Assembly: GCA_965262915.1 (NCBI GenBank)
Contig: OZ253564.1
Coordinates: forward strand, 1,152,001 to 1,216,000
DNA: 64,000 bases
DNA from: Candidatus Spongiisociaceae bacterium
Lineage (GTDB): Bacteria > Actinomycetota > Acidimicrobiia > Spongiisociales > Spongiisociaceae
Direction: 5' to 3'
Part shown: positions 1 through 64,000 of the stretch, piece by piece
Numbering within the stretch: position 1 is the first letter of the stretch
Layout: each line of letters opens with the position of its first letter
The notes under the pieces: generated by a model
Told to the model about the DNA's origin: nothing
The model's input: the letters and a program-made list of their open reading frames with translations, nothing else
Database searches by the model: none
Program-made: the position numbers and the translations under genes

Positions 1-473
1 TCCGCACCCCGTTCCTCCAGATCGAGGAGTCCGAATGGGACCGGATTCTGGAAGTGAACCTCAAGGGATTCTTCCTGTGCTCCCAAGCGGCCGCCCGCCA
101 GATGGTGTGCCAGGGAGACGGTGGCGTGATCATCAACATGTCGTCGAGCGGCGACACGCTGGCCGGACGGGACGTCACCCACTACTGCGTGGCCAAGGGA
201 GGGGTGCGGATGCTCACCCGGCAGCTGGCCTTAGAGTTGGCTCCCTACAAGATCCGCGCCAACGCCATCGCTCCGGGATTGATCGAGACGGATCTGAACC
301 GATCGGACCTGGCCGAACCCGAGTTCCGCAAGTATCGACTCTCCATGATCCCCCTCGGCATCATCGGGGTTCCCGAGGACATAGTCGGAGCGGCGGTCTT
401 CCTCGCCACCGAGGAGTCCAGGATGGCCACAGGCGCCACTTTCTACCTGGATGCCGGCCAGACCATTGCTTGA
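1..473 (+). CDS. SDR family oxidoreductase (5'-partial, runs off window)
   Basis: Frame open from position 3 (RTPFLQIEESEWDRILEVNLKG); INMSS, YCVAK (YxxxK), NAIAPG, DAG near the C-terminus. Confidence 0.9.
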   Translation, partial: RTPFLQIEESEWDRILEVNLKGFFLCSQAAARQMVCQGDGGVIINMSSSGDTLAGRDVTHYCVAKGGVRMLTRQLALELAPYKIRANAIAPGLIETDLNRSDLAEPEFRKYRLSMIPLGIIGVPEDIVGAAVFLATEESRMATGATFYLDAGQTIA

Positions 474-546
474 CCGATGCAGGGAGTCCCACCGCTCCTC
501 GTTCGGTGGAACTCGAACAACCACCCTCGCCTGAAACCGGGGAGGG

Positions 547-1281
547 TCAGGGCTGGTCCTCGGTTGGAGCCGGGGTGTGGAATGGTGCGTCGAACAGGGC
601 TGTGTAGGAGATCACGAGTTGTTCGAGCGCGGTTGATTGGAGTACGGCGGTGGCGGGTCGGAGTTCGACGATGGTGTATGTCTCGGTTCCCAGGCGTATC
701 TGTCGGCCTTCTCGGAGGTGAGGGGATAGGGCTCGTCCGGCGGCGATCGACTGGGCAACGGCGCGGCCGCCCAGCCCTCCGAGGAGGGCAGCTGTGAGCC
801 CTGCTGAGAACACGACCCCGGCGGTGAGCACGATGAGGATGGTGGTCTCGACCCCGAGTTGACCTAGCGCGAGGACGGCGGAGCCGGCGATGATGGCTGC
901 TCGTAGGGTGCGTTCCGCCAGTCGGCTTCGATTGCCGGTTGCACGCTCGAACGCGCGGGCGATCGATCGTGATGCGGCTGCTGCGACGGCGTAGCCTACG
1001 AGCAGAACGAGGCCTGCGGCGATGACGTTGGGGAGCCAGTTGAGGATCTGGCGTGGGAGCGGCTTGAGCGTTTCCGGGCTGAGGGTGGCCATGGCGATGA
1101 TGACGCCGGCGGCGGTAGCGAGCCAGAAGAGGAACAGGCTCGCGGGTCCGGCGATCTCGCGTATGGCGCTTCGGTTCGTCTCCTTCTGTAGGGAGTGTCG
1201 CAGCCAGGCACCTCCGACTACTCCGGTTGCGAGGCCGACTCCGACGGCTATTGCGGCAATCAGCCAGTGGTTGTCAATCAC
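547..1281 (-). CDS. TM-helix/MscS-like small mechanosensitive channel family membrane protein
   Basis: Several TM segments, WLPNVIAAGLVLLVG (TM_helix-like), short MscS-like beta region at the C-terminus. Confidence 0.7.
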   Translation of the reverse strand: MIDNHWLIAAIAVGVGLATGVVGGAWLRHSLQKETNRSAIREIAGPASLFLFWLATAAGVIIAMATLSPETLKPLPRQILNWLPNVIAAGLVLLVGYAVAAAASRSIARAFERATGNRSRLAERTLRAAIIAGSAVLALGQLGVETTILIVLTAGVVFSAGLTAALLGGLGGRAVAQSIAAGRALSPHLREGRQIRLGTETYTIVELRPATAVLQSTALEQLVISYTALFDAPFHTPAPTEDQP

Positions 1282-1582
1282 GGGGGCTCCACTGGTCGGG
1301 TTCGAGAATCGTTCTGGTCGTCTCCCATGCGAGTCCCATGAGATCGGCGACCAGCCAGGCTGTGTATCTGCTCCGGAGCCGTCGCTGCACGCCCCGAGTG
1401 ATGCGATCTTCCAGATCCGGAGGTATCTGCCAAAGGGGGTCGAGCCCGGTACCGGTCCGTTCTGCGGCTGTGAGTGCCTCGTCCAGGGCGCTCATGTCGA
1501 GGCCGAGTTCGTCCAGGGCGACTGCTATGTCCAGATCGTCGACGACCCGGCTTGAGGGCGATGCCGGGTGGGCTGTCTTCAT
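1274..1582 (-). CDS. Small hypothetical protein, candidate anti-sigma factor
   Basis: 102 aa, overlaps the ECF sigma stop and the next gene start. Confidence 0.5.
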   Translation of the reverse strand: MKTAHPASPSSRVVDDLDIAVALDELGLDMSALDEALTAAERTGTGLDPLWQIPPDLEDRITRGVQRRLRSRYTAWLVADLMGLAWETTRTILEPDQWSPRD

Positions 1583-2124
1583 GGTTCACCTCGTTCGACA
1601 GCTGCGGCTAGGCGCCGGCGGGCACGAAACAGCCGGATCTTGACCTGGCCGATCGTGATTCCGAGCGCCTCGGCGATCCCATCGTATGTGAGACCTTCAC
1701 CTTCTCGCAACGCCATGATCGTTCGCGAGAGAGGGTCGAGTTGAGCGAAGGTGAGGATCGCAGCGTGTAGCTCGGCGGCGGCAACGACTCTCCGCTCCGC
1801 GCTCGGGGCTGTACGCGGTGGTATCCACTGGGGGTCCCATGCTTGTTCGCGCGTGGATCTGAGCGTGGAGACTGCTGTGTTGTGGACTATGCGCAGCAGC
1901 CATCCCCGGAAGGAGCCGTCAGAGCGGTACGAGTCAAGTTTCAGCCAGGCCTTGATGGTCGCTTCCTGAACCACGTCCTCGGCCAGGGCGCTGTCGCGGA
2001 CCACTGCTACCGCGACCCTGAACATGGCCCGCCCGTGAAGGTTGATGATCTCACCAACGGCATCCACTCCCGGGTCTCCGGGGGCCACCTCGGGGGCTTC
2101 TCCTCGTGTGAGCAACGAACCCAT
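1579..2124 (-). CDS. ECF (sigma-70 group 4) RNA polymerase sigma factor
   Basis: Region 2 AEDVVQEATIKAW...FRGWLLRIVHN; region 4 EGLTYDGIAEALGITIGQVKIRLFRARRRL. Confidence 0.92.
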   Translation of the reverse strand: MGSLLTRGEAPEVAPGDPGVDAVGEIINLHGRAMFRVAVAVVRDSALAEDVVQEATIKAWLKLDSYRSDGSFRGWLLRIVHNTAVSTLRSTREQAWDPQWIPPRTAPSAERRVVAAAELHAAILTFAQLDPLSRTIMALREGEGLTYDGIAEALGITIGQVKIRLFRARRRLAAAVERGEP

Positions 2125-2382
2125 GCCCAGGAGGATATGACCGGGCCCCGAGTTGCACCGAAATCATTCTCCGTAACTTTCCGCCCCCGGGTGCGTCCCC
2201 TGAGCAAGACCACGACTGCGGGGGCGGAATGGTCATTCCCCGCCCGCACCAGATTGGGGAGGTGAGGACACGGCGGCCAAGACACAACAGAGACCCCAGC
2301 CGCTCTATCCGAGCCGCCGATGACAGACGGCGAGGCAACAAGGCACAACGGAAAGAACCACACCACAGAACGGAGGTAATTG

Positions 2383-3039
2383 ATGCAAGACCTAATCAGA
2401 GGGCTTTCGGATGGCCTGGCGAACGCCGGCGAGACCATCCTCTCATTCCTGCCGAGGCTGATCGGCGCCCTGGTAATCCTGATTGTCGGATGGCTCGTGG
2501 CCCGGTTGATACACAGGGCGTTTCAACGGCTTCTGAAGGCAGTGGGCCTCGACACCTTGCTGGAACGTGCAGGACTATCGGACCGGCTTCAGGCGGCCGG
2601 CTATACCGCTACCGACCTGGCAGCGCGAGCGATCTACTGGATCGCTCTGCTGGTGGTGTTTCTCCTCACGGCCGAAGCTCTCGATGTCGACTATCTCAGT
2701 GACATCCTGACGGGGCTGATCGGATACCTACCGCTGGTGGTGGTGGCCATAGTCATCGTCATCGTGGCGGCTGCGGTGGGTGCATTTCTCGCCGAGTTGT
2801 CTACTCCCTGGTCGCGGGAACGCCATATCCGGTGGCTCCCCGCGGCAGCGCGATGGGTGATGATCGGCCTCGGGATATTCGTCGCTCTGAACACGCTGAA
2901 CATCGGCGAGGAGATAGTCAACACCCTCTTCGTAGCCGTGGTAGGGACGGTGGGCGCCACGCTGGTGATCGCCTTCGGCGTGGGAGGAATCTCCGCGGCG
3001 AAGGAGTGGTGGAGCAGGATCCTGCCCAAAGACGACTGA
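2383..3039 (+). CDS. CmpX/TM_helix repeat membrane protein (mechanosensitive-channel-like)
   Basis: FLPRLIGALVILIVGW, YLPLVVVAIV, IAFGVGG; GGAGG RBS. Confidence 0.8.
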   Translation: MQDLIRGLSDGLANAGETILSFLPRLIGALVILIVGWLVARLIHRAFQRLLKAVGLDTLLERAGLSDRLQAAGYTATDLAARAIYWIALLVVFLLTAEALDVDYLSDILTGLIGYLPLVVVAIVIVIVAAAVGAFLAELSTPWSRERHIRWLPAAARWVMIGLGIFVALNTLNIGEEIVNTLFVAVVGTVGATLVIAFGVGGISAAKEWWSRILPKDD

Positions 3040-3616
3040 CCCGAGGAGAGGGCGTTCCCTTGGGAGAAGGCCGAAAAAAGGTGGTGGCGCCTGGCCCGTC
3101 GTCCGCCGACCAGGTAGCTTGCCATCGGCCGCCGGGTCGGCGGGGGGGTTCTCAGTACTCTCCTGGTGACTTTGCCCCCGAGTCGGTTATCAGAAACCGG
3201 TAACCGGCTCGGAGGCCACCGCGCCGGCAGGTGGTGTTAAGGGATTCCACCAGTTGAGGTGCTATTCCGGTCTGTCGCCCGGAGTGCAACAAGCCTCAGC
3301 TGGTGGAAGACCCTTTGCGCGCACACATGACCCCGGAGTTGTTGGATCGCTGGGCGGGTCGGCGTGCGAGGCTCTGATTACCTCACCGGCCTCGGTCCAT
3401 CCCCTCATGCTGTCACCGGTGGCTGACGCCAAACCCAGCTTCGCCCTCGGCACCGTGTCGATCGAGGCCGAGGGTTGGAGGAAGTGCATGGTGCCCGCCC
3501 GGGGAGGGCAATGTGCCGGCTCGATCCGAGTCCACCACGACAGCACGACCGTCGCCTACCGATGTAAGCGAGTCGGCGCCGCCAAACCTCGGGGCCACCG
3601 CTGTATCGTGGTATGA

Positions 3617-5860
3617 ATGATGGTTGCTGTTCTGGCGGCTGGCGGGTCGGGGGGGTTCACCCTTCTGGATGAACACCAGTTGCTCGTTTTCCTGGTGCAG
3701 TTGGCGCTGCTGGTGGGTGGGGCCCGCTTGCTGGGGGGTCTCGCCAACAAGTTGCAACAGCCACCTGTGGTGGGTCAGATCCTTGCGGGAGTCTTGATCG
3801 GCCCGAGCGTCCTGGGCAATTTCTACCCGGGCGTCTTCGATTGGCTCTTCTCCGACCCGACTGTCGGGTCCGTCGTGTACGGGCTGGCGTGGCTAGCCGT
3901 GATCATGGTGTTGGTGGTCATCGGGTACGAGACCGATCTGGGAATCATCATGCGTTTACGCCGGGCTGCTGTCAACGTCTCGGCGGGAGCCCTGCTGCTG
4001 CCGTTGGTCACGGTGGGGCTGGTGGCGCTCCTGACCCCGTCTTCGTTCATAGGGGATTCCGGGAGGGGTCTGTACGCGGCTTTCATGGCGTTGGCCCTCT
4101 CGGTGGCGGCTCTGCCCGTGGTTGCCAAGATACTGCTCGACCTGGGGATGCTACGGCGTAACTTCGGTCAGGTGACCCTGGCGGTGAGCATGACGATGGA
4201 CACCGTCGGGTGGCTCATTCTGGCCGGGCTGGCCGGAATAGCTCGGGAAGGCTTCAGCGCCTCCGACCTACTCGCCTCCCTCGGGGGCTTGGTCTTGTTC
4301 CTGGCGCTGGCGGCCACCATCGGTCGGTGGTTACTCAACCAGGCGATGCGCCTGGCGCTGCGGCGCGGGCGGAACCTGCCGGCGGCTCTCACGGTGAGCC
4401 TGGTGGCGGCCATCGTAGGTGGCGCAGTGACCCAGGCCCTGGGTCTCGAGGCCATCCTGGGAGCGTTCATCGTGGGAATCATCCTCGCCACGCTGCGCTA
4501 TCAGGTCGGCGCGGTACGGCATGTCCTGGAGATGGTGACAGACTCCTTCTTCGCTCCCATATTCTTCGCGTTCAGCGGACTTCGGGTCGACATCGCCTTG
4601 CTGGCAAGCCCCAGCGCCGCTATCTGGACGGTGGTGCTCATCGTGGTAGCGGTAGCCGCCAAGGTCTTCGGCGCCCTGGTGGGTGCGCGCCACTCGGGTC
4701 TCACCTCGAAGGAGGGATTGGCCCTGGGGTCGGGACTGTCGGCGCTCGGCGCTATGGGGATCGTGGTCGCGCTGGTGGGCCTGAGCCTGGGCGTTCTGAG
4801 CGACACCGGGTACACCGTGATCGTGCTGGCGGCCGTCGTAACCTCGCTCGTCGCTCCGATCATGCTGAAGATGGCGGTGCGGGGGATGGAAGCAGCGGAG
4901 GAGGAGCGGTCTCGGTTGGAGTCGGAGGCTATCCGATCGCAGGCGCAGATTCTGGGATCGGAGCGCATTCTCCTACCTACCCGGGGAGGAGCCAACAGTG
5001 TGTACGCGGCCAATCAACTGAAGGCTCTGTTCCCGGAGGCTGAAGTGACCGTGCTGACGGTCTCCGATCAGCAGCATGATTGGCGGAAGCGACTGCTCGG
5101 GACCGCAGCCGAGGAGGACGCAGGCCCGGAAGAAGCGATCAGGACGCTCGGGTCCGATCGGAATCGGCTGATCCGTCGACGGCGAGCGGACCCGGTCGAA
5201 GCAATTCTCGACGAGGCCGCTTTGGGTTATGACTTGGTGGTGTTGGGAGCTACCGAGCCCACCGACGGCAGCCAGGTTTTCTCGTCGGTGATCGACCGGG
5301 TACTGGCAAGGCTGGAGTTACCTACCCTCATCTTCCGCTATCCCAGTCCCGACGGGCAGGGCCGGCTACCGGACTCGGCTTCTCTCCCCGTGCGCACGGT
5401 GCTGTTGTCGGTCGAATCGAACCGGGCCTCCCGCGCCGCTGAGGAGGTGGCCTATTCCTTGGCCGCCCACAACGACGGGATGGTTCTCGCACTGCATCTG
5501 ATCGCCGAGACCCGCGACGCGGCGTTCTATCTCGACCCGTCGAGCACTACTCAGAATCACAAGGCCGGGTTGGAGTTGGTGGAGGAATCAGTTGCTTTCG
5601 GGGAACGACTGGGGGCGAAGGTGAACGCCGATGTCAAACCGGTTACCCAGCTGGCGGGAGATCTGGTGGAAACCGCTAACACCGGGAATTGGGATCTCTT
5701 GGTCATGGGCGCCACCAACCGGCCGCTCAGCAAACGACCTTTCTTCGGATACGACATGTCGTACGTGATCAAACATGTCACCAGTCCGATGGTGGTAGTG
5801 GCCATACCCGACCTCGTGTCCCGGTATGCGTCCACGGACCGCGGGAGCGAAGCTGTTTGA
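3617..5860 (+). CDS. CPA2 cation:proton antiporter with two C-terminal universal stress protein domains
   Basis: QPPVVGQILAGVLIGPS, ALPVVAKIL, FFAPIFF; USP-like RILLPTRGG...DLVVLGA and DLLVMGA. Confidence 0.9.
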   Translation: MMVAVLAAGGSGGFTLLDEHQLLVFLVQLALLVGGARLLGGLANKLQQPPVVGQILAGVLIGPSVLGNFYPGVFDWLFSDPTVGSVVYGLAWLAVIMVLVVIGYETDLGIIMRLRRAAVNVSAGALLLPLVTVGLVALLTPSSFIGDSGRGLYAAFMALALSVAALPVVAKILLDLGMLRRNFGQVTLAVSMTMDTVGWLILAGLAGIAREGFSASDLLASLGGLVLFLALAATIGRWLLNQAMRLALRRGRNLPAALTVSLVAAIVGGAVTQALGLEAILGAFIVGIILATLRYQVGAVRHVLEMVTDSFFAPIFFAFSGLRVDIALLASPSAAIWTVVLIVVAVAAKVFGALVGARHSGLTSKEGLALGSGLSALGAMGIVVALVGLSLGVLSDTGYTVIVLAAVVTSLVAPIMLKMAVRGMEAAEEERSRLESEAIRSQAQILGSERILLPTRGGANSVYAANQLKALFPEAEVTVLTVSDQQHDWRKRLLGTAAEEDAGPEEAIRTLGSDRNRLIRRRRADPVEAILDEAALGYDLVVLGATEPTDGSQVFSSVIDRVLARLELPTLIFRYPSPDGQGRLPDSASLPVRTVLLSVESNRASRAAEEVAYSLAAHNDGMVLALHLIAETRDAAFYLDPSSTTQNHKAGLELVEESVAFGERLGAKVNADVKPVTQLAGDLVETANTGNWDLLVMGATNRPLSKRPFFGYDMSYVIKHVTSPMVVVAIPDLVSRYASTDRGSEAV

Positions 5861-5887
5861 GGCTATCGGCGATTCTTGTGCCGAGCG

Positions 5888-7128
5888 TCACTCCAGCCCG
5901 ATCGGGTAGGTGGAGAGAACCTCGCGACCGTTTTCGGTAACCAGCACCTGTTGTTCCAGCTTTACTCCCTGCCCCCAACCCCGACGTGCCACGAAGGACT
6001 CGACACAGATCACCATTCCGGGTTCCAGTGCACCGTCCTGCTCCGCCGTGTCCCATGTGTGGGGAAACCCGATCATCGGCCACTCGTCGGCCATACCCAC
6101 GCCGTGGTATTGAAGCGAGTAATGGTTGAACTGCTCGATGTCGGGGAGGAGTGAGTCGAAAGTCAGCTCCCGGAAGGTGACACCGGGCCGAACGATGTCG
6201 ACGTTGTGGTGTATCACCTCCTCGGCTCGATCGAAAATGTCCCGCTGGTTGGCGTCGGGGCGCCGAGTACCGGCGATCCATGTACGGGAGACGTCGATAC
6301 ACACGCCGAAGGCACCGATCAGGTCGGTATCGAAGGCCACCAGGTCGCCGTTTTCGATTACCCGAGCGGAGGCTTCCTGGTACCAAGGGTTCGTGCGGGG
6401 ACCGGAGCAGAGCAGGCGGGTCTCGATCCACTCGCCGCCTCGGACGATGTTCTCGGCGTGGAGGACCGCCCACAGATCCAATTCGGTCATGCCGGGTTCG
6501 AGGGCTGAGCGCATCGCGTCCAGCGCGTGTTCGGTCGCCACCATCACCGCCTTCATGAGCGCGATCTCCTCAGGGCTCTTGATGGAGCGCGATAGTTCCA
6601 TCACCTCGTCGCCGCTGCGCAACTGGAGTCCGTGGTTCCCGAGAGCATGGATGGCGTCGGGACTGGCGCGGTCGATCGCCACCCGCCTGTTGCCCCCTCC
6701 GTGTTCATCGACCAGACCGGCCAACTCGGCCGACCAGAGTGCCAGATTGGGATCCATCCGGGGGTTCCCGACGGCGCGTACATCCACAGCGTGGCGGGCC
6801 GCACCTCGTCGACCACGCTCGTATGTCCTGCCAGGAAGTCGGCCCTCTTATAGTCGAAGAGGATCGTCGGACCCTCGGCAGCCACCCAGAGATAGCGGTA
6901 AGGGTTATGCGAGGTCCACACAGACATGTTGGTGGTGTCAGACGCGTAGCGGATGTGAACCGGGTCGTACCCGATGACGCCGGCGTAGTCCAGGTGCTGG
7001 AGCCGGCTACGTACCCGGTTGAGGCGGTACCGGCGGACTGCGTCCAGATCGGGGAGGACGATCCCGGCCGCCTCGATCTCGGAGAGGGCCAAGCCGGGCA
7101 GCCCGATAGTGTGCCGGTTGTCGGCCAC
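5888..7128 (-). pseudogene. dddP: DddP-type DMSP lyase / M24 metallopeptidase, frameshifted near 6780
   Basis: N-part (IRYASDTTNMSVWTSHNPYR) in ORF 6601..7317 and C-part (LHAENIVRGGEWIETRLLCSGPRTNPWYQE, FDTDLIG, HGVGMADEWP, KLEQQVLVTENG) in ORF 5888..6787 match DddP motifs; one base missing at the junction. Confidence 0.85.
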
Positions 7129-7360
7129 GGCACGGTGATACTCATCGGATGTGCCAGAAGTAGGCCCGATGCGCCGGCGGACGCGTGACCCTACCGTGCC
7201 GTCTGACTGCACACTTTTCACTCTAGCCCCGATGGTCAGATACGCGATGGGATGTCGAGTGATCCACATGCGTAGATGGTTATTGCGTCCCCGTGCCCCT
7301 GCGGGTTCGGAGCCCATGGGTTATGATGTTTCTTTCCTCGGATCAGGAGTAGGAGGATCC

Positions 7361-8758
7361 ATGTCACGGAGAAACCCGGTAGTTCACCCGCGTGGGCAAA
7401 CGCGTCGGAGGTGGAGATTCTTCGCCTTGCTTGCTGCCCTGTCGCTGGTCGCCTTCGCATGCGGTGACGGCGGCGAGGACGACGCGGCGGCGGCCGAAGC
7501 GGCGGCTGCTCAGGCACAGGCTGCGGCCGCTCAGGCTGACGCGGCTGCGGCAGCGGCCGAGGACGACGCGGCTGCGGCCCAGGCGGAAGCCGATGCAGCT
7601 GCGGCGGCGCTGGCCCAGGCGGAAGCCGATCTGGAAGCCGCCCAGGCTTCGGCCTCCGACGCGATGGAGGGGGATGAGGCTTCCCAGGCGGCGCTGGCCG
7701 AAGCGGAGGCTGCCCTCGAAGAAGCCAAGCAGATGGCTTCCGACGCGATGGAGGGGGATGAGGCTTCCCAGGCGGCGCTGGCCGAAGCGGAGGCTGCCCT
7801 CGAAGAAGCCAAGCAGATGGCCGAGGAGGCAATGGCGGAGCCCGAGAGCAAGGGCACCATCGCGTTCAGCTACGGCGCAGAGCACTCCGGCATCTACCCC
7901 ATCGTTGCCGACCCAGCCAGGCTGGAGGCCGAGAGGCGTGGCTACGAGTGGCTCGAAGGCTCGGCGAACGGCGACTGTGACAAGCAGGTTCAGGACATGG
8001 AGGGCTTCGTGGCCGCCGGTGTCGACGCCATCGTGTTCCTGCCCTTGTGCGGTGTCGATCCGTATCTACCTACGGTGCAGGCAGCCAAGGATGCGGGCAT
8101 CGTGATCGTCGGTTACTCGACGGCAATCCCCGGTGGCGACTCGTCGATCGTCTACGCAAACATCGACGGAGCACGCGCTGTCGCCGCCGAAGCTCTTCGC
8201 TGGCTGGAGGAGGACTTCACCGGTGATCGGGAAACCTTCTCCTGGGCGCTCTTCACGTTCGACCAGTGTGGCATGGCATGTACCGACCGCACCGATCCCC
8301 TTCGCCAGATCATCACCGAAGCGACCGGCGTTGCACCCCTGGAGGCGGAGTCGGTTGCCGAGGCCAGCGGGCTGGAAGCGACGGAGACGTTCCTCCAGGC
8401 CGATCCGGGGCTCAACATGGTCATCGGAATCAACGACGCGGGAGCGCTCGGCGCCTACCAGGCGTTCGTCGTCCAGATCGAGTCGGACGGCAGGGATCCG
8501 GGCGAGATCTTCGTCGGGGGAATGGACGGGCAGAACGAGGCTCTGGAGTTGCTCGCCGGTGCCGACGAGTACGGCATCTACCGTGTGTCGGGTGCTCTGA
8601 TCCTTGACCAGTTGGGCAAGGCGGTCGCCGACCTGCCTGCCAACATCCTCGAGGGACAGCCGCCCACCAGCCTGGTGCTCAACTACGTGGCCGTAACTCC
8701 GGGTATGGCTGAGTTCGCGCAGCAGGTGCTTGACAACTACGAGGAATTCCTCGGCTAG
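7361..8758 (+). CDS. Sugar-type ABC transporter substrate-binding lipoprotein with long Ala/Glu-rich N-terminal stalk
   Basis: AGGAGG RBS, lipobox LVAFAC, periplasmic-binding-protein motifs (GVDAIVFLP, GINDAGALGA, GMDG). Confidence 0.88.
   Translation: MSRRNPVVHPRGQTRRRWRFFALLAALSLVAFACGDGGEDDAAAAEAAAAQAQAAAAQADAAAAAAEDDAAAAQAEADAAAAALAQAEADLEAAQASASDAMEGDEASQAALAEAEAALEEAKQMASDAMEGDEASQAALAEAEAALEEAKQMAEEAMAEPESKGTIAFSYGAEHSGIYPIVADPARLEAERRGYEWLEGSANGDCDKQVQDMEGFVAAGVDAIVFLPLCGVDPYLPTVQAAKDAGIVIVGYSTAIPGGDSSIVYANIDGARAVAAEALRWLEEDFTGDRETFSWALFTFDQCGMACTDRTDPLRQIITEATGVAPLEAESVAEASGLEATETFLQADPGLNMVIGINDAGALGAYQAFVVQIESDGRDPGEIFVGGMDGQNEALELLAGADEYGIYRVSGALILDQLGKAVADLPANILEGQPPTSLVLNYVAVTPGMAEFAQQVLDNYEEFLG
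7652..7819 (+). repeat. 84-bp in-frame tandem duplication (ASDAMEGDEASQAALAEAEAALEEAKQM x2)
   Basis: Two near-identical units starting at 7652 and 7736. Confidence 0.95.
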
Positions 8759-8865
8759 ATCGCGGGTTTCGTCAGATAGTGGGGCGGCCGGCACGTAGTC
8801 CCCGAGTGGCTACATGTCGGTCGCCTCGCGTATTGTCATGACCATCGGCGCCGGATTGAGGCCTC

Positions 8866-9918
8866 ATGCTCGGACGTGAACCTATGAGACTGCGATCGGG
8901 AGGCGCGTCCGCGCGAGGAGACAGTCAGAGAGAGATGGCCGGGACGTGGGCCAAGATCCTTCGAAACGGGATCGTCGGCGCGCTGGTTGTGGAGATCGTC
9001 TTCTTCGGCATATTCAGCGACCGGTTCCTCACGATATCGAACTTCAGATTGGTCCTGTTGCAGACCGCGGTCATCGCGACCCTCGCCATACCGAGCGCGC
9101 TTCTTCTGATGGCCGGGTACGTCGACTTCGCGATCGGCTCGATCACGGGCCTATGCGCGGTGCTCCTCGGAAGGCTCCTGGGATCCATGGAGGTGGTGCC
9201 AGCCCTGATGATCGTGGTGGTGATCGGCTTGGCGGTGGGTGCTGGGCAGGGGATTCTCTCCGCTCCGATAGGATTCTCCCCGATTGTGGTGACCCTGGGC
9301 TTCTTCACAGGTGTGCGGGGACTGGTATTCGTACTCAGCGACGGACGGACAACCTCGGGTTTCGGTGACACGTTCGCCATCATCGGCCGTGGTCGGGTCC
9401 GCTGGCTGGAGATACCTGTTCCCGTGGCGATTGCCGCGGTGACGGTCCTGCTGGGGGCGATCTTCCTCTACAAGACGAGATGGGGCCGCTATGTCGTAGC
9501 GATCGGCGTCAACGCGAGGGCAGCTTTCCGGGCGGGGATCCGGATCAAAGCGATACCCGTGTTCCTCTATATGGCGACCGGCGCGGGAAGCGCGGTCGGG
9601 GCGATGATCCTGGTGTCGAGGCTCGATGCGGCACCCCCACTCACGGGTGAAGGCCTGGAGCTGAACGTCCTGAGCGCGGTGCTCCTCGGGGGTGTGGCGT
9701 TCGGTGGTGGTCGTGGTTCTCTGATCGGTGTGATAGCCGGTGTGCTCTTCGTCGGGCTCCTGAACAACGGGCTTCTCCTGTTCGGCGTGGCCCCGTTCTG
9801 GTTCCGGGTGAGCGCCGGGGCGGCGCTCGTGGTGGCGGCGGGTCTCGATACGATCGGGCGCCGGCTCGAGGGGCGCACCACCGGCGGCCTCGGCGCACTA
9901 GGCCGCTCAGGAATCTAG
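8866..9918 (+). CDS. Sugar ABC transporter permease (RbsC/BPD_transp_2); start uncertain
   Basis: GYVDFAIGS, IVVTLG, TRWGRYVVAIGVN, ELNVLSAVLLGG..FGGGRGS. Confidence 0.9.
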   Translation: MLGREPMRLRSGGASARGDSQREMAGTWAKILRNGIVGALVVEIVFFGIFSDRFLTISNFRLVLLQTAVIATLAIPSALLLMAGYVDFAIGSITGLCAVLLGRLLGSMEVVPALMIVVVIGLAVGAGQGILSAPIGFSPIVVTLGFFTGVRGLVFVLSDGRTTSGFGDTFAIIGRGRVRWLEIPVPVAIAAVTVLLGAIFLYKTRWGRYVVAIGVNARAAFRAGIRIKAIPVFLYMATGAGSAVGAMILVSRLDAAPPLTGEGLELNVLSAVLLGGVAFGGGRGSLIGVIAGVLFVGLLNNGLLLFGVAPFWFRVSAGAALVVAAGLDTIGRRLEGRTTGGLGALGRSGI

Positions 9919-9952
9919 TGTCCTGATTCCGGGATTCGTTATAGATAGTTGG
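9915..9952 (-). mobile_element. Orphan right end of an IS630 element
   Basis: CTAGTGTCCTGATTCCGGGATTCGTTATAGATAGTTGG is almost identical to the reverse complement of the IS630 right end at 36213-36250. Confidence 0.85.
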
Positions 9953-10228
9953 GACGTGCCGACCATCCCGCCGGGGCAGGCTCTGGGGGGACCGAGAACG
10001 CGAAAAACGCCCGACCGGACCCCTCCGACGGGCCCACCCCCAACCGCCACCTCCTCGGTTCCCGAACGCGTCCCGCCATCCCCTGCGAGGGGTCGGCTCC
10101 GACAACATGATCCCTGCCCCGGTCCGGTCGGTACCGCAAGACGGACCGGTGGTGTTTACGGCTACTTACCATTATGCAACGGGACTGTGACATGTCAATC
10201 CCCTTGTGGCGGCGCGGCCGGTCCTTGT

Positions 10229-10375
10229 GGGGGGTGCTGTGAGTGGGTGAGCATGCGGATCGTGGGACGACGCCGGTTCCTGGACACCGCGAACCAAAGA
10301 CTCAGCACCCCCCTAGCGAGGAAGGCCGCTGCCGGCGCATACGCGCCGCCATTTTCATTTCACAGACAGACCACT
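10229..10375. mobile_element. Composite MITE remnant: family A-like element (10229-10316) abutting a partial family B element (10313-10375)
   Basis: GGGGGGTGCTG..GAGT / ACTCAGCACCCCC-CTAG inverted ends; 10313-10375 resembles 33827-33883 and ends in CAGACAGACCAC. Confidence 0.6.
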
Positions 10376-10404
10376 GAGCCGGCCGCCGCTCTATCCCCCG
10401 CCGG

Positions 10405-11202
10405 CTACCAGAAGGCGATCCCGCCGTTGAGATCGAATACCTGCCCGACCGATGAACCGGCGTCCGATGACGCGAGGAAGGCGACCATACCGGCCACCTC
10501 CTCCGGTGTCTGGTAGCGGCCGAGCGGGATGAGGTCACGGAACCGTTCCCGTACCGCTGTGAACGACTCGCCGCTCCGCTCGGAGATGTCGGCCTGAAGG
10601 GAACGGACCATCTCCGTGTCGACGATCCCCGGGAACACCGCGTTCATCAGGACGCCGTGGGGTGCGAGTTCCAGGGCCATCTGCTTGACCAGTCCCATCG
10701 CGGCGTGTTTGCTGGCCACGTAGGCCGCGGCAGGTGTGCTCCCCGACGACGGAAGGCGCCCGGCCGTGGAGACGATGGTGACTATCCGACCGCCCCGGCC
10801 CTGATCGATCATCCGGGATGCGGCGACCTGCGAGCAGAACAGGACCCCCTTGGCGTTGACGGACATGTGCCGGTCCCATTCCTTCTCCGTAACCTCGATC
10901 GCAGACGCCAGCGCCAGGACGCCGGCGTTGTTCACCATGATGTCGAGCCGTCCGAAGGCGCCGGTTGCCTGCTCGACGGCCGCCACGACCTGAGCTCTGT
11001 CCGAGACATCCACAACTGTCGGGATGGACCGTCCGCCCACGGACAGCACCTCTTCGGAAACCGAGCGGGCTGCTTCCCCATCGATGTCGGACGTGACAAC
11101 CGTCGCTCCCTCCCGCGCCAACCGCAGCGCGATCGCGCGGCCGATGCCACGCCCGGCTCCCGTGACGATCGCTACCTGGCCCTCGAGTTCATAGCGGGGC
11201 AC
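10405..11202 (-). CDS. SDR family oxidoreductase
   Basis: [23 protein letters not shown]. Confidence 0.93.
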
Positions 11203-11327
11203 GAGAACTCCTCTCCATCCGGAGTCCTATATGGCACATCGCCGGCGGGAGTAGCGGCGACCGCGGGTCAGGTGATTCGAACGTGGCGGCCTTGGGATAG
11301 GACGGCAGGGCAACCGGGCGGTCTCCT

Positions 11328-11612
11328 CTAGAGGTTCTCCAGGAACTCGACCTCTCGGTTCTCCAGGAGGGGCCGGAGCACTGCGATGGCCACTTCGGCG
11401 AAGTGGTCGGAGGCGATGTGGGCATCGATGGCAGCCCGGTCGTCGTACTGCTCCACGAGGATGAACAGGCGGCGATTGTCGATGCCCCGGTATACGTCGA
11501 AGGCGATGCATCCCGGTTCGGTGAGCACCATGGTTACGTAGCCGCGCAGGGCCTCCGCCAACTTCTCCTCGTTTCCGGGGGCCGCAACGTAGGTGGCCTG
11601 GATGATCATCAT
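11328..11612 (-). CDS. Antibiotic biosynthesis monooxygenase (ABM/YgiN-like) protein
   Basis: EPGCIAFDVYR, FILVEQY..AAIDAHIASDHF. Confidence 0.88.
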   Translation of the reverse strand: MMIIQATYVAAPGNEEKLAEALRGYVTMVLTEPGCIAFDVYRGIDNRRLFILVEQYDDRAAIDAHIASDHFAEVAIAVLRPLLENREVEFLENL

Positions 11613-11653
11613 ATCTTGTTCCTTTCGATCGCGTCTCTAGGGGGACCGCAGGG

Positions 11654-11980
11654 TCACATCGATGCAAACCCGATCGAGCGGAGTTGCTGCCGGCCTTCCT
11701 CGGAGACCTGATCGGGTGTCCAAGGTGGATCGAACACCCAACTGACCTCGAAGTCCTCGATCACACCCTGGCCGACCAACTCGTTGCGCATCTGGTCCTC
11801 GATGACCGACGTCAGCGGGCAGAAGGGGTTGGTGAGGGTCACGTCCAACGAAGCCTGCAGGCCGTCCACCTGCACCTCGCGCACGAAACCGAGGTCGACG
11901 ATGTTGACGCCGAGATCCGGATCGATGACCTTGCGGAGCGATTCGATGATCTGGCTCTCGATGCCGGTGGGAGCATCCAT
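11654..11980 (-). CDS. DUF59/SufT/PaaD-like metal-cluster assembly factor
   Basis: VIDPDLGVNIVDLG, LTNPFCPL, VFDPPWTP. Confidence 0.92.
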   Translation of the reverse strand: MDAPTGIESQIIESLRKVIDPDLGVNIVDLGFVREVQVDGLQASLDVTLTNPFCPLTSVIEDQMRNELVGQGVIEDFEVSWVFDPPWTPDQVSEEGRQQLRSIGFASM

Positions 11981-12429
11981 CAGGTCACCTTCCTTTCGTC
12001 GGTGTTGGGTCTGCTGTCGGAACCGTGGTCTTTCTCGGATCGATCTCCGGCTTCTTCGGTGGTCAGGTTCCGCCAGGTGACCACCCGGAGCCGTATCTCC
12101 ACGCGGGTGGTTCGGGTGGTGATCCAGTCGGCGATGCCATGGGCCATCCGGCGGAGGCGGGTAATCACGTCTCCGTCACCGACGGTCCAGGAGCCGACCA
12201 CCATCTCATCGCTCCGGATGCCGAACCGGGCCGCCTCGGCGACGCCCTGTTCGAGTACACGGGCCAGGGGCGCCGACACGGTTCCGGCTCGGAACTTGAG
12301 AGCCTGGTGAGCCTCGTCGGCGGGCATGCCTTCGAGCCGGGCAAGGATACGCCTGGCCTCGTCCTGTTCGATGCGAGCGTTGGTCTGGCAGGCCGTAACG
12401 CTCGGTTCCGGAAGCCGGGATTCGCTCAT
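11980..12429 (-). CDS. Divergent ribosomal protein uL22 paralogue
   Basis: Near-ungapped alignment by eye to uL22 over ~105 aa: AR..R.......G.....A...LKF, VLEQGVAEA, VGDG....RLRRMAHGIADWITTRTT (cf. VDEG....RIMPRAKGRADRILKRTS). Confidence 0.82.
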   Translation of the reverse strand: MSESRLPEPSVTACQTNARIEQDEARRILARLEGMPADEAHQALKFRAGTVSAPLARVLEQGVAEAARFGIRSDEMVVGSWTVGDGDVITRLRRMAHGIADWITTRTTRVEIRLRVVTWRNLTTEEAGDRSEKDHGSDSRPNTDERKVT

Positions 12430-13670
12430 CGCTTTCTCCTGGGCCTGCCGACCCGGCGCAGGTCGGTGGAGAGGTCTTCGATCTGGGCGGCGGTGACCGG
12501 CGTACCCGCTCTCATGAGCTTGCGGGTGGCGAAAATGTCGCGAGGCCTGCCGATGGTCAGCACGGCCTCGATCTTATTCGTATCGTCGTGGTCGCCGGAC
12601 AGTTGGAAGGCGGAGAAGGACCGCTCCCCGATGGACCCGCGGATCACATGCGGAGCGTCGGGATCGAAATGACCGAGAGACTGGATGGTCAGGTCGTACT
12701 GATCCGACCAGAACCAGTGGGGGGCACCGTCCACGGCGTCCTGGCCAACAATGTTGCGGGCCACCACAGCCCCCTGCCTCATGGCGTTGTCATGGTGCTC
12801 GACTCTCAGGTAGCCCCCACCGGACTGCTGCCCGGAGGCCACATCTCCGGCTGCATACACGTCGGGTACCGATGTCCGGCAGTGCCGATCCACCCGGATC
12901 CCCCCGTTCACCTCGATGGCGGTGCCGTGAGCTAGTTCGGTGTTGGGGATCATCCCCGCCGCCACCAGCATCCACTCGCACTCGAGTTCGCCTCGGTCCG
13001 TGGTGACGGCCAACCCGTCGGCGGTCTCCACCACGCTCGTTACCCGCTCTCCCAGGCGTAAGGTGCAGCCCGCGTCACGGTGGATTTCGGTCATGACCCG
13101 GCCGTACCGCTCCCCCAACGGAGCCTGCAGGCATTGCGTCTCCATCTCGATGATGGTGACCTCCGCCCCCAGACCGCGGGCAGTGGCGGCCACCTCGCAT
13201 CCGATGAACCCTCCTCCGAGCACCACCGCCTGGTTGCCGCCACGCAGCCTGCGGGCCAGATCCTCGGAATCGTCCCGGGTACGCAGGTGCAGGATCCGCT
13301 CGCCTTCGAAGCCGGGCAGCCTCCGGGCCCGGCCGCCGGTGGCGATGAGAAGATGGTCATAGTGGATGGTTCCGGCCTTGTCTGTCTCGACTGCCGAGCC
13401 ATCCACATCGATCGAGGTCGCGCGGGTACCGAGAACCAGTTCGACGGCGTTGTCCCGGTACCACTCCTCGGACCGGATGGTGGCGTCGCCTGATGCCATC
13501 GACCCGGCGAGTACCTCCTTCGACAGGGGAGGACGTTCGTAGGGCGGTACGTCTTCCTCGGATACCAGGACGACGCGGCCGTCGAAACCCAGATGTCTCA
13601 GGTTCGACGCGGCCGCGGCCGAGGCTGTACCGCCGCCCAGGAGCATGACGGTCTCGGAGAGACCCGCCAT
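12426..13670 (-). CDS. Glutathione-reductase-type NAD(P)H:ferredoxin reductase
   Basis: PYERPPLSK, LIATGG, GGGFIGCE, VYAAGD, WFWSDQYD. Confidence 0.93.
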   Translation of the reverse strand: MAGLSETVMLLGGGTASAAAASNLRHLGFDGRVVLVSEEDVPPYERPPLSKEVLAGSMASGDATIRSEEWYRDNAVELVLGTRATSIDVDGSAVETDKAGTIHYDHLLIATGGRARRLPGFEGERILHLRTRDDSEDLARRLRGGNQAVVLGGGFIGCEVAATARGLGAEVTIIEMETQCLQAPLGERYGRVMTEIHRDAGCTLRLGERVTSVVETADGLAVTTDRGELECEWMLVAAGMIPNTELAHGTAIEVNGGIRVDRHCRTSVPDVYAAGDVASGQQSGGGYLRVEHHDNAMRQGAVVARNIVGQDAVDGAPHWFWSDQYDLTIQSLGHFDPDAPHVIRGSIGERSFSAFQLSGDHDDTNKIEAVLTIGRPRDIFATRKLMRAGTPVTAAQIEDLSTDLRRVGRPRRKR

Positions 13671-13671
13671 G

Positions 13672-13992
13672 TCAGCCGGGCGGCGCTACACAGATGACGC
13701 CTCCCTCAACCTTGCAGGGAATGGAGAAGAGGGCCGAGTCCGCGGGGTTGATGCCTTTGCCGGTGACGGCGTTGAACTCCCACAGGTGGTTGACGCACGT
13801 CAGTACCTCGCCGTCCAGATCCCCGTCATGGAGAGGCCATGCCTGATGGGGACAGCGGTCCCGGTAGGCGCGTACCTCCCCGTCCACGTTGACGATGACG
13901 ACCTTCGTGCCGCCGGCATCGACCCCTTCGATGTCGCCTTCCCAGAGGTCATCGAGGTCCATTACCTCCAGCCACCGGGCTGCGTCGCTCAT
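13672..13992 (-). CDS. tmoC: Rieske [2Fe-2S] ferredoxin (TmoC-like)
   Basis: CPHQ...CVNHLWEFNAVTGKGINP. Confidence 0.92.
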   Translation of the reverse strand: MSDAARWLEVMDLDDLWEGDIEGVDAGGTKVVIVNVDGEVRAYRDRCPHQAWPLHDGDLDGEVLTCVNHLWEFNAVTGKGINPADSALFSIPCKVEGGVICVAPPG

Positions 13993-13995
13993 CCG

Positions 13996-14066
13996 AGTGG
14001 TCTGTCTGTGAAGGGCCGTCGCTGGCAAGCAGGCCGCAGCGAATCACTTTGCGGACAGACCACTAG
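13996..14066. mobile_element. Family B MITE (short form) between beta-subunit stop and ferredoxin start
   Basis: Inverted ends AGTGGTCTGTCTGTGAA / TTTGCGGACAGACCACT, CTAG on the right; similar to 45070-45141. Confidence 0.78.
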
Positions 14067-15091
14067 CCGACGGATTGGAGGGCGCCAAGCCCGGCATCGG
14101 CGAGAAGTTGCTCCCGTGCTGCCTTGGCCTCCCCAGCCACCGCTTCGGCACTGACATCTCCGGCCGGGGCCTGGGCGAGTATCCCACCCAGCGCCAGCGC
14201 AGCGGCGTCTGCGCGCGGTGCCCATTTCGCGATCCATCGCTCGAAGGCCGGGACGTTCTCCGGCCGCCCCTCTACCGCCAGGCTCCCCACGGCCGCCGAC
14301 CACCTGGCCCTCCGAGCCGAGTCCTCGTGCAGGTTCTGGCACAGCAGCCACGTGAGGTCGTCACCGTTGGCGCGGGCTGCCTCTCCCAACGCCCGGTTGA
14401 GGACGTCGTCGAGTGTCGGAGCTATCACCAGGTTGGCGGCGGTTATAGCCTCGCCCCAGTCGTAGGCGATCAGCGCCCGCTCGAGAAGTTCTCGTGTCGG
14501 TTGCCATCCCTCGTGGTTCTCCCAGACATCCCGCTCGCCAGTGGCGAAACCCGCGTCCGGGTAGCCCAACTGCAGCTCCCGCGTACGGATCGATACCACC
14601 GTCACCCGCCGGAGCTGGTCTGCCGCCGCCAAGGCTGCCGCATTGGTGATGTACGCCGTGGGCGACATGTGTGCCACGTAGGCCTGCAACATCTGAATGG
14701 CATGGGCCGGGTATCGGATCGGTGTGTAGAAAGTCCGGAGTATCTCCACCCATTCGGGGGAGAGGGACCGGTCGTGGCCTATGCTCGCATAGCTGTCCAG
14801 CAGACCGGCGACCTTCGTCTCCTGGGCCGCCTGCTTGGCCACATAGGCCCGGTACGTCAGCTGGTCCGGATCCCTGAACACTTCCCAGTCGTCGAGTTGG
14901 ATCGGCGAGTTGTCACGATAGGCCAGGAACCACAGGTTGCCCGGTGAGGAGGGGTTCTGCTCCAACGGCGCCAGCCGGCCCTTTCGCATCGTGTAGTTGG
15001 CGGCGTGGGTGCCGATCTCGTACTCGGTGGGCCTGCGGCGGATATCGCCGAACTCGCTCCAAGTGCGTAGCTTCCGCTTCTTGGCGCTCAT
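14063..15091 (-). CDS. tmoE: Soluble di-iron monooxygenase hydroxylase beta subunit (TmoE-like)
   Basis: RRRPTEYEI, FRDPDQLTYRAY, AYDWGEA, position in cluster. Confidence 0.93.
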   Translation of the reverse strand: MSAKKRKLRTWSEFGDIRRRPTEYEIGTHAANYTMRKGRLAPLEQNPSSPGNLWFLAYRDNSPIQLDDWEVFRDPDQLTYRAYVAKQAAQETKVAGLLDSYASIGHDRSLSPEWVEILRTFYTPIRYPAHAIQMLQAYVAHMSPTAYITNAAALAAADQLRRVTVVSIRTRELQLGYPDAGFATGERDVWENHEGWQPTRELLERALIAYDWGEAITAANLVIAPTLDDVLNRALGEAARANGDDLTWLLCQNLHEDSARRARWSAAVGSLAVEGRPENVPAFERWIAKWAPRADAAALALGGILAQAPAGDVSAEAVAGEAKAAREQLLADAGLGALQSVG

Positions 15092-15393
15092 GATGTCACC
15101 TCCTCCTCGGTCGCACCGCCCAGGGACCAGCTCGTCTGGTCGCTGCGGGAAGTGTTGATACGGCCGGCGTTGGCGGTCAACAGGGTCTCCAGCGACCGCA
15201 GTTGGTAGTCGGGTCCGAGATACCGCTTGAGCGAACTGGCCGTCAGCTTCAGGAACGAGGAGGCCTGGATGCGCACGTAGGCACCCCGATCGATCACCTC
15301 GATCTCGCGGCCCGGATTGTCGTCCTCGATGGCGCTGATGATCTCTTCGATCGTGTCGCTCATCCGCAGGATCGGTCCTACCGGATTCTCCAT
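15088..15393 (-). CDS. tmoD: Monooxygenase coupling/effector protein (TmoD, MmoB/DmpM family)
   Basis: VGPILR, EDDNPGREIEVIDRGAYVRI, AGRI. Confidence 0.93.
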   Translation of the reverse strand: MENPVGPILRMSDTIEEIISAIEDDNPGREIEVIDRGAYVRIQASSFLKLTASSLKRYLGPDYQLRSLETLLTANAGRINTSRSDQTSWSLGGATEEEVTS

Positions 15394-15403
15394 ACGGACC
15401 CTC

Positions 15404-15679
15404 CTACTCTTCCCAGTCCACACGGATGTGGTCGAGGGGGGCGATCCCCGCCTCGACCACCGTCACGTCGTCGGGCAGTATCCGGTTGTTGTGAATCACC
15501 AGCTTGGGCAAGCCGCGGTCCCGCACCCGGACTCCCACCGTATGGTGGGCGACCGCCTCTGCCACCTCCGCGATGGTGTTGTTGGACATCACCGGGACGA
15601 GAATCTCCACGAAGTCGTCGGCGAAGATGGCGTTCAGCGGGACGAGCTGGGGTTCGGCGGCGCCGCCGTTGTCGCTCAT
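15404..15679 (-). CDS. tmoB: Hydroxylase gamma subunit (TmoB-like)
   Basis: PLNAIFADDFV..LVPV....TIAEVAEAVAHHTVGVRV, TVVEAGIAPLD. Confidence 0.92.
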   Translation of the reverse strand: MSDNGGAAEPQLVPLNAIFADDFVEILVPVMSNNTIAEVAEAVAHHTVGVRVRDRGLPKLVIHNNRILPDDVTVVEAGIAPLDHIRVDWEE

Positions 15680-17184
15680 CCACCCACCCCCGCGCCAACG
15701 GGTTCGGTTCGCGCGTAGGCCTCGGTCCAGTCGTAGCCGCCGGCGTCGTCACCCATCACATCGGGGGTGAGACCCATGTAACCCAGGATGCCGGGGACGT
15801 CCATCGGCTGGATCTGGCCGGCGAGGAAGCGCTCCACCACCGTCTTGTTGTTGAGAGCGTCGCGATCCTCCCACCAGATCTGGCGGCAGGTCCTGGTGCA
15901 GAAGTGGTAGCGCACCCCGTTGTGCTTGAGCGAGTGGTTGCGGACCCGCCACTTGCCGTCCCGTCCGTAGGTGGCGTTACAGGTCGGAAGGTGGCAATAG
16001 TTGCACAGCCAAGGGAGAGTCTCAGGTAGGGCTCGGTGCATATTGCCGGCGTTGATGTTCTCCGCCAACACCTTCCACTTGTCACCGTAGAGGAGATCCC
16101 AGTTGGGGTACTTCTCGATGAGCCACTCGCGGGATTCGGGGCTGACCCCGACCGGCTTCCACCACAGGGTCGGGCGCCAGAACCACTCGCCCATCTGCAG
16201 CGAGTGATGCCATACGTCGAGACCCGCGATGAACTCGTCCCAGTACCAGGGGCGCTTCAGGCCGTAGTCCTGGATGGTGCGGACGAACTGATCGATGATC
16301 CACTCCTCCATGAACTCCCGGTAGCTCTGCTTGCGGTGCTCGACCGGCGTGTTGTAGTCCATCGACGGTCCGGTCAGGGCGGAGAAGGCCCGGGCCGAGA
16401 GCCAGAAGAACTTGTCCACTGTCCACTGGGCTCGTACCGGATCGTGCTCGACCAGGACCTCCAACGTGGGTCCGCCCTGCTGGGAGTGCCGGGCCTCGTC
16501 GGTCTGGATCGAGGAGATCAGGTTGGCGAATGCCACGTCGCCGGCTTCGAGGGCATCGGCGGCCAGGGCCACGAACTGGATGTTGGTGAAGCCCGTCTCG
16601 AACGCGAACGGGAGCTGGATGGCGATATCCACCACGCTGCCGCCGATCATCATGTTGTCGATCAGCGCCCGCAACGCGATGCTCACCCAGTCGTTGGTCA
16701 GCAATGCCCGGTGAGCCCAGTCGAACTGGGGATCGCGTTCCACCAGCTCGTGCGCGAACGTAAGGCTGAGCTGGCCGTGGCGGATCTCGTCGAGGGTGCC
16801 CATGACCGCCATGTTGCGCCAAGCGGGGCTCAGGCCGAAGCGGGCCATTCGGCTCTCCCCGTACACGGCGCCGTACTCGACTAGGGCGATCCCGCCGAGA
16901 TGCATCTTGACCGACGACCTCCACGCCTCGTCCAGCATGTCGTACTGGTTCGACCGGTGCAGGGCGGCCTTCACTGCGTAGGCGGCGGTCTCCTTCTCGT
17001 TCTGGGTGGCTACGTATTCAGGGTAGGCGACCTTGTAGCTCTCCTCCCAGGCCGACCAAGCCTCACGAGGAACCTTGCCCGATCCGCTCAACCAGTCAGG
17101 GAAGACGGCCTCGTCGTCCACGTAGCCCAGCGTCCAGTCGACATCCCGGACGATCCCTTGCCATTCCTCACGTTTGAGAGTCAT
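15676..17184 (-). CDS. tmoA: Soluble di-iron monooxygenase hydroxylase alpha subunit (TmoA/IsoA/XamoA group)
   Basis: Di-iron ligands VEYGA, DEIRH, FETGFTN, DEARH; WFWRPTLWW; C-terminal CNYC...HFCTRTC; RBS GAGGAAGGA before ATG 17184. Confidence 0.95.
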   Translation of the reverse strand: MTLKREEWQGIVRDVDWTLGYVDDEAVFPDWLSGSGKVPREAWSAWEESYKVAYPEYVATQNEKETAAYAVKAALHRSNQYDMLDEAWRSSVKMHLGGIALVEYGAVYGESRMARFGLSPAWRNMAVMGTLDEIRHGQLSLTFAHELVERDPQFDWAHRALLTNDWVSIALRALIDNMMIGGSVVDIAIQLPFAFETGFTNIQFVALAADALEAGDVAFANLISSIQTDEARHSQQGGPTLEVLVEHDPVRAQWTVDKFFWLSARAFSALTGPSMDYNTPVEHRKQSYREFMEEWIIDQFVRTIQDYGLKRPWYWDEFIAGLDVWHHSLQMGEWFWRPTLWWKPVGVSPESREWLIEKYPNWDLLYGDKWKVLAENINAGNMHRALPETLPWLCNYCHLPTCNATYGRDGKWRVRNHSLKHNGVRYHFCTRTCRQIWWEDRDALNNKTVVERFLAGQIQPMDVPGILGYMGLTPDVMGDDAGGYDWTEAYARTEPVGAGVGG

Positions 17185-17197
17185 GGTTGCTCCTTCC

Positions 17198-17662
17198 TCA
17201 GTCGACTTCCATGTGACCGAGTTGGCGGTAGATCGAGGCACTGTCCCAGTAGGCGGTCAGGCTCTCGATCCGGCCGTCGTCGTTTACATCGAATATGAAG
17301 GCGTGCGGTTCCCAGTACTTCATACCTTTGGGGGCGATCGGTCCCCACGCCTTCTCCTGGTGACCGCCGATGCTCACGACCGCCGCCACCTTTCCGTCCT
17401 CCGAGGCGGTGATCGAGTGGACCTCGTTGGACAGATCCGGGAAGGAGTTGATCAACCCTTCCCATATCGGCCGGGCCAACGTGGCGACCTTGCCGTCACC
17501 TCTGATGACCCGCTGCTTGGTCCAGATCTCGAACGGGACGTACGAGAAGTCGGCATTGTCGGTACAGAGGTCCACCATTGACAATGTGTCGTGCCGGCGG
17601 TAGGCCTCGAAGAAGGCTTCCACCGTTGCAACGGGGTCTGCCCTCGTAGCAGTTGTAGTCAC
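17198..17662 (-). CDS. NTF2/SnoaL-like protein
   Basis: VEAFFEAY..HD, SFPDL, DGRIESLTAYWD. Confidence 0.85.
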   Translation of the reverse strand: MTTTATRADPVATVEAFFEAYRRHDTLSMVDLCTDNADFSYVPFEIWTKQRVIRGDGKVATLARPIWEGLINSFPDLSNEVHSITASEDGKVAAVVSIGGHQEKAWGPIAPKGMKYWEPHAFIFDVNDDGRIESLTAYWDSASIYRQLGHMEVD

Positions 17663-17674
17663 GGATTCTCCTTC

Positions 17675-18094
17675 CTAGACGATCGACACCGCGTCGAGGC
17701 GTTTGACCGCCAGCCTGCGGTACAGGATGTTCTGATCCCAGAACCCCCGGATGGAAGTTATCCGGCCGTCGGAGACGCCCAGCATCCATACTTGGTCGAG
17801 GTCGATGTGTTTTTCCTGGTTGACGACGCCTAGATAGTCGGCGGCCTGGGTGCCCTCCATCTTCAATTCCGTGACCGCCGTACCGTCGGTTCCCATGAAG
17901 TGGTTCTTGGTGGTGAGAAGAAGATCCGGGAAGGCCGTGACCGTGGCCGCGAAGAAGCCTCTGGCCTCGTCCCTGCCACCCTTGACGTTGGCCGCCAGAA
18001 GATCGACGGTGGCGTCGGCCGAGACCAGATCCATCGCTCCGTCAACATCCCCTGCACTGATCGCGTCCCAGAAGGCGCCGGCTGTGTCGGACAT
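17675..18094 (-). CDS. SnoaL-like ester cyclase / NTF2 protein
   Basis: FWDAISAGDVD, TAFPDL, MEGTQ, DGRITSIRGFWDQ. Confidence 0.85.
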   Translation of the reverse strand: MSDTAGAFWDAISAGDVDGAMDLVSADATVDLLAANVKGGRDEARGFFAATVTAFPDLLLTTKNHFMGTDGTAVTELKMEGTQAADYLGVVNQEKHIDLDQVWMLGVSDGRITSIRGFWDQNILYRRLAVKRLDAVSIV

Positions 18095-18110
18095 CGGCAT
18101 CACCTCCCTG

Positions 18111-19130
18111 TCAGAGTATTGCGAGGCTCTTGAGCACCGCATCGGCCACCGCGTCGGCGGAGCCCGGGTTCTGGGCGGTGATCAGGTTACGGTCCACCAC
18201 GACATGGGACGACCAGGCGCTGCGCCCGTCGTCGAACACCGCCCCGGCGTTGCGGAGGGTGCTCTCTAGGTACCAGGAGAGACCATGCTGCCCGGGGCGG
18301 GTCTGGTCCTCTTCCTCGTCGGTGAACGACGTGACCCGGTAGCCGTCGAACAGCCACTGGCCGTCCAGGTTGGCGGGAGCCGACAGGAGGAAGGCGGGTC
18401 CGTGGCACACCGATGCGATGGCCGCCTGCTTCTCGTGGAGGATGCCGATCACCCTGGTCACGTCGGGGTTGTCGGACAAGTCCACCATGGGGCCATGGCC
18501 CCCGGGTACGAACACCGCGTCGAACTCCGCGATGTCCTCGTCGCTCAAGGTCGAAAGGTTGGCCGGGGAGACGAAGGCGGGTAGAGAATCGAGAGCGTCC
18601 TTGACCCGCTGCGATTCTGCGTCGCTGTCGGCGATCACCTCGGCGAGGGCGGATTCGAGGTCGGCCCGGGTGACGGACTCGGGTAGGTCCCGGGCTTCGA
18701 GTTCGTCCAGGAACTGGGTGTCGTTCCGCCATGAGGCGAAGGCAGCGCCGGATATGAGCTTGCGAGCCTCGACCGGGTGCATGCCGGTCCCCTTGAGCCG
18801 GTTGAACACCCGCAGCGCGGAGATCATGCCCAGTTCGGTCAGGTGGTGCAGGGTCAGGCGGATGTCGTCAACATCGTGCGCGAACGTCCGGGTGATGCTG
18901 TTGAGGAAGTCCTCGTCGTCATCCGGGTAGTGGAAGATCTCCTCGAGGCCGTAGGGGTCGGCGTAGGGGGAGCGGCCGTCGGGCGTGGTCACCACCACAT
19001 CAACACCCGCCTCGACAAAGCGTTCGTACGGCGTGAGCGCCTCGTCGGCGAAGTAGCCGGTCTCGTGCATGGAACCGTTGGCGAGCTGCATCTCCCGCGC
19101 GCTCGACACCAGGAACAACAATCGTGGCAT
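18111..19130 (-). CDS. DJ-1/PfpI (Hsp31-like) protein with internal insertion
   Basis: TGYFADE, FVPGGHGPMVDL, ASVCHGP, LITAQNPGS. Confidence 0.9.
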   Translation of the reverse strand: MPRLLFLVSSAREMQLANGSMHETGYFADEALTPYERFVEAGVDVVVTTPDGRSPYADPYGLEEIFHYPDDDEDFLNSITRTFAHDVDDIRLTLHHLTELGMISALRVFNRLKGTGMHPVEARKLISGAAFASWRNDTQFLDELEARDLPESVTRADLESALAEVIADSDAESQRVKDALDSLPAFVSPANLSTLSDEDIAEFDAVFVPGGHGPMVDLSDNPDVTRVIGILHEKQAAIASVCHGPAFLLSAPANLDGQWLFDGYRVTSFTDEEEDQTRPGQHGLSWYLESTLRNAGAVFDDGRSAWSSHVVVDRNLITAQNPGSADAVADAVLKSLAIL

Positions 19131-19500
19131 GGCAAATCATCCTTCCGCAGCTATACCGGTCGGCCTGCCGCATCGGAGCTGCCGGATGACGATCGTATGC
19201 CCGCGTCCGGCAACTGAACAAGAACCGGCGCTCGCGAGGCTATCAGATACGACGCTCCGGTGTCAGATTATCGATCCGATCCGGCGAGGTCTTGCCGGCG
19301 GCCCATCCTTCCTTCGCGATGGCGAACCACGTTTGCGGTCGCCCGGTGCTTTTCTGCGGTTCGGCCGTCGCGGACGTGATCGCCCGCCACCGCGCCCCAC
19401 CAGCGGAAAACGCGGATTAGCCGGTGGAAGCGCCGGACGGATGTCGAGCACCCGGAACGCGACCCGAGCGGTCCGGTTCCGGGTGGGTAGGCTGACGCCG

Positions 19501-19869
19501 ATGAGAGAGTCTGTGGCGGGCGCGCTGATCGTCCTGATGCTGGCCGCGTGCGGCGGTGAGGACTCCGGCACCGACGACGACGGTCCGCAGATCCCGCAGG
19601 GTACGGAGGAAGCCCAGGCGTCCTTCGAGCAATTCCTGAGCAGCCCCTTCATAAGCGAATCGCAGGCCGAGGAGACGAGAGCCATGGTCTGGAGCGCCTG
19701 TACCGCGTTCGATGAAGGGGCCACCTGGCCGGAGTTCGAGGATCAGACCAAGGCCGACGCCGAGGCGGAGGGCAGGCCCCTCGGAAGTCTCCAGATAGCC
19801 GGGATGCGCACCGCCGCCGGCAAGGGTATTGCGGCCTACTGCCCCCGTCACTCGGACAAAGCACCATAG
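19501..19869 (+). CDS. Small lipoprotein (DUF732-like, two further Cys)
   Basis: Lipobox MLAAC, WSAC...AAYCP. Confidence 0.65.
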   Translation: MRESVAGALIVLMLAACGGEDSGTDDDGPQIPQGTEEAQASFEQFLSSPFISESQAEETRAMVWSACTAFDEGATWPEFEDQTKADAEAEGRPLGSLQIAGMRTAAGKGIAAYCPRHSDKAP

Positions 19870-19911
19870 GCCCGTAGCCGGTCCCCCGTGGTTAGTGGTT
19901 ATTTGTAATAG

Positions 19912-21168
19912 TTGATAGCTACACCCCCGGCGAGCTGGCACCTGGCACCTGGCACCTGGCACCTGGCACCTGGCACCTGGCACCTGGCACCTGGCTACAA
20001 GGTGATCCCCGACCCCGACGCTCCGGGGCGTCACAACTACTTCCCGCATCAGGGGTTGGGCGGTATAAGGATGTTCTCCGCTCTCTGCCGGAAGCTGGAA
20101 GCGGATGGCGGCCGTATCCTCCTCGGAACGGGCTTCTCGCGATTACGGACCGGCGACCGGGGCGAAGTGGTAGGGGCGGTGTGTAACAGCGACCGAGGCG
20201 TCATCGATGTCGACGCCGCGGCGACCGTGCTGGCGACAGGGAGTTTCAGCCGCAACACCGAACTCAAGGTGCGGTACTTCGGAATCAACGGCGACCGCAC
20301 CAGCTATTACGGTTCCCGCCATCACGACGGGGACGGCATCCTGGCGGCGCTGGATGTGGGTGCCTCGGTTAGCAGCGGCATCTCCGTGAGCACCGGCGGA
20401 TGTGTGTTCGCCCCGCCCTTCGAGCCGCCCGACGACCGGCACGTGTTCCTGGGGGGCGGGAGTGGTCTGGCATTGGAGCAACGCCGGATGCCCGAGCCGG
20501 TGCCTTCCGGTGTCCAGCGGCTCAGCCTCCGCCCGCCGATCTGGGGTGACGAGCCGTCGATCCTCGTGAACCTCGACGGCGACCGCTTCGTCGACGAGTC
20601 CTCCCGCTACACGGTGATCGGCTGGGCGACGACCGGCCAGCGCGAGGGGCTGGGCTTCTGCATATTCGACCACCCGGTCTACGTGGAATACGCGGAGACC
20701 ATCGAGGTCGCCCGCGGGATGGGTGCATGGACCTTGCGCGCGAACACGGTCGAAGAACTGGCTCTCGGACTTGCCGGCTGGCGGAGGACTCCCTCATACA
20801 ACGAAGGCGTGAACCCCCGCCGGCTCCTCCGTACGCTGGCCGAATACAACGCGGCCGCCCGGGGCCGCAGGCTGGATGACCTGTGGCCGCCACGCAAGGA
20901 GGGCGGCCGACCCCTCAACCGGCCCCCCTTCTACGCTTCGCCTGTGGTTCAAGGGGTAGTGGACCCGGCGGGTGGATTGCGCATCGACTCGGATGCCCGG
21001 GTTCTCGACCGAGGAGGGCGCCCCATCGCAGGTCTCTTCGCGGCAGGCGCCGACGCCGGCCGCGCCTACACGCGCGAGCACGGGGGCTTCGCCTTCCGTC
21101 TGATCTTCGGCCGCCGCGCGGGAACCAGTGCGGCATGGCTGTCGAGTCAGGTGCCTGACCGCCGCTAG
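19912..21168 (+). pseudogene. FAD_binding_2 flavoprotein (fumarate reductase/KstD-like), N-terminally truncated
   Basis: VLATGSF, GDGI, ILVNLDGDRFVDE, GGLRID...GLFAAG; N-terminal GxGxxG Rossmann segment absent, heptamer array in its place. Confidence 0.7.
19935..19995 (+). repeat. (CTGGCAC)8.7 heptamer tandem array
   Basis: 8 perfect units 19935-19990 plus CTGGC. Confidence 0.97.
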
Positions 21169-21363
21169 CCGTCTCAGTAAGGGTCGCGTGCCCTGTGGCG
21201 TCCCGATGAGTGGTGGAGGCGGAGGTTGGGCCCGATAGGGATGGTAAGCAGCGGCTTGTTGCGATGTTCGCGTTCGTACGGTCAGGAGTGGCAGGGCCAT
21301 GAGAAAGAGGCGTCCCGTTGGCCGGGCCGCCTCTGTCGGTTGATCGATTGTGCAGCCAGTCGT

Positions 21364-22275
21364 TCAGCGGCCGAAGCCATCCCAGGGGCCGATGGTGCGG
21401 GACCGGTTGGGGATGCCGGCGATCTCGGGCGCCTGCATGGGATCGTCCGGGTCGTAGTTCTCGGCGATCCCCTTCACGATGAAGTCCGGCTCGAGGGTGA
21501 CCCAGTTGATCAGGTCGCCGTCGAGGCGGAAGATCCAGGTGGTGCCTTCCTCGTTGTCGGCGAGGAACGAACCGTGCTTCACCCTCGCAGGACGCCAGAA
21601 GTAGGCGCCCGGTGAGATCGGTCCGTAGTTGTAGGTCATGCTGCCCGAGAGGCAGTAGGCCTCCTCGAACACCGGGTGGTGCATGAGCCTCTCGTCACCC
21701 CACCCTGCAGGAGCGTGACACACGAAGGTGCGGAAACCCTTGGTCTGGTGGTCGGGATCCCAGTCGAAGTAGAGGTCCTTCTTCTGCAGGAACTGCTGGG
21801 TGAGTCCCCGTTCCGGCTTGTTCTGGATGAAGTCCATCTTCTCGCTGTGCATGATCGTGAGCTCGCCGGGTTCCTCCGACACCGTGTTCCCGCCCTTGGG
21901 GATGAAGTCGCTCTCGTCCCGATCGGCGATCGAGAAGCCCCAGTCGCCGTATTCACGGAATATCAGAACCTCCGAGCCGGACTCGATTCGCATGTGCGGA
22001 ACTCTGAGACCGGCCGGGGCCCGCCAGTATCCGCCGGGTCCGAAGTCCTGGTCTCCGAGGTGGACCCGGCCGTTGAGCACGAACCATTCGGTGTCGGCGC
22101 TGTGGTACCCGCCCGGGCGGCCCCAGTCCGTCTCGAAGAAGACCTTGAAGGACCCGGCCCCGTTCTCCTCGTCGTACGAGAGGTTCTGCTGGCGGGCCCG
22201 ACCCTCACCGCGTGGTAGCTCGGGCGCATGCCATATGAGATCCTGCTCGTGTACCAGTTCGACGTGCGGTCGCAT
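21364..22275 (-). CDS. DUF4437-type double cupin protein
   Basis: MRPHVELVH, LSYDEENGA, HHPVFEEAYCLSG, YFWRPARVKHG; AAGGAG RBS. Confidence 0.78.
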   Translation of the reverse strand: MRPHVELVHEQDLIWHAPELPRGEGRARQQNLSYDEENGAGSFKVFFETDWGRPGGYHSADTEWFVLNGRVHLGDQDFGPGGYWRAPAGLRVPHMRIESGSEVLIFREYGDWGFSIADRDESDFIPKGGNTVSEEPGELTIMHSEKMDFIQNKPERGLTQQFLQKKDLYFDWDPDHQTKGFRTFVCHAPAGWGDERLMHHPVFEEAYCLSGSMTYNYGPISPGAYFWRPARVKHGSFLADNEEGTTWIFRLDGDLINWVTLEPDFIVKGIAENYDPDDPMQAPEIAGIPNRSRTIGPWDGFGR

Positions 22276-22393
22276 CCGGTCACTCCTTGTCGCACCTACA
22301 CGGGCGAGTTTCGAGTGCGGGGGGCCGGGTGTCAAGCCCGTTCGGACGGAGGGTCGGCTACGCTGCGCCGGCGTGACGGGAGAGGAGCGCGAC

Positions 22394-22735
22394 GTGGGGA
22401 TCACCGAACTTGCCGCGCAGATCGAGGGGTTTCTCGATTCGGTTCCCGAAGGGAGCGATGTCCGGGCGTTCCTCCGTGCGGTCGAGGGCGTGTCGGATGT
22501 GGCGGTCCCGGTTTACGACGGACCGATCGAGCTGCTGGTGGCGCCGTCGGCGATCATCGGGAACGACGGCTCGCCCATCGTCACCAAAGAGGCCACCCGC
22601 GGTCAGTTGATCGACGCCGCGGCGGGGTTCAGGACCAACGCGCAGAAGCTGATCGGGGAGGCGGGCCGGGCGATGGCGACCGCGATCACCCTCGAGCAGC
22701 TTGCCGACAGCCTCGCCCCCGGCAGGAGACGATAG
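22394..22735 (+). CDS. Hypothetical protein
   Basis: GAGGAG RBS before GTG, GC3-rich codons, no family recognised. Confidence 0.55.
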   Translation: MGITELAAQIEGFLDSVPEGSDVRAFLRAVEGVSDVAVPVYDGPIELLVAPSAIIGNDGSPIVTKEATRGQLIDAAAGFRTNAQKLIGEAGRAMATAITLEQLADSLAPGRRR

Positions 22736-22825
22736 GGCCGCCGCTACCAGGGCCCCGATCCCCCGATTCCCGCGCGACGAACCACACTCGCTGCGGGATA
22801 CCCGAACCGGTTGAGCCGGGTCGGG

Positions 22826-24358
22826 TCAGGTTCCGAGTACCCCCGGATTCATGATTCCGTTCGGATCGAGTTGCCGCTTCAGCGTCCGGACGTAGCCGGA
22901 GTAGCCCTCGGAGATGTGGCCTGCAAAGTCGTAGTAGCGACCGATCTGGAAGTTGACCGCGCCGTGGTCCTGGTAGATGGTGGCAACGTCGTTCCGGAAA
23001 TCGGAGGCCACGCGGCGGGCCCCGTCGAAGCGGCCCCTGCGGCGGGTCACGCCTTTCACGAGGGCCTTGACCGCCATGCCCGTTGGTACCTTCCCGAGCA
23101 TCTTCACGTTCCGGGGATTGAGGACGTACGCCCGACGGAGCGGATCCAGTTCGTCGGGCCACACGATGTTGGTCTCGACCAGTAGCTGTCCCTTGACCGC
23201 ACACATCAGGTGGTAGTAGTAGACGTGTTCCCGCTCGAAGGCGCCGGCATACTGCTCCGCCAGCTTGTCGACCTTCTCCATAAGGTCGAGGGTGGCCGAG
23301 AACGGAACGATCCCATGAACGGGCGCCCAGACCTCGCCGTTGGTCGATACCAGCGAAGCGGTGATACCGCCGACGAATCCCATGAACGGCTCGTCCCGCC
23401 ACTTCCCGGCGAGTTCACCGGCCAATTCCCGGCCTCCGTGGTCACCAACGATGGACCGGATGGCGCCTGCGTTGGCGGAAATCACCTCCGCGCTCAGACC
23501 CTCGGTCGAGGCGTGCAGCACCTCGGCCGCTCCGGCGAGAAAGCCGTACCCGGCTCTGATCAGGCTGTCTAGACGCTTGCTGGACAGGTAGAAGACCTCC
23601 GATGCCAGTCGTGACCGAGCTATGCCTGACATAGCGGTGAGGAGTTCCGAGAGGGAGGGGAAGTCGAAGCTCATGGACTCGTGTCCATGAGGCTGCTCCA
23701 TCAACTCGAAGCTGGCTTCTGTCTTGACTCCGAATGCCCCCGAGTCCCCCACGAACATCCCGGTCAGGTCCGGCCCGTAGTACCGGAAGTGGCGCCATCC
23801 GTCCACATGGGCGCCCGAGCCGGTCCTGATCACTTCCCCGCCGGGAGTGACCACCTCGAGGCCGAGAAGCGTGTCTCCCACCGTCCCGTACTTGCCGGAC
23901 CCGTACCAGACGGCGTTGTTCGATATGCATCCCCCGAGGGTCGATCCTTCACCCGACAGCGGCCCCCAGAAGACCATACGCAGGCCCCTCTCGGACAGGA
24001 CGGAGTGGAGATCCTTCCAGGTGCAGCCGGTCTGGGCGGTGATCGACATGGAGTCCACGTCGATCTCCTGTATGGCGTTCATGCGGGATGTGTCGAGGAG
24101 GATCCCGCCTGCCACGGTCGGCGTGTAGCCGAGCGTATACGAGAGGCCGCCGCCCCTCGGATAGATTGGGGTTCCGTGCTCGTTGGCGAGGCGGACGACG
24201 CCCGCCACCTCCCCGGTCGTGGCGGGCTGGACCACGAATTCGGCCGGCGCCACCTCCAGCCGGCTCAGGTCGGTGCCGTAGTACGCCAAGTCCCTCTTCG
24301 CGGTGGAGACGTGGGCGCCACCGACGACATCCCTGAGGTCTTGCTTCAACTGGTTCAC
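22826..24358 (-). CDS. FAD-binding oxidoreductase (GlcD/VAO-PCMH family)
   Basis: YPRGGGLSY, STLGG, GDSGAFGVKT, LDPNGIMNPG. Confidence 0.9.
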   Translation of the reverse strand: MNQLKQDLRDVVGGAHVSTAKRDLAYYGTDLSRLEVAPAEFVVQPATTGEVAGVVRLANEHGTPIYPRGGGLSYTLGYTPTVAGGILLDTSRMNAIQEIDVDSMSITAQTGCTWKDLHSVLSERGLRMVFWGPLSGEGSTLGGCISNNAVWYGSGKYGTVGDTLLGLEVVTPGGEVIRTGSGAHVDGWRHFRYYGPDLTGMFVGDSGAFGVKTEASFELMEQPHGHESMSFDFPSLSELLTAMSGIARSRLASEVFYLSSKRLDSLIRAGYGFLAGAAEVLHASTEGLSAEVISANAGAIRSIVGDHGGRELAGELAGKWRDEPFMGFVGGITASLVSTNGEVWAPVHGIVPFSATLDLMEKVDKLAEQYAGAFEREHVYYYHLMCAVKGQLLVETNIVWPDELDPLRRAYVLNPRNVKMLGKVPTGMAVKALVKGVTRRRGRFDGARRVASDFRNDVATIYQDHGAVNFQIGRYYDFAGHISEGYSGYVRTLKRQLDPNGIMNPGVLGT

Positions 24359-24416
24359 GGCGCCATCTCCGACCGCAGGCTAGGACCGGGCCAGACTACA
24401 GCTCGACCAGGGCGTG

Positions 24417-25122
24417 TCACGCCCCGAGCATCTCGAATGACTCGGCCATGAGCGACTCGTCCCAGGACCCGATGGACTGGACATAGAAGCGGGTGACGCC
24501 CACTCCGGCCAACCGGGCCATCTGATCGGCGACCTGGTGAGGGGTTCCATGGGGGAGTAGGCACTCCGCGAAGCCGGCCTCCAGGTCGTCGGCGTCCATC
24601 CTCCGGTAGGCGGCGCCCTGCTCGAGCCTTCTTCGGTAGCTCGCCCGGTCGGTTCCCACGATGACGGGTCCCATTGCGCTTACCCGAAGGGCTCCGGGTG
24701 GCCGCCCAGCTGCTAGGGCGGCCTCCCTCGCCCGCCTTATCCGGGCCTCGAGGTCGTCGATCGGGGCGAGAAGGGCAAGGTTGTACTCGTCGGCGTACGT
24801 ACCTGCCAGGTACGGTGACCTCCGGGGTCCGAATCCACCGACCATTAGTGGAAGCGCTCCGGTGGGGGACGGTTCGACCGGCTCCGCATCCAGGTAGTAG
24901 TGCTTGCCGGAGAATCCGGGAGGGCCCTTGCCGAACGCGGCCCTCAGATAACCCAGCGCCTCCTCCAGCCGCTCCCAGCGTTCGGGCCACGGTGGGTACG
25001 GGATGCCGAACCGGCGGTGTTCCTCATCGAGCCATCCCGTTCCCAGGCCCAGGGTGAAACGTCCCCCGGACATGTGATCGATGGTCACCGACTGCTTGGC
25101 CAGAACCGACGGGTGGCGGAAG
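24417..25122 (-). pseudogene. LLM class (F420/flavin) oxidoreductase, 5'-truncated
   Basis: FRHPSVLAKQSVTIDHMSGGRFTLGLGTGW; N-terminal region missing. Confidence 0.8.
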
Positions 25123-25126
25123 TCAT

Positions 25127-25233
25127 GTGTACCCGCACTGGTTCGGTCTCGACATCAATCACTGCCGCTACTACCCGATCTACTCGGTGTGCGCAGAACT
25201 CGGCATCCCGATCGCCATGCAGGTCGGCAGCCA
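25127..25233 (+). pseudogene. Internal fragment of an amidohydrolase_2 gene
   Basis: YPHWFGLDINHCRYYPIYSVCAELGIPIAMQVG. Confidence 0.65.
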
Positions 25234-25779
25234 GTCGAGACGTTCGGGCGGTTGGACGGTCTGGTCTGCTGTGTCGGGTCGACACCTCTCGGTGACTTCT
25301 CGGTCGTGAACGATCACGATTGGCGGCAGGCCTTCGAGATGAAGGTGCTGGCGACGATCAGGGCTATCCGGGTGGCGCGGCCTCACTTGGCGGCGACCGG
25401 CGCAGGACGCGTGGTGGCGGTAACCGGCAACGCCTCGCGCACCCGTCTCCCATACCTACTGACCTCCACCATCATGAACGCCGGACTCGAGGCCCTCGTT
25501 TCCTCGCTGTCCCGCCAGTTCTCCGCTGATGGGATCGCGATCAACGCGGTGTCTCCGGGGCCGGTCAACACCAGGCGCTACGAAGGGCTGGTGGAGGCGG
25601 TGGCTGTCCATACAGGGTTGGACTCGCCATCGGCCTGGCGTCACATAGAGGCGTCCATCCCGGCAGGACGTATCACGGAACCCGAAGAGGTGGTCCGCCT
25701 TGTTGCGTATCTCGTGGCCCCCTCAGCAGCGCCGGTCACAGGTAGCACCTACATCATCGACGGTGGCCAGAGCCCCTGA
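25234..25779 (+). pseudogene. SDR oxidoreductase C-terminal fragment
   Basis: VETFGRLDGLV, INAVSPGPVNT, VTGSTYIIDGG; TGxxxGxG missing. Confidence 0.75.
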
Positions 25780-25893
25780 CCTGGTGTCCTTTATTGAGGT
25801 CGCCGGGCGACCTCCACGGTGCTGCGAGCCCGATTCGCGACGGACGCGATACGCCGGGTCGATGTCAGAGCGCGCAAAGGGTACGTCCAGAGG

Positions 25894-26082
25894 TCACGAG
25901 GGCCAGGACAGGATGACAGAAACCGCCAAGGCCAACCCACCGAGGAAGATGCCGGCAAGCCATTTGGTCTGGCGGAAGATGGTGCGTTCGACATCGCGCA
26001 ACGCCTCGGATAGGTCGGTGCGTGCCTCTGCCTGACGTGCCTCGTCCTCCGCGTCTACCAGAGATTCGGTAACGGCTGCCAT
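25894..26082 (-). CDS. Small coiled-coil protein with C-terminal TM helix (DUF1640/CCDC90-like)
   Basis: RTDLSEALRDVERTIFRQTKWLAGIFLGGLALAV. Confidence 0.45.
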   Translation of the reverse strand: MAAVTESLVDAEDEARQAEARTDLSEALRDVERTIFRQTKWLAGIFLGGLALAVSVILSWPS

Positions 26083-26166
26083 GCGGACCCCCGGCTGTCA
26101 ACGTCAGCTATCGTACTGTAGTTGAGTATAAGTGAGTTAATGTTAGCTGTCCACTCGCGTGGGCTT

Positions 26167-26273
26167 CTAGGAGGGTGGTGCAAAACCCCTTCACGGCGCG
26201 TCGACCGATGACATAATGCCTGTTCAGAGGAAGACGGGCCGTTGCTCCCCACCGTTTTAGACCACCCTTCTAG
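26167..26273. mobile_element. Family A MITE, 99 bp plus CTAG duplication
   Basis: CTAG-GAGGGTGGTGCAAAAC...GTTTTAGACCACCCTT-CTAG; nearly identical to 37567-37673. Confidence 0.92.
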
Positions 26274-26412
26274 ACCACATGCTTGCTCCGCCTCGCGACC
26301 TGAGCTTTCGGCGTAGCGGGTCCCGGCGGATCACTTTGCCGCGTCCTGCTGTCCGGATGCGAGTGGATCCGCGTCGAGGACTCCGGGGGCGCGTATCCCC
26401 GTGTGCCGCGGG

Positions 26413-27954
26413 TCAAGAGGAGAAGCGCTCCCGCAGATCGCGTTTGAGCACCTTCATGCCGGCGTTGCGGGGGAGTACGTCGACCGTCTCGTAGCGGCGG
26501 GGGACCTTGTAGCGAGCGAGTTGCGAGCGGCACAGCTCATCCAGTTGGTCCACGGGGAGCGGTCCCTCCCCTCGTGTGACCACCACCGCGGTCACCTGCT
26601 CTCCCCACTTCTCCGACGGCAGCCCGATGACGGCAACATCCTGAACGGATGGGTGCCGCACAAGAACTTCCTCGACATCACGCGGATACACGTTGGCGCC
26701 TCCCGAGATGATCAGGTCCTTCTTGCGGTCGACGATGTAGTGGTAGTTCTCGTCGTCGACCATCGCCAGGTCACCGGCCGAGAAGAAGCCGTCCTCGGTG
26801 GTCGACTCGGCAGTGGCCTCGGGGTTCTTGTAGTACCCGTTCATCAGGTACGGGGATCTGGAGAAGAGTTCACCGATCTCGCCGGGCTGGACGGGGTTGC
26901 CATCCTCGTCGACGACGCGAACCTCGGTCATGAACCAGGCCGGCCCTACGCAGCGCTCCTTGCGCATGATGTCGGCCGGCCGCAGGTTCGTCACGATGGC
27001 CGCCTCGGTCGATCCGTAGAGCTCGTGGAGACCGACATCGGGGAACATCCCGTGTACCCACTCCTTTAGCGCCTGGGGGAGGGGGGCGGCGTTGAAGTAG
27101 ATGACCTCGAGAGAGGAGATGTCGAAGCTGCGGATAGCGTCCTCACCCAGGGAGCGGACCAGAGCGGCATGGGTCGGCACCAGGAAGACCGTGTGGGGCC
27201 GGTCCCGCTCGATAATCGAGAGCAGGCCGTCGGGACTGAAGGCTCGCAGCATCGAAACTGTCCCGCCGGTATGGACCGCCGCGTACGCAAACGCAAAACC
27301 TGCTCCGTGGTACATGGGAGCCACCGCGATGGTCGTCCTCCCCGGTCCGAGGCCCCATTCCAGGGCGGTCGCGTAGAAGGTCAGGGTCCTGGAACGGTGG
27401 CTGATGACCACTCCCTTGGGGTTGCCGGTTGTCCCGGAGGTATAGGCGATGGCGAACGGGTCGGTCTCCGCCACGCGGATCCTGGGATCGATGCTCCGGG
27501 CGTTCTCGAGAGCGTTCTCGTAGCTCCGCCCTGCCTCCTGACCTCCGATGGACAGGACGGTGGCCGGTTCGCGCGACTCGGTGGCGGCGGTGGCGTTACC
27601 GGCGAGCGAGTTTTCGAGGATGAGCGCCCTGGCGTCGGAGCGGTCGAAGATGAAGTCGACCTCCGGCGCAGGCGATTTGGGGTTGAGCGGGATCATCACC
27701 ATGCCCGCCTTGGCGATACCCGCCGCTACCTCGCAGTATTCGAGCCGGTTGCCGCTGAGGAACCCTACGTGGTCACCCGGATGGAGGCCGGCGGCGAGCA
27801 AGACGTTGGCGACACGGTTGGAACGGTCGTCGAGTTCTGCATACGTCTGCGTGCGGTCGCCGTCGATTACCGCCGTAGCGCCCGGTGTGGCGATCGCGAA
27901 CTCACGGATGCCGTTGGCGATGTTGAGGTCTGCGCCTCGGGGAAGGATTGCCAT
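26413..27954 (-). CDS. Acyl-CoA synthetase / class I adenylate-forming enzyme
   Basis: YTSGTTGNPKG, ELYGSTE, SAGDL, DRKKDLIISGG, KVLK. Confidence 0.95.
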   Translation of the reverse strand: MAILPRGADLNIANGIREFAIATPGATAVIDGDRTQTYAELDDRSNRVANVLLAAGLHPGDHVGFLSGNRLEYCEVAAGIAKAGMVMIPLNPKSPAPEVDFIFDRSDARALILENSLAGNATAATESREPATVLSIGGQEAGRSYENALENARSIDPRIRVAETDPFAIAYTSGTTGNPKGVVISHRSRTLTFYATALEWGLGPGRTTIAVAPMYHGAGFAFAYAAVHTGGTVSMLRAFSPDGLLSIIERDRPHTVFLVPTHAALVRSLGEDAIRSFDISSLEVIYFNAAPLPQALKEWVHGMFPDVGLHELYGSTEAAIVTNLRPADIMRKERCVGPAWFMTEVRVVDEDGNPVQPGEIGELFSRSPYLMNGYYKNPEATAESTTEDGFFSAGDLAMVDDENYHYIVDRKKDLIISGGANVYPRDVEEVLVRHPSVQDVAVIGLPSEKWGEQVTAVVVTRGEGPLPVDQLDELCRSQLARYKVPRRYETVDVLPRNAGMKVLKRDLRERFSS

Positions 27955-28020
27955 ATCACCTCACAGATTTGGCCACGAGACTAACGAGGCAATCCACCAT
28001 CCTATTCTTGGCAGCCCCAG

Positions 28021-28807
28021 CTACCCCGACTCCGTTCCGCCTCGCATGGGCGGGAGCTCGTAGCCGTCCACGGGCTCGTAGGTGTTGCCTATGGGCCCCG
28101 GCACGATAACGAAGAACATGCACCCGTCGATCGAATGCATCGGGCCGTGCACGTCCTCCGGGGGGTGGGCCAGGTAGGCGCCCTTGGTCATCCTCCCGAA
28201 GGTGGTGTCGATGGTCCCTTCCAGGATGTAGACCTCCTCCGAGAAAGTATGCCACTCCGTATAGGGGCTGACCCACTGGGGCAGCAGCCCGTTGATCGAC
28301 GCACCCTGCTGGGCATCCGGGTCGTTGCGCAAGGCCTTCCGGGCGGCGCCTCCCGGAAAGTCATCGAAGCGCGGGGACTCCCAGGTGACCGCCAGGCTGT
28401 CTACCGGGGGCACTGCCCGCTCGGGGCGGAACATCGGGCCCGGTTCGTCGGAGGGATGCCAGTGCGGGGTTTCCGTGAACGATGCGAAGACCACGGATCC
28501 GGTGGAGGTACGTAGCGGCTCGCGCAGCTTGCCGGAAGGGTGGAAGGCATAGCAGTACGGGTGGCGGGTCTGGTCCCCCCACGTCATCTCGCCTTCCAGG
28601 TAGAAGATGTCCTCGTCCGAGGTGTTGTAGCCGGTCTCTCGCCGCTCGAAGCCGGGCGGGAACTCGACAACCGCCGTTACGCCCCCTGTGTCGGGGTCAG
28701 GGCTGAGGGGCTTCATCCGGACAGGGATGTTCCCTCCGGGTAGGGCGGGCGAGTTCCACCCAGTCGATATCGTCGACGTGGATGATGTCGATGTGGGGAC
28801 GGGTCAC
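28021..28807 (-). pseudogene. DUF4437-type cupin, frameshifted by a 4-bp GCCC duplication near 28745
   Basis: GTG 28807 gives MTRPHIDIIHVDDIDWVELA; removing one GCCC joins it to LPGGNIPVRMKPLSPDPDTGG...HTFSEEVYILEG. Confidence 0.75.
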
Positions 28808-28831
28808 GCAGTCTTCTTCCGTAAGGCCAAG

Positions 28832-29680
28832 TCAGTTTCCCGTGATGACGTACCCGAGGACGCGGTCCACGTTCTTGGGCACCCATGCGTCGAAGCCCCG
28901 CCACGATCCGTAGCGGGGTCGTAGTTCCTCGGTCACCGTGCGGCACACTTCGTCCCGAAACCGCTCCGTCATAGCGATGCCGTCCTCGCCCGGCAAGGGG
29001 TTCTGGCCGCCACCGCGACGGAATGCTGCTTCGGTTCGCTCCACGAGTTCCTCGAAATAGGCAAGATACCCGGTCACCCATGCCGGATCTCCCGGCCCCC
29101 GATGCCCACCCATGACCGTGCGGTATTCGAGTCGGGATGCGGCACGCAAGCTCCTGATACTCCCCATGACGTCGGTGTCGGGCAACTCGCGGTAAGGGGC
29201 GACCCCTGGCTCTACGAGATCGACGAACAGGAGCATGGGGCCCGTGCCGGTGGGAAAGATGAAGGCCGAATTGGTTCGCGAGTGGTTCGGTCCGTAGTGG
29301 TGCAATTCGATCCGGTAGTCGCCGACGTCGAGTACCTCCTCATCCTGAAGATGACGTGTGGGCGCCGCGATGTCTTGGTCTCCCCGGTAGGTGAGCCATC
29401 TGCCAACGGAGTGATGAGCGATCACCTCCGCACCCGGCACGAGAGTCCGTGCGCCAGTTATGTGGTCGCGATGGTCGTGGCTGTAGAGGATCCACCTGAC
29501 CGGTTCGGAGGTCACCGACGCGATCGCCTCTCGATAGGAAGCAGCGGCTACCTCATCGATTGGATCGGTGGCGACCACCCCGGAACCCGTCTCGGCGAAG
29601 ACACTGGCGTAGAACCCCGGCCTCCAGCGGAACACATGCGTTCCCGCGCCCAGATCCTCGACAGCCCAGAGGTTGCCCAT
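28832..29680 (-). CDS. Metallo-beta-lactamase fold hydrolase
   Basis: YSHDHRDH (HxHxDH), GPNHS, MGGH. Confidence 0.88.
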   Translation of the reverse strand: MGNLWAVEDLGAGTHVFRWRPGFYASVFAETGSGVVATDPIDEVAAASYREAIASVTSEPVRWILYSHDHRDHITGARTLVPGAEVIAHHSVGRWLTYRGDQDIAAPTRHLQDEEVLDVGDYRIELHHYGPNHSRTNSAFIFPTGTGPMLLFVDLVEPGVAPYRELPDTDVMGSIRSLRAASRLEYRTVMGGHRGPGDPAWVTGYLAYFEELVERTEAAFRRGGGQNPLPGEDGIAMTERFRDEVCRTVTEELRPRYGSWRGFDAWVPKNVDRVLGYVITGN

Positions 29681-29745
29681 CCGGGCATCCAGGAGACGCC
29701 GAACCTCGCCGGAGTAGGGCTGAAGGAGGAGGGGCCGTGTTCTGC

Positions 29746-31152
29746 TCAGGTATCGACGAGCCAGGCGAGCATCGCTGTGGGGATGGCCATCATGTCCGTA
29801 GACTCGAGGTCCAAGACCGTGCGCGTGGCTATGATCCCCCGCCACTTTGAAGCCTGTATCGTCCGCGTCCGGGTACGCCACCTGCTGTCCACATATTTGG
29901 ACTCGATTGCCATATCTCCGAGATCGGGCCCGACGAAGTCGATCTCGGTCCTGGAAGGCGTCCGGTGATACAGGATTCTGTCGAAGTCGAGATAGCTTCC
30001 GGGGTCGCGGGCTTCGATGCTCCTTAGTAGGGCCAAGCCGAGTTGCTGTTCGGAGAGAACGGAGAATTCAGGTGCCGGACCGGGTACCAGGCGGGTATAG
30101 ACCGGATCCGTGAAGTACAGTTTCCTCTGCGAGCGAGGTTGCGGACGAAGTCGGTTCTCCCGATGGCATGGCCACAGCACGAACGCCGCGCAGAGATCAT
30201 CGATTCGGCTTCTCAGGGTGGGTGGAGAGACCCCGAGATCACCGGCAGTCGACGACTGGTTGGTGTGTGACGACAAGCCCTTCGTCATCCTGCGCAGGAA
30301 GGCGGCGGTTTCCGTCCGCGACCATGACGCCCGTCTGAGAGCGTCACGGTCGACGATCTCGAACAGTTCGTGTTGGAATCCCTCATCCACGTCTCGGGAT
30401 ATCAGGTAGGCGGTCACTGCCCGGTGGAACCCGCCTACCCATAGGTAGGTGTCCCAGGCATCGACGAGAACATCCAACCATGGTGCGAGTGTGTAGGCGG
30501 CCTCTTTCAGCCGTGGGGGGTCGAGGCCACCAACCTTCAGCCTGAGGTTGGTGGTGGGCACCTCTGCGCTCCGCGCCAGTTTCACGAATGCTCGGAACCC
30601 CAAGGGGAGCAAGATCCGATCGGCGTCCGTGATTCGTCCTCTGCGACCGGCCAGGATCCCGATGGATTCGGAAAGGTCGGAAGAGGACGAGCCGGTCAGA
30701 ACGACCGTGTCGTCGTGGAACAGTGGGTCGTTGTCGCGGAGCCACTTTATCTTGTGGGGCCATCCGTCCATGATGGAGGTGATCTCGTCGATGAACCAGT
30801 AGCGGCGATCGTTGTCGGGCAGCAGAGACCGGGCGGCACGGACGAGTCTGACCAGATCATCCGCTGCCCATCCGTCCACCGACATGTGGACGATGCGACG
30901 CGGGTCGACTCCCGCGGCGATCAGGGCTTCGATCGCTTGCTTGACCTCTACGGACTTGCCGACCCGCCGCGGTCCTCGGAGGACATAGAGCCCGCCGGGC
31001 GTGAGGTTCGAGACAGCGCCCGACGTGTAGTCGTAGGGTGCTTCGCGTACCGCGCGGAGCTCATGATCCCGAAGGGCCCACCCCTGAGGATCGCGCCACC
31101 AACGGTTACCGTCGGATAGTGTCTGCTGTATCAATCCGGGCTTCAGCGCCAC
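29746..31152 (-). CDS. AAA_14 ATPase with DUF4143 / PD-(D/E)xK-like C-terminus
   Basis: GPRRVGKS, FIDEI, LTGSS, KLYFTDP, EIDFV...IESKY. Confidence 0.88.
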   Translation of the reverse strand: MALKPGLIQQTLSDGNRWWRDPQGWALRDHELRAVREAPYDYTSGAVSNLTPGGLYVLRGPRRVGKSVEVKQAIEALIAAGVDPRRIVHMSVDGWAADDLVRLVRAARSLLPDNDRRYWFIDEITSIMDGWPHKIKWLRDNDPLFHDDTVVLTGSSSSDLSESIGILAGRRGRITDADRILLPLGFRAFVKLARSAEVPTTNLRLKVGGLDPPRLKEAAYTLAPWLDVLVDAWDTYLWVGGFHRAVTAYLISRDVDEGFQHELFEIVDRDALRRASWSRTETAAFLRRMTKGLSSHTNQSSTAGDLGVSPPTLRSRIDDLCAAFVLWPCHRENRLRPQPRSQRKLYFTDPVYTRLVPGPAPEFSVLSEQQLGLALLRSIEARDPGSYLDFDRILYHRTPSRTEIDFVGPDLGDMAIESKYVDSRWRTRTRTIQASKWRGIIATRTVLDLESTDMMAIPTAMLAWLVDT

Positions 31153-31357
31153 AGTTGCCTCCGACGGCGTAGTCTACGATTCTGAAAGTATAACTTTCGA
31201 TCTTGGGTACATTCCTGAAAATCATGTTTTCAATACGGTAGCTTTTCTGTACGATGGCTACTTCACGTCGATGTAGTTCACGTTCCAAGGCTAGATCCGT
31301 GTGGCGTCCGACAGCTGTCCGAGGGGTAAGCTGACCTGGAAAGGCCTTGGAGTCAGG

Positions 31358-32143
31358 ATGACGATTCGCCGTGGCATCGTGGATACACCGTACGGGCAGG
31401 TTCACGCCAGGGCCGTCGGCGGGGAGGGACGTCCCATGTTGCTGCTCCACCAGTCGCCACGAAGCGGCCTCATGTACGAGCCGCTGATGGAACATATAGC
31501 CCGCCCGACCATGGCGCTGGACCGGCTCGGCTACGGGTTCTCCGATCCCGGACCCGACGACCCGACCATCGAGACCTATGCCGAATCGACGATGGCGGTC
31601 GTGGATGACGCCGGGTGGGATAGCTTCGACGTTCTTGGGATCCACACCGGCTCGATGGAGGCGGTCTCTATCGGGATCGGGTGGCCGGACCGGGTCAACC
31701 GCGTGGGCATCGTGGCAGTTCCCGTGCTCAACCCGGAGGAGGCGGCGGAGATCGCCTCCCTCTATGCCGAGCCCCGCGCCCGCCCTCTGGAGGACGGATC
31801 CCACCTGCTCGAATACTGGCGAGCGAGACTGGTGTGGCGGGATCCACCCTACGATCTTCAGCACCTGCAGACCCTCACCGTGGAGGAGTTGCTCGTGGGC
31901 GACCGGGCCCATATCGCATACAGGGCGGTGGTCAACTGGCCCATATCGCAGAAGCTGGCCGAGTTGGCTGTGCCGCTGGTGGTCTTCGCTCCGCATGATG
32001 ATCTCATCGTGCAGACCTCGCACATGCGGAACAGGCTTCCGTCGGGAACGGTTTACATCGACCTACCCCATATGGACATGGACATCTTCCACCGGCATCC
32101 CGACGAGATGGCGTCTCTGGTCCGTGAGCACCTACCGGCCTGA
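31358..32143 (+). CDS. Alpha/beta hydrolase fold protein with GxHTG elbow
   Basis: LLLHQSPRSG, ALDRLGYGFSD, LGIHTGS, DGSHL. Confidence 0.85.
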   Translation: MTIRRGIVDTPYGQVHARAVGGEGRPMLLLHQSPRSGLMYEPLMEHIARPTMALDRLGYGFSDPGPDDPTIETYAESTMAVVDDAGWDSFDVLGIHTGSMEAVSIGIGWPDRVNRVGIVAVPVLNPEEAAEIASLYAEPRARPLEDGSHLLEYWRARLVWRDPPYDLQHLQTLTVEELLVGDRAHIAYRAVVNWPISQKLAELAVPLVVFAPHDDLIVQTSHMRNRLPSGTVYIDLPHMDMDIFHRHPDEMASLVREHLPA

Positions 32144-32189
32144 CCCGTGGTCCGTGACCCGCGGCTCCGTGCTCTACGCGGTTCGGTAG

Positions 32190-33680
32190 TCAGTAGCGGA
32201 TATGACCCACTGACCTCCGCAGCAGCGGCAGGCCGATGAGCATCCCTATGCCGAAGAGAACGGCGGCTATCAACATCAGGTCACCGAAGGCGTCGCCGGA
32301 GGCGGACCGGATTACCGCTTCGACCTCTTCGGTCATGGCCGGATCGAAGTCCGCGAAGCGAACGCCGGAGGTGTCATAGTCCAGCGATTCCAGGGCGGCA
32401 CGGGCGCGGAACTGCGTGGCGAAGGTGGCGAATGTCCCGAAGATCGCCACCGAGAACGACGCACCTACCTGCCGTACCGCACTGAGGGAGGCGGTACCTG
32501 CCGACGCGAAGGTTGGCGGAACGCTGTTGACGATTGCGCTGCTCTCTATCGAGAAGTGCCACCCGAGGCCGAGACCGAAGAGGGCGAGCGGCGGGAGGAT
32601 TGCCGCTGTGGAAGATGCCGAGGTGGCCACCAAGCCCAGCCAGGCCAAGGTGATGGCCATGAAGCCCATACCTGCCACTAGCGGTGCCCCGAACCCGAGG
32701 CGGTCACCCGCCGCCCCGGCCAGGTAAGGACTGAAGATCATCGGCACGAACACGATGGCGAGAATCACCGCTGCGGTCCACGGGCTCATGGAAAGCAGCG
32801 ACTGGAGGTAGAGGGTGATGAGGAAGAACACCCCGGCGACCGCGGTGTTGACGCACACTCCGATTCGTAGCACGGTTCCGAAGGATGAATCGGTGAACAG
32901 CGCCGGGTCGACCATCGGATGATCGGAGCGGCGCTCGACGAGAACGAATACCACGACTGCTAGCAGGCCGATCACCACGCTCAGCACCACGATCGGCGAG
33001 GTGACGCCTCGGCGGCCTGCCTCGACGAAGCCGAAAGCGAGGAAAAAGAGGGCAAGGGTCGAGGTAGCGATTCCCGGATAGTCGATATTGGCCCGCCGCC
33101 TCACCCCGTCGTCGGGGACGAACCTGACCATCCCGATCGCTCCTATGACGGTGAAGAAAGCGGTCACCCAGAAGATGGCCGGCCAGGCCAGGCGTTCGAC
33201 CAGCCACCCGGCCATCAACGGGCCGGCGATCAGCGCTCCTGCCGAAAGGCTGATCCAGACTCCGACCGCCCGGCCCCGCTCGCGTTCGTCGAAGACCACG
33301 CCGATCTGGGCAAGGGCGTTCGGGAACAGCAGCGCCATGCCGAAGCCCTGGATTGCTCTTGCACCGAGCAGCAGGCCGACCGTGGGGGTGAGAGCCGCGG
33401 CGATCGTCCCGGCCAGATAGAGCCAGTAGCCGACCAGCATCGTCCGGCGCCGCCCGTAGAGGTCCCCGAGCGAAGCGCTCAGCGGCAGCAACGTGGCATT
33501 CCCGAGCGCGAACATGACGGTTATCCACTGCAGGTCCGAGATCGACCCTCCGAGGGCCCGGCCCATCGTCGGCAGCGCGACGATAACCATCGTGCCGTCG
33601 AGGTTGGGGATCCCCAGCGCCGGGAAGAGGGCTACGAGTACCCACCATCGACGGCGGTCGGGTGGGGTAGGCGGTGACAC
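32190..33680 (-). CDS. MFS transporter (DHA2/EmrB-QacA type)
   Basis: LDGTMVIVALPTM, LGDLYGRRR, ERGRAVGVW, ~14 TM segments. Confidence 0.92.
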   Translation of the reverse strand: MSPPTPPDRRRWWVLVALFPALGIPNLDGTMVIVALPTMGRALGGSISDLQWITVMFALGNATLLPLSASLGDLYGRRRTMLVGYWLYLAGTIAAALTPTVGLLLGARAIQGFGMALLFPNALAQIGVVFDERERGRAVGVWISLSAGALIAGPLMAGWLVERLAWPAIFWVTAFFTVIGAIGMVRFVPDDGVRRRANIDYPGIATSTLALFFLAFGFVEAGRRGVTSPIVVLSVVIGLLAVVVFVLVERRSDHPMVDPALFTDSSFGTVLRIGVCVNTAVAGVFFLITLYLQSLLSMSPWTAAVILAIVFVPMIFSPYLAGAAGDRLGFGAPLVAGMGFMAITLAWLGLVATSASSTAAILPPLALFGLGLGWHFSIESSAIVNSVPPTFASAGTASLSAVRQVGASFSVAIFGTFATFATQFRARAALESLDYDTSGVRFADFDPAMTEEVEAVIRSASGDAFGDLMLIAAVLFGIGMLIGLPLLRRSVGHIRY

Positions 33681-33717
33681 CTTGGCACGATAGTACCGAT
33701 TCTCCCGCGCCGACGGG

Positions 33718-33886
33718 CTAGTGGTCTGTCTGCAAAACAACTTGCCGTGTTCTGGCAGCCATCGACGCTCCTCGCGGCGTTCCGTCTCCTCGATGTACCG
33801 CTGCGGGTACGCCTTCGTCGGTGGGCCTTGCGAGGAACGCCGCTGCGGGCGGATACTACGCCGCCGTTTCGCAGACAGACCACCGG
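33718..33886. mobile_element. Family B MITE (long form)
   Basis: CTAGTGGTCTGTCTGCAAAAC ... GTTTCGCAGACAGACCAC inverted ends; internal GTACC/GTAC hairpin. Confidence 0.82.
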
Positions 33887-33946
33887 TGCTATCTTCCCGC
33901 AGGGCCTCCGTTGATCGACGCGGGCGGTAAACGGACTGGAGGGGAC

Positions 33947-34654
33947 GTGTTCGAGTCTTACGTACTGCTCAAGACGTTGCACGTCCTGCTCATAGCCACC
34001 TGGTTGGGGATGGACTTCGGAACCTTCATCTCCTACAGGCGAATGCGGGACGCTTCCCTCTCGATCGATACCCGCAAGCAGATGTACCGGATCTTCGCCT
34101 TCATCGACATGGGCCCCCGTTCCTCCCTGGTGCTGATGCTCACCCTCGGTGTGACCCTTACCTACATGGGCGGCTGGGGGTTCGCCGGTTCCGGAGGCCG
34201 GGCCTTCGCCATAGTGACGGCCATCGTCGGGGTCTTGTGGGTGGCGGCAATGTGGCATCAATACTGGGTCCACGAGGCTCCGCCAGGTGAGCCGCGGCCG
34301 GAACTGCATGTGAGGATCCAGAAGGTGTTCCGCCCTTTCGATATATGGCTCAGGGTGGGCCTGGCCGGAGGACTGGCCATCGCCGCCATCGTGTCCCTGG
34401 CCGGTGGGGAAGGACCGATCTACGCGAACTGGCTTGCCTGGAAGCTTATTCTGTTCGCCGGCATCGTGATGTCGGGCGTCGGCATCAGGATTTTCCTGCC
34501 GGCTGTCGTCACGGCGGTCGCCGACATATTCACCAAGGGTTCGACCCCTGAGCGAGAAGCGGCTCTGACGACCGGATCCCGCAAGACCGTCTGGTTCGTG
34601 TATGCGATCTGGGTACTGATCATCGCCATCTCGTGGATCGCGATCGCCGGGTAG
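33947..34654 (+). CDS. Hypothetical integral membrane protein (~6 TM)
   Basis: GGAGG RBS before GTG; LKTLHVLL...WLGMD, IDMGPR, WLAWKLILF. Confidence 0.75.
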   Translation: MFESYVLLKTLHVLLIATWLGMDFGTFISYRRMRDASLSIDTRKQMYRIFAFIDMGPRSSLVLMLTLGVTLTYMGGWGFAGSGGRAFAIVTAIVGVLWVAAMWHQYWVHEAPPGEPRPELHVRIQKVFRPFDIWLRVGLAGGLAIAAIVSLAGGEGPIYANWLAWKLILFAGIVMSGVGIRIFLPAVVTAVADIFTKGSTPEREAALTTGSRKTVWFVYAIWVLIIAISWIAIAG

Positions 34655-35086
34655 CCCACGGCGAGCGAGATCAAGGAACGCCTCGCCCGCGTTGTCGGAG
34701 TCTGGGAAGGCACCTACACCTCGGTGACTCCGATCGCCGATGTGGTCGAGCGGTACCAGAGCCGCCAGGAGACCAGGCTCGACGGCGAGGTTTGGCACGA
34801 GCGCATCATCTACCTGCGCGACGGTCGGGAGCCAGAGGTCTACGACTTCGCCGGTAGATTCTACGACGGCATGCTCCTCTTCGAGGACGACGACATCTCG
34901 GGTGACACCTACTTCGTCGGGGATGACATCCTCGTGCTGCCGTACACCTGGAAGTCCCGCCCGAACGAGAAGGTGGTGGAGACCGTGATCCTGGCCACGC
35001 CGTCGCACAAGGCCCGGATCTGGCAGGTCTTCGACCGCGGGGAACTGATCCGGGTGATGATCATCAGCGAGCATCTAGTGTCCTGA
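34655..35086 (+). CDS. Beta-barrel (DUF3598/nitrobindin-like) hypothetical protein; start unclear, C-terminus altered by IS630
   Basis: GVWEGTY motif lies upstream of the called GTG; frame continues directly after the TAG of the previous gene. Confidence 0.55.
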   Translation, partial: PTASEIKERLARVVGVWEGTYTSVTPIADVVERYQSRQETRLDGEVWHERIIYLRDGREPEVYDFAGRFYDGMLLFEDDDISGDTYFVGDDILVLPYTWKSRPNEKVVETVILATPSHKARIWQVFDRGELIRVMIISEHLVS

Positions 35087-36250
35087 TTCCTTAGTTTCTT
35101 TGCCATATGCTGCTAGAATATGCAGGTCAGTAGCAGTCAGTAGTGGGAGCAGCGTATGGAGAAGCAGCGGGGTCGTAAAGCAGTGGTTATCGAGCTGGAT
35201 GAAGAGGAACGCCAGACGCTCGAGCGGTGGATACGGCGGCGTAGCACCGCACAAGGGTTAGCGATGCGGTCTCGTATCGTGCTGGGAGCGGCCGAAGGCC
35301 GCACCAATGTGGACATCGCAGCGGAGGTGGGCTGCAGCGGGGTTACGGTCTCGAAGTGGCGGAACCGTTTCGCCCGGCGCCGTCTCGACGGCCTCTACGA
35401 CAATCCCCGCCCCGGGCCGCCCCGCCGCATCGACGACGCCAAGGTAGAAGAAGTGGTGGTCAAGACCCTCGAGGAAACACCGAGAGACGCGACGCACTGG
35501 TCGACCCGGTCCATGGCGAGGGCCGTCGGCCTGTCCCAGTCGTCGATCCTAAGAATATGGCGGGCGTTCGGTCTCAAGCCGCACCGGACCGAGCATTTCA
35601 AGATATCTCCCGACCCCCAGTTCGTGGAAAAGGTCCGCGACCTGGCGGGTTTGTACCTGAACCCGCCCGACGCGGCGGTGGTGCTGTGTGTGGACCACAA
35701 ATCCCAGATACAGGCCCTCGACCGCACCGCGCCGATCCTGCCCCTGTTGCCCGGAACCCCCCAGCGGCGCACCCACGACTACCGCCGGTACGGCACCACC
35801 AACCTCCACGCCGCGCTCGACACGGCCACCGGCCGGGTCATCACCTCCATGACACGACGCAACCGCACCCAAGAATTCCAGACGTTCCTAAACCTCATCA
35901 ACCGCGAAGTCCCACCAGAACTCGACGTCCATGTCGTGTTGGACAACGCGTCGCCCCACAAAACAGAGCCCATAGGGCGCTGGCTGCAACGCCATCCACG
36001 GTTCACGTTCCATTTCACACCCACCTACGCGTCGTGGATGAACCTCGTCGAGCGATGGTTCTCCGAACTCACCACCAAACAGATACGCCGAGGCACCCAC
36101 CGATCCGTAGCCGAACTCACCGACGCCATCAACCAATGGACCCAACACTGGAACCAAAACCCCAAACCCTTCATCTGGCACAAAACCGCCGACCAAATCT
36201 TCGACAACCTCACCAACTATCTACAACGAATCCCCGAATCAGGACACTAG
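35075..36250 (+). mobile_element. IS630 family insertion sequence
   Basis: Perfect inverted ends CTAGTGTCCTGATTC / GAATCAGGACACTAG at a CTAG site. Confidence 0.96.
35156..36250 (+). CDS. IS630 family DDE transposase
   Basis: HTH N-terminus, VLCVDHKSQIQAL, YRRYGT, VLDNASPHK, SWMNLVERWF. Confidence 0.96.
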   Translation: MEKQRGRKAVVIELDEEERQTLERWIRRRSTAQGLAMRSRIVLGAAEGRTNVDIAAEVGCSGVTVSKWRNRFARRRLDGLYDNPRPGPPRRIDDAKVEEVVVKTLEETPRDATHWSTRSMARAVGLSQSSILRIWRAFGLKPHRTEHFKISPDPQFVEKVRDLAGLYLNPPDAAVVLCVDHKSQIQALDRTAPILPLLPGTPQRRTHDYRRYGTTNLHAALDTATGRVITSMTRRNRTQEFQTFLNLINREVPPELDVHVVLDNASPHKTEPIGRWLQRHPRFTFHFTPTYASWMNLVERWFSELTTKQIRRGTHRSVAELTDAINQWTQHWNQNPKPFIWHKTADQIFDNLTNYLQRIPESGH

Positions 36251-36257
36251 CAGATGG

Positions 36258-36850
36258 GTGACCCGTGGTCCGTTTCTCCAGCACCTGGATGGGTCGGTCC
36301 AACTAGATACCGGCCACCAAACCAAGGTGAGCCTGGTCGACGGATCGGAGAATGGCTCAATGTTTTCCGAGGTGAGGCTGGGAACGATATCGGTAGGGGA
36401 TCTGGCCCGGTCCGAGCGTTTCTATCACGATGCCTTCGGGTACGTCGGCAAAGGGAATGGTGTGCTTCGCGCCGAGGACGACGACGGTCGGGTCGGGGAG
36501 GCCTGGATGATGCCGGCCGGCATGACCGCCGGGTACTCGGTTGTGGGCCCGGCCGAATGCGAGAGTTGCCTGCTCCGCATCGTGGAGTTCGACTCTCCGG
36601 GCGAGCTCATCTGGGGGGATGTGCCGGCCGGCAAGGTCATCGGCCTGTATGCCCTCAACATCCGGCTTCCCGATATCCACACCGGCTGGGAACGGATCGT
36701 GGCCGCCGGCGGCACCGTCAAGTCTCCCCCTACCCATTGGAACCTCAGTGACGGCTCCGCCTGGGACTCCCAGATCTACGACCCGGACGGAGTCTTGATC
36801 GACGCCTGGAGCGTGGAGGGCGAGATCGCCGATCGGTCTGCCGACGTGGG
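36258..36850 (+). pseudogene. VOC/glyoxalase protein, 3'-truncated
   Basis: TISVGDLARSERFY, LRIVEF, YDPDGVLID; second VOC domain missing. Confidence 0.7.
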
Positions 36851-36891
36851 GCGCCGACGGGGTTCGCTCCCGGGCCGGAGACGCCCCTCCT

Positions 36892-37275
36892 GTGTTCAGG
36901 GGTAACTCGCTCCAAGACCTGGCGGCGATGGCCGGGATCGACCCGGCCGGCCTGCTATCGACCGTTTCCGCCTACAACGCGGCGGTCGACGGTGCTCCTG
37001 ACGAGCTGGGGCGGAAGCACCTGCCGCTGCCCATCGAGAACCCGCCGTTCTACGCGGTCGAGAACCACGCCACGACGTTGCGAACTCCGGGCGGGGTTGC
37101 CGTGGACGACCGGCTCCGGGTTCTCGATGCCGAGGGTCGACCCTTCGGGGGGCTCTATGCTGCGGGCGAGGTTCTGGGCAGCGCGGTGTTCAGCGGCGGC
37201 GGGGCGGCTGCCGGGATGAGCATCACTCCCGCTACGACGTTCGGCCGGTTACTCGGATCGAGCCTGGTCTCCTAG
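36892..37275 (+). pseudogene. C-terminal fragment of an FAD_binding_2 flavoprotein
   Basis: PPFYAV, GGVAVDDRLRVLD, GLYAAGE, TFGR. Confidence 0.75.
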
Positions 37276-37302
37276 AGGTTCCTCTGATCACAAGGAGTTG
37301 AG

Positions 37303-38151
37303 ATGTCTCGAAACGGCCGCCGTGCCATTGACGCAGACTCGCATGTGGGTCTTGCCCTGGATACCTGGGACCGGTTCCTCGATCCGGGATTGGCGGACCA
37401 TCCTGGCCGCCCGCGGTTCGAGGAGGCCGACGGGATCCGTCCGCGTACCGGGTGATGTCCGACGAGCACTTCTATCTCATCTACGAGGAAGCTGCCCGGC
37501 TCGATGTCCCGCTGTCGATCCACGCCTTCAGCGATCCCCACGTAGAAGGACATACCCACAACTGGCCTAGGAGGGTGGTGTGAAACCCCTTCACGGCCCG
37601 TCGACCGATGACATAATGCCTGTTCAGAGGAAGACGGGCCGTTGCTCCCCACCGTTTTAGACCACCCTCCTAGGGTGGGCTCGATGCTCTGGAGCGACAT
37701 CGTCGGGTTCCCGTTCCAAGGCATGCAGGTGTTCGTCAACCTGGTTCTCGGCGGGGTTTGCGACGTGTTCCCCGATACGAGATTCGGGATCTTCGAGTCG
37801 GGCCTGGGCTGGATGCCGATGATCATCGACCGGATCCACGAACGGCAGGAGAAGTTCGGTGACCTGGTCAGGATGGCCGCTCCCGACATGGAACTCCTCC
37901 CGGAGGAATACATCCAGCGCCAGATATGGATGGGCTTCGAACCCGAGGACCCGTTCCTGCCCGAGTTCATCGAGTGCACAAAGGCCCCCGAACGTACCTT
38001 GCTCTCCATCGACTACCCCCACCTCGACTACGAGCCCGGCCAACTCGGTGGATTCCGCGCTCGTGGTGACGTGTCGGACGAGGACATCAGGCTGGCCGAG
38101 TGGGACAACTCGATCGAGTACTTCAGGTGGGAGGGGACCGCCGCCATCTAG
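37303..38151 (+). pseudogene. Amidohydrolase_2 family gene with internal deletion and MITE insertion
   Basis: AAGGAG RBS, MSRNGRRAIDADSH; YEEAARLDVPLSIH; FESGLGW; SIDYPH. Confidence 0.85.
37567..37673. mobile_element. Family A MITE, 99 bp plus CTAG duplication, inside amidohydrolase
   Basis: Removing 103 bp restores the frame ...GHTHNWPRVGSMLW... Confidence 0.93.
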
Positions 38152-38262
38152 CCGCCTGGGTGAGCGCCGAGGAACCCCGCCATTGCCCCGCCGGTCGACG
38201 ACGACGTCATTCCAGCGGACGGGGCCGACCGTTGTTGAAAAACGGGCGTACGATGGAGACCC

Positions 38263-38661
38263 ATGCCCAAGAACCGACGAGACAACCGCCCTTCCGACCC
38301 GTGGCCCACGCTTGAAGACGCCATACGCGAGGCCACCGTCGTGGCCCGTTACGCACGTGCTTTCTACGGGGCCGACCTCAAGGCTGTATGGCTGTACGGA
38401 TCGCGCGCCCGAGGGGACAACAGACCCGACTCGGATCTTGATGTGTTGCTGGTGCGCGACCCACCGAATGGTCTCGATCCTATCCACGTCCCGAGGGAGT
38501 GGGCGGACGAACCCTTCCGGGACATGCTAGAGGAGCACATGGACGGGTACTCGGAGATGTTCACACCGATACAGATCAAATCGGTACAGCCAGACCAACT
38601 GGAAACCTGGGACACCATGTTCTTCCGCAGCGTCCGAGAAGACGGGATACGGATCGTATGA
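38263..38661 (+). CDS. Minimal nucleotidyltransferase (MNT) antitoxin
   Basis: LYGSRARGDNRPDSDLDVL. Confidence 0.9.
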   Translation: MPKNRRDNRPSDPWPTLEDAIREATVVARYARAFYGADLKAVWLYGSRARGDNRPDSDLDVLLVRDPPNGLDPIHVPREWADEPFRDMLEEHMDGYSEMFTPIQIKSVQPDQLETWDTMFFRSVREDGIRIV

Positions 38662-39077
38662 CCTATCTGGATGAAGCGTGGGGCTGGCTGGAGTATTCAG
38701 CCGATATGCTACAGGCTGCCAAAGATAACTTTAGCGTACAACAATACAGCGTGACTGTATCCCTCTCCTATTTCGCAACCTTCTATGCGGCCAAGAGCGT
38801 CATAGCCCTCTCGCGGGAGCGAGATCCCAAGACACACACCGGCGTCATTGGTCGATTCGGTGAGTTGGCCGTTCGGGATTCGGACTTTCCACGCGAGGTC
38901 GCTAGACATCTCTCCCGGCTGTCCACCCTGCGAAACAATACGGATTACGACTTCTCCTACAGAGATACCTGGAAAGCAGACAATACGGCGGAAGAACTTG
39001 AACGAGCTCGAGCCTTCGTAGAGGAAGTACACAACTGGATCAATCGGCACTTCGAGGGCGACGGGCTAGCTGGCTAG
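38658..39077 (+). CDS. HEPN domain protein (MNT-HEPN pair)
   Basis: ATGA overlap; SYFATFYAAK, PKTHTGV, RNNTDY; lower GC. Confidence 0.87.
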   Translation: MTYLDEAWGWLEYSADMLQAAKDNFSVQQYSVTVSLSYFATFYAAKSVIALSRERDPKTHTGVIGRFGELAVRDSDFPREVARHLSRLSTLRNNTDYDFSYRDTWKADNTAEELERARAFVEEVHNWINRHFEGDGLAG

Positions 39078-39220
39078 TCGTCACCGGCAGATAGCTTTCG
39101 CCATCCAGTCACGGGTACCGGGTGGGCCGCCGACCACGGGCTAATCCCGAGGATCGGCGGCTCTAGGATAGTGGAGGCCCGGGCCGGGCCCGCTAGGCGA
39201 AGCTCCACTCCTGCTGGCGG

Positions 39221-39631
39221 ATGTGGTTCACCCGCAGCAGGCCCTGGTCGATGCCCGCATGGTTGATCCGGCTGGACATGTACCTGTTCTGGCCCTGGTA
39301 CAACCACACCGCCGGAGGCGCCAACATCCGGCCGTTGCCCGAGGTACAGGCTCTCAAGCAATGGGCCGACGACCTGCTGGCAAGCGGGCGAAGCTGGCGC
39401 GTTGCGTACCGGGCGGCCTTCGAATACCCCACCAGGGACCGGCTGCCGTGACTGACCCGACCCACCCTGCCGGCCACATCGGCAGTCGATCCGCTCCGGG
39501 TCTATTCCGGGGAGACGGCACGGATCAGCGATGTCATCACGGTGGCCGAATCGGAAGGCTACGTTACGCCGGAAGCCTCCCGCAGAACGGCCGAGCTGTA
39601 CAGGGCCTTCTCCGATCGTCAAGACGGATAG
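39221..39631 (+). pseudogene. Alpha/beta hydrolase C-terminal fragment with in-frame TGA at 39449
   Basis: DMYLFWPWY...AYRAAFEY..RDRLP*LTRPTL resembles the hydrolase at 50129-51327. Confidence 0.7.
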
Positions 39632-39638
39632 GAGCACG

Positions 39639-40629
39639 ATGTCTGAACCCGGAACCGCTCTCGGAGTCTCCATATGCGGGGTCGAGAACCTGGAGCACGC
39701 GCTGGGGTACTACCGCGACCTGGTCGGCTTGGATGTCGTTGATCGGGAGCCCTGGTCCGGGAAGCAGTTCGAGGATCACTGGCACCTGCCTGCGGGGAGT
39801 TCAGCCCGGACCGCCCTGCTTGGCTTCGGTGACAGCCCCGTGGGTCGGGTGCTGCTGCTCGAGTTCGACGCTTCCCACCGCCTTCGGGTGCGACCGCACA
39901 GCGAGCGGGCCTTCTACGGGCTGTTCAACCTCAACTTCTACTGCTATGACATCCCGGCAGCGGTCGTGGAACTGAAGGAACGTGGGTACAACGTGTGGAG
40001 CGAGCCTCACCTACGACGTCTCCGCCCAGGCCGGCCAGCCCACCGAGGTCCTGAACGACGGACCCGACTGTGTGATCATCAACCTGGTGCAGCCCGCCGG
40101 GGGAGGAGGCACCGCGGTTGGTGAGATGAAGGCCTACCTCGACACGCACGGTGTCACCTCCCGCGGCTTCACCGAGGTGGCGACCTCGTCGCACAGAGTC
40201 AAGGAACGCGAGGCGGCTCTCGCGTTCCATCGAGGGGTGTTGGGCCAGGAGGTGTTCATCGACGCCACCTTGGGGTCGGAGACCAGCAACCAGCTGTGGG
40301 GCCTGCCCGACGAGGCCCGCACCAGGGCAACCTTCATGAGGGACGCCCATCCGTTCGGCAAGGTCGTGTTGAGCCAACCTCTCAACTACCGGCCCCCGGA
40401 CTTCGTCCCCCGAGCGGTGGCCCCCAACATCGGCTACCTGGCGATGGTGTTCCCTGTCTCCGATCTCGCCGCTGCACTGGACGCGGCCGATCTGGAACCC
40501 GATGGAGTCATCAACCCTCCGACCGATCTGATCATCCCAGGAGTCGGGAGCCGGACCGTGGCCGTCATTTGCGCCCCCGGAAGCGGCGCCCGCTACGAAC
40601 TCATGGAGGATGACGTTCCTCGACCCTAG
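39639..40629 (+). pseudogene. Two-domain VOC protein, frameshifted near 40005
   Basis: N-half in ORF 39531..40124 (from MSEPG), C-half in 39982..40629; RAVAPNIG shared with the 45151 paralogue. Confidence 0.8.
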
Positions 40630-40705
40630 ATGACGTTCCTCGATCCTATAGGTCCGCTCGGTAGTTACCCGGCTAGTTCATGGCTATGCGTATGCGGACC
40701 TACCC

Positions 40706-40832
40706 CTGGGAGGGTGCTGAAAAACATAGGAGCATCCCCGGACAAGGGGGTTCGCTCGGTAGCGCACAACTCTCTTACTAGGTGGTTTGCCACTAGCGAA
40801 CCCCGCAAGGTTCGTTCTTCGCACCCTCCTAG
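40706..40832. mobile_element. Family A-related MITE (119 bp core)
   Basis: CTGG-GAGGGTGCTGAAAAAC...GTTCTTCGCACCCTC-CTAG; internal GGGGTTCGCT/AGCGAACCCC hairpin. Confidence 0.75.
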
Positions 40833-40853
40833 ATCGCTACATGTACACAGGCT

Positions 40854-41144
40854 CTACGCGACTGTCGACAGACGTTCTACTTCAATGTGATGAGCGTTCC
40901 TTAGAGCCCGGGCGAGGTCGTAGGCTGCCTGGAGTCGGTACCACGTGTGGGCACCTCCACCGAATGCCTTGTCAAGCCGGATCGCCATCTCGGGCGAGAT
41001 GCCCGAACGGCCATTGACCACATCCGATAGTTGTTTACGACTGACACCTAGCTTCTTCGCCGCTTCCGTCACGCTGAGCCCCAGCGGCTCCAAGCAGTCG
41101 TGACGGACGGAGAATCCAGGATGGGGCGGATCTTTCATCGGCAT
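40854..41144 (-). CDS. higA: HigA family antitoxin
   Basis: [38 protein letters not shown]. Confidence 0.93.
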
Positions 41145-41158
41145 TGTCGCGTCCTCCT

Positions 41159-41437
41159 TCAGTGGTAGTCGACCAAGTCCACTTCAGTCGCATGTCCCCC
41201 CTCGAACCGAAACACGATGCGCCAACCGCCGGACACGCTTACGGCCCAGTACCCGGCAAGGTCCCCTTTCAGCGGATGGAGGTGGAAGCCCGGCAGATCC
41301 ATGCTCCTGACAGCGGTTGCCTCATCGAGACGCGCCAAGATCCGCTCGATCTTGGCAACGTACGCTGGCGGTATGCGACGCCGATCCCCCTTTTCGTAGA
41401 GAAGCTTCAGGCCCTTGTGGCGGAATCGGATGATCAC
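41159..41437 (-). CDS. higB: HigB/RelE-like toxin
   Basis: [37 protein letters not shown]. Confidence 0.93.
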
Positions 41438-41443
41438 TCAGGT

Positions 41444-41472
41444 AGTGTAACCTGTCACCTCTCAGGTGACAA
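41444..41472 (-). promoter_or_regulatory. Leaderless higBA promoter with overlapping palindromic operator
   Basis: TTGTCA-N17-TACACT, 6 nt before the GTG; TGTCACCT-ctc-AGGTGACA palindrome at 41453-41471. Confidence 0.75.
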
Positions 41473-41843
41473 TACTGTCGTTGTGACTCAGCCTGTCTAC
41501 CGGAAGGGTTGGCGTGTGGCCTGTGGCGTGGATCCGCCCCAGCACAGCCCACACGTTCCGTATGGCCAACGGATCGCCATCTCGGTCGGGTAGCCTCACA
41601 TCTGAACCCTGTATCCGAATTCCGTCCCGGCGCCTGCCCACCAGAGCATGGTCTTAGGGAGTCACGGACGGGGGCGGCTTTCGTTTCACATCAGGGCAGC
41701 TTCCCGGGCACCAGAGACATAGGGGGAATACTGGGGGCTCCCCGATCTGCCCCTTCAGTCGGGCAGAGGCGCTCAGCGAACTGTTGGTGGAGCTGGCAGC
41801 AGGCAGGGCAACGCGCAGGTACGTTTCCTCTCGCGGTTGATGC

Positions 41844-42848
41844 TCAGACCGGAGGTGGTGGAGGTGTTAGCGGGGTGTAATCGGCCGCCAGCAGCGCCTT
41901 TCCGGACCGGCTCCGTAGAGCGGCCGCCACGCCCACCAGGGTTATGGTGCCCCCGCCGACATGGGTAAGGGTCACGGCTTCGCCTAGGAAGAACCACGCC
42001 ATGGCCGCTGCCAGGAAGGGGAGCGAAAGGTTCATCAGCGGCGGTACGTTGGCCGGGACCCAGCGGAGGCTCCAGGTAAGGAGGATGGCACCGATGCCGC
42101 CCGGCAGGACCACCACGCCAAGTACCTGGAGCATGTCCGGGCCGGTCACATCCCAGATGTCCTGACGGGTGGCGAGACAGAACAATGAAACGAACAGAGC
42201 GCTGACGAGGAGCATGCCCATCGTCAACGGAATGGTCTGCATGGTTCCCCGGGCCAGCTTCACGGTCACGAACTGCAGCGACCAGGAAACGACGGACAGC
42301 GCCCCCAGGGCGATGCCGAGTGGGCTTCCGTCCGGCCCCGTCGAGCCGCCGAGAATCACCACCGAGGACCCGAGGATCGCCACCAAGGTCCACAGACGGA
42401 AACGCATTCCGGGACGCTCCCCGAACAGAGGGATCGCCCACAGAGCGATGAAGACCGGATTGAGCATCGTCAGCAACGACACGTCGGCCACAGAGGTGAA
42501 CTTGACCGCAGTCATGAACATCGTGGTCGAGGCGGCGTGGAACAGGCCGGCCAGAGCAGGAATCTTCCACTCGCGGCCTCGCGGTAGGGCGAGGTCGAAG
42601 CGCCCGGCGAGCGCAACCGCGGCGAAGGTAACCACGACCCCGATCCAGGACCTCCAGAACGAGAAAACCGGGCCGGTTGTGGAAGACGCCTGCACGAAGA
42701 CCGGAGCGGTGCTGAAGGCCACCACCGATGTGCCGATCAGGATGAGAGGCCTGCGAGAGCCGAGGTTCCGCAGCTCCTTGATGGCCGCCGGGGGATTCAA
42801 CAAGCTTCTCGTACGAGCGCTGCTGGACGGGTGATCGGTCTCAGCCAC
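41844..42848 (-). CDS. DMT/EamA family transporter
   Basis: 10 TM segments in two repeats, LNPVF...FGERP, FLGE. Confidence 0.9.
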   Translation of the reverse strand: MAETDHPSSSARTRSLLNPPAAIKELRNLGSRRPLILIGTSVVAFSTAPVFVQASSTTGPVFSFWRSWIGVVVTFAAVALAGRFDLALPRGREWKIPALAGLFHAASTTMFMTAVKFTSVADVSLLTMLNPVFIALWAIPLFGERPGMRFRLWTLVAILGSSVVILGGSTGPDGSPLGIALGALSVVSWSLQFVTVKLARGTMQTIPLTMGMLLVSALFVSLFCLATRQDIWDVTGPDMLQVLGVVVLPGGIGAILLTWSLRWVPANVPPLMNLSLPFLAAAMAWFFLGEAVTLTHVGGGTITLVGVAAALRSRSGKALLAADYTPLTPPPPPV

Positions 42849-43019
42849 CGAGGCTCACGATTATCCAGGTTGGCGTCACTCGTTCCTTCGCCGTTCCCTA
42901 GCCGTCCGGCCGTGAGTGCCAGGTGGTTCATCAGGTGCCGGGACCAAGGCAAGGCATGGGTATACGAGTAATCCAGCATCTGTTCCCGTGTTGGAGCACA
43001 CCGGTCCCGGATCGCCCGC

Positions 43020-43975
43020 TCAGAGGAACTGCCGGATCTCGAAGCGCTCCTCGTTGGGACCGGCCAGGATCGCGATCCTGTATCGATCGGATCCCACCAC
43101 GACTTCGGCGGGACCGGCGAGGATCTCTTGGGGACTCGCTCGGCCGACGACCGCGTCCAAGTCCTCCACATCGTGGGTGTAGAGAGAGATGCCGAGGTTA
43201 CGCGGATGCATCCGGCCGGCCAGCCGAGGCCCGGTGCCTTCGTAGAAGTGGACCAGCAGGTACTTGCCGCTCGGGTCCGGTGGGGCGTTGAAGACGAGGA
43301 AGTGCATGGGTGTCCGCGCGGAGCCCCGACTAGCTCATTGGCGACCTCGAGCAGGTCGTCGGCCACATCGGCGGCACTGCGGACGTTCATCCCCAGTACC
43401 TCCCCGTAGAACCGCCTGCTGCGATCCGGGTCGTCACAAATCACCGAGACTGTTGCGATCTCGCTGTAGCGGGCGCCGGGCGGCTGCACCCGGTGGGAGC
43501 TGGCGGGGTGGTTGACCACCACCATGAGCAGGGACGGAACCCCGTCCGGGCCGGTGAAGAGGAGTTCCTCGGTCTCGGTGGGCCCGATCACGTAGTGGAT
43601 GGGTCGCGATCTAGGCGGGAATCCGGCCGCAGTCATCTCGGCGATGGCTTCATCCAGATCGTGGTTCACGTAGAAATCGATGGCCTTCGGGCCGACATCC
43701 ACCGCCGAGTCCGGGCCGTCGAAGTCGTCTCGGACCCGTCGCGTGGCGGCGGGCTCATGTTCCACCAGCCTCAGTTGCCCGCTCGGGTATCCCTGGTAGG
43801 AGAGGTGAGTCACCTGCGCTGAGACGCTCCCGTTGAGTTCCCAAAGATCGAGGAGATCAGGGCTCGCTTCCCACTCGGCCTCGATACGGAGTCCGACCAC
43901 ATCCCGGAACAGGCGCAGGGCATCCTCGGTGTCGGTCACACCGATAGTCACGATTCGTAGCGGCCCAACGGACAT
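43020..43975 (-). pseudogene. Two-domain VOC protein, frameshifted near 43312
   Basis: VTIGVTD...FRDVVG, TGPDG; C-terminus (MHFLVF...GPNEERFE) in another frame. Confidence 0.8.
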
Positions 43976-44005
43976 CCCGGACCTTCCCAGAGAGCGCGAC
44001 CTATC

Positions 44006-45026
44006 TTATTGTCGGGGATCTCCGAGGATCGCGCTGCGCAGTTCGGTCCGGGCGGTCCGAACATCATCCGGGGTGAGGCCGAACGCTTCCGGCATGTGCG
44101 AGTAGAAGTTCCCGCAGTTGACCGGAACCACCTCTTCCACCTCGCCGATGGCGTCGAGATCCGCCCGTACCCGGTCGGGCGTACTGACCAGAACGAAGTC
44201 GCGTACCAGGTCGTCGGGCAGCAGCCGGCCGGCTTCTGTCCAGAGTTCCCTCTCGACGAGAACGACGAACTCGTTCCTGAACTCCTCTCCGGCTGCGTCG
44301 GCGAGGCGGGCCCATGTACCAAGCGCGCGACATGGCGATCGTGAGATCGGCACGGACCCTTAGGAGGGCTTCCTCCTCGTCCCGGTGGACCGACACCACC
44401 ATCCCGGTGCTCAGGTGGAACGGGGCGGCCGCATCCCGGGCCCCGGCAACGATGGACACGCGGTTGCGCATGACGCGGCGAGCCGTCATGAGGTGCATGA
44501 CCAGCCCGTCGGTGGCTGTAGCCGCTCACTGAACCGTGCGAGGGCCTTGCGCACCGGTCACCACGGGTACCCGGCTCCTATCGAGGCCCAACCCGGTAGA
44601 GGCGGCCCGGTAGTGCTCAGTGGTCATCTCGACCGGCTCGCCGGCTGGTCCCCGCAACACCCCGAGGACACACTCGGTGAAGTTGCGCAGGCGTCCGAGC
44701 GATGGCCGGTATCCGACGCCGAGGGCATGTTCGTTGGTTGTGGGTGTGCCGATCCCCAGCCCGAGCGTGAAGGTGCGTCCGAACCCGGCGATGCCGGCGG
44801 TGGCGAGGGCGGTCTGCAGGGGTGATCGGGTAGGGAGGGCCACGCCTATGCCGAGCGATACGTGGTCGGTGGCCGCAACCGCCAGAGCTGCGTCCACGAA
44901 GCCGTCCCGCCCAGGGATGTCGGCCGAAAGTATGCTGCTCACCCCAGCTTTCTCGGCGCGGGCACAGTCCTCGTACCAGTCACGGGATGTTTCTGACAGG
45001 GCTCTCGAATAGCCGACGGATGCCAT
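44006..45026 (-). pseudogene. LLM class oxidoreductase with in-frame TGA (44526-44528) and a frameshift near 44310
   Basis: RDGFV..A...ATDHVSLGIGVA..TRSP, FTLGLG, GAQGPRTVQ*AATATDG. Confidence 0.8.
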
Positions 45027-45069
45027 GGATACCCTCGATGTCGTCGGGGTTAGAGTCAGCCCGGCCAGC

Positions 45070-45141
45070 CTAGTGGTATGTCTGTGAAATGGCGTCGATG
45101 GCAAGCAGAGCACGGTAGGTTGTTTTGCAGACAGGGCACAA
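45070..45141. mobile_element. Family B MITE (short form)
   Basis: CTAGTGGTATGTCTGTGAAA...GTTTTGCAGACAGGGCAC; right half matches the reverse complement of 33718-33768. Confidence 0.78.
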
Positions 45142-45150
45142 GGAGGGACG

Positions 45151-46077
45151 TTGATCTCACCCATATCGGTTGCAACGGTCGGAGTCACCGACCTCGAGGT
45201 CTCTGTCCACTTCTACCGGTCTCTCCTGGAATGGGAAGTTGTAGCCACAGGAGAGGTGGGAGGCCCTGATCTCGAGGCCCTGTGGCGTATGTCGCCGGGT
45301 CTGAGCGGACGGGCCACGGTAGTCGGCGCTCCGGGTCTGGAACTGGGGCGGGTTCGCCTCGTGGAATGGGACCGGCCCGGCGAGCTGGTTCGGGATCCCG
45401 CCCGCAACCAGGACTTCGGCCACTACGCGCTGAACTTCCGCGTCGAGGACTTGCAGGACGTGTGGGAAGGGCTGGAGGACATAGGCGGTAGCGCTCGGTC
45501 GAGGCCTAACACGTGGGTGGTGGCCGAAGGCATACTCGCCCACGACTCGCTGTGCTACGACCCCGACGGCATCACCTGCGACGTGTTCGAGCTTCCCGAC
45601 GAGGGCCCGCTCGGCCCGCTGGGTGATCGTGCCTCCAGCGAGCTGCAGACGATGGCCATCCGCCCCCGTGACATCGCTGCCTCGGCCGCCTTCTATACCG
45701 GGCTGGGCTACGAGACATGGTACGACCAGAAGACCGACGGGATCGAGGGATTCCTCCACCTGCCGGAGGGCACCACCCTCCACAACGTCAACTTCCACAT
45801 GCCTTCGCAAAGCCGCAACGGACGGGTCGAGTTGGCCGCTTACCTGGGCTTTCCGGGCGTCCCGACTTCGCATCGAGCCGTCCCGCCCAACATCGGGATC
45901 ATGTCGATCACCTTCGAGAGCGACGACTTCGACCGGGACGCGGAACTGGCCGAGGAACTCGGAGCCACGATGGTCGCCCCGTCGCGCCAGGTCGAGGTCG
46001 GTCCCTACGGCGCCACCCGTGTAGCTACCTACCTGGGTCCGGACGGCGAGGCCATCGAACTGGTCGACATCGGATGA
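45151..46077 (+). CDS. Two-domain VOC/glyoxalase protein
   Basis: AGGAGG RBS, ATVGVTDLE....FY, YDPDG, GPDGEAIEL. Confidence 0.88.
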   Translation: MISPISVATVGVTDLEVSVHFYRSLLEWEVVATGEVGGPDLEALWRMSPGLSGRATVVGAPGLELGRVRLVEWDRPGELVRDPARNQDFGHYALNFRVEDLQDVWEGLEDIGGSARSRPNTWVVAEGILAHDSLCYDPDGITCDVFELPDEGPLGPLGDRASSELQTMAIRPRDIAASAAFYTGLGYETWYDQKTDGIEGFLHLPEGTTLHNVNFHMPSQSRNGRVELAAYLGFPGVPTSHRAVPPNIGIMSITFESDDFDRDAELAEELGATMVAPSRQVEVGPYGATRVATYLGPDGEAIELVDIG

Positions 46078-46646
46078 GCATCCCGGGCGTGCCCTTCGAG
46101 GAGATGGACCCGGCGATGCGCCGCCGGGCGGAGGTGGCAGCCGAGCTGACCGGTGACATACGTTTCATCCGGGCCATAGCGGCAGTTCCTCATATGGCCG
46201 ACTTCTACTTCGGCAACTTCTACGAGCATGTGTTCTTCGGCGGCGACGTGCCGATCGTGACCAAGGAGTTGGTCCGCCTGCGCCTCTCGAACCTGCACGG
46301 CTGCGCCTTCTGAAACCACACCAATCCCGTCTCGGCGAGACGGCAGGGAGTAACCGAAGAGCAGATCGCAGCAGTGGCCGGCGACATCTGGTCGGGTCCG
46401 TTCACCGAGGCGGAGAAGGCGGCGCTGGCCACCGTGCTTTCCAACGCAGTACAGGACGGGGTGGTTGACGAGGAACTGGCGACCGAACTCCGCCGTCACT
46501 ACCCCGACGGGCAGATCATGGAGCTAGCGATGGCGATCGCCATACTGGTCGGGATGGCCCGCCTGCTGTTCGCATTCGATCTCGCCGACCGCGAGTTGGC
46601 ATGTCCCGTCGGGCGCCTCTCCGATAATCGAAGCATAGGTGACTGA
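46074..46646 (+). CDS. AhpD/carboxymuconolactone-decarboxylase-like protein, probable selenoprotein (CxxU)
   Basis: KELVRLRLSNLHGCAF-UGA-NHT; frame continues into FTEAEKAAL...QIMEL; hairpin after the UGA. Confidence 0.8.
46311..46343 (+). promoter_or_regulatory. Candidate bacterial SECIS element
   Basis: UGA at 46311; stem CCGTCTC/GAGACGG with GGC loop starting 20 nt after the UGA. Confidence 0.65.
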
Positions 46647-46664
46647 GGTGTTCCTCTGGTCCGA

Positions 46665-47675
46665 TCAATGGAGTTGGGTGTAGCCGGGTACTTTTTCGTA
46701 GGGACTGTCCAGATAGACCTTTGCCTCGGGCGCGCCACTGAAACGACCGTGGCTCCACCGTACCTCTACATGGCCATCCACGCGGATAGCCGTACCCGAA
46801 TACTTGTCGGTTAGCTCGGACCACCACCTGATCATTGGCTGCCCAGCGTTGAGGTCCGGGCGCACGTCTAAGGATCGGAAGGTGTAGCGGCGCCGGAAGT
46901 CCCATGGAGTGTCAACTCGGTAGCGCATCGGAAGCTTCGTAGACGCAGCACCCAAGATGAAGTAGGGTGCCGACTGCAGCCTCAGTAGCCGCCACAGAGT
47001 CTCCTCCCTGACCTTCTTACGTTTACCCAAGGCTTTTTGCCACCGCGCAGCAGAGGTCCGCGAAACGGCGATGCAAAACCGCTGGTACGGATCCATGAGG
47101 GTCTCCGGCCAGTGTCGCTTGAACTCCTCTTTCAATCGAACGCGATCCTGCTTCGTCAGATCACCGACTGATCCTGGTAGATTCGCAGTACCCAAATAAC
47201 TCCGGCACGCTCGGTAGAGATCCTGGTACTCGGCCGGGGCCACCTCGGAGTACCAATTCACCGGTGGCCCGTGGCGTGCGGCGAGCAACCGGACGAAGAG
47301 GTGAGAAGGTGATGCGTTATACAAGACCTTCGACATGTATTTGCAGCTCACCAGGTAGACATAGTCCACCCGGAGATCGGCAGGTACCTGCTCGTAACCC
47401 GGGGCCTTGTGACTCCCCTTCCATTCCACGCGGAGCGGTTTTCGGTTGCGGAGGCCTTCGGACGAAGAAGCGAACATTTCGCCGTTGTTCCAAGCACTGC
47501 TGAACAGCCGCCCGTGCTTCCCCGCTTCTCTGGCTCGTGCTAGACGATCAAAGTTCTCAGCGGTTACGTTCAGGATCTCAGCCGGACCGGTGAGCAGTGC
47601 TGTGTCCAGGGACTCGACCCCGAGCATGCCCAACCCTGTAACGATCTCGGTCAGTTCAGTCCGGAGGCTGGGCAT
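46665..47675 (-). CDS. Hypothetical protein, candidate restriction endonuclease
   Basis: Downstream of the MTase; PADLRVDYVYLVSCK resembles a PD-(D/E)xK variant. Confidence 0.5.
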   Translation of the reverse strand: MPSLRTELTEIVTGLGMLGVESLDTALLTGPAEILNVTAENFDRLARAREAGKHGRLFSSAWNNGEMFASSSEGLRNRKPLRVEWKGSHKAPGYEQVPADLRVDYVYLVSCKYMSKVLYNASPSHLFVRLLAARHGPPVNWYSEVAPAEYQDLYRACRSYLGTANLPGSVGDLTKQDRVRLKEEFKRHWPETLMDPYQRFCIAVSRTSAARWQKALGKRKKVREETLWRLLRLQSAPYFILGAASTKLPMRYRVDTPWDFRRRYTFRSLDVRPDLNAGQPMIRWWSELTDKYSGTAIRVDGHVEVRWSHGRFSGAPEAKVYLDSPYEKVPGYTQLH

Positions 47676-47715
47676 CGATGCTGGACTGTCTCAATCTCCG
47701 AAGGTCACGCGTCAC

Positions 47716-48690
47716 TTAGGGCCGCTGGCCAGCGAGACCTATCTCTTGACTGGTGCCCCCGGAGTCATCGAGATTGGCGATACGGGCTCTGGCTAGCTTC
47801 ACGTAGTCGGGATCGATGTCATAACCAACGGCGCGGCGGTTGGCCGCCTTGGCCGCCACCAGGGTAGTTCCCGAGCCCATGAACGGATCTAGGACCAGGT
47901 CTCGCTCATAGGTGTAGAGCTGGATAAGGCGCGCCGGTAGCTCAACCGGGAATGGTGCCGGATGGCCGATCCTGCTGGCGTGGGCGGGGGGGATATCCCA
48001 GATGTCGATCGTTGCCTCCATGAACTCGTCGCGGCCGATGGTCGACTCGTACGGCATCTCGTCGGCTCTACGCTGGGCAGCAGTACGGGCTCGGTTGAAG
48101 CGGCCCTTTCCGGCCACGATGATGCGTTCGGTAACGTCTCGCAGAACAGGGTTGGCCGGGCTGCGCCATGATCCCCATGCACATGAGCCGCCCGCGGCCT
48201 TGGCCTTTCTCCAGATGATCTCGCCGCGCAGGAGCAGCCCGAGTTGGTCTTGGAGTATGCCGATCACATCCGCGCTCAAGCTACGGTATGGCTTGCGGCC
48301 GAGGTTGGCGACGTTAATGGCCATCCGACCGCCTGGTTCGAGCACCCGCACGCACTCCCGGAACACGCCGCTCAGCAGCGCCAAGTATTCCACATAGGAT
48401 TCGGGCACCTGCCGACCTGCTACTGCCTGCTCGTACACCTTCCCTACGAAGTAGGGCGGTGAGGTAACTACGAGGGCGACGCAGTTGTCGGGCAGCGCAG
48501 CCATCTCCCGACTGTCACCGTGGATCGGTCGAGGCTCGTCGAAACCCTCGGCGACCTTGACGCGATCGTCGCTCGAGAGTTCCGGTGGAGGGAAACGGGC
48601 GTAGAACGCAGACGCGTCGTGGCCCTCGCGGCGGCCCGATCCGAAACTAGAGGTAGCTGTACTCCGGCGCGTTTGCCGTGCATGATCCAC
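47716..48690 (-). CDS. Site-specific DNA methyltransferase (beta class, N4-C/N6-A)
   Basis: VTSPPY precedes HPAPFP and LDPFMGSGTT. Confidence 0.93.
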   Translation of the reverse strand: MDHARQTRRSTATSSFGSGRREGHDASAFYARFPPPELSSDDRVKVAEGFDEPRPIHGDSREMAALPDNCVALVVTSPPYFVGKVYEQAVAGRQVPESYVEYLALLSGVFRECVRVLEPGGRMAINVANLGRKPYRSLSADVIGILQDQLGLLLRGEIIWRKAKAAGGSCAWGSWRSPANPVLRDVTERIIVAGKGRFNRARTAAQRRADEMPYESTIGRDEFMEATIDIWDIPPAHASRIGHPAPFPVELPARLIQLYTYERDLVLDPFMGSGTTLVAAKAANRRAVGYDIDPDYVKLARARIANLDDSGGTSQEIGLAGQRP

Positions 48691-48845
48691 CCCGCACCTC
48701 CTCCTTGCCTATATTACAGCCTTGTAATTACAAATGTAGCCTCCGTGTGTGACGGGACACCTTGTAAGGGGAAGCCAGGTCTGCGAGATCGAGTGATCAC
48801 GCAAGCACTGCCGTGCTCCGACTGCAGTGACGCTTGCCAGGCATG

Positions 48846-49706
48846 TCAATTACCTGTGATCAGGTACGAGAGTGTGCGGTTGGCGTTCATGGGGGCCCAC
48901 TGCTTGAAGCCGGGCCAGTGGCCGTAGCGAGGCCTCAAGCGTTCGGCCACCCTGGCGCAGGTCTCGTTGCGGACCCGCTCGGTCATCTGCATGCCGTCCT
49001 CGCCGGGTAGGGGTTTCTGGCCACCCATCGAGTCGAACTCCTAGGCGGTGATGCCGATGAGTTCGTGGAAGTAGTTGCGATAGTCGTCGGCCCAGGAGCG
49101 GTCCCCGGGGCCGAGATGGCCACCCATGACGATGTCGAAGTGCTCGTCCTCGAGGGCGTCGAGCGTGGAGACGATCCCGGCCAGATCCGAATCGGCCAGG
49201 TCCCGGTAGGGGGCGACCCCGGGCTCGATCACATCCGAGAAGACCATCAACCTGCCGCCGTCCGTATCGGCGAACAGAGCAATGTTCGAGGTCGAGTGGT
49301 TGGGGCCGAAGTACCGGGTTCTGAACCGCACGTTGCCGAACTGAAGCACCTCCTCGTCGGCGACCAGCCGGGTGGGGATCCGCATGTCGTCGGCCCCTCT
49401 CCGCACGATCCGCTCCGCGGCCAGCGGGTGAGCGATGACTTCGGCGTCCGGATTCAGGACCCGGGCGCCGAAGGCGTGGTCACGATGATCGTGGGTATAG
49501 ACGATGGCTACTACAGGAGCATCGGTGACGGTGGTGATAGCTCTCCGGTAGGTCGCCGCGGCGGTGTCGTTGATCCGGTCGACCGCGCAGACGCCTTCCG
49601 AGCCAACGAAGAACGGGCTGGCGTAGAACCCGGCGCGCCACCTGAATATGTATACGTTCCTGCCCAGGCCCTCGACTTCCCAGTCCGGGTTGGCTTCTGT
49701 CATCAT
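48846..49706 (-). pseudogene. MBL-fold hydrolase paralogue with in-frame TAG at 49041-49043
   Basis: YTHDHRDH; read-through gives ITA*EFDSMGGQKPLPGEDG...ITGN, colinear with 28832-29680. Confidence 0.85.
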
Positions 49707-49759
49707 CCATCCTCGCTCTTGCGGCCCTGCGGGGCGCGCACCACCGACGGATGATAGGT

Positions 49760-50128
49760 TTACGTGGGCACCCGGGTGTTCAGTTCGTATCCCAGGGCGG
49801 TGGCGGTGATGACCTCCCGGCCGGATGCCCCCACCATCTCGCCGACGGCCAGCGCCATGGCCGAGATGGGCGCGAACATGTGAACTCCCCTTCCCTGCTC
49901 CTCGAAGTCGGAGTCCGACGCCATCTGAGAGTTGATTCCTGCTGCGAGCCCCGCGCCGACCCGCCCGCCGTCGCCCACGATGGTCGCCTGGGGGGTTCCG
50001 CCCAACCACCTTCCCAGGGCGGCGAACGGCCGGTCGACGATGTCATAGCTGAAAAACGTGATGGCCAGGTTGTCGAGGGTGGCGCGTTTGATGGTCTCGA
50101 CGGATTCCCGCGGTATGTCCTCGAACAG
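49760..50128 (-). pseudogene. N-terminal fragment of MmgE/PrpD family gene
   Basis: FEDIPRESVETIKRATLDN, ATIVGDG, GASGREVITATALGYE. Confidence 0.7.
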
Positions 50129-51327
50129 GTCGGGCCGTTCGATGGCCAGCTGCAGGCCGAGTACCGCACCCGTGTGGTACCCGTACACGTCGTAGTCGTC
50201 GTGACCCTCGGCATCGCAGACGTCGGCCACCAACCGGGCGAGGTCCGCCAGTCGGGCTCTCCGGGGACCGGCGCCGAGTCCCCGTTGCCCGGTGTGTCGA
50301 GCGAGAGGGTGGGCCGACCGGTTCCCATCGCCGTCATGAGCGGTTCGAGGCCGGCGCTCGATCCGGGCGGTGAGGCCTGCAGGAGGAGCAGGGGTCTCCC
50401 GTGCCCGGGACTGCGCCGTACCAGCATCTGGCCGACCGAAGTCGACACGTATCCGCGCCGGACAGCGCCCGGCGCCGGGGTAGCGGCACGAGGTGGGGGA
50501 GCATCGGCTAGCCGGGACCCCGCCAGAAAGGAGCGGATGAGCCCGACCAACTCGCCCCGGTCGCCGGTCCGGTGGATCCTGACCTCCGTGTTGGAGGCCG
50601 GTTCCGGCAACCGCTCAATGTGGCCGGCGAGGGGATCGTCGGGACCGACGGTGATCATGGTCGGCATGGTCAGACCGGCGAGGGCCCCGGCGGGTTCGTA
50701 CCGGAAGGAGGCGTGGTACAGCTGCCACCAGAGCGGGCCCGCCCGCAACATGTCGACCACCTTGTCGTGGAGCACCTCCGCGGAGGGCATGTCGACCCTG
50801 CGCCGGGCCTCCGGAGTCCGCCGGTACCAGGGCCAGAACAAGAGCATGTCGCGCCGGATCGCCCACGCCCTCACCAGATGGGATCCGTCCCAGCGGGGTT
50901 CCAGAGAGGGCGTGTAGTTGGCCAGCAGGTCAGTTCGCTCATCCTGGGTGTAGGTGCCCAGGGCGTTGAGGACTAAGCGATCGACGCGCTCCGGATGGCG
51001 ATAGGCGAAGTCCAGGGCCAGCGTGGCCCCCGTGTGCGATCCGTACAGGTCGACCCGCTCGAGCCGGAGCCAATCGAGGGTCTCTCCGAGAGCATCGGAG
51101 TAGTCGGCGCACGCCGGCGCGGAGAGCCCGAGACCCGCCGACTCGCCGGCTCCCGGCGCGTCGAGGGCGATCACCGTCCGGTCAGCGGCAAGGTCAGCCA
51201 TCAGGGGCTCGAGAGCAAGCGAACTACCGGGGGCGGGATGGAGGAGGACCAGCGCCGGACCACGGCCCGCCCGCCGGTAATGGACCTCCCTGCTGCCCAC
51301 GTACCCGAAATGCTTGAGCGTCGTCAC
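50129..51327 (-). pseudogene. Tandem two-domain alpha/beta hydrolase, second domain frameshifted (~50245) and truncated
   Basis: LLHPAPGSS, YGSHTGA, DGSHL, LFWPWY; second domain LDTPGNGDS then YGYHTGA in another frame. Confidence 0.8.
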
Positions 51328-51569
51328 GCCAGCCGACTCCTCCCGGTTCGTCACGGCTGTCACCCGTCCCGAGGTTGCAGCCAAGGCGCGGGTGGCATCT
51401 CGCCATCCGTCGTATGGCAGTCGCCAAGGTCGTCGGGACCGTACATACCGCCCCGCCACGGTAGTCGAGGCGCAGCCATCCCGAGCGGCTGGACGGGCCC
51501 GGCCGGGTTGTCACCTGCCGGTGGTAGCGGGCTGCAGAGGTCGCGTTCCGCAGGTGGCGGTGGATCTCC

Positions 51570-51675
51570 CTAGGGGAATGCTGAAAAACGGGTAATTGGT
51601 TGGCCTTCCGTCCGCTGACCTGGGAATTTGTCATCGACCGTCGGGCTAACCGGGGGTCTTGCAGCACTTTCCTAG
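51570..51675. mobile_element. Family A-related MITE (98 bp core)
   Basis: CTAG-GGGAATGCTGAAAAAC...GTCTTGCAGCACTTTC-CTAG; right CTAG contains the stop codon of the carboxypeptidase. Confidence 0.75.
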
Positions 51676-53156
51676 GATGCTCGTTGTGCGGATGTCGCCG
51701 GTGTGAAGGTGATGGCCGTGAACTCCTCGAACCCGTAGTCGAGCAGTACGGACACATCGCGGTAGTGTTCGTCGGAGCCGAGCACTACCGCGTATAGCCG
51801 TCTCCCGTCCCGTTCGGCGGCTGCCACCATGGTGAGAACCGCACGATTGGTAAAGCCGGTCTTGATGCCGATGGCCCCCCGGTACTGGTCCAGCAGCTTG
51901 TTGCGGTTCCTGCTCGCTCGCTCCTGACCGTCCGGGGCGGCCGGGAGGAAGATCCTTGGCGCCGCCACGATCCGGGCAAACCCCTCATCGGCCATGGCGG
52001 CCAGGGACAGCGTCAGCAGGTCGCGGGCCGAGCTGTAGTGGTCCCGGTGATCGAGACCGTGGGGATTGACGAAGTTCGAGTTCTCCAGGCCGAGGTTGCC
52101 GGCCTTGGCGTTCATCAGGGCAGCGAATCCTTCCACCGATCCGCCCACGTGTTCGGCCAGCGCCACCGCGGCATCGTTGGCGCTCCGAATTAGCAGCGCT
52201 GCCAGCAGTTCCTCGACCGTCCAGGGGTCCTCGTGGGGGATCAGGCCGATCTCCGACTCCCCCGCAAGGGTGGCCTCCTCGGAGATCTGCACCCTGTCGT
52301 CGAGTTCCGACTCCCCGAGCACCACGAGTGCGGTCACTATCTTGGTGGTGGATGCGATCGCCCGCCGGACATCGGCCTTGTATCCGGCAAGGACCTGCCC
52401 GAAGGTATCGTCGTAGAGAATCCACGCCCGGGCGGACACCTTGGGGGGCGGCGGAGCGACCAGCCCACCGTCCGCGAGCACCAGGAAGGTCCTCTCCAGG
52501 GGTATGTCGCGGGCCCGGTGGAGGAACGTGGCCATCTGTCCCCGCGTCACGTCGGTCCCCGGGCAATACCGGGACGGTCGGGTGTCACAGCCCACCGTGA
52601 TACCGGCCGTCGCCAACGAGTTGATGTTGCCGGAGTGGACGTTGCCCTCGACGTCGGTGAATCCGGCATCCTCGGCCCCTGCCCGCAGCCGGTAGGCCCT
52701 GCTGAGGAAGCTTGCCATCTGTGCCCGCGTCACGGTTTCGTAAGGGCAGTAGCGGGCGGGTTCGGTCTTGCAACCCTTGGTGACACCGACAGTCGCGATG
52801 CGGGTCACGTACGGCGCCCACCACTCGCCATCGCGCACATCGGCGAAAGGAGAGGATCCTGCCGACCCGATATCGCCATCCGCCCCGATCGCGCGGGCGA
52901 GCCACACGGCCATCACCCAACGCTGGACCGGTTCATAGGGACAGAAGAGCCGGACGCCGTCCTCGCCGCATTCCGTACCTTCCAGGATTCCATCGGCTTC
53001 CAAGGTCTCGATGGCCGGTGCGTGAAGGTTCCCGTCGTCGATGTCTCCGAAACCGCTCGCCCCGGCTACGGTCGTCAGCCCGGCAACCAGCCAGAGCAGC
53101 AAAGCCGCCACCGAGATCTCGCGGCGAATCAGTGGCTTACCGAACTTCCTGGACAC
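51672..53156 (-). CDS. D-alanyl-D-alanine carboxypeptidase (peptidase S11) with N-terminal SLH-like repeats
   Basis: ASTTK, SAND, NPHGLD, KTG; three (F/Y)CP...(T/Q)R..MA repeats; signal peptide. Confidence 0.9.
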   Translation of the reverse strand: MSRKFGKPLIRREISVAALLLWLVAGLTTVAGASGFGDIDDGNLHAPAIETLEADGILEGTECGEDGVRLFCPYEPVQRWVMAVWLARAIGADGDIGSAGSSPFADVRDGEWWAPYVTRIATVGVTKGCKTEPARYCPYETVTRAQMASFLSRAYRLRAGAEDAGFTDVEGNVHSGNINSLATAGITVGCDTRPSRYCPGTDVTRGQMATFLHRARDIPLERTFLVLADGGLVAPPPPKVSARAWILYDDTFGQVLAGYKADVRRAIASTTKIVTALVVLGESELDDRVQISEEATLAGESEIGLIPHEDPWTVEELLAALLIRSANDAAVALAEHVGGSVEGFAALMNAKAGNLGLENSNFVNPHGLDHRDHYSSARDLLTLSLAAMADEGFARIVAAPRIFLPAAPDGQERASRNRNKLLDQYRGAIGIKTGFTNRAVLTMVAAAERDGRRLYAVVLGSDEHYRDVSVLLDYGFEEFTAITFTPATSAQRAS

Positions 53157-53335
53157 TTGCCTTCCTCCCCGGGTACCGGGTTACGCCATGCATCTCCGCC
53201 GAGCGAACCGAGCGTTCCGTCCCTCGTTGACACCAATCGAAGGTCCACACGGGTACCTCCGCCGCGATTTCCACTATCGAGAGCTTCATCGGGCTACGTG
53301 ATGCCGGATCGCGATCCCCGGTCCGCGGGCCGCTG

Positions 53336-55708
53336 TCAACTACGGCGCGCCTGGGAGGTGCGTGTCGAGGCAGCGGTCTCATGGAGCGCCGGCGCAACCT
53401 TTCTGAATAGCCGCCAAGCGCCGTCGACATCGAGGAGTCGGGCGCCTGCAGACTCGTACGAGAGCGTCTTGTCGAGCACCCAGTCCCATTTGTCTATCTC
53501 CCGATTCTCGATCACCGCAGCCAACCCGGCGGTCGTAGGAGGTGGGTTCTCTAGGAACTGACCGATCACCTCTGCTACCTCGTCGGGGCCGGTCCCGCAT
53601 ATCCGGATGGCGGGGCCTTCGACGCCCACTTTGATTCCTGCCTGATGCAGGGCGATCATCGCGGTATACAGGGCGCGATCGCCGGTCCATGGAAACAGCA
53701 GGACATCCCCGCCATCCCGGACCACGGTTCGCTTGCCCAGCCGGAATTGCTTGAACGCGGCCCGACCCTCGGCGAGCAGGTCCCTCGCGCCGGCGTCGAG
53801 CCATGTCGGGGTTTCGGTCGACGCGTAGACGGCCAGCATCTCCGCCCGAACCTCATTCGACACCGCGGGACCATGGCTGCCGGAGAAGAGGGGGGCGCCG
53901 CCAGTGGATTGTTCGAGCTCGACCACCCGGGCCGGTTTGTCGATGCCTGTCACCTTCCAGCGCTTCCCGGCGAAGATCATCAGCATCCCTTCCCGGAGGG
54001 GCTGGTAGATGGGGATCGTACCCAGAGTCCTACCACCGGTCACGACCCGCCATTCGTCGGCAGTGTGGAACGCGACATAGAAGCGGTAGTGGTTGACGTG
54101 GCGTTCGCCGACCACCCCGTGCAGCAGCTGCCCGTCGGAGGATTGGATCAGAAGATCGTGGGACGCCATGGCTCGGAGCAACCGGACGAACCGAGCCTGG
54201 TCGACGAGGTGGAAGGGACCCGGCCCGCACAGGGCGCGATACAGGTCGGCCGCCCTCGCTCCGCCGTGCTGGGCGATGGTCGACATGATCTGCTGGATCA
54301 GCGTCGAGTAATTGAATCCGGGATCGTCGGCGGATTCGAGCCACCTCTGGAGCATGAGGCGCACCATGGCGGTCGTCTGCACGACCCCGCAGCGCAGCCG
54401 GTCGACCGGGAGGGACCGCTCGTCGAGGGATGGTTCGCTGATGTAGAGGCGCAGCAGGGCCGGGTCGTCGCGGCGGCCCGATCTCCCCAGCCGCTGCCAG
54501 AGGGATGCGACCGATGGCGGCGGGCCTATCTGAGCCACGCTCGTTACCGAGCCGATGTCGATTCCCAGCTCGAGCGTGGACGTGCTCACCGCGGTCGCCG
54601 GTCGGGTTCGGTCCTTCATCTGCGCTTCGGCCGCCTCGCGCAGTTCCTTGGACAGGTTGCCGTGATGCGGCCAGAACTCGTTGGGGACCCGCTCCCGGTC
54701 ACTTCGACGGGCGAGCAGGTCGGCGTAGGTCTCCACGTGATTGCGCGTGTTGGCGAACACCAGGTTGTCCTGGCCGCGCAGATGCCTGAACAGGTGCTCG
54801 GCTATCTCTGTCGCGTCCCCGTTCACCGTCTCTTCGACAGCTACTTCGCGGCCGGCCCGCTCGGCGTTTTCGGCCTGGTGGGGTGATACCGGTGGCGGGG
54901 TGGCCACGTACCCGCGCAGCTGCAGCATCAACCCCCGGCCGTCCGACTTCGACTCAACTATCAGGACCTGCTCCGGGTCGGTCGGGCGGAGAAACGCGGT
55001 GGCCTGATTCATGTCGCCGAGGGTTGCCGACAGCCCGATACGGGGTGGTCGTAGGCGGACCGCCAGCTCGACACGGTTCATCAGCGACTGCAGTTGGACT
55101 CCCCGTTGCGTGGCCAGGAAGGAGTGGAGCTCGTCGATCACGATGTAGCGCAACCCGACGAACAGCCTCGGCACGAGGGAGCCCCGGTTGACGAAGGTCG
55201 ACTCCAAAGACTCGGGAGTTATGAGCAGTACACCGGACGGTCGGGCTATCAGGCTCTGCTTCGCCGCCGCCGAGACGTCCCCGTGCCAGCGATGCACGGG
55301 GACATCCACCCGTTCGCAGATCCGTTCCAGGCGTTGATACTGATCGTTGATCAGGGCCTTCAGCGGCGAAAGGTACAGAGCCTGCACCCCGACGGAGGGT
55401 CCGGTCGCCGGTTCCGCCCACGGGTCGTAGGCCGTCCACGGATCTCGTTCCCCCGATGTCGGCTGGTCGGTGGCGCCGGCAAGGGTCGACAGGATAGGGA
55501 GGAAGGCGGCTTCGGTCTTTCCGGAGGCGGTCGCCGCGGCGATGATCAAATCACGGTCACCGTCAATGATCGGACCGATGGCGCGCTCCTGGGCGTCGTG
55601 CAGCGAGGTCCACCCCTGGTCGTATATCCAGCGCTGTATCCGAGGATGCAGCCGGGTGAACGCCGACGACGGGGCAGCTTCAGAGACGGAAGTGGGTGAG
55701 ATGGTCAT
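53336..55708 (-). CDS. sngC: Lhr-like DEAD/DEAH helicase (Shango SngC-like)
   Basis: TASGKT, SPLKAL, DELH, SAT, TLELGIDIG, QRLGRSGRR. Confidence 0.85.
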   Translation of the reverse strand: MTISPTSVSEAAPSSAFTRLHPRIQRWIYDQGWTSLHDAQERAIGPIIDGDRDLIIAAATASGKTEAAFLPILSTLAGATDQPTSGERDPWTAYDPWAEPATGPSVGVQALYLSPLKALINDQYQRLERICERVDVPVHRWHGDVSAAAKQSLIARPSGVLLITPESLESTFVNRGSLVPRLFVGLRYIVIDELHSFLATQRGVQLQSLMNRVELAVRLRPPRIGLSATLGDMNQATAFLRPTDPEQVLIVESKSDGRGLMLQLRGYVATPPPVSPHQAENAERAGREVAVEETVNGDATEIAEHLFRHLRGQDNLVFANTRNHVETYADLLARRSDRERVPNEFWPHHGNLSKELREAAEAQMKDRTRPATAVSTSTLELGIDIGSVTSVAQIGPPPSVASLWQRLGRSGRRDDPALLRLYISEPSLDERSLPVDRLRCGVVQTTAMVRLMLQRWLESADDPGFNYSTLIQQIMSTIAQHGGARAADLYRALCGPGPFHLVDQARFVRLLRAMASHDLLIQSSDGQLLHGVVGERHVNHYRFYVAFHTADEWRVVTGGRTLGTIPIYQPLREGMLMIFAGKRWKVTGIDKPARVVELEQSTGGAPLFSGSHGPAVSNEVRAEMLAVYASTETPTWLDAGARDLLAEGRAAFKQFRLGKRTVVRDGGDVLLFPWTGDRALYTAMIALHQAGIKVGVEGPAIRICGTGPDEVAEVIGQFLENPPPTTAGLAAVIENREIDKWDWVLDKTLSYESAGARLLDVDGAWRLFRKVAPALHETAASTRTSQARRS

Positions 55709-57035
55709 CGTCGGGTGCTGGTCTCGGGATGGACGGCGGGGCGCCGTTGCCACTCTTGAGCGGTGCGAGGTCCGGATTGGTCTCCGCTTCGATCTCGACC
55801 CGGTCGATCAGATCGGACCAGTTCACGCCGGGGTTCTGGGCGAGCACCGAGAGGAGGTTCACGAACTCCTTGATGGTGGTCCGCGGTGTGCGGAAGTAGG
55901 CGTCACCCACACGCGACGCGCAATGGTCCATGAAGGCGGGCAAGGCTTCGTCGGGTACGAGGTAGGCGTCCGGATCGCCGCTCGCGAACACGTGCCGGAG
56001 TTTGGTGAGCAGCACGTAAATATCCTCGGGGGACAGGTTGGCGAGGCGCAATACCGGACCGGAGAAGTCAACGAGCCCCTTACGGGCGAAAGTGTTCTCG
56101 GCAAGACGTGACTGCAGGGCCGGGTACGAGTAGAGGCCGCGCCGGGTGTCTAACAGCATGTCCGGAGTGCCGCCGAACACGAACCCGAGCCCGGCAGCCG
56201 AACCCTGCAGGCAGTCGTTGAGGATGCGAAGCACCTGTTCGTAGTTGGAGTTGCGGGCCCTGGTATGCGACATCTTGTACAGATTCACCATCTCGTCCAG
56301 GCAGACGAGGAGGCCTGAGAACCCGGCCAGACGGACGAACCGCGCGAACAGCTTGAGATGGTCGTAGAAGCTCCGGTCGTCGATGATGGTGCGCACTCCG
56401 AGCGCTTGCCGTGAGTCGGTGCGGGTCGAGAACTCGCCGCGTAGCCAGCGCACCACATCGGAGCGCAGTTGTTCGTTGCCGTTGTCATGGGCGCGCCAGT
56501 AGGCGGCGATTACTTCGGCGAAGTCGTATCCGCCGACCATCTCCTGGAGATCGGCAAGCCGTTCACGGATTACCGTCTCCGGGCTGATGTCTCGGGAGCG
56601 GGCGGCGCTCAGACCGGCCGTGATGAACCGTTCCACCACCGACGGCATCGCGCCGCCCTCCGGCTTCGCTCGCGTCGACAGGTTGCGCATCAGCTCGGCG
56701 TACAGACCGCGCGCCTGACCGCCGGTCGCGTAGAGGCGGCGTTCGGGTGACAGGTCGGCGTGGACGGTGACGAGCTTTCGTTCGAGCGCGATTGAACGGA
56801 CCAGGTTCAGGAAGAAGGACTTTCCGGCCCCGTACTCGCCGATCACGAGACGGATCGCCGAACCGCTGTCGGCGATCCGGTCGATGTCAGCGACCACAGC
56901 GGCCACTTCGTCGGCGCGTCCGACCTGGATGTGTTGCTGGCCGACCCGTGGTACGACGCCGGCCCGCAAGGACTGGATGATCGCGTCGCGGTCCCGCGGG
57001 CGGATACGGCCGGTGGGACGGGTTAGGGATGTCAA
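55680..57035 (-). CDS. sngB: DUF2791/BrxD-like P-loop ATPase (Shango SngB-like)
   Basis: QSLRAGVVP, GEYGAGKS, CLDEMVNL, YPALQSRL. Confidence 0.87.
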   Translation of the reverse strand: MTSLTRPTGRIRPRDRDAIIQSLRAGVVPRVGQQHIQVGRADEVAAVVADIDRIADSGSAIRLVIGEYGAGKSFFLNLVRSIALERKLVTVHADLSPERRLYATGGQARGLYAELMRNLSTRAKPEGGAMPSVVERFITAGLSAARSRDISPETVIRERLADLQEMVGGYDFAEVIAAYWRAHDNGNEQLRSDVVRWLRGEFSTRTDSRQALGVRTIIDDRSFYDHLKLFARFVRLAGFSGLLVCLDEMVNLYKMSHTRARNSNYEQVLRILNDCLQGSAAGLGFVFGGTPDMLLDTRRGLYSYPALQSRLAENTFARKGLVDFSGPVLRLANLSPEDIYVLLTKLRHVFASGDPDAYLVPDEALPAFMDHCASRVGDAYFRTPRTTIKEFVNLLSVLAQNPGVNWSDLIDRVEIEAETNPDLAPLKSGNGAPPSIPRPAPDDDHLTHFRL

Positions 57036-59227
57036 GTCAGTTCCTCCACAGCGTAGGCATTGAGTACCACAGGGTTGTCACCCTCTACAAGAGGTTCGCC
57101 GCAGGCTTCCATTGCGGCTTCGTTGATCACGTCGATAGCGCCGTCGAGGAACGGCAATCCGAACGAATCGGCCATCTCCTCGGCGAAGCGGCGCTCCCAC
57201 TCCGATCGGGAGGCGAGGGCCGCAAGGAGCCGCGAATGCGGCCCGTCAAGACCCTCGATCATCGATCTGGGTTCCGAGCCGGGCGTACGGGATTCCGTCT
57301 CCGGTGGTGGGTCGTCGTCTACGAAGATGTCGGTCAGCAGGTTCGACACACGGTCCGTCTCGGCCAGACGGGCTTGGATCTTTGCAGGGTCCAGGGCTAC
57401 GGGACGGCGCCGCGCGGCAATCGTGCCGGGGTTGGGAAGTTCCCAACCAGTGTTGGGCGCCCCCTCTCGAACGGTGACCGGGCCGGTATCCCCCAGGTCG
57501 AGAGTATGGGCGCGGCTATACAGGTGGGATTCGTCGAGGCCCATATGTTCGAACAACCTTTCCAGGACGGCGATCTCTTTGTGATTGACGACCCCGTCGG
57601 CGGCTGCAAGCTCGATCAGAAGACTTCCGACTTTCGGCAGATCGTCGGGTTCCATCGCCTTTATCTTGCGTTTGATGCCGTACATACGGGGTTTTCGCAC
57701 ACCGAGCAATGCCAAGTGCGCTTGCAGCCTGGCCCGATCGGCGGTATCAAGCCCGGTGATCCCTTCCAATCGTTCAGCGAGAAACCGGTGTTCGAAGGAG
57801 TTGATCTTCCCGTCCGCTGCGGCCACTATCGCACTCAGATACACCAGCGACAGGGCGGCGCCGTACAAAGTGGGTTTCGCCCGCCCACCCTCGGGAAGCG
57901 AGAACAACACCGCATGCGTACCCGGACTTGGAGTAGGCGCACCGAAACGGACGTCGGGTTCGATTCCCACCTCGACGTTGGCGAGCATGGACGCCAGAGC
58001 AGAGGCGTCGGTCTTGGTGAGTTTCGAGGTGTGGCCGGGTGACCACATTTCCACCAGTTCATCGAGGAAAACCACCGCCCGCGGCCTACCGGCCAGTTGT
58101 TCCGATGTCCAGGCCCGGAGACCCTTGAGGATCGGACCACCGTGCTCGACAAGCAACACGTCGGGTAACAGCCCGACCGCGGCCGGGGTCCCGACCCAAT
58201 CAGGGTGGCGCCCGATCAAGCGGCTGTAGGCATCGAGTTCATTGTCGCATTGCTTGGCCAACTCGTTCAGCTCGGTGATCAGCGCCGGTTCGAGCGTTAC
58301 GTCAGGAATCCTGTCGAGGGTGATGAACACGCCTCCGTCGAATCCGGAGGATGTGGCCCGGTACGAGAGCCTGATCTTCCTCGCCGGTCGTGGCACCCGG
58401 AGACCCGGTCCGAACCGCGCCCTGTAACGTATGCCGAACAGTTCGTCGAACTCGGCGGCAGCGCGCTTGGCCGGTGTTCGTAGCCGCCCCTCGGGATGGT
58501 GCCGGAGGTAACTGAGGGCCCATTCGGCCGGGATGGCGGACCGTTCCGAAACATACTTGCCGATGCAGACTCGAACCGCGGCCGGTACGCCGAGCTTTGC
58601 GCGACCGGAATCCCATGGGACCGGTTGTGCGTCAGTGTTCACCGACAGCACGCCTTCCACGAAATCCAGCAGTTGACCCGCGCTCCCAGCGAATGAATGC
58701 TCCTCGCGGTAGATGCCTAGGAGACGTTCGATCTCGGCCAGGATGATCGCGACCTCCGGAAGGTGGAGGTCGGCGCCAAGGTCGGCGAACAGACGCCGTT
58801 CGAGCCCGTAGAAGAACAAGAACACGTAACCGATGTAGGCGGACCTGTCCTGGCGACCCCCGGCCAGCCACTTGAGATAGGCGGCCCGAACGCGCGGGTT
58901 GGCTCGTCCGTACGACGGGTCGTGATGCATGGAAGCTCCGGTGCGATCCGCGCTTTTCCAGTTGACCGGAAGCCGAGGATCGATGAGGCTTGGCTCGGGT
59001 CCGCGTCCGTTCGCCGCCAGGGCGCCGTTGCCGATGTAGACCATCCCGCCTTCGATCGAACGGCCGGCCACGTCGATCTTCCCACCGGGTGGGACCCAGG
59101 TTGCCGGACCTCGCTTGGATCGCTTCCCTGACCACCGAAGCGGGCCGCTGTCCCACCAGTAAGGCGTCGGCGGGCCGCGCTTCGTGTTCCGTTCGGGACG
59201 GTTTGTCCCACGCTCGGGCCGGCTCAC
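57032..59227 (-). CDS. sngA: TerB-N/TerB/TerB-C domain protein (Shango SngA-like); start approximate
   Basis: YLKWLAGGR, IGYVFLFFYGLERR, AAADG..(N)..E twice, GAIDVINE. Confidence 0.85.
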   Translation of the reverse strand: MSRPERGTNRPERNTKRGPPTPYWWDSGPLRWSGKRSKRGPATWVPPGGKIDVAGRSIEGGMVYIGNGALAANGRGPEPSLIDPRLPVNWKSADRTGASMHHDPSYGRANPRVRAAYLKWLAGGRQDRSAYIGYVFLFFYGLERRLFADLGADLHLPEVAIILAEIERLLGIYREEHSFAGSAGQLLDFVEGVLSVNTDAQPVPWDSGRAKLGVPAAVRVCIGKYVSERSAIPAEWALSYLRHHPEGRLRTPAKRAAAEFDELFGIRYRARFGPGLRVPRPARKIRLSYRATSSGFDGGVFITLDRIPDVTLEPALITELNELAKQCDNELDAYSRLIGRHPDWVGTPAAVGLLPDVLLVEHGGPILKGLRAWTSEQLAGRPRAVVFLDELVEMWSPGHTSKLTKTDASALASMLANVEVGIEPDVRFGAPTPSPGTHAVLFSLPEGGRAKPTLYGAALSLVYLSAIVAAADGKINSFEHRFLAERLEGITGLDTADRARLQAHLALLGVRKPRMYGIKRKIKAMEPDDLPKVGSLLIELAAADGVVNHKEIAVLERLFEHMGLDESHLYSRAHTLDLGDTGPVTVREGAPNTGWELPNPGTIAARRRPVALDPAKIQARLAETDRVSNLLTDIFVDDDPPPETESRTPGSEPRSMIEGLDGPHSRLLAALASRSEWERRFAEEMADSFGLPFLDGAIDVINEAAMEACGEPLVEGDNPVVLNAYAVEELT

Positions 59228-59349
59228 AACCCCCCTTTCAGGTACCGCCTGTCGGCTAGAGGGGAAGTGCCCGATCGGCATGCCGCCGTGACAACCGACC
59301 ATTATGGTACAAATCCGATGACTCTGAAGCCTTGGTGTATACTGAACCA

Positions 59350-59574
59350 ATGCGGCGTATACAGCTATACATGGACGATGACCTCGATGAAGCGCTATCC
59401 GGCGAGGCGGCTCGTCTGGGCGTCTCCCGTTCGGAGCTCGTGCGAGACGCAGTGAGGGTCTCGCTACGCGGCTTTCTCGACGCTGATCGCGATGCGGTCG
59501 ACGATCTGATCGGCTGGATCGACGTGGAGCCGGACGACGATATCGATTCGGTGGTCTACGGGCTCGAAGAGTGA
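59350..59574 (+). CDS. vapB: RHH/CopG antitoxin (VapB)
   Basis: MRRIQLYMD...GVSRSELVRDAV; TATACT 6 nt upstream (leaderless). Confidence 0.85.
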   Translation: MRRIQLYMDDDLDEALSGEAARLGVSRSELVRDAVRVSLRGFLDADRDAVDDLIGWIDVEPDDDIDSVVYGLEE

Positions 59575-59972
59575 GGTTCGCCGATACATCGTTCTGGGTC
59601 GGCCTCCAAGTCGCGCGAGACCGCCGACATGCCGACGCAGTCGAGCTATGGCAGCGTGATCGCAGGCCCGTGCGGACTTCCAACCTCGTCCTCGGCGAGA
59701 CATGGACGTGGCTACGGCGAAGAGCCGGTCACCCGGCAGCCGTGCGCTTTCTGGAAACGCTCGCGCAGTCCAGGCGCGTATCGGTGGTGACAGTGGACGA
59801 GACCATAGATCAGCAGGCGTGGGTATGGCTTCGCCGCCACGACGAGCGGAAGTACTCGTATGTGGATGCCACGAGCTTCGCGATCATGCGCCGCGAGCGC
59901 ATCACCGAAGCGTTGGCGTTCGACGGTGATTTCACCGCGGCGGGCTTCGTCGAGGCCCGACCTCACCGATGA
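59571..59972 (+). CDS. vapC: PIN domain toxin (VapC)
   Basis: FADTS, VLGET, SYVDATSF, FDGDF. Confidence 0.92.
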   Translation: MRFADTSFWVGLQVARDRRHADAVELWQRDRRPVRTSNLVLGETWTWLRRRAGHPAAVRFLETLAQSRRVSVVTVDETIDQQAWVWLRRHDERKYSYVDATSFAIMRRERITEALAFDGDFTAAGFVEARPHR

Positions 59973-59979
59973 TCTTCCC

Positions 59980-60801
59980 GTGACCGGCCTTACCCGGGAG
60001 ATCGCTCGTTGGATCGAGTCGGTCGATCCGGGGACGATCGACGACGATACCCGGGCGGTCGTGTCCGGTTTGGTAGCCCGCGTGCTGAACGCGACCGCCG
60101 GGTCGGAGGGTGACGGGCGACAGGGTCCGACTCGCCTCGGTCTCGATCCCGTGGTTGACGCCCACTCATTCGCTGCCGGCCTGCGCGCCGAAACCCTTTC
60201 GGAACAGCAGGCGGGTCTCAGGGAGCTCGCCGCTCCGGTCGCCAGAGCGGCGCTGGCGATAGCGGTTCACCACCCATGCTCCGGTGCATCGCTGGGCGCC
60301 GCGGTCCTGGCCGGCTGCGAGCTGGGCCTGCTGCTGGCCGAGATGGCGGGCGCTGGTAGTGACTCTCGATTTCGTGCCTCGGCGGCGACATGTGCAGCTA
60401 TCTCGGCTGCTCGGGTCCTTGATCTCAGCGGCGATCGGCTCGTCTGGGCGATCGGTATCGGGGCCAGCAGTTCGGTCGGTGCCGCCTATGTCCTAGATGC
60501 TGCTTGGCAGGCCGGGAAGTCGGCGTCCAACGGAGTGCTGGCTGCCCTCCTCGCCGATGCAGACTTCACCGGTCCCGCCGACGCCATCGAACATCCCCGG
60601 GGTCTTCTCGGCGCGGTGTTCGATATGCGTGCGCCGGTTGGTACAGCAGGGGATCTGGGCAACCGGATAGGTGCAATCGAACCCCTGATCTCCTCGGCAG
60701 GAACTGCCGACGGTTTCGGGGACAAGGCGGCCGGGATGTGGGAGATGGAAAGGGCTTCCGATCTGGTTGCCGCAGTGTTTCCCGACCGGAGGTCGCGTTG
60801 A
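59980..60801 (+). CDS. Short, degenerate MmgE/PrpD family protein
   Basis: SGASLGAAVLAGCE, AIGIGAS, GVLAALLA..DFTGP...EHPRG. Confidence 0.65.
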   Translation: MTGLTREIARWIESVDPGTIDDDTRAVVSGLVARVLNATAGSEGDGRQGPTRLGLDPVVDAHSFAAGLRAETLSEQQAGLRELAAPVARAALAIAVHHPCSGASLGAAVLAGCELGLLLAEMAGAGSDSRFRASAATCAAISAARVLDLSGDRLVWAIGIGASSSVGAAYVLDAAWQAGKSASNGVLAALLADADFTGPADAIEHPRGLLGAVFDMRAPVGTAGDLGNRIGAIEPLISSAGTADGFGDKAAGMWEMERASDLVAAVFPDRRSR

Positions 60802-62132
60802 TCGGGACCGCGGTTCTCCCACGGTTGGCAGGCTTTGCGCTCGGTCCCCTCGATCTGCCCGATGAGGTAGCGCACGCCGGTCGCCGGACCGTTCTCAATG
60901 CGCTGGCGCTGGCGGTCGGTGCCGCCCGGCATCCTGCTGTCGATGCGGCTTGCGAGGTGGTTTCGCGCCTGACCCGGCGCCCTGAAGCATCGATCCCCGG
61001 CCGGTCCGCCCGGGTGGAGGCGGAGTGGGCGGCTTTCGTAGGAGGCATAGCGGTCCACGCCGAGGACTACGACGACACCCACCTGGGCACCGTCGTGCAT
61101 CCGGGCGCCCCGGTCGTTCCTGCCGCCCTAGCCGCTGCCGAGTTGTACAGGAGCAGCGGACGCGAACTGCTGGAGGCTGTGGTGGTCGGGGTGGAGGTTG
61201 CATGCCGGGTGGGCCTGGGTCTCGGGCCGGGTCACTTCGACCGCGGATGGCACCTCACGGGGTCGACCGGCCGGTACGGCGCCGCCGCTGCGGCCGCCCG
61301 CCTGGCCGGGTTGGACGAGGCCACGCTGGCCGGGGTGTGGGCCCGCTCTGCAGCCGAGACGGCCGGGGTCCAGGCGGCCTTCGGCACCATGACCAAGCCG
61401 TACCATCCCGGCAAGGCTGCCTACGACGGGATCCTGGCGGTACAGGACACCGTGGACGGGCGCCGGCCTGCTCCGATGACCGCGGAGGAGGAGACGAACA
61501 TGTTCCATGCGCTGGGTCCCGACCCGGATCCCCCGAAGGTCACTACCGGCCTGTGCGAACAGTGGGAGACCGCGCTGAACACATTCAAACCGTATGCCTG
61601 CGGGATCGTCAGCCATCCGGTCATAGATGCGGCGGTCGAAGCCCGGACCCGTATCGGGGGCCGGATCAACCGGATCACGGTTACCGTCAATCCCATCGTG
61701 CTCGACGTGATGGGTGTCGAAGAGCCAGCCCACGGCCTGGAGTCGAAGTTCAGCGTCTACCACTGCGCGGCTATCGGTCTCCTCGACGGGGTCGGAGGGC
61801 CGGCCCAGTTCTCCGACGAGCGGGTCAACTCCCCGGACACGACCGCGCTGCGCCGCAAGGTCGAGGTGATCACCGATCCGAGCATGGCCCGGGATGCGGC
61901 CCGCCTGGTAGCGGATACGGCGGACGGGCGGCGGGTCGAAGTGAGGATCGACCACGCCAGGGGGAGCGCGGCGCGACCCATGACCGACGAGGATCTCGCC
62001 TTCAAGGCCCGTGACTCGATGCAGCCCGTCATCGGTGATGCCGCCGACGATCTCATCGACATGGCCTACTCCATCGAAGCTCACGAAGTACGGGACATCA
62101 TGCAGGTGGCCGCCTCAGGGGCTGGGATGTGA
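60798..62132 (+). CDS. MmgE/PrpD family protein
   Basis: HAEDYDDTH, VHPG, RGWH, TKPYHPG, KPYACG, SKFS. Confidence 0.92.
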   Translation: MIGTAVLPRLAGFALGPLDLPDEVAHAGRRTVLNALALAVGAARHPAVDAACEVVSRLTRRPEASIPGRSARVEAEWAAFVGGIAVHAEDYDDTHLGTVVHPGAPVVPAALAAAELYRSSGRELLEAVVVGVEVACRVGLGLGPGHFDRGWHLTGSTGRYGAAAAAARLAGLDEATLAGVWARSAAETAGVQAAFGTMTKPYHPGKAAYDGILAVQDTVDGRRPAPMTAEEETNMFHALGPDPDPPKVTTGLCEQWETALNTFKPYACGIVSHPVIDAAVEARTRIGGRINRITVTVNPIVLDVMGVEEPAHGLESKFSVYHCAAIGLLDGVGGPAQFSDERVNSPDTTALRRKVEVITDPSMARDAARLVADTADGRRVEVRIDHARGSAARPMTDEDLAFKARDSMQPVIGDAADDLIDMAYSIEAHEVRDIMQVAASGAGM

Positions 62133-62944
62133 GCGAGGGCACCTGGCACCTGGCACCTGGCACCTGGCACCTGGCACCTGGCACCTGGCACCTGGCACCT
62201 GGCACCTGGCACCTGGCACCTGGCACCTGGCACCTGGCACCTGGCACCTGGCACCTGGCACCTGGCACCTGGCACCTGGCACCTGGCACCTGGCAGGTTC
62301 CTGTCCGGTCGAGCCTCGCCGACAAGTGCTCACCTACGGTTGCGGCCCTGGTGATCGTGGACATGGTGAACGACTTCGTCCACCCCCGCGGTCTGACCGC
62401 CACCAGGAGCGGCCGCTCAGTAGAAGCAGGCCGATCCTCTATCGAGCCGATCCGCACCCTCGCCGTCGTCGCCCGCCACGCCGGAGTACCGGTCGTGCAT
62501 GTCCAACACTCGACGTCGCCCGACGACGCCAGCCACTCCGGTCCGTGGGTCGATGCCCGCAGGCGGGCCAGGTACAGCGCCCTCGACATATGCCTCGACG
62601 GAACGTGGGGACAGCAGGTGGTGGACGAGTTGGCCTCCGAGGACGGCGATATCGTCGTGAAGAAGCACCGCGATAGCGGGTTCGCCCGCACCGAGTTGGA
62701 CCGCGTCCTGGGTGAACGCGGGCGTGAGACCATCGTGGTGTGCGGGGTCTCGACCAACGTCTGCGTCGAGTCGACCGCCCGCCAGGGTTTCGATCTTGAC
62801 TACTACGTGGTTATCCCCGAGGATGCATGCATGTTATGGGACAACCGGCTGCACGAAGCGGCGCTGGAGACCGCCCGCCACCGTTACGCGGTTGTGTGCC
62901 AGACCTCGGATCTGATTTCGATATGGCAGGATTACCGGCCATGA
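62129..62944 (+). CDS. Isochorismatase/cysteine hydrolase (RutB-like) with in-frame heptamer-derived N-terminal repeat
   Basis: LVIVDMVNDF, KHRDSGF, GVSTNVCVEST; GTGA overlap with upstream stop. Confidence 0.88.
   Translation: MSEGTWHLAPGTWHLAPGTWHLAPGTWHLAPGTWHLAPGTWHLAPGTWHLAPGTWQVPVRSSLADKCSPTVAALVIVDMVNDFVHPRGLTATRSGRSVEAGRSSIEPIRTLAVVARHAGVPVVHVQHSTSPDDASHSGPWVDARRRARYSALDICLDGTWGQQVVDELASEDGDIVVKKHRDSGFARTELDRVLGERGRETIVVCGVSTNVCVESTARQGFDLDYYVVIPEDACMLWDNRLHEAALETARHRYAVVCQTSDLISIWQDYRP
62138..62295 (+). repeat. (CTGGCAC)~22.6 heptamer tandem array
   Basis: 21 perfect units 62143-62289 plus flanking partial units. Confidence 0.97.
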
Positions 62945-63822
62945 GCCGATCACGGATCCCATTCTCCCAGTCGTGGGACCGGCCTGCGTTGGCGCCCCCC
63001 GACGGTAAGCTGATCATCGTCCAGATCGTGGTCAACCTGGAACTGTGGCGCTTCGATGCAGCCCTGCCCAGGTCGCTGCTACCCGCGCCGCACGGCGAGC
63101 CCCGCATACCCGACGTGCCCAACTACTCCTGGGTGGAGTACGGGCTACGCAGCGGCTTGCCGCGCATCCTGCGTCTCTTCGGATCGCTCGGAGTGCCGGC
63201 CTCCGCCTCTGTCAACGCACTCCTCTTCCAGGCCGAGCCCGCCATCGGGGAGCGGATCGTCGAGGCCGGCTTGGAGATGGTGGGGCACGGGACCGAGCAA
63301 CGTGCTCTGGCTGCCCACACGGAACGGGATACGGTCCGCGCCACCCTCGATATGCTTGAGGAGTTCTCGGGTTCCCGGCCGCGGGGTTGGTTGGGCCCCG
63401 GACTACAGGAGACCTTCGAGACACCGGACGTTCTCGCCGAGGCCGGCATCGATTACGTCCTCGATTGGGCGGTTGACGACCTACCCGTCTGGATGGACAC
63501 CCGGCGCGGGCCACTGTTGGCGGTTCCCTACAACCTGGAGATCAACGACAGCCTGCTGTTCGGCGTCGAGAGGCACCCCTCTCGAGAGTTTGCGGTGCGG
63601 GTGGAAGACACCCTCAGGGTCTACGAGCAGGAGACCGGGTCGGAACCCCGGATCCTCACCCTCGGCCTGCATCCCCACCTGATCGGGATCCCCCATCGAT
63701 TCGTCTACCTCGAGCAGGTGCTGGGTGAGCTTGCTGCAAGGATCGATACGGTCTTCATGACCGGTTCGTCCATCGCCGACTGGTACCGGGCGGAGGTACC
63801 TCCAGAAGGGAGTCATCCATGA
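62941..63822 (+). CDS. Polysaccharide deacetylase / PuuE-like hydrolase
   Basis: VVNLELW, EYGLRSG, VGHG, GWLGPG, DDLP, LHPHLIG. Confidence 0.88.
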   Translation: MSRSRIPFSQSWDRPALAPPDGKLIIVQIVVNLELWRFDAALPRSLLPAPHGEPRIPDVPNYSWVEYGLRSGLPRILRLFGSLGVPASASVNALLFQAEPAIGERIVEAGLEMVGHGTEQRALAAHTERDTVRATLDMLEEFSGSRPRGWLGPGLQETFETPDVLAEAGIDYVLDWAVDDLPVWMDTRRGPLLAVPYNLEINDSLLFGVERHPSREFAVRVEDTLRVYEQETGSEPRILTLGLHPHLIGIPHRFVYLEQVLGELAARIDTVFMTGSSIADWYRAEVPPEGSHP

Positions 63823-64000
63823 GCGTGGTGAAGATCAACGCCATCACGGTGCCGGACGGGATGGGTGGAGAACTGGAAGAGCGCTTTGCCAAGCGCGCTC
63901 ATCAGGTGGAGAGGATGGAAGGCTTCGAAGGGTTCGAGCTACTCCGACCTGTCGGCGGTGAGACCCGCTACTTCGTCTACACGAGATGGCGGTCGGAGGA
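63819..64000 (+). CDS. ABM family monooxygenase, MhuD-like (3'-partial)
   Basis: MSVVKINAITVPDGMGGELEERFAKRAHQVERMEGFEGFELLRP; ATGA overlap; not in the ORF track. Confidence 0.82.
   Translation, partial: MSVVKINAITVPDGMGGELEERFAKRAHQVERMEGFEGFELLRPVGGETRYFVYTRWRSE

Follow-up and report, generated by a model that had tools for sequence, protein, structure and literature searches.

The window analyzed here is a 64,000-nt stretch of DNA from Candidatus Spongiisociaceae bacterium (OZ253564.1, GCA_965262915.1; positions 1,152,001-1,216,000) in which 13 co-oriented, intact ORFs with 0 internal stops occupy window positions 10405-19130, all on the - strand. Families were assigned with Pfam and NCBIfam profiles. 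Read 5' to 3', the first gene specifies an Hsp31-type DJ-1/PfpI protein (18111..19130) that, by alignment, possesses Glu30, Cys242-His243 and an inserted ADSL_C-like helical domain of ~100 residues. It is followed by two NTF2 proteins of the SnoaL/ester-cyclase type, namely NTFa (17675..18094; SnoaL) and its distant paralogue NTFb (17198..17662; SnoaL profile and fold comparison). The alpha (15676..17184; Phenol_Hydrox and tree) and gamma (15404..15679; TmoB) subunits of a group 1 soluble di-iron monooxygenase (SDIMO) hydroxylase come next, then the coupling/effector protein (15088..15393; MmoB_DmpM), the beta subunit (14063..15091; Phenol_Hydrox), a Rieske ferredoxin (13672..13992; Rieske) and an HcaD/AndAa-like ferredoxin reductase of the glutathione reductase (GR) type (12426..13670; Pyr_redox_2 and Reductase_C). 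The remaining genes encode a paralogue of ribosomal protein uL22 (11980..12429; Ribosomal_L22), a SufT/PaaD-like DUF59 domain for metal or Fe-S maturation (11654..11980; FeS_assembly_P), a small ABM-family protein (11328..11612; ABM) and a classical SDR (10405..11202; adh_short). From DJ-1 to SDR the intergenic gaps are 16, 12, 13, -4, 10, -4, 70, 1, -4, -1, 41 and 125 nt, and the likely starts judged from the sequence and homologues are 18094 for NTFa, 17184 for alpha, 15393 for the coupling protein and 13992 for the Rieske protein. The gene order, overlaps or short gaps and freedom from frameshifts reported in the initial annotation were confirmed.

Conservation was surveyed in the best 80 of 231 matches by score, which are related rather than independent loci. 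Per-gene counts were obtained by tblastn with loci that had enough flank as denominators, and neighbor families by ORF clustering with a codon model over 79 loci, which missed genes in the low-GC loci L058 and L060 that were read separately. Among these best 80 of 231 matches the gene order recurs in ~70 other loci, which is far beyond chance. DJ-1 was present in 67/68 loci, NTFa in 70/71, NTFb in 72/72, and the Rieske gene lay downstream of beta in 65/65; the uL22 paralogue and DUF59 were detected in 58/64 and 57/64, respectively, and the GR-type reductase in 48/65, many loci being devoid of it. The ABM gene was found in 27/62 loci by tblastn (its family cluster in 35/79) and the SDR in 2/60. 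The conserved cassette comprises 11 of the 13 genes: the accessory genes had been proposed to form one unit with the hydroxylase, which held for DJ-1, both NTF2 proteins, uL22 and DUF59 and partially for the optional ABM gene, but the SDR adjoins the cassette and was rejected as a member. DJ-1, both SnoaL proteins and the Rieske-after-beta order mark the clade across five phyla, and the uL22 paralogue with DUF59 is an actinobacterial add-on. In 251 Pseudonocardiaceae genomes, NTFb was directly upstream of alpha in 15/15 clade alphas and 0/7 other group 1 alphas, and the single leftover NTFb sits at a contig end. Carriers include soil actinobacteria, Dormibacterota, Chloroflexota, a Bradyrhizobium, a myxobacterium and sponge-associated Acidimicrobiia, and gamma is fused to alpha in some relatives. 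A search of openly searchable literature found no published description of the cassette. A comparison by word counts found 0.18-0.21 of the sampled words in four RNA runs from a single sponge metatranscriptome study.

The alpha subunit retains all six iron ligands (E103, E133, H136, E196, E230 and H233) and two DExRH motifs. It shares 41-51% identity with other group 1 alphas, the cut-off for membership being >35% according to section 3.1 of PMC11825192, and the group 1 node had an SH-aLRT of 99 in a quick tree. Thus, alpha is classed from its sequence as a group 1 (toluene-monooxygenase-type) di-iron hydroxylase. In the same tree, from which TmoA, TouA and IsoA themselves were absent, it belongs to a 47-row clade (SH-aLRT 99) outside which XamoA, IbcA, ThmA-YN2 and Tmo-type plasmid enzymes fall; alpha is thereby placed in a clade of its own, apart from the characterized enzymes sampled. 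The description of the system as atypical and uncharacterized was borne out by this clade, by its tight linkage to accessory genes and by the failure of alpha to nest in any of the characterized clades sampled with the same gene set. Section 3.1 of PMC11825192 states that most group 1 diversity has no known substrate. The group 1 component set is complete with a TmoB-type gamma, coupling protein and Rieske ferredoxin, but the canonical order alpha-gamma-ferredoxin-coupling-beta-reductase, seen in 12 reference loci (including L125), is not followed in that the Rieske gene is located after beta. The reductase is of GR type, unlike TmoF, instead of an FNR-type reductase with a 2Fe-2S domain. This feature was discarded as a clade marker as two canonical-order clusters also carry it, as were four C-terminal cysteines that are common to ThmA, WAY2, TomA3 and EtnC. 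At the pocket site equivalent to ToMO Gln141, 45/47 clade rows have a residue other than Gln, XamoA and IbcA have Asp, and all remaining rows (13/13) have Gln. The window alpha also shares Val at position 102 with XamoA and IbcA.

The two NTF2 proteins had been likened to limonene epoxide hydrolase (LEH), an identity that was overturned by profile comparisons: SnoaL models match 52/52 NTFa and 55/55 NTFb sequences, whereas the LEH family PF07858 produced weak matches in 14/52 NTFa (best E 7.6e-4) and 0/55 NTFb. What we take to be the LEH triad, Asp-Arg-Asp, is missing from both proteins. In DJ-1, C242 and H243 are invariant across 49 sequences, of which at least 90% retain E30; Glu and Cys-His are catalytic in Hsp31 as described in PMC5297802. 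With a threshold of E<=5, 49/49 DJ-1 members matched ADSL_C, the adenylosuccinate lyase C-terminus; the lowest E was 2.7e-8, and the window protein itself reached only 0.085. A search of openly searchable literature found neither this arrangement of DJ-1 described nor a precedent for a DJ-1 protein running a vinylogous glyoxalase reaction.

The uL22 paralogue scored 59 bits with PF00237, above the cut-off, and below the cut-off with TIGR01044. The full-length hairpin is retained, but its basic residues are replaced by His, Trp and Thr, with His97 and Trp102 invariant, and the net charge is +1 (family median +3) compared with +12 for the separate rplV of the genome. The protein was dismissed as the L22 of this genome on the basis of that normal rplV, the loss of basic charge and its fusion to DUF59 in many loci. 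PaaD models match the DUF59 protein below the cut-off. A fold model of the uL22 paralogue with alpha and beta scored 0.59 versus 0.00 for the best of three controls, including one in which alpha was replaced, against a mark passed by 116/157 solved complexes and 2/215 mismatches for which scores <=0.60 included only 18 solved complexes and both mismatches; contacts agreed by at least 90% between runs and the partner pLDDT was at least 81. The model hints that the uL22 paralogue binds the hydroxylase, and together with DUF59 it may dock there to assist assembly or metal loading. In the openly searchable literature, no description was found of a ribosomal protein paralogue that is linked to an oxygenase and also fused to DUF59. 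The uL22-DUF59 fusion was absent from the initial annotation, as were the ADSL_C-like insert in DJ-1 and the succinate-semialdehyde dehydrogenase link.

The genes flanking the cassette vary by locus, and neither a transporter nor a ring-cleavage gene is conserved among them. In agreement with the original description, none of the 138 flanking ORFs scanned, from 188 selected, was recognizable as a ring-cleavage dioxygenase, a glutathione S-transferase or a coenzyme M gene. Sporadic neighbors are two mycothiol S-transferase-like genes, small genes of the VOC family (3 loci) and, also in 3 loci, a lyase with matches that include a CoM-pathway model below cut-off. Among the best 80 of 231 matches, a regulator with 26-36% identity to E. 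coli YqhC (E<=1e-5) was present in 54/79 loci; no such gene lies near the cassette in the sponge relatives of the window, nor did G000 yield a match to YqhC. According to PMC5297802, glyoxal and furfural activate the yqhD promoter, which is under YqhC control. The same 79 loci contain 16 aldehyde dehydrogenases, and the top model for 11/16 was succinate-semialdehyde dehydrogenase, all below the curated cut-off; the background in six genomes was 12/160 at >=450 bits, two of the 12 being cassette-linked. As these 11 GabD-like neighbors form ~7 groups with 47-67% mutual identity in differing positions, repeated recruitment is suggested. However, no full-length member of this aldehyde dehydrogenase cluster is present in 63/79 loci (best 80 of 231 matches) or in the window, whose host genome possesses one GabD-like gene elsewhere. 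A second aldehyde dehydrogenase family, not GabD-like and with betaine-aldehyde-dehydrogenase-like top models, accompanies the cassette in 3 genome loci and, among metagenome loci, in 7/7 of those showing an aldehyde dehydrogenase, such that GabD-type proteins constitute 11/23 overall. The regulator and dehydrogenase neighbors lend support to the handling of aldehydes or electrophiles that had been suggested for the locus.

The predicted monooxygenase is a complete four-component group 1 system (NADH, GR-type reductase, Rieske ferredoxin, alpha-beta-gamma hydroxylase and coupling protein), and DJ-1 and the two SnoaL proteins are, judging from the sequence, its three obligate cofactor-free partners. 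The cassette is best viewed, tentatively, as a self-contained catabolic or detoxifying unit that processes a small, volatile and membrane-permeant five-membered heteroarene via succinic semialdehyde; furan or methylfuran foremost, then pyrrole and thiophene, are possible substrates. The hydroxylase would epoxidize the ring, the SnoaL proteins, possibly paired, would channel the arene oxide toward either cis-butenedial or a butenolide, and the DJ-1 cysteine would add water, in a vinylogous glyoxalase III reaction or by hydrolyzing a lactone, to yield succinic semialdehyde, which a nearby or housekeeping GabD-type dehydrogenase would convert to succinate. The YqhC-like activator may sense the substrate or dialdehyde. 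Furan plus O and H2O equals succinic semialdehyde and therefore no further redox enzyme is needed, which matches the gene set. Indirect arguments for this reading are the YqhC-like regulator, the Cys-His site of Hsp31 type in DJ-1, the recurring neighbors of the succinate-semialdehyde dehydrogenase type and the lack of any conserved gene for transport or ring cleavage. Degradation of THF to succinate is described in PMC7758286, and a semialdehyde dehydrogenase upstream of Dxm/Thm-type SDIMO clusters in bioRxiv 10.1101/2025.03.20.644286. It is unlikely that the scheme holds in its full breadth, as a widespread furan/alkylfuran (or pyrrole/thiophene) pathway in which the monooxygenase generates a toxic enedial, the SnoaL pair acts with a DJ-1 that bears a new lid domain to turn it into succinic semialdehyde in cofactor-free steps, and uL22-DUF59 has been co-opted for hydroxylase assembly or metal loading. 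Furan degradation pathways are listed as unknown in a 2026 review (PMC13039779), and the cassette offers a compact candidate substrate and route testable in cultured, non-pathogenic strains; considering its wide carrier range, it may act in nature as a sink for some common volatile.

Were the substrate instead a short or halogenated alkene, the SnoaL pair would open the epoxide and the DJ-1 proteins would act as an ordinary glyoxalase III that turns glycolaldehyde, glyoxal or methylglyoxal into glycolate or lactate. The resemblance of the pocket to XamoA/IbcA, where the deep members of the clade carry Asp at position 140, accords with this scheme, as do the YqhC-like regulator and the second, plain Hsp31-like DJ-1 that adjoins the cassette in 29 loci (best 80 of 231 matches). 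In 4 related loci, as on a Rhodococcus plasmid, the cassette is followed by a serine hydroxymethyltransferase gene, for which furan chemistry provides no explanation but which would fit C2 assimilation through glycine. The proposal nonetheless is doubtful: the NTF2 proteins are not of the LEH family, the GabD-type neighbors are left without explanation, and no diol or alcohol dehydrogenase is conserved, unlike in the isobutylene cluster described in PMC13188929. An arene hydroxylase like T4MO/ToMO, with ring-cleavage genes elsewhere in the genome and helpers that repair damage and scavenge arene oxides or the dialdehydes formed by ring opening, is a slightly weaker contender. ToMO and T4MO are the closest solved structures, existing annotations read toluene monooxygenase, and section 3.1 of the 2025 review (PMC11825192) considers aromatic hydrocarbons plausible for these subgroups. 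However, alpha occupies a separate clade with ~50% identity or less, Gln141 is replaced, ring-cleavage genes are missing from the flanks scanned, and canonical clusters are without these helper genes.

Conversion of a partly saturated C4 heterocycle (2,3- or 2,5-dihydrofuran, THF, pyrroline or pyrrolidine) to succinic semialdehyde would accommodate both the GabD-type neighbors and the second aldehyde dehydrogenase family, and cyclic ethers are reported in PMC11825192 to be substrates of a group 1 enzyme in Xanthobacter YN2. This is improbable in that YN2 ThmA belongs to another clade and extra dehydrogenation steps would be needed, yet no alcohol dehydrogenase is conserved. Small-molecule biosynthesis also had been entertained for the locus, and the nearest folds to NTFb are SnoaL2, AclR, IdmH and KstA15 from polyketide pathways, so that a tailoring module in which such proteins resolve an epoxide or peroxide intermediate might be envisaged; with identities of only 15-20%, no recurrent PKS, NRPS, exporter or other tailoring gene, and a regulator of the electrophile-stress type, it is very improbable. 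Oxidation of a volatile organosulfur compound such as dimethyl sulfide is least credible, for although the cassette is present in Pseudonocardia sulfidoxydans and the window contains, ~3 kb past the SDR, a gene for a DddP-like DMSP lyase, that gene is split over two frames and did not turn up among the neighbors of related loci that recurred or were scanned, its link to the cassette was rejected, and the DJ-1 and SnoaL proteins would be superfluous for S-oxidation.

Compared with known systems, the window DJ-1 shares its fold, catalytic Glu and Cys-His with Hsp31/glyoxalase III (HchA, Glx3), but differs in the ADSL_C-like insertion and in scoring 93 bits with the curated HchA model against a cut-off of 365. 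A DUF59 protein, PaaD, is also encoded in the operon of the phenylacetyl-CoA epoxidase PaaABCDE, a multicomponent di-iron enzyme that epoxidizes a ring; the hydroxylase of this enzyme is of a different family from SDIMOs and acts on a CoA-bound substrate, and to our knowledge the system has neither a Rieske protein nor a uL22-like partner. Bradyrhizobium ivorense CI-1B, Streptomyces sp. San01 and Pseudonocardia sulfidoxydans NBRC 16205 in Table S3 of Yang, Kertesz and Coleman (2025; PMC11825192) correspond by strain to loci L060, L063 and L016. Three carriers of the clade thus appear to be present, uncharacterized, in the tree of that study, presumably in subgroups A and B; the paper states the canonical order for TMO operons, gives no substrate for these sequences and does not use the term SnoaL in its main text. 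XamoABCDEF of Xanthobacter Py2 and IbcABCDEF of Mycolicibacterium ELW1 resemble the window system in belonging to group 1 with Val at 102 and a residue other than Gln at 140, but alpha identity is 47% and both have the canonical order and an FNR-type reductase; the Ibc system uses an epoxide hydrolase and dehydrogenases, as described in PMC13188929. TouABCDEF and TmoABCDEF (group 1 subgroup C) share the four-component design with gamma and a Rieske ferredoxin, and their alpha aligns end to end (E 4e-165) with the same iron ligands and Thr/Asn pair. In contrast to these enzymes, the window cluster is arranged alpha-gamma-coupling-beta-Rieske-reductase with a GR-type reductase that is missing in some clade loci, and its separate clade is distinguished by replacement of Gln141, obligate DJ-1 and paired SnoaL genes, and uL22-DUF59.

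The 13 open reading frames initially listed lie on the minus strand, from position 19130 to 10405, and were intact and in the order proposed: DJ-1, the two NTF2-fold proteins NTFa and NTFb, the alpha, gamma, coupling and beta components of a soluble di-iron monooxygenase (SDIMO), Rieske, reductase, a uL22-like protein, DUF59, ABM and an SDR. Family scans upheld the label of each gene. Gaps inside the cassette were −4 to 70 nt, with 41 nt ahead of ABM and 125 nt ahead of the SDR, and the queries used recovered only one SDIMO in the host genome. Synteny was surveyed with the best 80 of 231 confirmed hits (the 80-hit set), which provided 79 loci of which 77 fall in the alpha-subunit clade described below; presence was counted only at loci with enough flank. 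In the 80-hit set, DJ-1 (67/68 loci), NTFa (70/71) and NTFb (72/72) are conserved with the hydroxylase as anticipated, Rieske follows beta in 65/65 loci, and the uL22-like and DUF59 genes occur in 58/64 and 57/64 loci, respectively. The six loci in this set without the uL22-like gene are all non-actinobacterial, and a divergent actinobacterial locus with an alpha subunit 56% identical likewise does not carry it. ABM is present in the window but is only partly conserved (27/62 loci in the 80-hit set), and the SDR, recurring in just 2/60 loci of that set, is not a cassette member.

Reverse tests agreed with these forward counts. Among 251 Pseudonocardiaceae genomes, NTFb is directly upstream of 15/15 clade alpha genes and of 0/7 other group 1 alpha genes, and further cassette genes accompany the uL22-like gene at 17/17 metagenome loci recovered by its profile. 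An alpha match was detected in 9/28 genomes of the host family, and the closest relatives in the 80-hit set (89–95% alpha identity) include Candidatus Spongiisociaceae and other Acidimicrobiia MAGs. Certain Pseudonocardiaceae genomes possess two cassette copies (loci L009 and L013; genomes G186 and G256), and in a sponge relative the reductase end and uL22-like gene are partly tandem-duplicated (L002:12458-15374; L108:5507-8408).

The flanks outside the cassette differ freely between loci, and no conserved transporter or ring-cleavage gene was found among the 138 neighbors scanned of 188 selected. In the window, genes for an FAD-linked oxidase and a DUF4437 double-cupin protein are upstream of the cassette (21364-24358, minus strand). 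A DddP-like DMSP lyase gene is split between two reading frames (5888-7317, minus strand), the N- and C-terminal parts of which each match NF043017 below the cut-off. Encoded at 7151-9918 (plus strand) are a sugar-type ABC binding protein, whose N-terminal region is repetitive and rich in Ala and Glu, and, after it, a permease; an ABC permease and binding protein also are located beyond ABM in loci L001 and L004. An IS630-family transposase was noted (35156-36250, plus strand). A BrxD-like ATPase, the DEXH helicase adjoining it and a large ORF lacking annotation (55680-59683, minus strand) possibly comprise a BREX-related defense module.

The alpha subunit aligned end to end with those of ToMO and T4MO; none of the six iron ligands is missing, and the Thr-Asn pair also is retained. 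By sequence, the window system belongs to group 1, the TMO type, and would function as its members do. A quick maximum-likelihood tree built from 64 sequences placed the window alpha in a 47-row clade (SH-aLRT 99) that leaves out XamoA, IbcA, Xanthobacter YN2 ThmA and plasmid enzymes of the Tmo type; as suspected initially, the protein lies outside the characterized clades that were sampled. At the position equivalent to ToMO Gln-141, Ser, Thr, Asp, Asn or Ala occurs among 45 of the 47 clade rows; XamoA and IbcA have Asp there, whereas each of the 13 remaining group 1 rows has Gln. Some clade members are alpha-gamma fusions of ~600 residues (L060:8992-10809; P0047, P0052, P0070 and others), and protein P0060 combines alpha and coupling-protein domains. 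Neither a gamma nor a coupling gene was detected at two Acidimicrobiia loci, L024 and L071, where beta directly follows alpha; Gln is retained at position 140 of both alpha subunits. On a plasmid of Mycobacterium sp. THAF192, a divergent group 1 SDIMO (L100:3834-13440) is accompanied by a RutB-like amidohydrolase, nucleobase-type permease, GR-type reductase, acetylene-hydratase-like enzyme, ABM and allophanate hydrolase, and probably represents another unstudied N-heterocycle pathway.

The DJ-1 protein is Hsp31-like and possesses Glu-30, Cys-242 and His-243. The protein also has a helical insertion, which the adenylosuccinate lyase C-terminal model matched, with a permissive cut-off, in 49/49 members (best E 2.7e-8). 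An adenylosuccinate-lyase-family enzyme adjoins the cassette in three related loci (L012:15645-17030, L013:2825-4348 and L014:3228-4655), which draws attention because of this resemblance. A second, plain DJ-1 is present in 29 loci of the 80-hit set. NTFa and NTFb are both of the SnoaL type and do not qualify for the limonene epoxide hydrolase family, which was named initially among NTF2 folds. They are distant paralogues, each with a separate set of invariant residues, and the nearest folds to NTFb are SnoaL2, AclR and IdmH at 15–20% identity.

The uL22-like protein coexists with normal rplV and has lost most of its basic charge, with a full-length hairpin bearing invariant His and Trp residues. 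DUF59 also was matched in 36 of the 58 genes matched by uL22, 35 of which are fusions of ~250 residues (one checked with Pfam); a Rhodococcus plasmid has the fusion annotated as a single gene. When the uL22-like protein was modeled with alpha and beta, the predicted fold scored 0.59 versus 0.00 for the best control; contacts agreed at ≥90% and partner pLDDT was 81 or higher. The score mark was reached by 116/157 solved complexes and 2/215 mismatches, and scores of ≤0.60 that passed it comprised only 18 solved complexes plus both mismatches. The model hints weakly at docking of the uL22-like protein on the hydroxylase.

In 54/79 loci of the 80-hit set, a gene for a regulator similar to E. coli YqhC lies close to the cassette; the YqhC-controlled promoter is described as responsive to glyoxal and furfural (PMC5297802). 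Sixteen loci in the set have an aldehyde dehydrogenase, and in 11 the top model is succinate-semialdehyde dehydrogenase (GabD), all below the curated cut-off, versus a background of 12/160 in six whole genomes. These 11 neighbors fall into about seven groups, whose mutual distances match their distance from the GabD-like gene of genome G000. The oxygenase, three cofactor-free enzymes and recurrent GabD-type neighbor, with no conserved dehydrogenase or transporter, fit well with the mass balance of furan + O + H2O to succinic semialdehyde. The cassette may, tentatively, oxidize a furan-type ring via succinic semialdehyde to succinate. Furan oxidation leads to butenedial. The ring would be epoxidized, SnoaL proteins would guide formation of butenedial or a butenolide, DJ-1 would catalyze hydration via a thioester, and a final oxidation would generate succinate; pyrrole or thiophene would follow the same balance with loss of ammonia or sulfide.

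The GabD clue is weakened by a second, non-GabD aldehyde dehydrogenase family at three genome and seven metagenome loci (L008, L018, L078, L113-L115, L117, L119, L120, L123), whose best matches are 70–98% identical and for which no close solved relative was found, by the absence of any aldehyde dehydrogenase from most loci in the 80-hit set, and by an unexplained SHMT in four related loci. Furan oxidation ranks ahead of five alternatives. Alkene epoxidation has a modest chance of being the true activity, arene hydroxylation comes next and is unlikely, and saturated C4 heterocycles are doubtful substrates. A biosynthetic role is very improbable and organosulfur oxidation the least credible.

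If furan is the substrate, the importance of the cassette stems from furan degradation being listed as unknown in a 2026 review (PMC13039779). The cassette is widespread, and its cultured carriers, among them Rhodococcus jostii NBRC 16295, Pseudonocardia benzenivorans and Gordonia hydrophobica, allow tests. No published description of it was found in the literature searched; the lineage very probably has been placed in a tree already, since Table S3 of a 2025 SDIMO review lists three organisms carrying the clade (PMC11825192). Precedents for the logic of the downstream steps are the degradation of THF to succinate (PMC7758286) and the semialdehyde dehydrogenase that lies upstream in the case of Dxm clusters (bioRxiv 10.1101/2025.03.20.644286). 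The reductase, which belongs to the glutathione-reductase type, is absent from 17/65 loci of the 80-hit set. The 2025 review describes subgroups A and B as without experimental data and provides the canonical gene order of TMO operons (PMC11825192). Compared with these canonical group 1 operons, the cassette departs in both gene order and reductase type.

What the first reader, a model, noticed from the sequence alone, without database searches (positions are those of the whole stretch)
11980..12429. Ribosomal protein uL22 paralogue wired into a di-iron monooxygenase operon
Seen: the 149-aa ORF overlaps the reductase stop (ATGA) and the DUF59 start (TGATG), so it is a coupled operon member; no S10-operon genes are nearby. 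By eye it aligns almost without gaps to uL22 (E. coli sequence recalled from memory). Basic residues are replaced: K16->E, and in the tunnel hairpin R88->M, K90->H, R92->I, R95->W, K98->T. Known: uL22 is normally single-copy, and its hairpin forms the exit-tunnel constriction affecting macrolide action and nascent-peptide stalling. Inference: either a ribosomal fold co-opted as an assembly factor or subunit of the monooxygenase (beside a DUF59 maturation factor), or a swap-in subunit protecting or reprogramming ribosomes against a pathway product. I know of no description of either.
Basis: partly seen in the sequence, partly recalled or inferred. Interest (0 to 1): 0.92.

Follow-up and report, generated by a model that had tools for sequence, protein, structure and literature searches.

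The report
Non-ribosomal uL22 copy in monooxygenase operon
A diverged copy of ribosomal protein uL22 that has lost most of its RNA-binding charge is a fixed member of an unusual toluene-monooxygenase-type gene cluster and is fused in most relatives to a DUF59 iron-sulfur-assembly domain, so a ribosomal fold has probably been reused as part of an enzyme-maturation factor.

Summary
The 149-aa ORF lies on the minus strand at 11980-12429. It overlaps the reductase stop (ATGA) and the DUF59 start (TGATG). It matches Pfam Ribosomal_L22 over the whole profile (59 bits) but falls below the rplV equivalog cut-off. Its model has the uL22 fold. A canonical rplV sits in the S10 operon about 0.93 Mb away.

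New findings:
- The hydroxylase is already complete, because a TmoB gamma gene was found, so the protein is an extra component.
- In 91 related loci the gene always follows the reductase or the Rieske ferredoxin of the same rearranged TMO-type cluster.
- In 54 of the 70 metagenome loci where both domains are visible, L22-like and DUF59 form one ORF. The fused state needs at least two changes on the tree.
- Only 4 of 12 conserved basic uL22 columns are kept. Median net charge is +2 against +9.
- A new hairpin-tip motif, RxRRxAHGxADWI, is nearly invariant, and dN/dS is 0.14-0.37.
- Two classical TMO clusters in the same phylum lack both genes.

Best reading: a dedicated two-part accessory factor. 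DUF59 would handle the cofactor and the L22-like half would dock it to its client. The function is inferred, not shown. A ribosomal swap-in role is unlikely. I found no published description.

The parts
11980..12429 (-). L22-like gene (149 aa): a diverged, near-neutral uL22-fold protein. This is the finding.
   Evidence: PF00237 59.1 bits. TIGR01044 below its cut-off. AF2 pLDDT 83.4. The 50 listed best Foldseek matches are all ribosome entries.
12109..12159 (-). Codons 91-107, the tip of the long beta-hairpin (RLRRMAHGIADWITTRT). It is the most conserved segment of the family and replaces the basic tunnel loop of uL22.
   Evidence: Invariant R93 R94 G98 W102 T107 and near-invariant R91 A96 H97 A100 I103 in 26 diverse members. 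Hairpin strands 76-94 and 100-116 in the model. Alignment to the genome's own uL22.
11654..11980 (-). DUF59 / FeS_assembly_P gene (108 aa). Its start overlaps the L22-like stop. In most relatives it is the C-terminal domain of the same protein.
   Evidence: PF01883 63 bits. Below all SufT/PaaD equivalog cut-offs. Fused in 54 of 70 loci. Invariant Cys.
12426..13670 (-). FAD/NAD(P) ferredoxin reductase of the dioxygenase (HcaD/BphA4-like) type. Its stop overlaps the L22-like start.
   Evidence: Pyr_redox_2 208.9 bits plus Reductase_C 77.1 bits. HcaD model 305.8 bits, below its cut-off.
13672..14028 (-). Rieske-type [2Fe-2S] ferredoxin.
   Evidence: PF00355 66.2 bits.
14063..15091 (-). Hydroxylase beta subunit.
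   Evidence: PF02332 231.8 bits. 272 bits to ToMO beta 1t0q_B.
15088..15423 (-). Effector (coupling) protein, MmoB/DmpM family.
   Evidence: PF02406 75.8 bits.
15404..15679 (-).
   Evidence: PF06234 93.2 bits over profile 1-78 of 78.
15676..17241 (-). Hydroxylase alpha subunit (di-iron centre), TMO type.
   Evidence: PF02332 235.8 bits. 553.7 bits to ToMO alpha 1t0q_A, about 530 to T4MO TmoA, 151 to phenol hydroxylase, 58 to MMOH.
17198..18142 (-). Two SnoaL-like (NTF2-fold) genes, 17198-17662 and 17675-18142, conserved upstream of alpha.
   Evidence: PF12680 and PF07366 hits. Synteny.
18111..19130 (-). DJ-1/PfpI-like gene (339 aa), the first conserved gene of the cluster.
   Evidence: PF01965 58.1 bits. 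Synteny.

Best explanation
The ORF encodes a non-ribosomal descendant of ribosomal protein uL22. Together with the DUF59 protein encoded right after it, it forms a two-part accessory factor dedicated to one rearranged subfamily of toluene-monooxygenase-type soluble di-iron monooxygenases. In most relatives the two parts are one polypeptide joined by a disordered linker.

Proposed mechanism (inferred): the DUF59 half does what DUF59 proteins such as SufT and PaaD are thought to do. It helps load an iron or iron-sulfur cofactor into a client that is needed in vivo but is not part of the catalytic cycle. The L22-like half keeps the uL22 scaffold but has a re-tooled beta-hairpin tip (RxRRxAHGxADWI). 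It would act as the client-recognition arm that docks the factor onto a monooxygenase component. The likely client is the Rieske ferredoxin, which always lies at most one gene upstream, or else the di-iron hydroxylase.

Shown here: the fold, the loss of ribosomal features, purifying selection, fixed gene position, repeated fusion with DUF59, and absence from classical TMO clusters. Inferred: the maturation role, the client, and the role of the hairpin.
For: (1) Fold and descent. PF00237 matches full length. The AF2 model has pLDDT 83.4 with the long hairpin. The 50 listed best Foldseek matches are all ribosome entries, best 5v7q_S at E 3.6e-10. All 58 PDB sequence hits are uL22, actinobacterial ones best. 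On a 68-row tree the 47 paralogues and 21 canonical uL22 are split by one branch with SH-aLRT 99.

(2) Not the ribosomal copy. A canonical rplV lies in the S10 operon elsewhere. The ORF is below the rplV equivalog cut-off. Only 4 of 12 conserved basic columns are retained and 2 are gained. Median domain charge is +2 (n=47) against +9 (n=21). Whole-protein charge is -1 against +10.

(3) Under selection. dN/dS is 0.14-0.37 in the 5 pairs with dS<0.8 and below 1 in all 55 pairs. The hairpin tip is the most conserved segment.

(4) Fixed place in the cluster.
- 10 of 10 genome loci with full flanks have the order DJ-1, SnoaL, SnoaL, alpha, effector, beta, Rieske, reductase, L22-like, DUF59. An 11th short contig has reductase, L22-like, DUF59.
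- Gamma was not among the queries. One search found it between alpha and the effector in the metagenome loci that reach that far.
- In 80 metagenome loci, 74 of the 74 with upstream sequence have reductase (50) or Rieske (24) directly upstream.
- 70 of the 72 with room downstream have DUF59.

(5) Fusion.
- 54 of those 70 loci carry one ORF, corresponding to 22 of 33 clusters at 90% identity.
- Pfam finds both domains in 5 of 5 fused ORFs tested and in 5 of 10 long database proteins.
- Two ESM Atlas clusters of 101 and 124 members carry both families in 99-100% of members.
- The fused state needs at least 2 changes on the tree.

(6) Specificity. In 401 sampled genomes of the phylum only the window's genome has the paralogue. 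The two genomes with classical-order TMO clusters (alpha 49-51% identical) have neither L22-like nor DUF59 in 19 kb, and each has a single L22 match.

(7) Precedent for DUF59. PaaD is indispensable in vivo but not needed in vitro for the di-iron PaaABCE epoxidase, and was proposed to help put iron into PaaE or PaaA (PMC4498308, passages). SufT is involved in FeS protein maturation (PMC4982691 and PMC9045647, titles and abstract starts in the listing).
Against: There is no functional or binding evidence of any kind. The client is unknown.

The AF2 model of a natural fusion gives two confident domains, but pTM is only 0.53 and the linker is disordered. No fixed contact between the halves is therefore predicted.

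One lineage (L049 and L050) has the L22-like gene followed by an aldehyde dehydrogenase and no DUF59 within 8 kb. The L22-like half can thus exist without an adjacent DUF59.

Two Arg of the ancestral hairpin (R91, R93) are kept and R94 is gained, so some nucleic-acid or phosphate binding cannot be excluded.

From recall rather than any call here: classical TMO enzymes work without such a factor when expressed in E. coli. Why this subfamily would need one is unexplained.

Many of the 80 metagenome loci are near-copies (33 clusters at 90% identity, 12 at 70%). A further 120 of the 200 metagenome relatives were not examined.
Confidence: 0.6

Rival explanations
1. It is a stoichiometric structural or regulatory component of the working enzyme. 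Examples would be a scaffold between Rieske ferredoxin and reductase, or a fourth hydroxylase-bound subunit that gates the active site as MmoD does. It would not be a maturation factor.
For: Translational coupling to the reductase and to DUF59. The gene always follows the electron-transfer genes. This subfamily uses a different reductase type, or has none in the cluster, so an extra docking protein could be needed. The hairpin tip is conserved like an interface.
Against: The fusion partner is DUF59. Its known relatives act in cofactor maturation and, for PaaD, are dispensable in vitro. The hydroxylase already has alpha, beta, gamma and an effector. No binding data exist.
Confidence: 0.2
2. It is a swap-in ribosomal protein. 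It would replace uL22 in some ribosomes to protect the exit tunnel from a pathway product or to reprogram translation while the operon is on.
For: It has the full-length uL22 fold with a hairpin of normal length. R19, R57, R91 and R93 are retained. Alternative ribosomal paralogues are known for other proteins such as bL31B (PMC10931766, passages).
Against: 8 of 12 conserved basic columns are lost, and the domain charge is about +2 against +9. The ORF is below the rplV equivalog cut-off. It is fused to DUF59 in most relatives. It is never seen apart from this enzyme cluster in the 91 loci examined. It is present in 1 of 401 sampled genomes of the phylum.
Confidence: 0.04
3. It is an RNA-binding autoregulator that binds the operon's own mRNA, as some ribosomal proteins do for their operons.
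For: It descends from an RNA-binding protein, and a few Arg residues are retained.
Against: Its charge is near neutral. No conserved non-coding leader or intergenic element was looked for. The genes are tightly packed with overlapping stops and starts. Fusion to DUF59 has no logic under this model.
Confidence: 0.03
4. It is a decaying duplicate of rplV without function.
For: It scores lower on L22 profiles than the canonical copy, 59.8 against 110.8 bits.
Against: It has an intact ORF in the 10 genome loci whose frames were read through (L003-L012). Only L013 is broken, in several genes at once. dN/dS is well below 1. It has newly invariant residues. It is conserved from Acidimicrobiia MAGs to Amycolatopsis.
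Confidence: 0.01

Closest known systems
Ribosomal protein uL22 (rplV; PF00237, TIGR01044)
   Same: Same fold and full-length profile match, including the long beta-hairpin. The closest solved relatives are actinobacterial uL22.
   Different: It is below the equivalog cut-off and outside the S10 operon. Two thirds of the conserved basic columns are lost and the charge is near neutral. The hairpin tip carries a new invariant motif. It is usually fused to DUF59.
PaaD of the phenylacetyl-CoA epoxidase PaaABC(D)E, and SufT (DUF59 proteins)
   Same: A DUF59 protein is encoded inside the operon of a di-iron multicomponent oxygenase. PaaD is needed in vivo but not in vitro (PMC4498308 passages). The DUF59 here scores on both PaaD and SufT models and keeps the invariant Cys.
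   Different: It is below every PaaD and SufT equivalog cut-off. The extra domain is an N-terminal uL22 fold. In the passages read PaaD is described only as a DUF59 protein of about 170 residues similar to SufT.
SDIMO accessory proteins MmoD (sMMO) and DmpK/PHK (phenol hydroxylases)
   Same: They are small extra proteins encoded in SDIMO operons that are not part of the minimal catalytic set. The 2025 SDIMO review lists an 'accessory protein' gene in the phenol-MO and sMMO operons (PMC11825192, passages). MMOD is called an auxiliary protein in the title and abstract start of PMC6774732.
   Different: There is no sequence relation: PF00237 is the only Pfam hit at E<=1. The review describes TMO-type operons as six genes without an accessory protein (PMC11825192, section 3.1).
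Toluene/o-xylene and toluene-4-monooxygenases (ToMO, T4MO): the TMO group of SDIMOs
   Same: Alpha, beta, gamma (TmoB), effector and Rieske ferredoxin are all present and closest to ToMO and T4MO.
   Different: The gene order is alpha-gamma-effector-beta-ferredoxin, whereas the review gives alpha-gamma-ferredoxin-effector-beta-reductase. The reductase is of the dioxygenase type or is missing. The cluster also has conserved DJ-1-like, 2x SnoaL-like, L22-like and DUF59 genes.
Alternative ribosomal protein paralogues (e.g. bL31B/YkgM)
   Same: It is a second, diverged copy of a ribosomal protein gene located outside the ribosomal operons.
   Different: Those paralogues take the same place in the ribosome (PMC10931766 passages). 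Here the rRNA-binding character is largely lost and the gene belongs to an enzyme cluster.

Membership tests
uL22 ribosomal protein (rplV) | Match to Pfam PF00237 above the gathering score | tested here: met
   59.1 bits against 28, profile positions 1-103 of 104.
uL22 ribosomal protein (rplV) | Score above the bacterial rplV equivalog cut-off (TIGR01044) | tested here: not met
   44.5 bits against a cut-off of 73.65. The genome's canonical copy scores 110.8 bits on PF00237 against 59.8 for this one.
uL22 ribosomal protein (rplV) | Alpha/beta globular domain with a long protruding beta-hairpin | tested here: met
   AF2 pLDDT 83.4, strands 76-94 and 100-116. Foldseek best match 5v7q_S at E 3.6e-10 and TM 0.74 by target. 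The 50 listed best matches are all ribosome entries.
uL22 ribosomal protein (rplV) | Gene between rpsS and rpsC in the S10 operon | tested here: not met
   It lies between a ferredoxin reductase and a DUF59 gene. The canonical copy is in rplW-rplB-rpsS-rplV-rpsC-rplP.
uL22 ribosomal protein (rplV) | Conserved basic rRNA-contacting positions and a strongly positive charge | tested here: not met
   4 of 12 conserved basic columns are retained. Median domain charge is +2 against +9. Whole-protein charge is -1 against +10.
uL22 ribosomal protein (rplV) | Incorporated into the 50S subunit | not testable with these tools
   This needs ribosome fractionation or a structure.
DUF59 maturation factors (SufT / PaaD), for the L22-like plus DUF59 unit | A DUF59 (PF01883) domain in the same protein or the coupled neighbouring gene | tested here: met
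   The neighbouring gene scores 63 bits. The two are fused in 54 of 70 loci. Both domains are found in 5 of 5 fused ORFs.
DUF59 maturation factors (SufT / PaaD), for the L22-like plus DUF59 unit | Equivalog-level match to SufT or PaaD | tested here: not met
   Haloarchaeal PaaD 78.8 against 180. SUF_assoc 72.3 against 143.4. SufT 67.8 against 202.6. PaaD 57.6 against 108.15.
DUF59 maturation factors (SufT / PaaD), for the L22-like plus DUF59 unit | Conserved Cys of the DUF59 domain | tested here: met
   C54 is invariant in 22 split DUF59 proteins and C193 is invariant in 32 fused proteins. That this Cys is the functional one is recalled, not tested.
DUF59 maturation factors (SufT / PaaD), for the L22-like plus DUF59 unit | Needed in vivo for cofactor loading of a client protein | not testable with these tools
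   This needs genetics and metal analysis.
SDIMO accessory proteins (MmoD, DmpK/PHK) | Sequence membership in those families | tested here: not met
   PF00237 is the only Pfam family at E<=1.
SDIMO accessory proteins (MmoD, DmpK/PHK) | Extra small gene inside an SDIMO operon | tested here: met
   Overlapping stops and starts. Fixed position in 91 loci.
TMO-type four-component SDIMO (the surrounding cluster) | Alpha, beta, TmoB gamma, MmoB-type effector and Rieske ferredoxin | tested here: met
TMO-type four-component SDIMO (the surrounding cluster) | Operon order alpha, gamma, ferredoxin, coupling protein, beta, reductase | tested here: not met
   Here the order is alpha, gamma, effector, beta, ferredoxin, reductase. 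The reference order comes from PMC11825192 section 3.1. Two classical clusters in the same phylum show the reference order.

The most novel reading that the evidence does not exclude
The L22-like-DUF59 protein still docks at the uL22 site of a subset of 50S subunits, beside the tunnel exit. A cofactor-maturation domain would then be tethered where nascent monooxygenase subunits emerge, which amounts to co-translational metallation by a specialised ribosome. The evidence does not exclude this: the fold and hairpin length are intact and four basic columns are retained. The loss of charge argues against it.
Probability: 0.04. Interest if true: 0.95.

Novelty: new variant of a known kind. Interest (0 to 1): 0.66.

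Why it matters
uL22 is known as a universal single-copy ribosomal protein whose hairpin lines the exit tunnel. I found no report of a non-ribosomal uL22 family.

This work shows a family under selection. It has 45 clusters at 90% identity, 200 metagenome relatives and two Atlas clusters of 101 and 124 members. In this family the fold has been stripped of most rRNA-binding residues, given a new invariant hairpin tip, and tied to a DUF59 domain inside a di-iron monooxygenase cluster.

It matters for three reasons:
- It is a clear case of a core ribosomal fold being reused for enzyme biogenesis or assembly.
- It gives the poorly understood DUF59 domain a defined client system, with a cultured host in Amycolatopsis rubida DSM 44637, so its mechanism can be tested.
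- It flags a likely annotation error. The two relatives that carry a source name are both called ribosomal protein L22 or uL22.

It may also explain why uncharacterised TMO subgroups could be hard to express without their accessory genes. That last point is inference.

Tried and rejected
Gamma-subunit replacement. I first considered that the L22-like protein stands in for a missing hydroxylase gamma subunit. I rejected this because a TmoB gene is present at 15404-15679.

Direct binding of the two halves. One complex-prediction job was run with DUF59 plus L22-like residues 1-128, each with its own alignment. It gave no verdict (score 0.20, mark 0.32). I draw no conclusion either way.

Fused-protein model. 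The AF2 model of a natural fusion has confident domains but pTM 0.53, so it shows no domain arrangement.

Expression. One run search and one read laying were made.
- Contigs of two sponge metatranscriptome runs (X18, X19) and two runs only guessed to be RNA lie on scattered parts of the operon.
- One X19 contig covers 11773-11983, which is DUF59.
- The bins 12106-12707, which hold most of the L22-like gene, have no cover.
- DNA carry-over cannot be excluded. I draw no conclusion on transcription.

Operon end. The promoter and terminator scan of 11100-11800 found nothing.

Second L22 match in G126. Both matches score in the canonical range, 66.5 and 49.5 bits, in a fragmented MAG. It is not a paralogue of this family.

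Literature. The following searches found nothing relevant:
- 'L22' plus 'diiron monooxygenase' returned 0 papers.
- The five-term search returned 2 irrelevant papers.
- DUF59/monooxygenase/L22 found nothing relevant among the 20 of 287 papers listed.
- 'soluble diiron monooxygenase' plus DUF59 returned 0 papers.
- uL22/paralog/actinobacteria returned 6 papers, none on this.
- toluene monooxygenase/DJ-1/SnoaL found none relevant.
- The 2025 SDIMO review has 0 occurrences of 'ribosomal' or 'DUF59' in its main text. Its supplementary tables, which list operons, are closed and could bear on this.

Not done:
- Examination of the other 120 metagenome relatives.
- Any test of the substrate.
Full report
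THE OBSERVATION

It encodes 149 aa from an ATG. From the sequence, its ATG overlaps the TGA of the upstream reductase gene (minus-strand ATGA at 12429-12426). Its TGA overlaps the ATG of the downstream DUF59 gene (TGATG at 11982-11978).

It matches Pfam Ribosomal_L22 (PF00237) at E 5.3e-16 and 59.1 bits against a gathering score of 28. The match covers positions 1-103 of the 104-position profile, and no other family matches at E<=1. On NCBI's bacterial rplV equivalog model it scores 44.5 bits against a cut-off of 73.65. It is therefore a true but diverged member of the fold family.

An AlphaFold2 model built on 18 relatives has mean pLDDT 83.4. It shows the uL22 layout: a small alpha/beta body and a long hairpin with strands 76-94 and 100-116. 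The 50 listed best Foldseek matches in the PDB are all ribosome entries, best 5v7q_S at E 3.6e-10. A profile search of PDB sequences finds 58 distinct sequences, all uL22, with Mycobacterium uL22 on top.

The same genome has a canonical rplV scoring 110.8 bits at C1:229342-229671. It lies in rplW-rplB-rpsS-rplV-rpsC-rplP, about 0.93 Mb away.

M95, H97, I99, W102, T104 and T105 align with R, R, R, R, R and K, and E24 aligns with a conserved K. The E. coli numbering itself was not checked.

THE SURROUNDINGS

The cluster is a toluene-monooxygenase-type (TMO) soluble di-iron monooxygenase.
- Alpha scores 553.7 bits to the ToMO alpha subunit, about 530 to T4MO TmoA, 151 to phenol hydroxylase and 58 to MMOH.
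- Beta scores 272 bits to ToMO beta.
- The effector is MmoB/DmpM, and there is a Rieske ferredoxin.
- A 91-aa TmoB gamma subunit lies between alpha and the effector (93.2 bits).

The hydroxylase is therefore complete, and the L22-like protein is an extra component, not a gamma substitute.

Two features are unusual for the group. The gene order is alpha-gamma-effector-beta-ferredoxin-reductase. The 2025 SDIMO review gives alpha-gamma-ferredoxin-coupling protein-beta-reductase for TMOs (PMC11825192, section 3.1 read). The reductase is also a Pyr_redox_2 plus Reductase_C flavoprotein of the dioxygenase type. Upstream lie a DJ-1/PfpI-like gene and two SnoaL-like genes.

The genome has only this one SDIMO. 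It has one other DUF59 gene, at 4.62 Mb.

RELATIVES AND GENE CONTEXT

A word-seeded search found 45 protein clusters at 44-99% identity, all with PF00237. The only two with a source name are called ribosomal protein L22 or uL22. A full profile search of 1.84 billion representatives gave 2030 hits at E<=0.001. About the top 30 (70 bits or more) carry the family's own hairpin motif, and below that canonical uL22 takes over.

Eleven loci came from species-representative genomes: Acidimicrobiia and Candidatus Spongiisociaceae MAGs, an Egibacteraceae MAG, an Actinomycetota MAG, and the cultured Amycolatopsis rubida DSM 44637. tblastn with the window's proteins showed one gene order in 10 of the 10 loci with full flanks: DJ-1, SnoaL, SnoaL, alpha, effector, beta, Rieske, reductase, L22-like, DUF59. 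The 11th, a 3-kb contig, has reductase, L22-like, DUF59. Gamma was not among the queries. In L013 several genes are broken into frames, and in L009 beta is in two pieces.

A metagenome scan found 200 relatives, and the best 80 loci were examined.
- 74 of the 74 with upstream sequence have the reductase (50) or the Rieske ferredoxin (24, a variant with no reductase in between) directly upstream.
- 70 of the 72 with at least 400 nt downstream have DUF59 next.
- Gamma lies between alpha and the effector wherever the contig reaches that far.
- The two exceptions, L049 and L050, are one type in which an aldehyde dehydrogenase follows.
- The 80 loci are not independent. They form 33 clusters at 90% identity and 12 at 70%.

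THE KEY NEW RESULT: FUSION WITH DUF59

In 54 of the 70 loci where both domains are visible, L22-like and DUF59 are one open reading frame of about 245-300 aa. They are separate genes in 16. By 90% cluster the split is 22 fused, 10 split and 1 without DUF59.

Pfam finds both domains above their cut-offs in 5 of 5 fused ORFs tested. It also finds both in 5 of 10 long database proteins. Of the other five, two have a truncated DUF59 and three have only L22. The ESM Atlas holds two clusters of 101 and 124 members in which 100% carry PF01883 and 99% carry PF00237. They are automatically named 'iron-sulfur cluster assembly protein family protein', and Actinomycetota are the commonest known taxa.

On a quick maximum-likelihood tree of 68 L22 domains, the 47 paralogues are separated from 21 canonical uL22 by one branch (SH-aLRT 99). 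The fused state needs at least two changes. One fused clade has 18 rows. A second small fused clade is sister to the window's split clade with support 96. The alignment has few columns and many forks are unresolved.

Repeated fusion or fission of the same two genes is classical evidence that they work together. The AF2 model of one fusion has two confident domains but a disordered linker (residues 121-146) and pTM 0.53. They may act as tethered modules on a common target, not as a rigid pair.

NOT A RIBOSOMAL PROTEIN ANY MORE, BUT UNDER SELECTION

Of 12 columns that are at least 80% Lys/Arg in the 21 canonical sequences, 4 remain so in the 47 paralogues, and 2 new basic columns appear. Median net charge of the domain is +2 (range -3 to 7) against +9 (range 2 to 19). 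The window protein has net charge -1 and pI 6.3. The genome's own uL22 has +10 and pI 10.8.

Across 26 diverse members the invariant residues are R19, A40, R93, R94, G98, W102 and T107, with R91, A96, H97, A100 and I103 nearly invariant. The hairpin tip motif RxRRxAHGxADWI is thus the best conserved part.

Nei-Gojobori dN/dS is 0.14-0.37 in the five pairs with dS<0.8 and below 1 in all 55 pairs. Most of the others are saturated. This is neofunctionalisation, not decay.

SPECIFICITY

In an even sample of 401 genomes of the phylum, 343 have an L22 match at E<=1e-12. Only the window's genome has a paralogue-range match (190.8 bits). A second match in G126 is canonical-range. Fifteen of these genomes are unpublished, so the tally rests partly on them.

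In a 401-genome sample drawn the same way, 5 genomes have an alpha homologue at E<=1e-40. The two closest, at 51% and 49% identity, have the classical order alpha-gamma-Rieske-effector-beta. They have no L22-like or DUF59 hit in 19 kb and a single L22 match genome-wide. The L22-like and DUF59 pair therefore goes with the rearranged subfamily, not with TMOs in general. This rests on only two comparison clusters.

HOW IT MOST LIKELY WORKS

Three things are established about DUF59 proteins.
- PaaD, encoded in the operon of the di-iron phenylacetyl-CoA epoxidase, is indispensable in vivo but not needed for catalysis in vitro. It was proposed to help incorporate iron into PaaE or PaaA (PMC4498308, passages).
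- SufT proteins are involved in FeS-protein maturation (PMC4982691 and PMC9045647, listing titles and abstract starts only).
- The DUF59 here scores on PaaD and SufT models but under all their cut-offs. It keeps an invariant Cys.

My inference is that the pair is a client-specific maturation factor. DUF59 handles the cofactor step, and the L22-like domain uses its re-tooled hairpin to recognise the client. The Rieske ferredoxin is the only Fe-S protein of this system, because the reductase has no Fe-S domain. It is always at most one gene upstream, so it is the first candidate. The di-iron hydroxylase is the second.

I give about 0.75 to 'dedicated non-ribosomal accessory component working with DUF59' and about 0.4 to the specific adaptor-for-maturation mechanism. 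The stated confidence of 0.6 is for the explanation as a whole.

The rivals are a stoichiometric structural or regulatory subunit (0.2), a swap-in ribosomal protein (0.04), an RNA-binding autoregulator (0.03) and a decaying duplicate (0.01).

COMPARISON WITH WHAT IS KNOWN, AND NOVELTY

The protein is a member of the uL22 fold family but fails the tests for being rplV: equivalog score, operon and basic character. It resembles MmoD and DmpK only in being an extra small SDIMO-operon protein, with no sequence relation.

The 2025 SDIMO review mentions neither ribosomal-like nor DUF59 genes in its main text. It describes TMO operons as six genes. Its supplements could not be read. A 2024 review of extraribosomal functions of bacterial ribosomal proteins mentions uL22 only as an early assembly protein and in a reference title, in the passages found. 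Seven literature searches gave no description.

I file it as a new variant of a known kind. It is a DUF59-type accessory factor with a new targeting domain and, as far as I could find, the first non-ribosomal uL22 family. All function is inferred from sequence, structure prediction and gene context.

LIMITS

- The complex prediction gave no verdict.
- The RNA-run evidence is too thin to use.

Noticed in passing
window 17198-19130 (minus strand); same place in L003-L010, L012, L013 and in the metagenome loci that reach that far: A DJ-1/PfpI-like gene and two SnoaL-like (NTF2-fold) genes are conserved directly upstream of the alpha subunit throughout this SDIMO subfamily. They may process the oxidation product, and the SnoaL fold is shared with some epoxide hydrolases (recalled). 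The substrate of the enzyme is unknown.
   Followed up: partly
window 12426-13670; loci L046, L047, L057, L067, L074, L094, L096, L097, L103-L114, L116, L117, L120, L121: The reductase is a dioxygenase-type FAD flavoprotein (Pyr_redox_2 plus Reductase_C), not the usual TMO reductase. In 24 of 74 metagenome loci no reductase lies between Rieske and L22-like, and none was hit within up to 8 kb downstream where that much sequence exists, as in L108, L110 and L111.
   Followed up: partly
L004 6748-8001 (the same arrangement in L044): An insertion of about 1.25 kb lies between the reductase and the intact L22-like gene. It starts with a truncated second L22-like copy (81 aa aligned, 44% identity) and ends with fragments of the reductase 3' end. 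This is a partial duplication of the junction.
   Followed up: partly
L049 and L050 (L050 7983-9943): This is the one lineage with an L22-like gene but no DUF59 within 8 kb. A 502-aa ORF that resembles an aldehyde dehydrogenase by eye overlaps its stop instead. Its family was not checked by a profile search.
   Followed up: partly
L094 201-2992 and L097 6016-8807: In this variant a DJ-1-like fragment is followed directly by beta, Rieske and the fused L22-like-DUF59 gene. There is no alpha, gamma or effector hit, although L097 has 6 kb upstream. It is either a rearranged or degraded cluster, or alpha lies elsewhere.
   Followed up: no
window 19935-19995: A perfect 7-bp tandem repeat (CTGGCAC, 8.7 copies) lies between the cluster and the next gene. 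It reads as a repeated peptide in ORFs on both strands.
   Followed up: no
database relatives P0045 and P0047: The only two relatives that carry a source name are annotated as ribosomal protein L22 or uL22. The fused forms are automatically named iron-sulfur cluster assembly proteins. Genomes with this cluster may be counted as having two rplV genes.
   Followed up: no
window 10405-11202 (minus strand): A short-chain dehydrogenase gene lies 450 bp downstream of DUF59. It is not conserved at that place in the relatives. Only L003 has an SDR hit, which is 6 kb away on the other strand.
   Followed up: no
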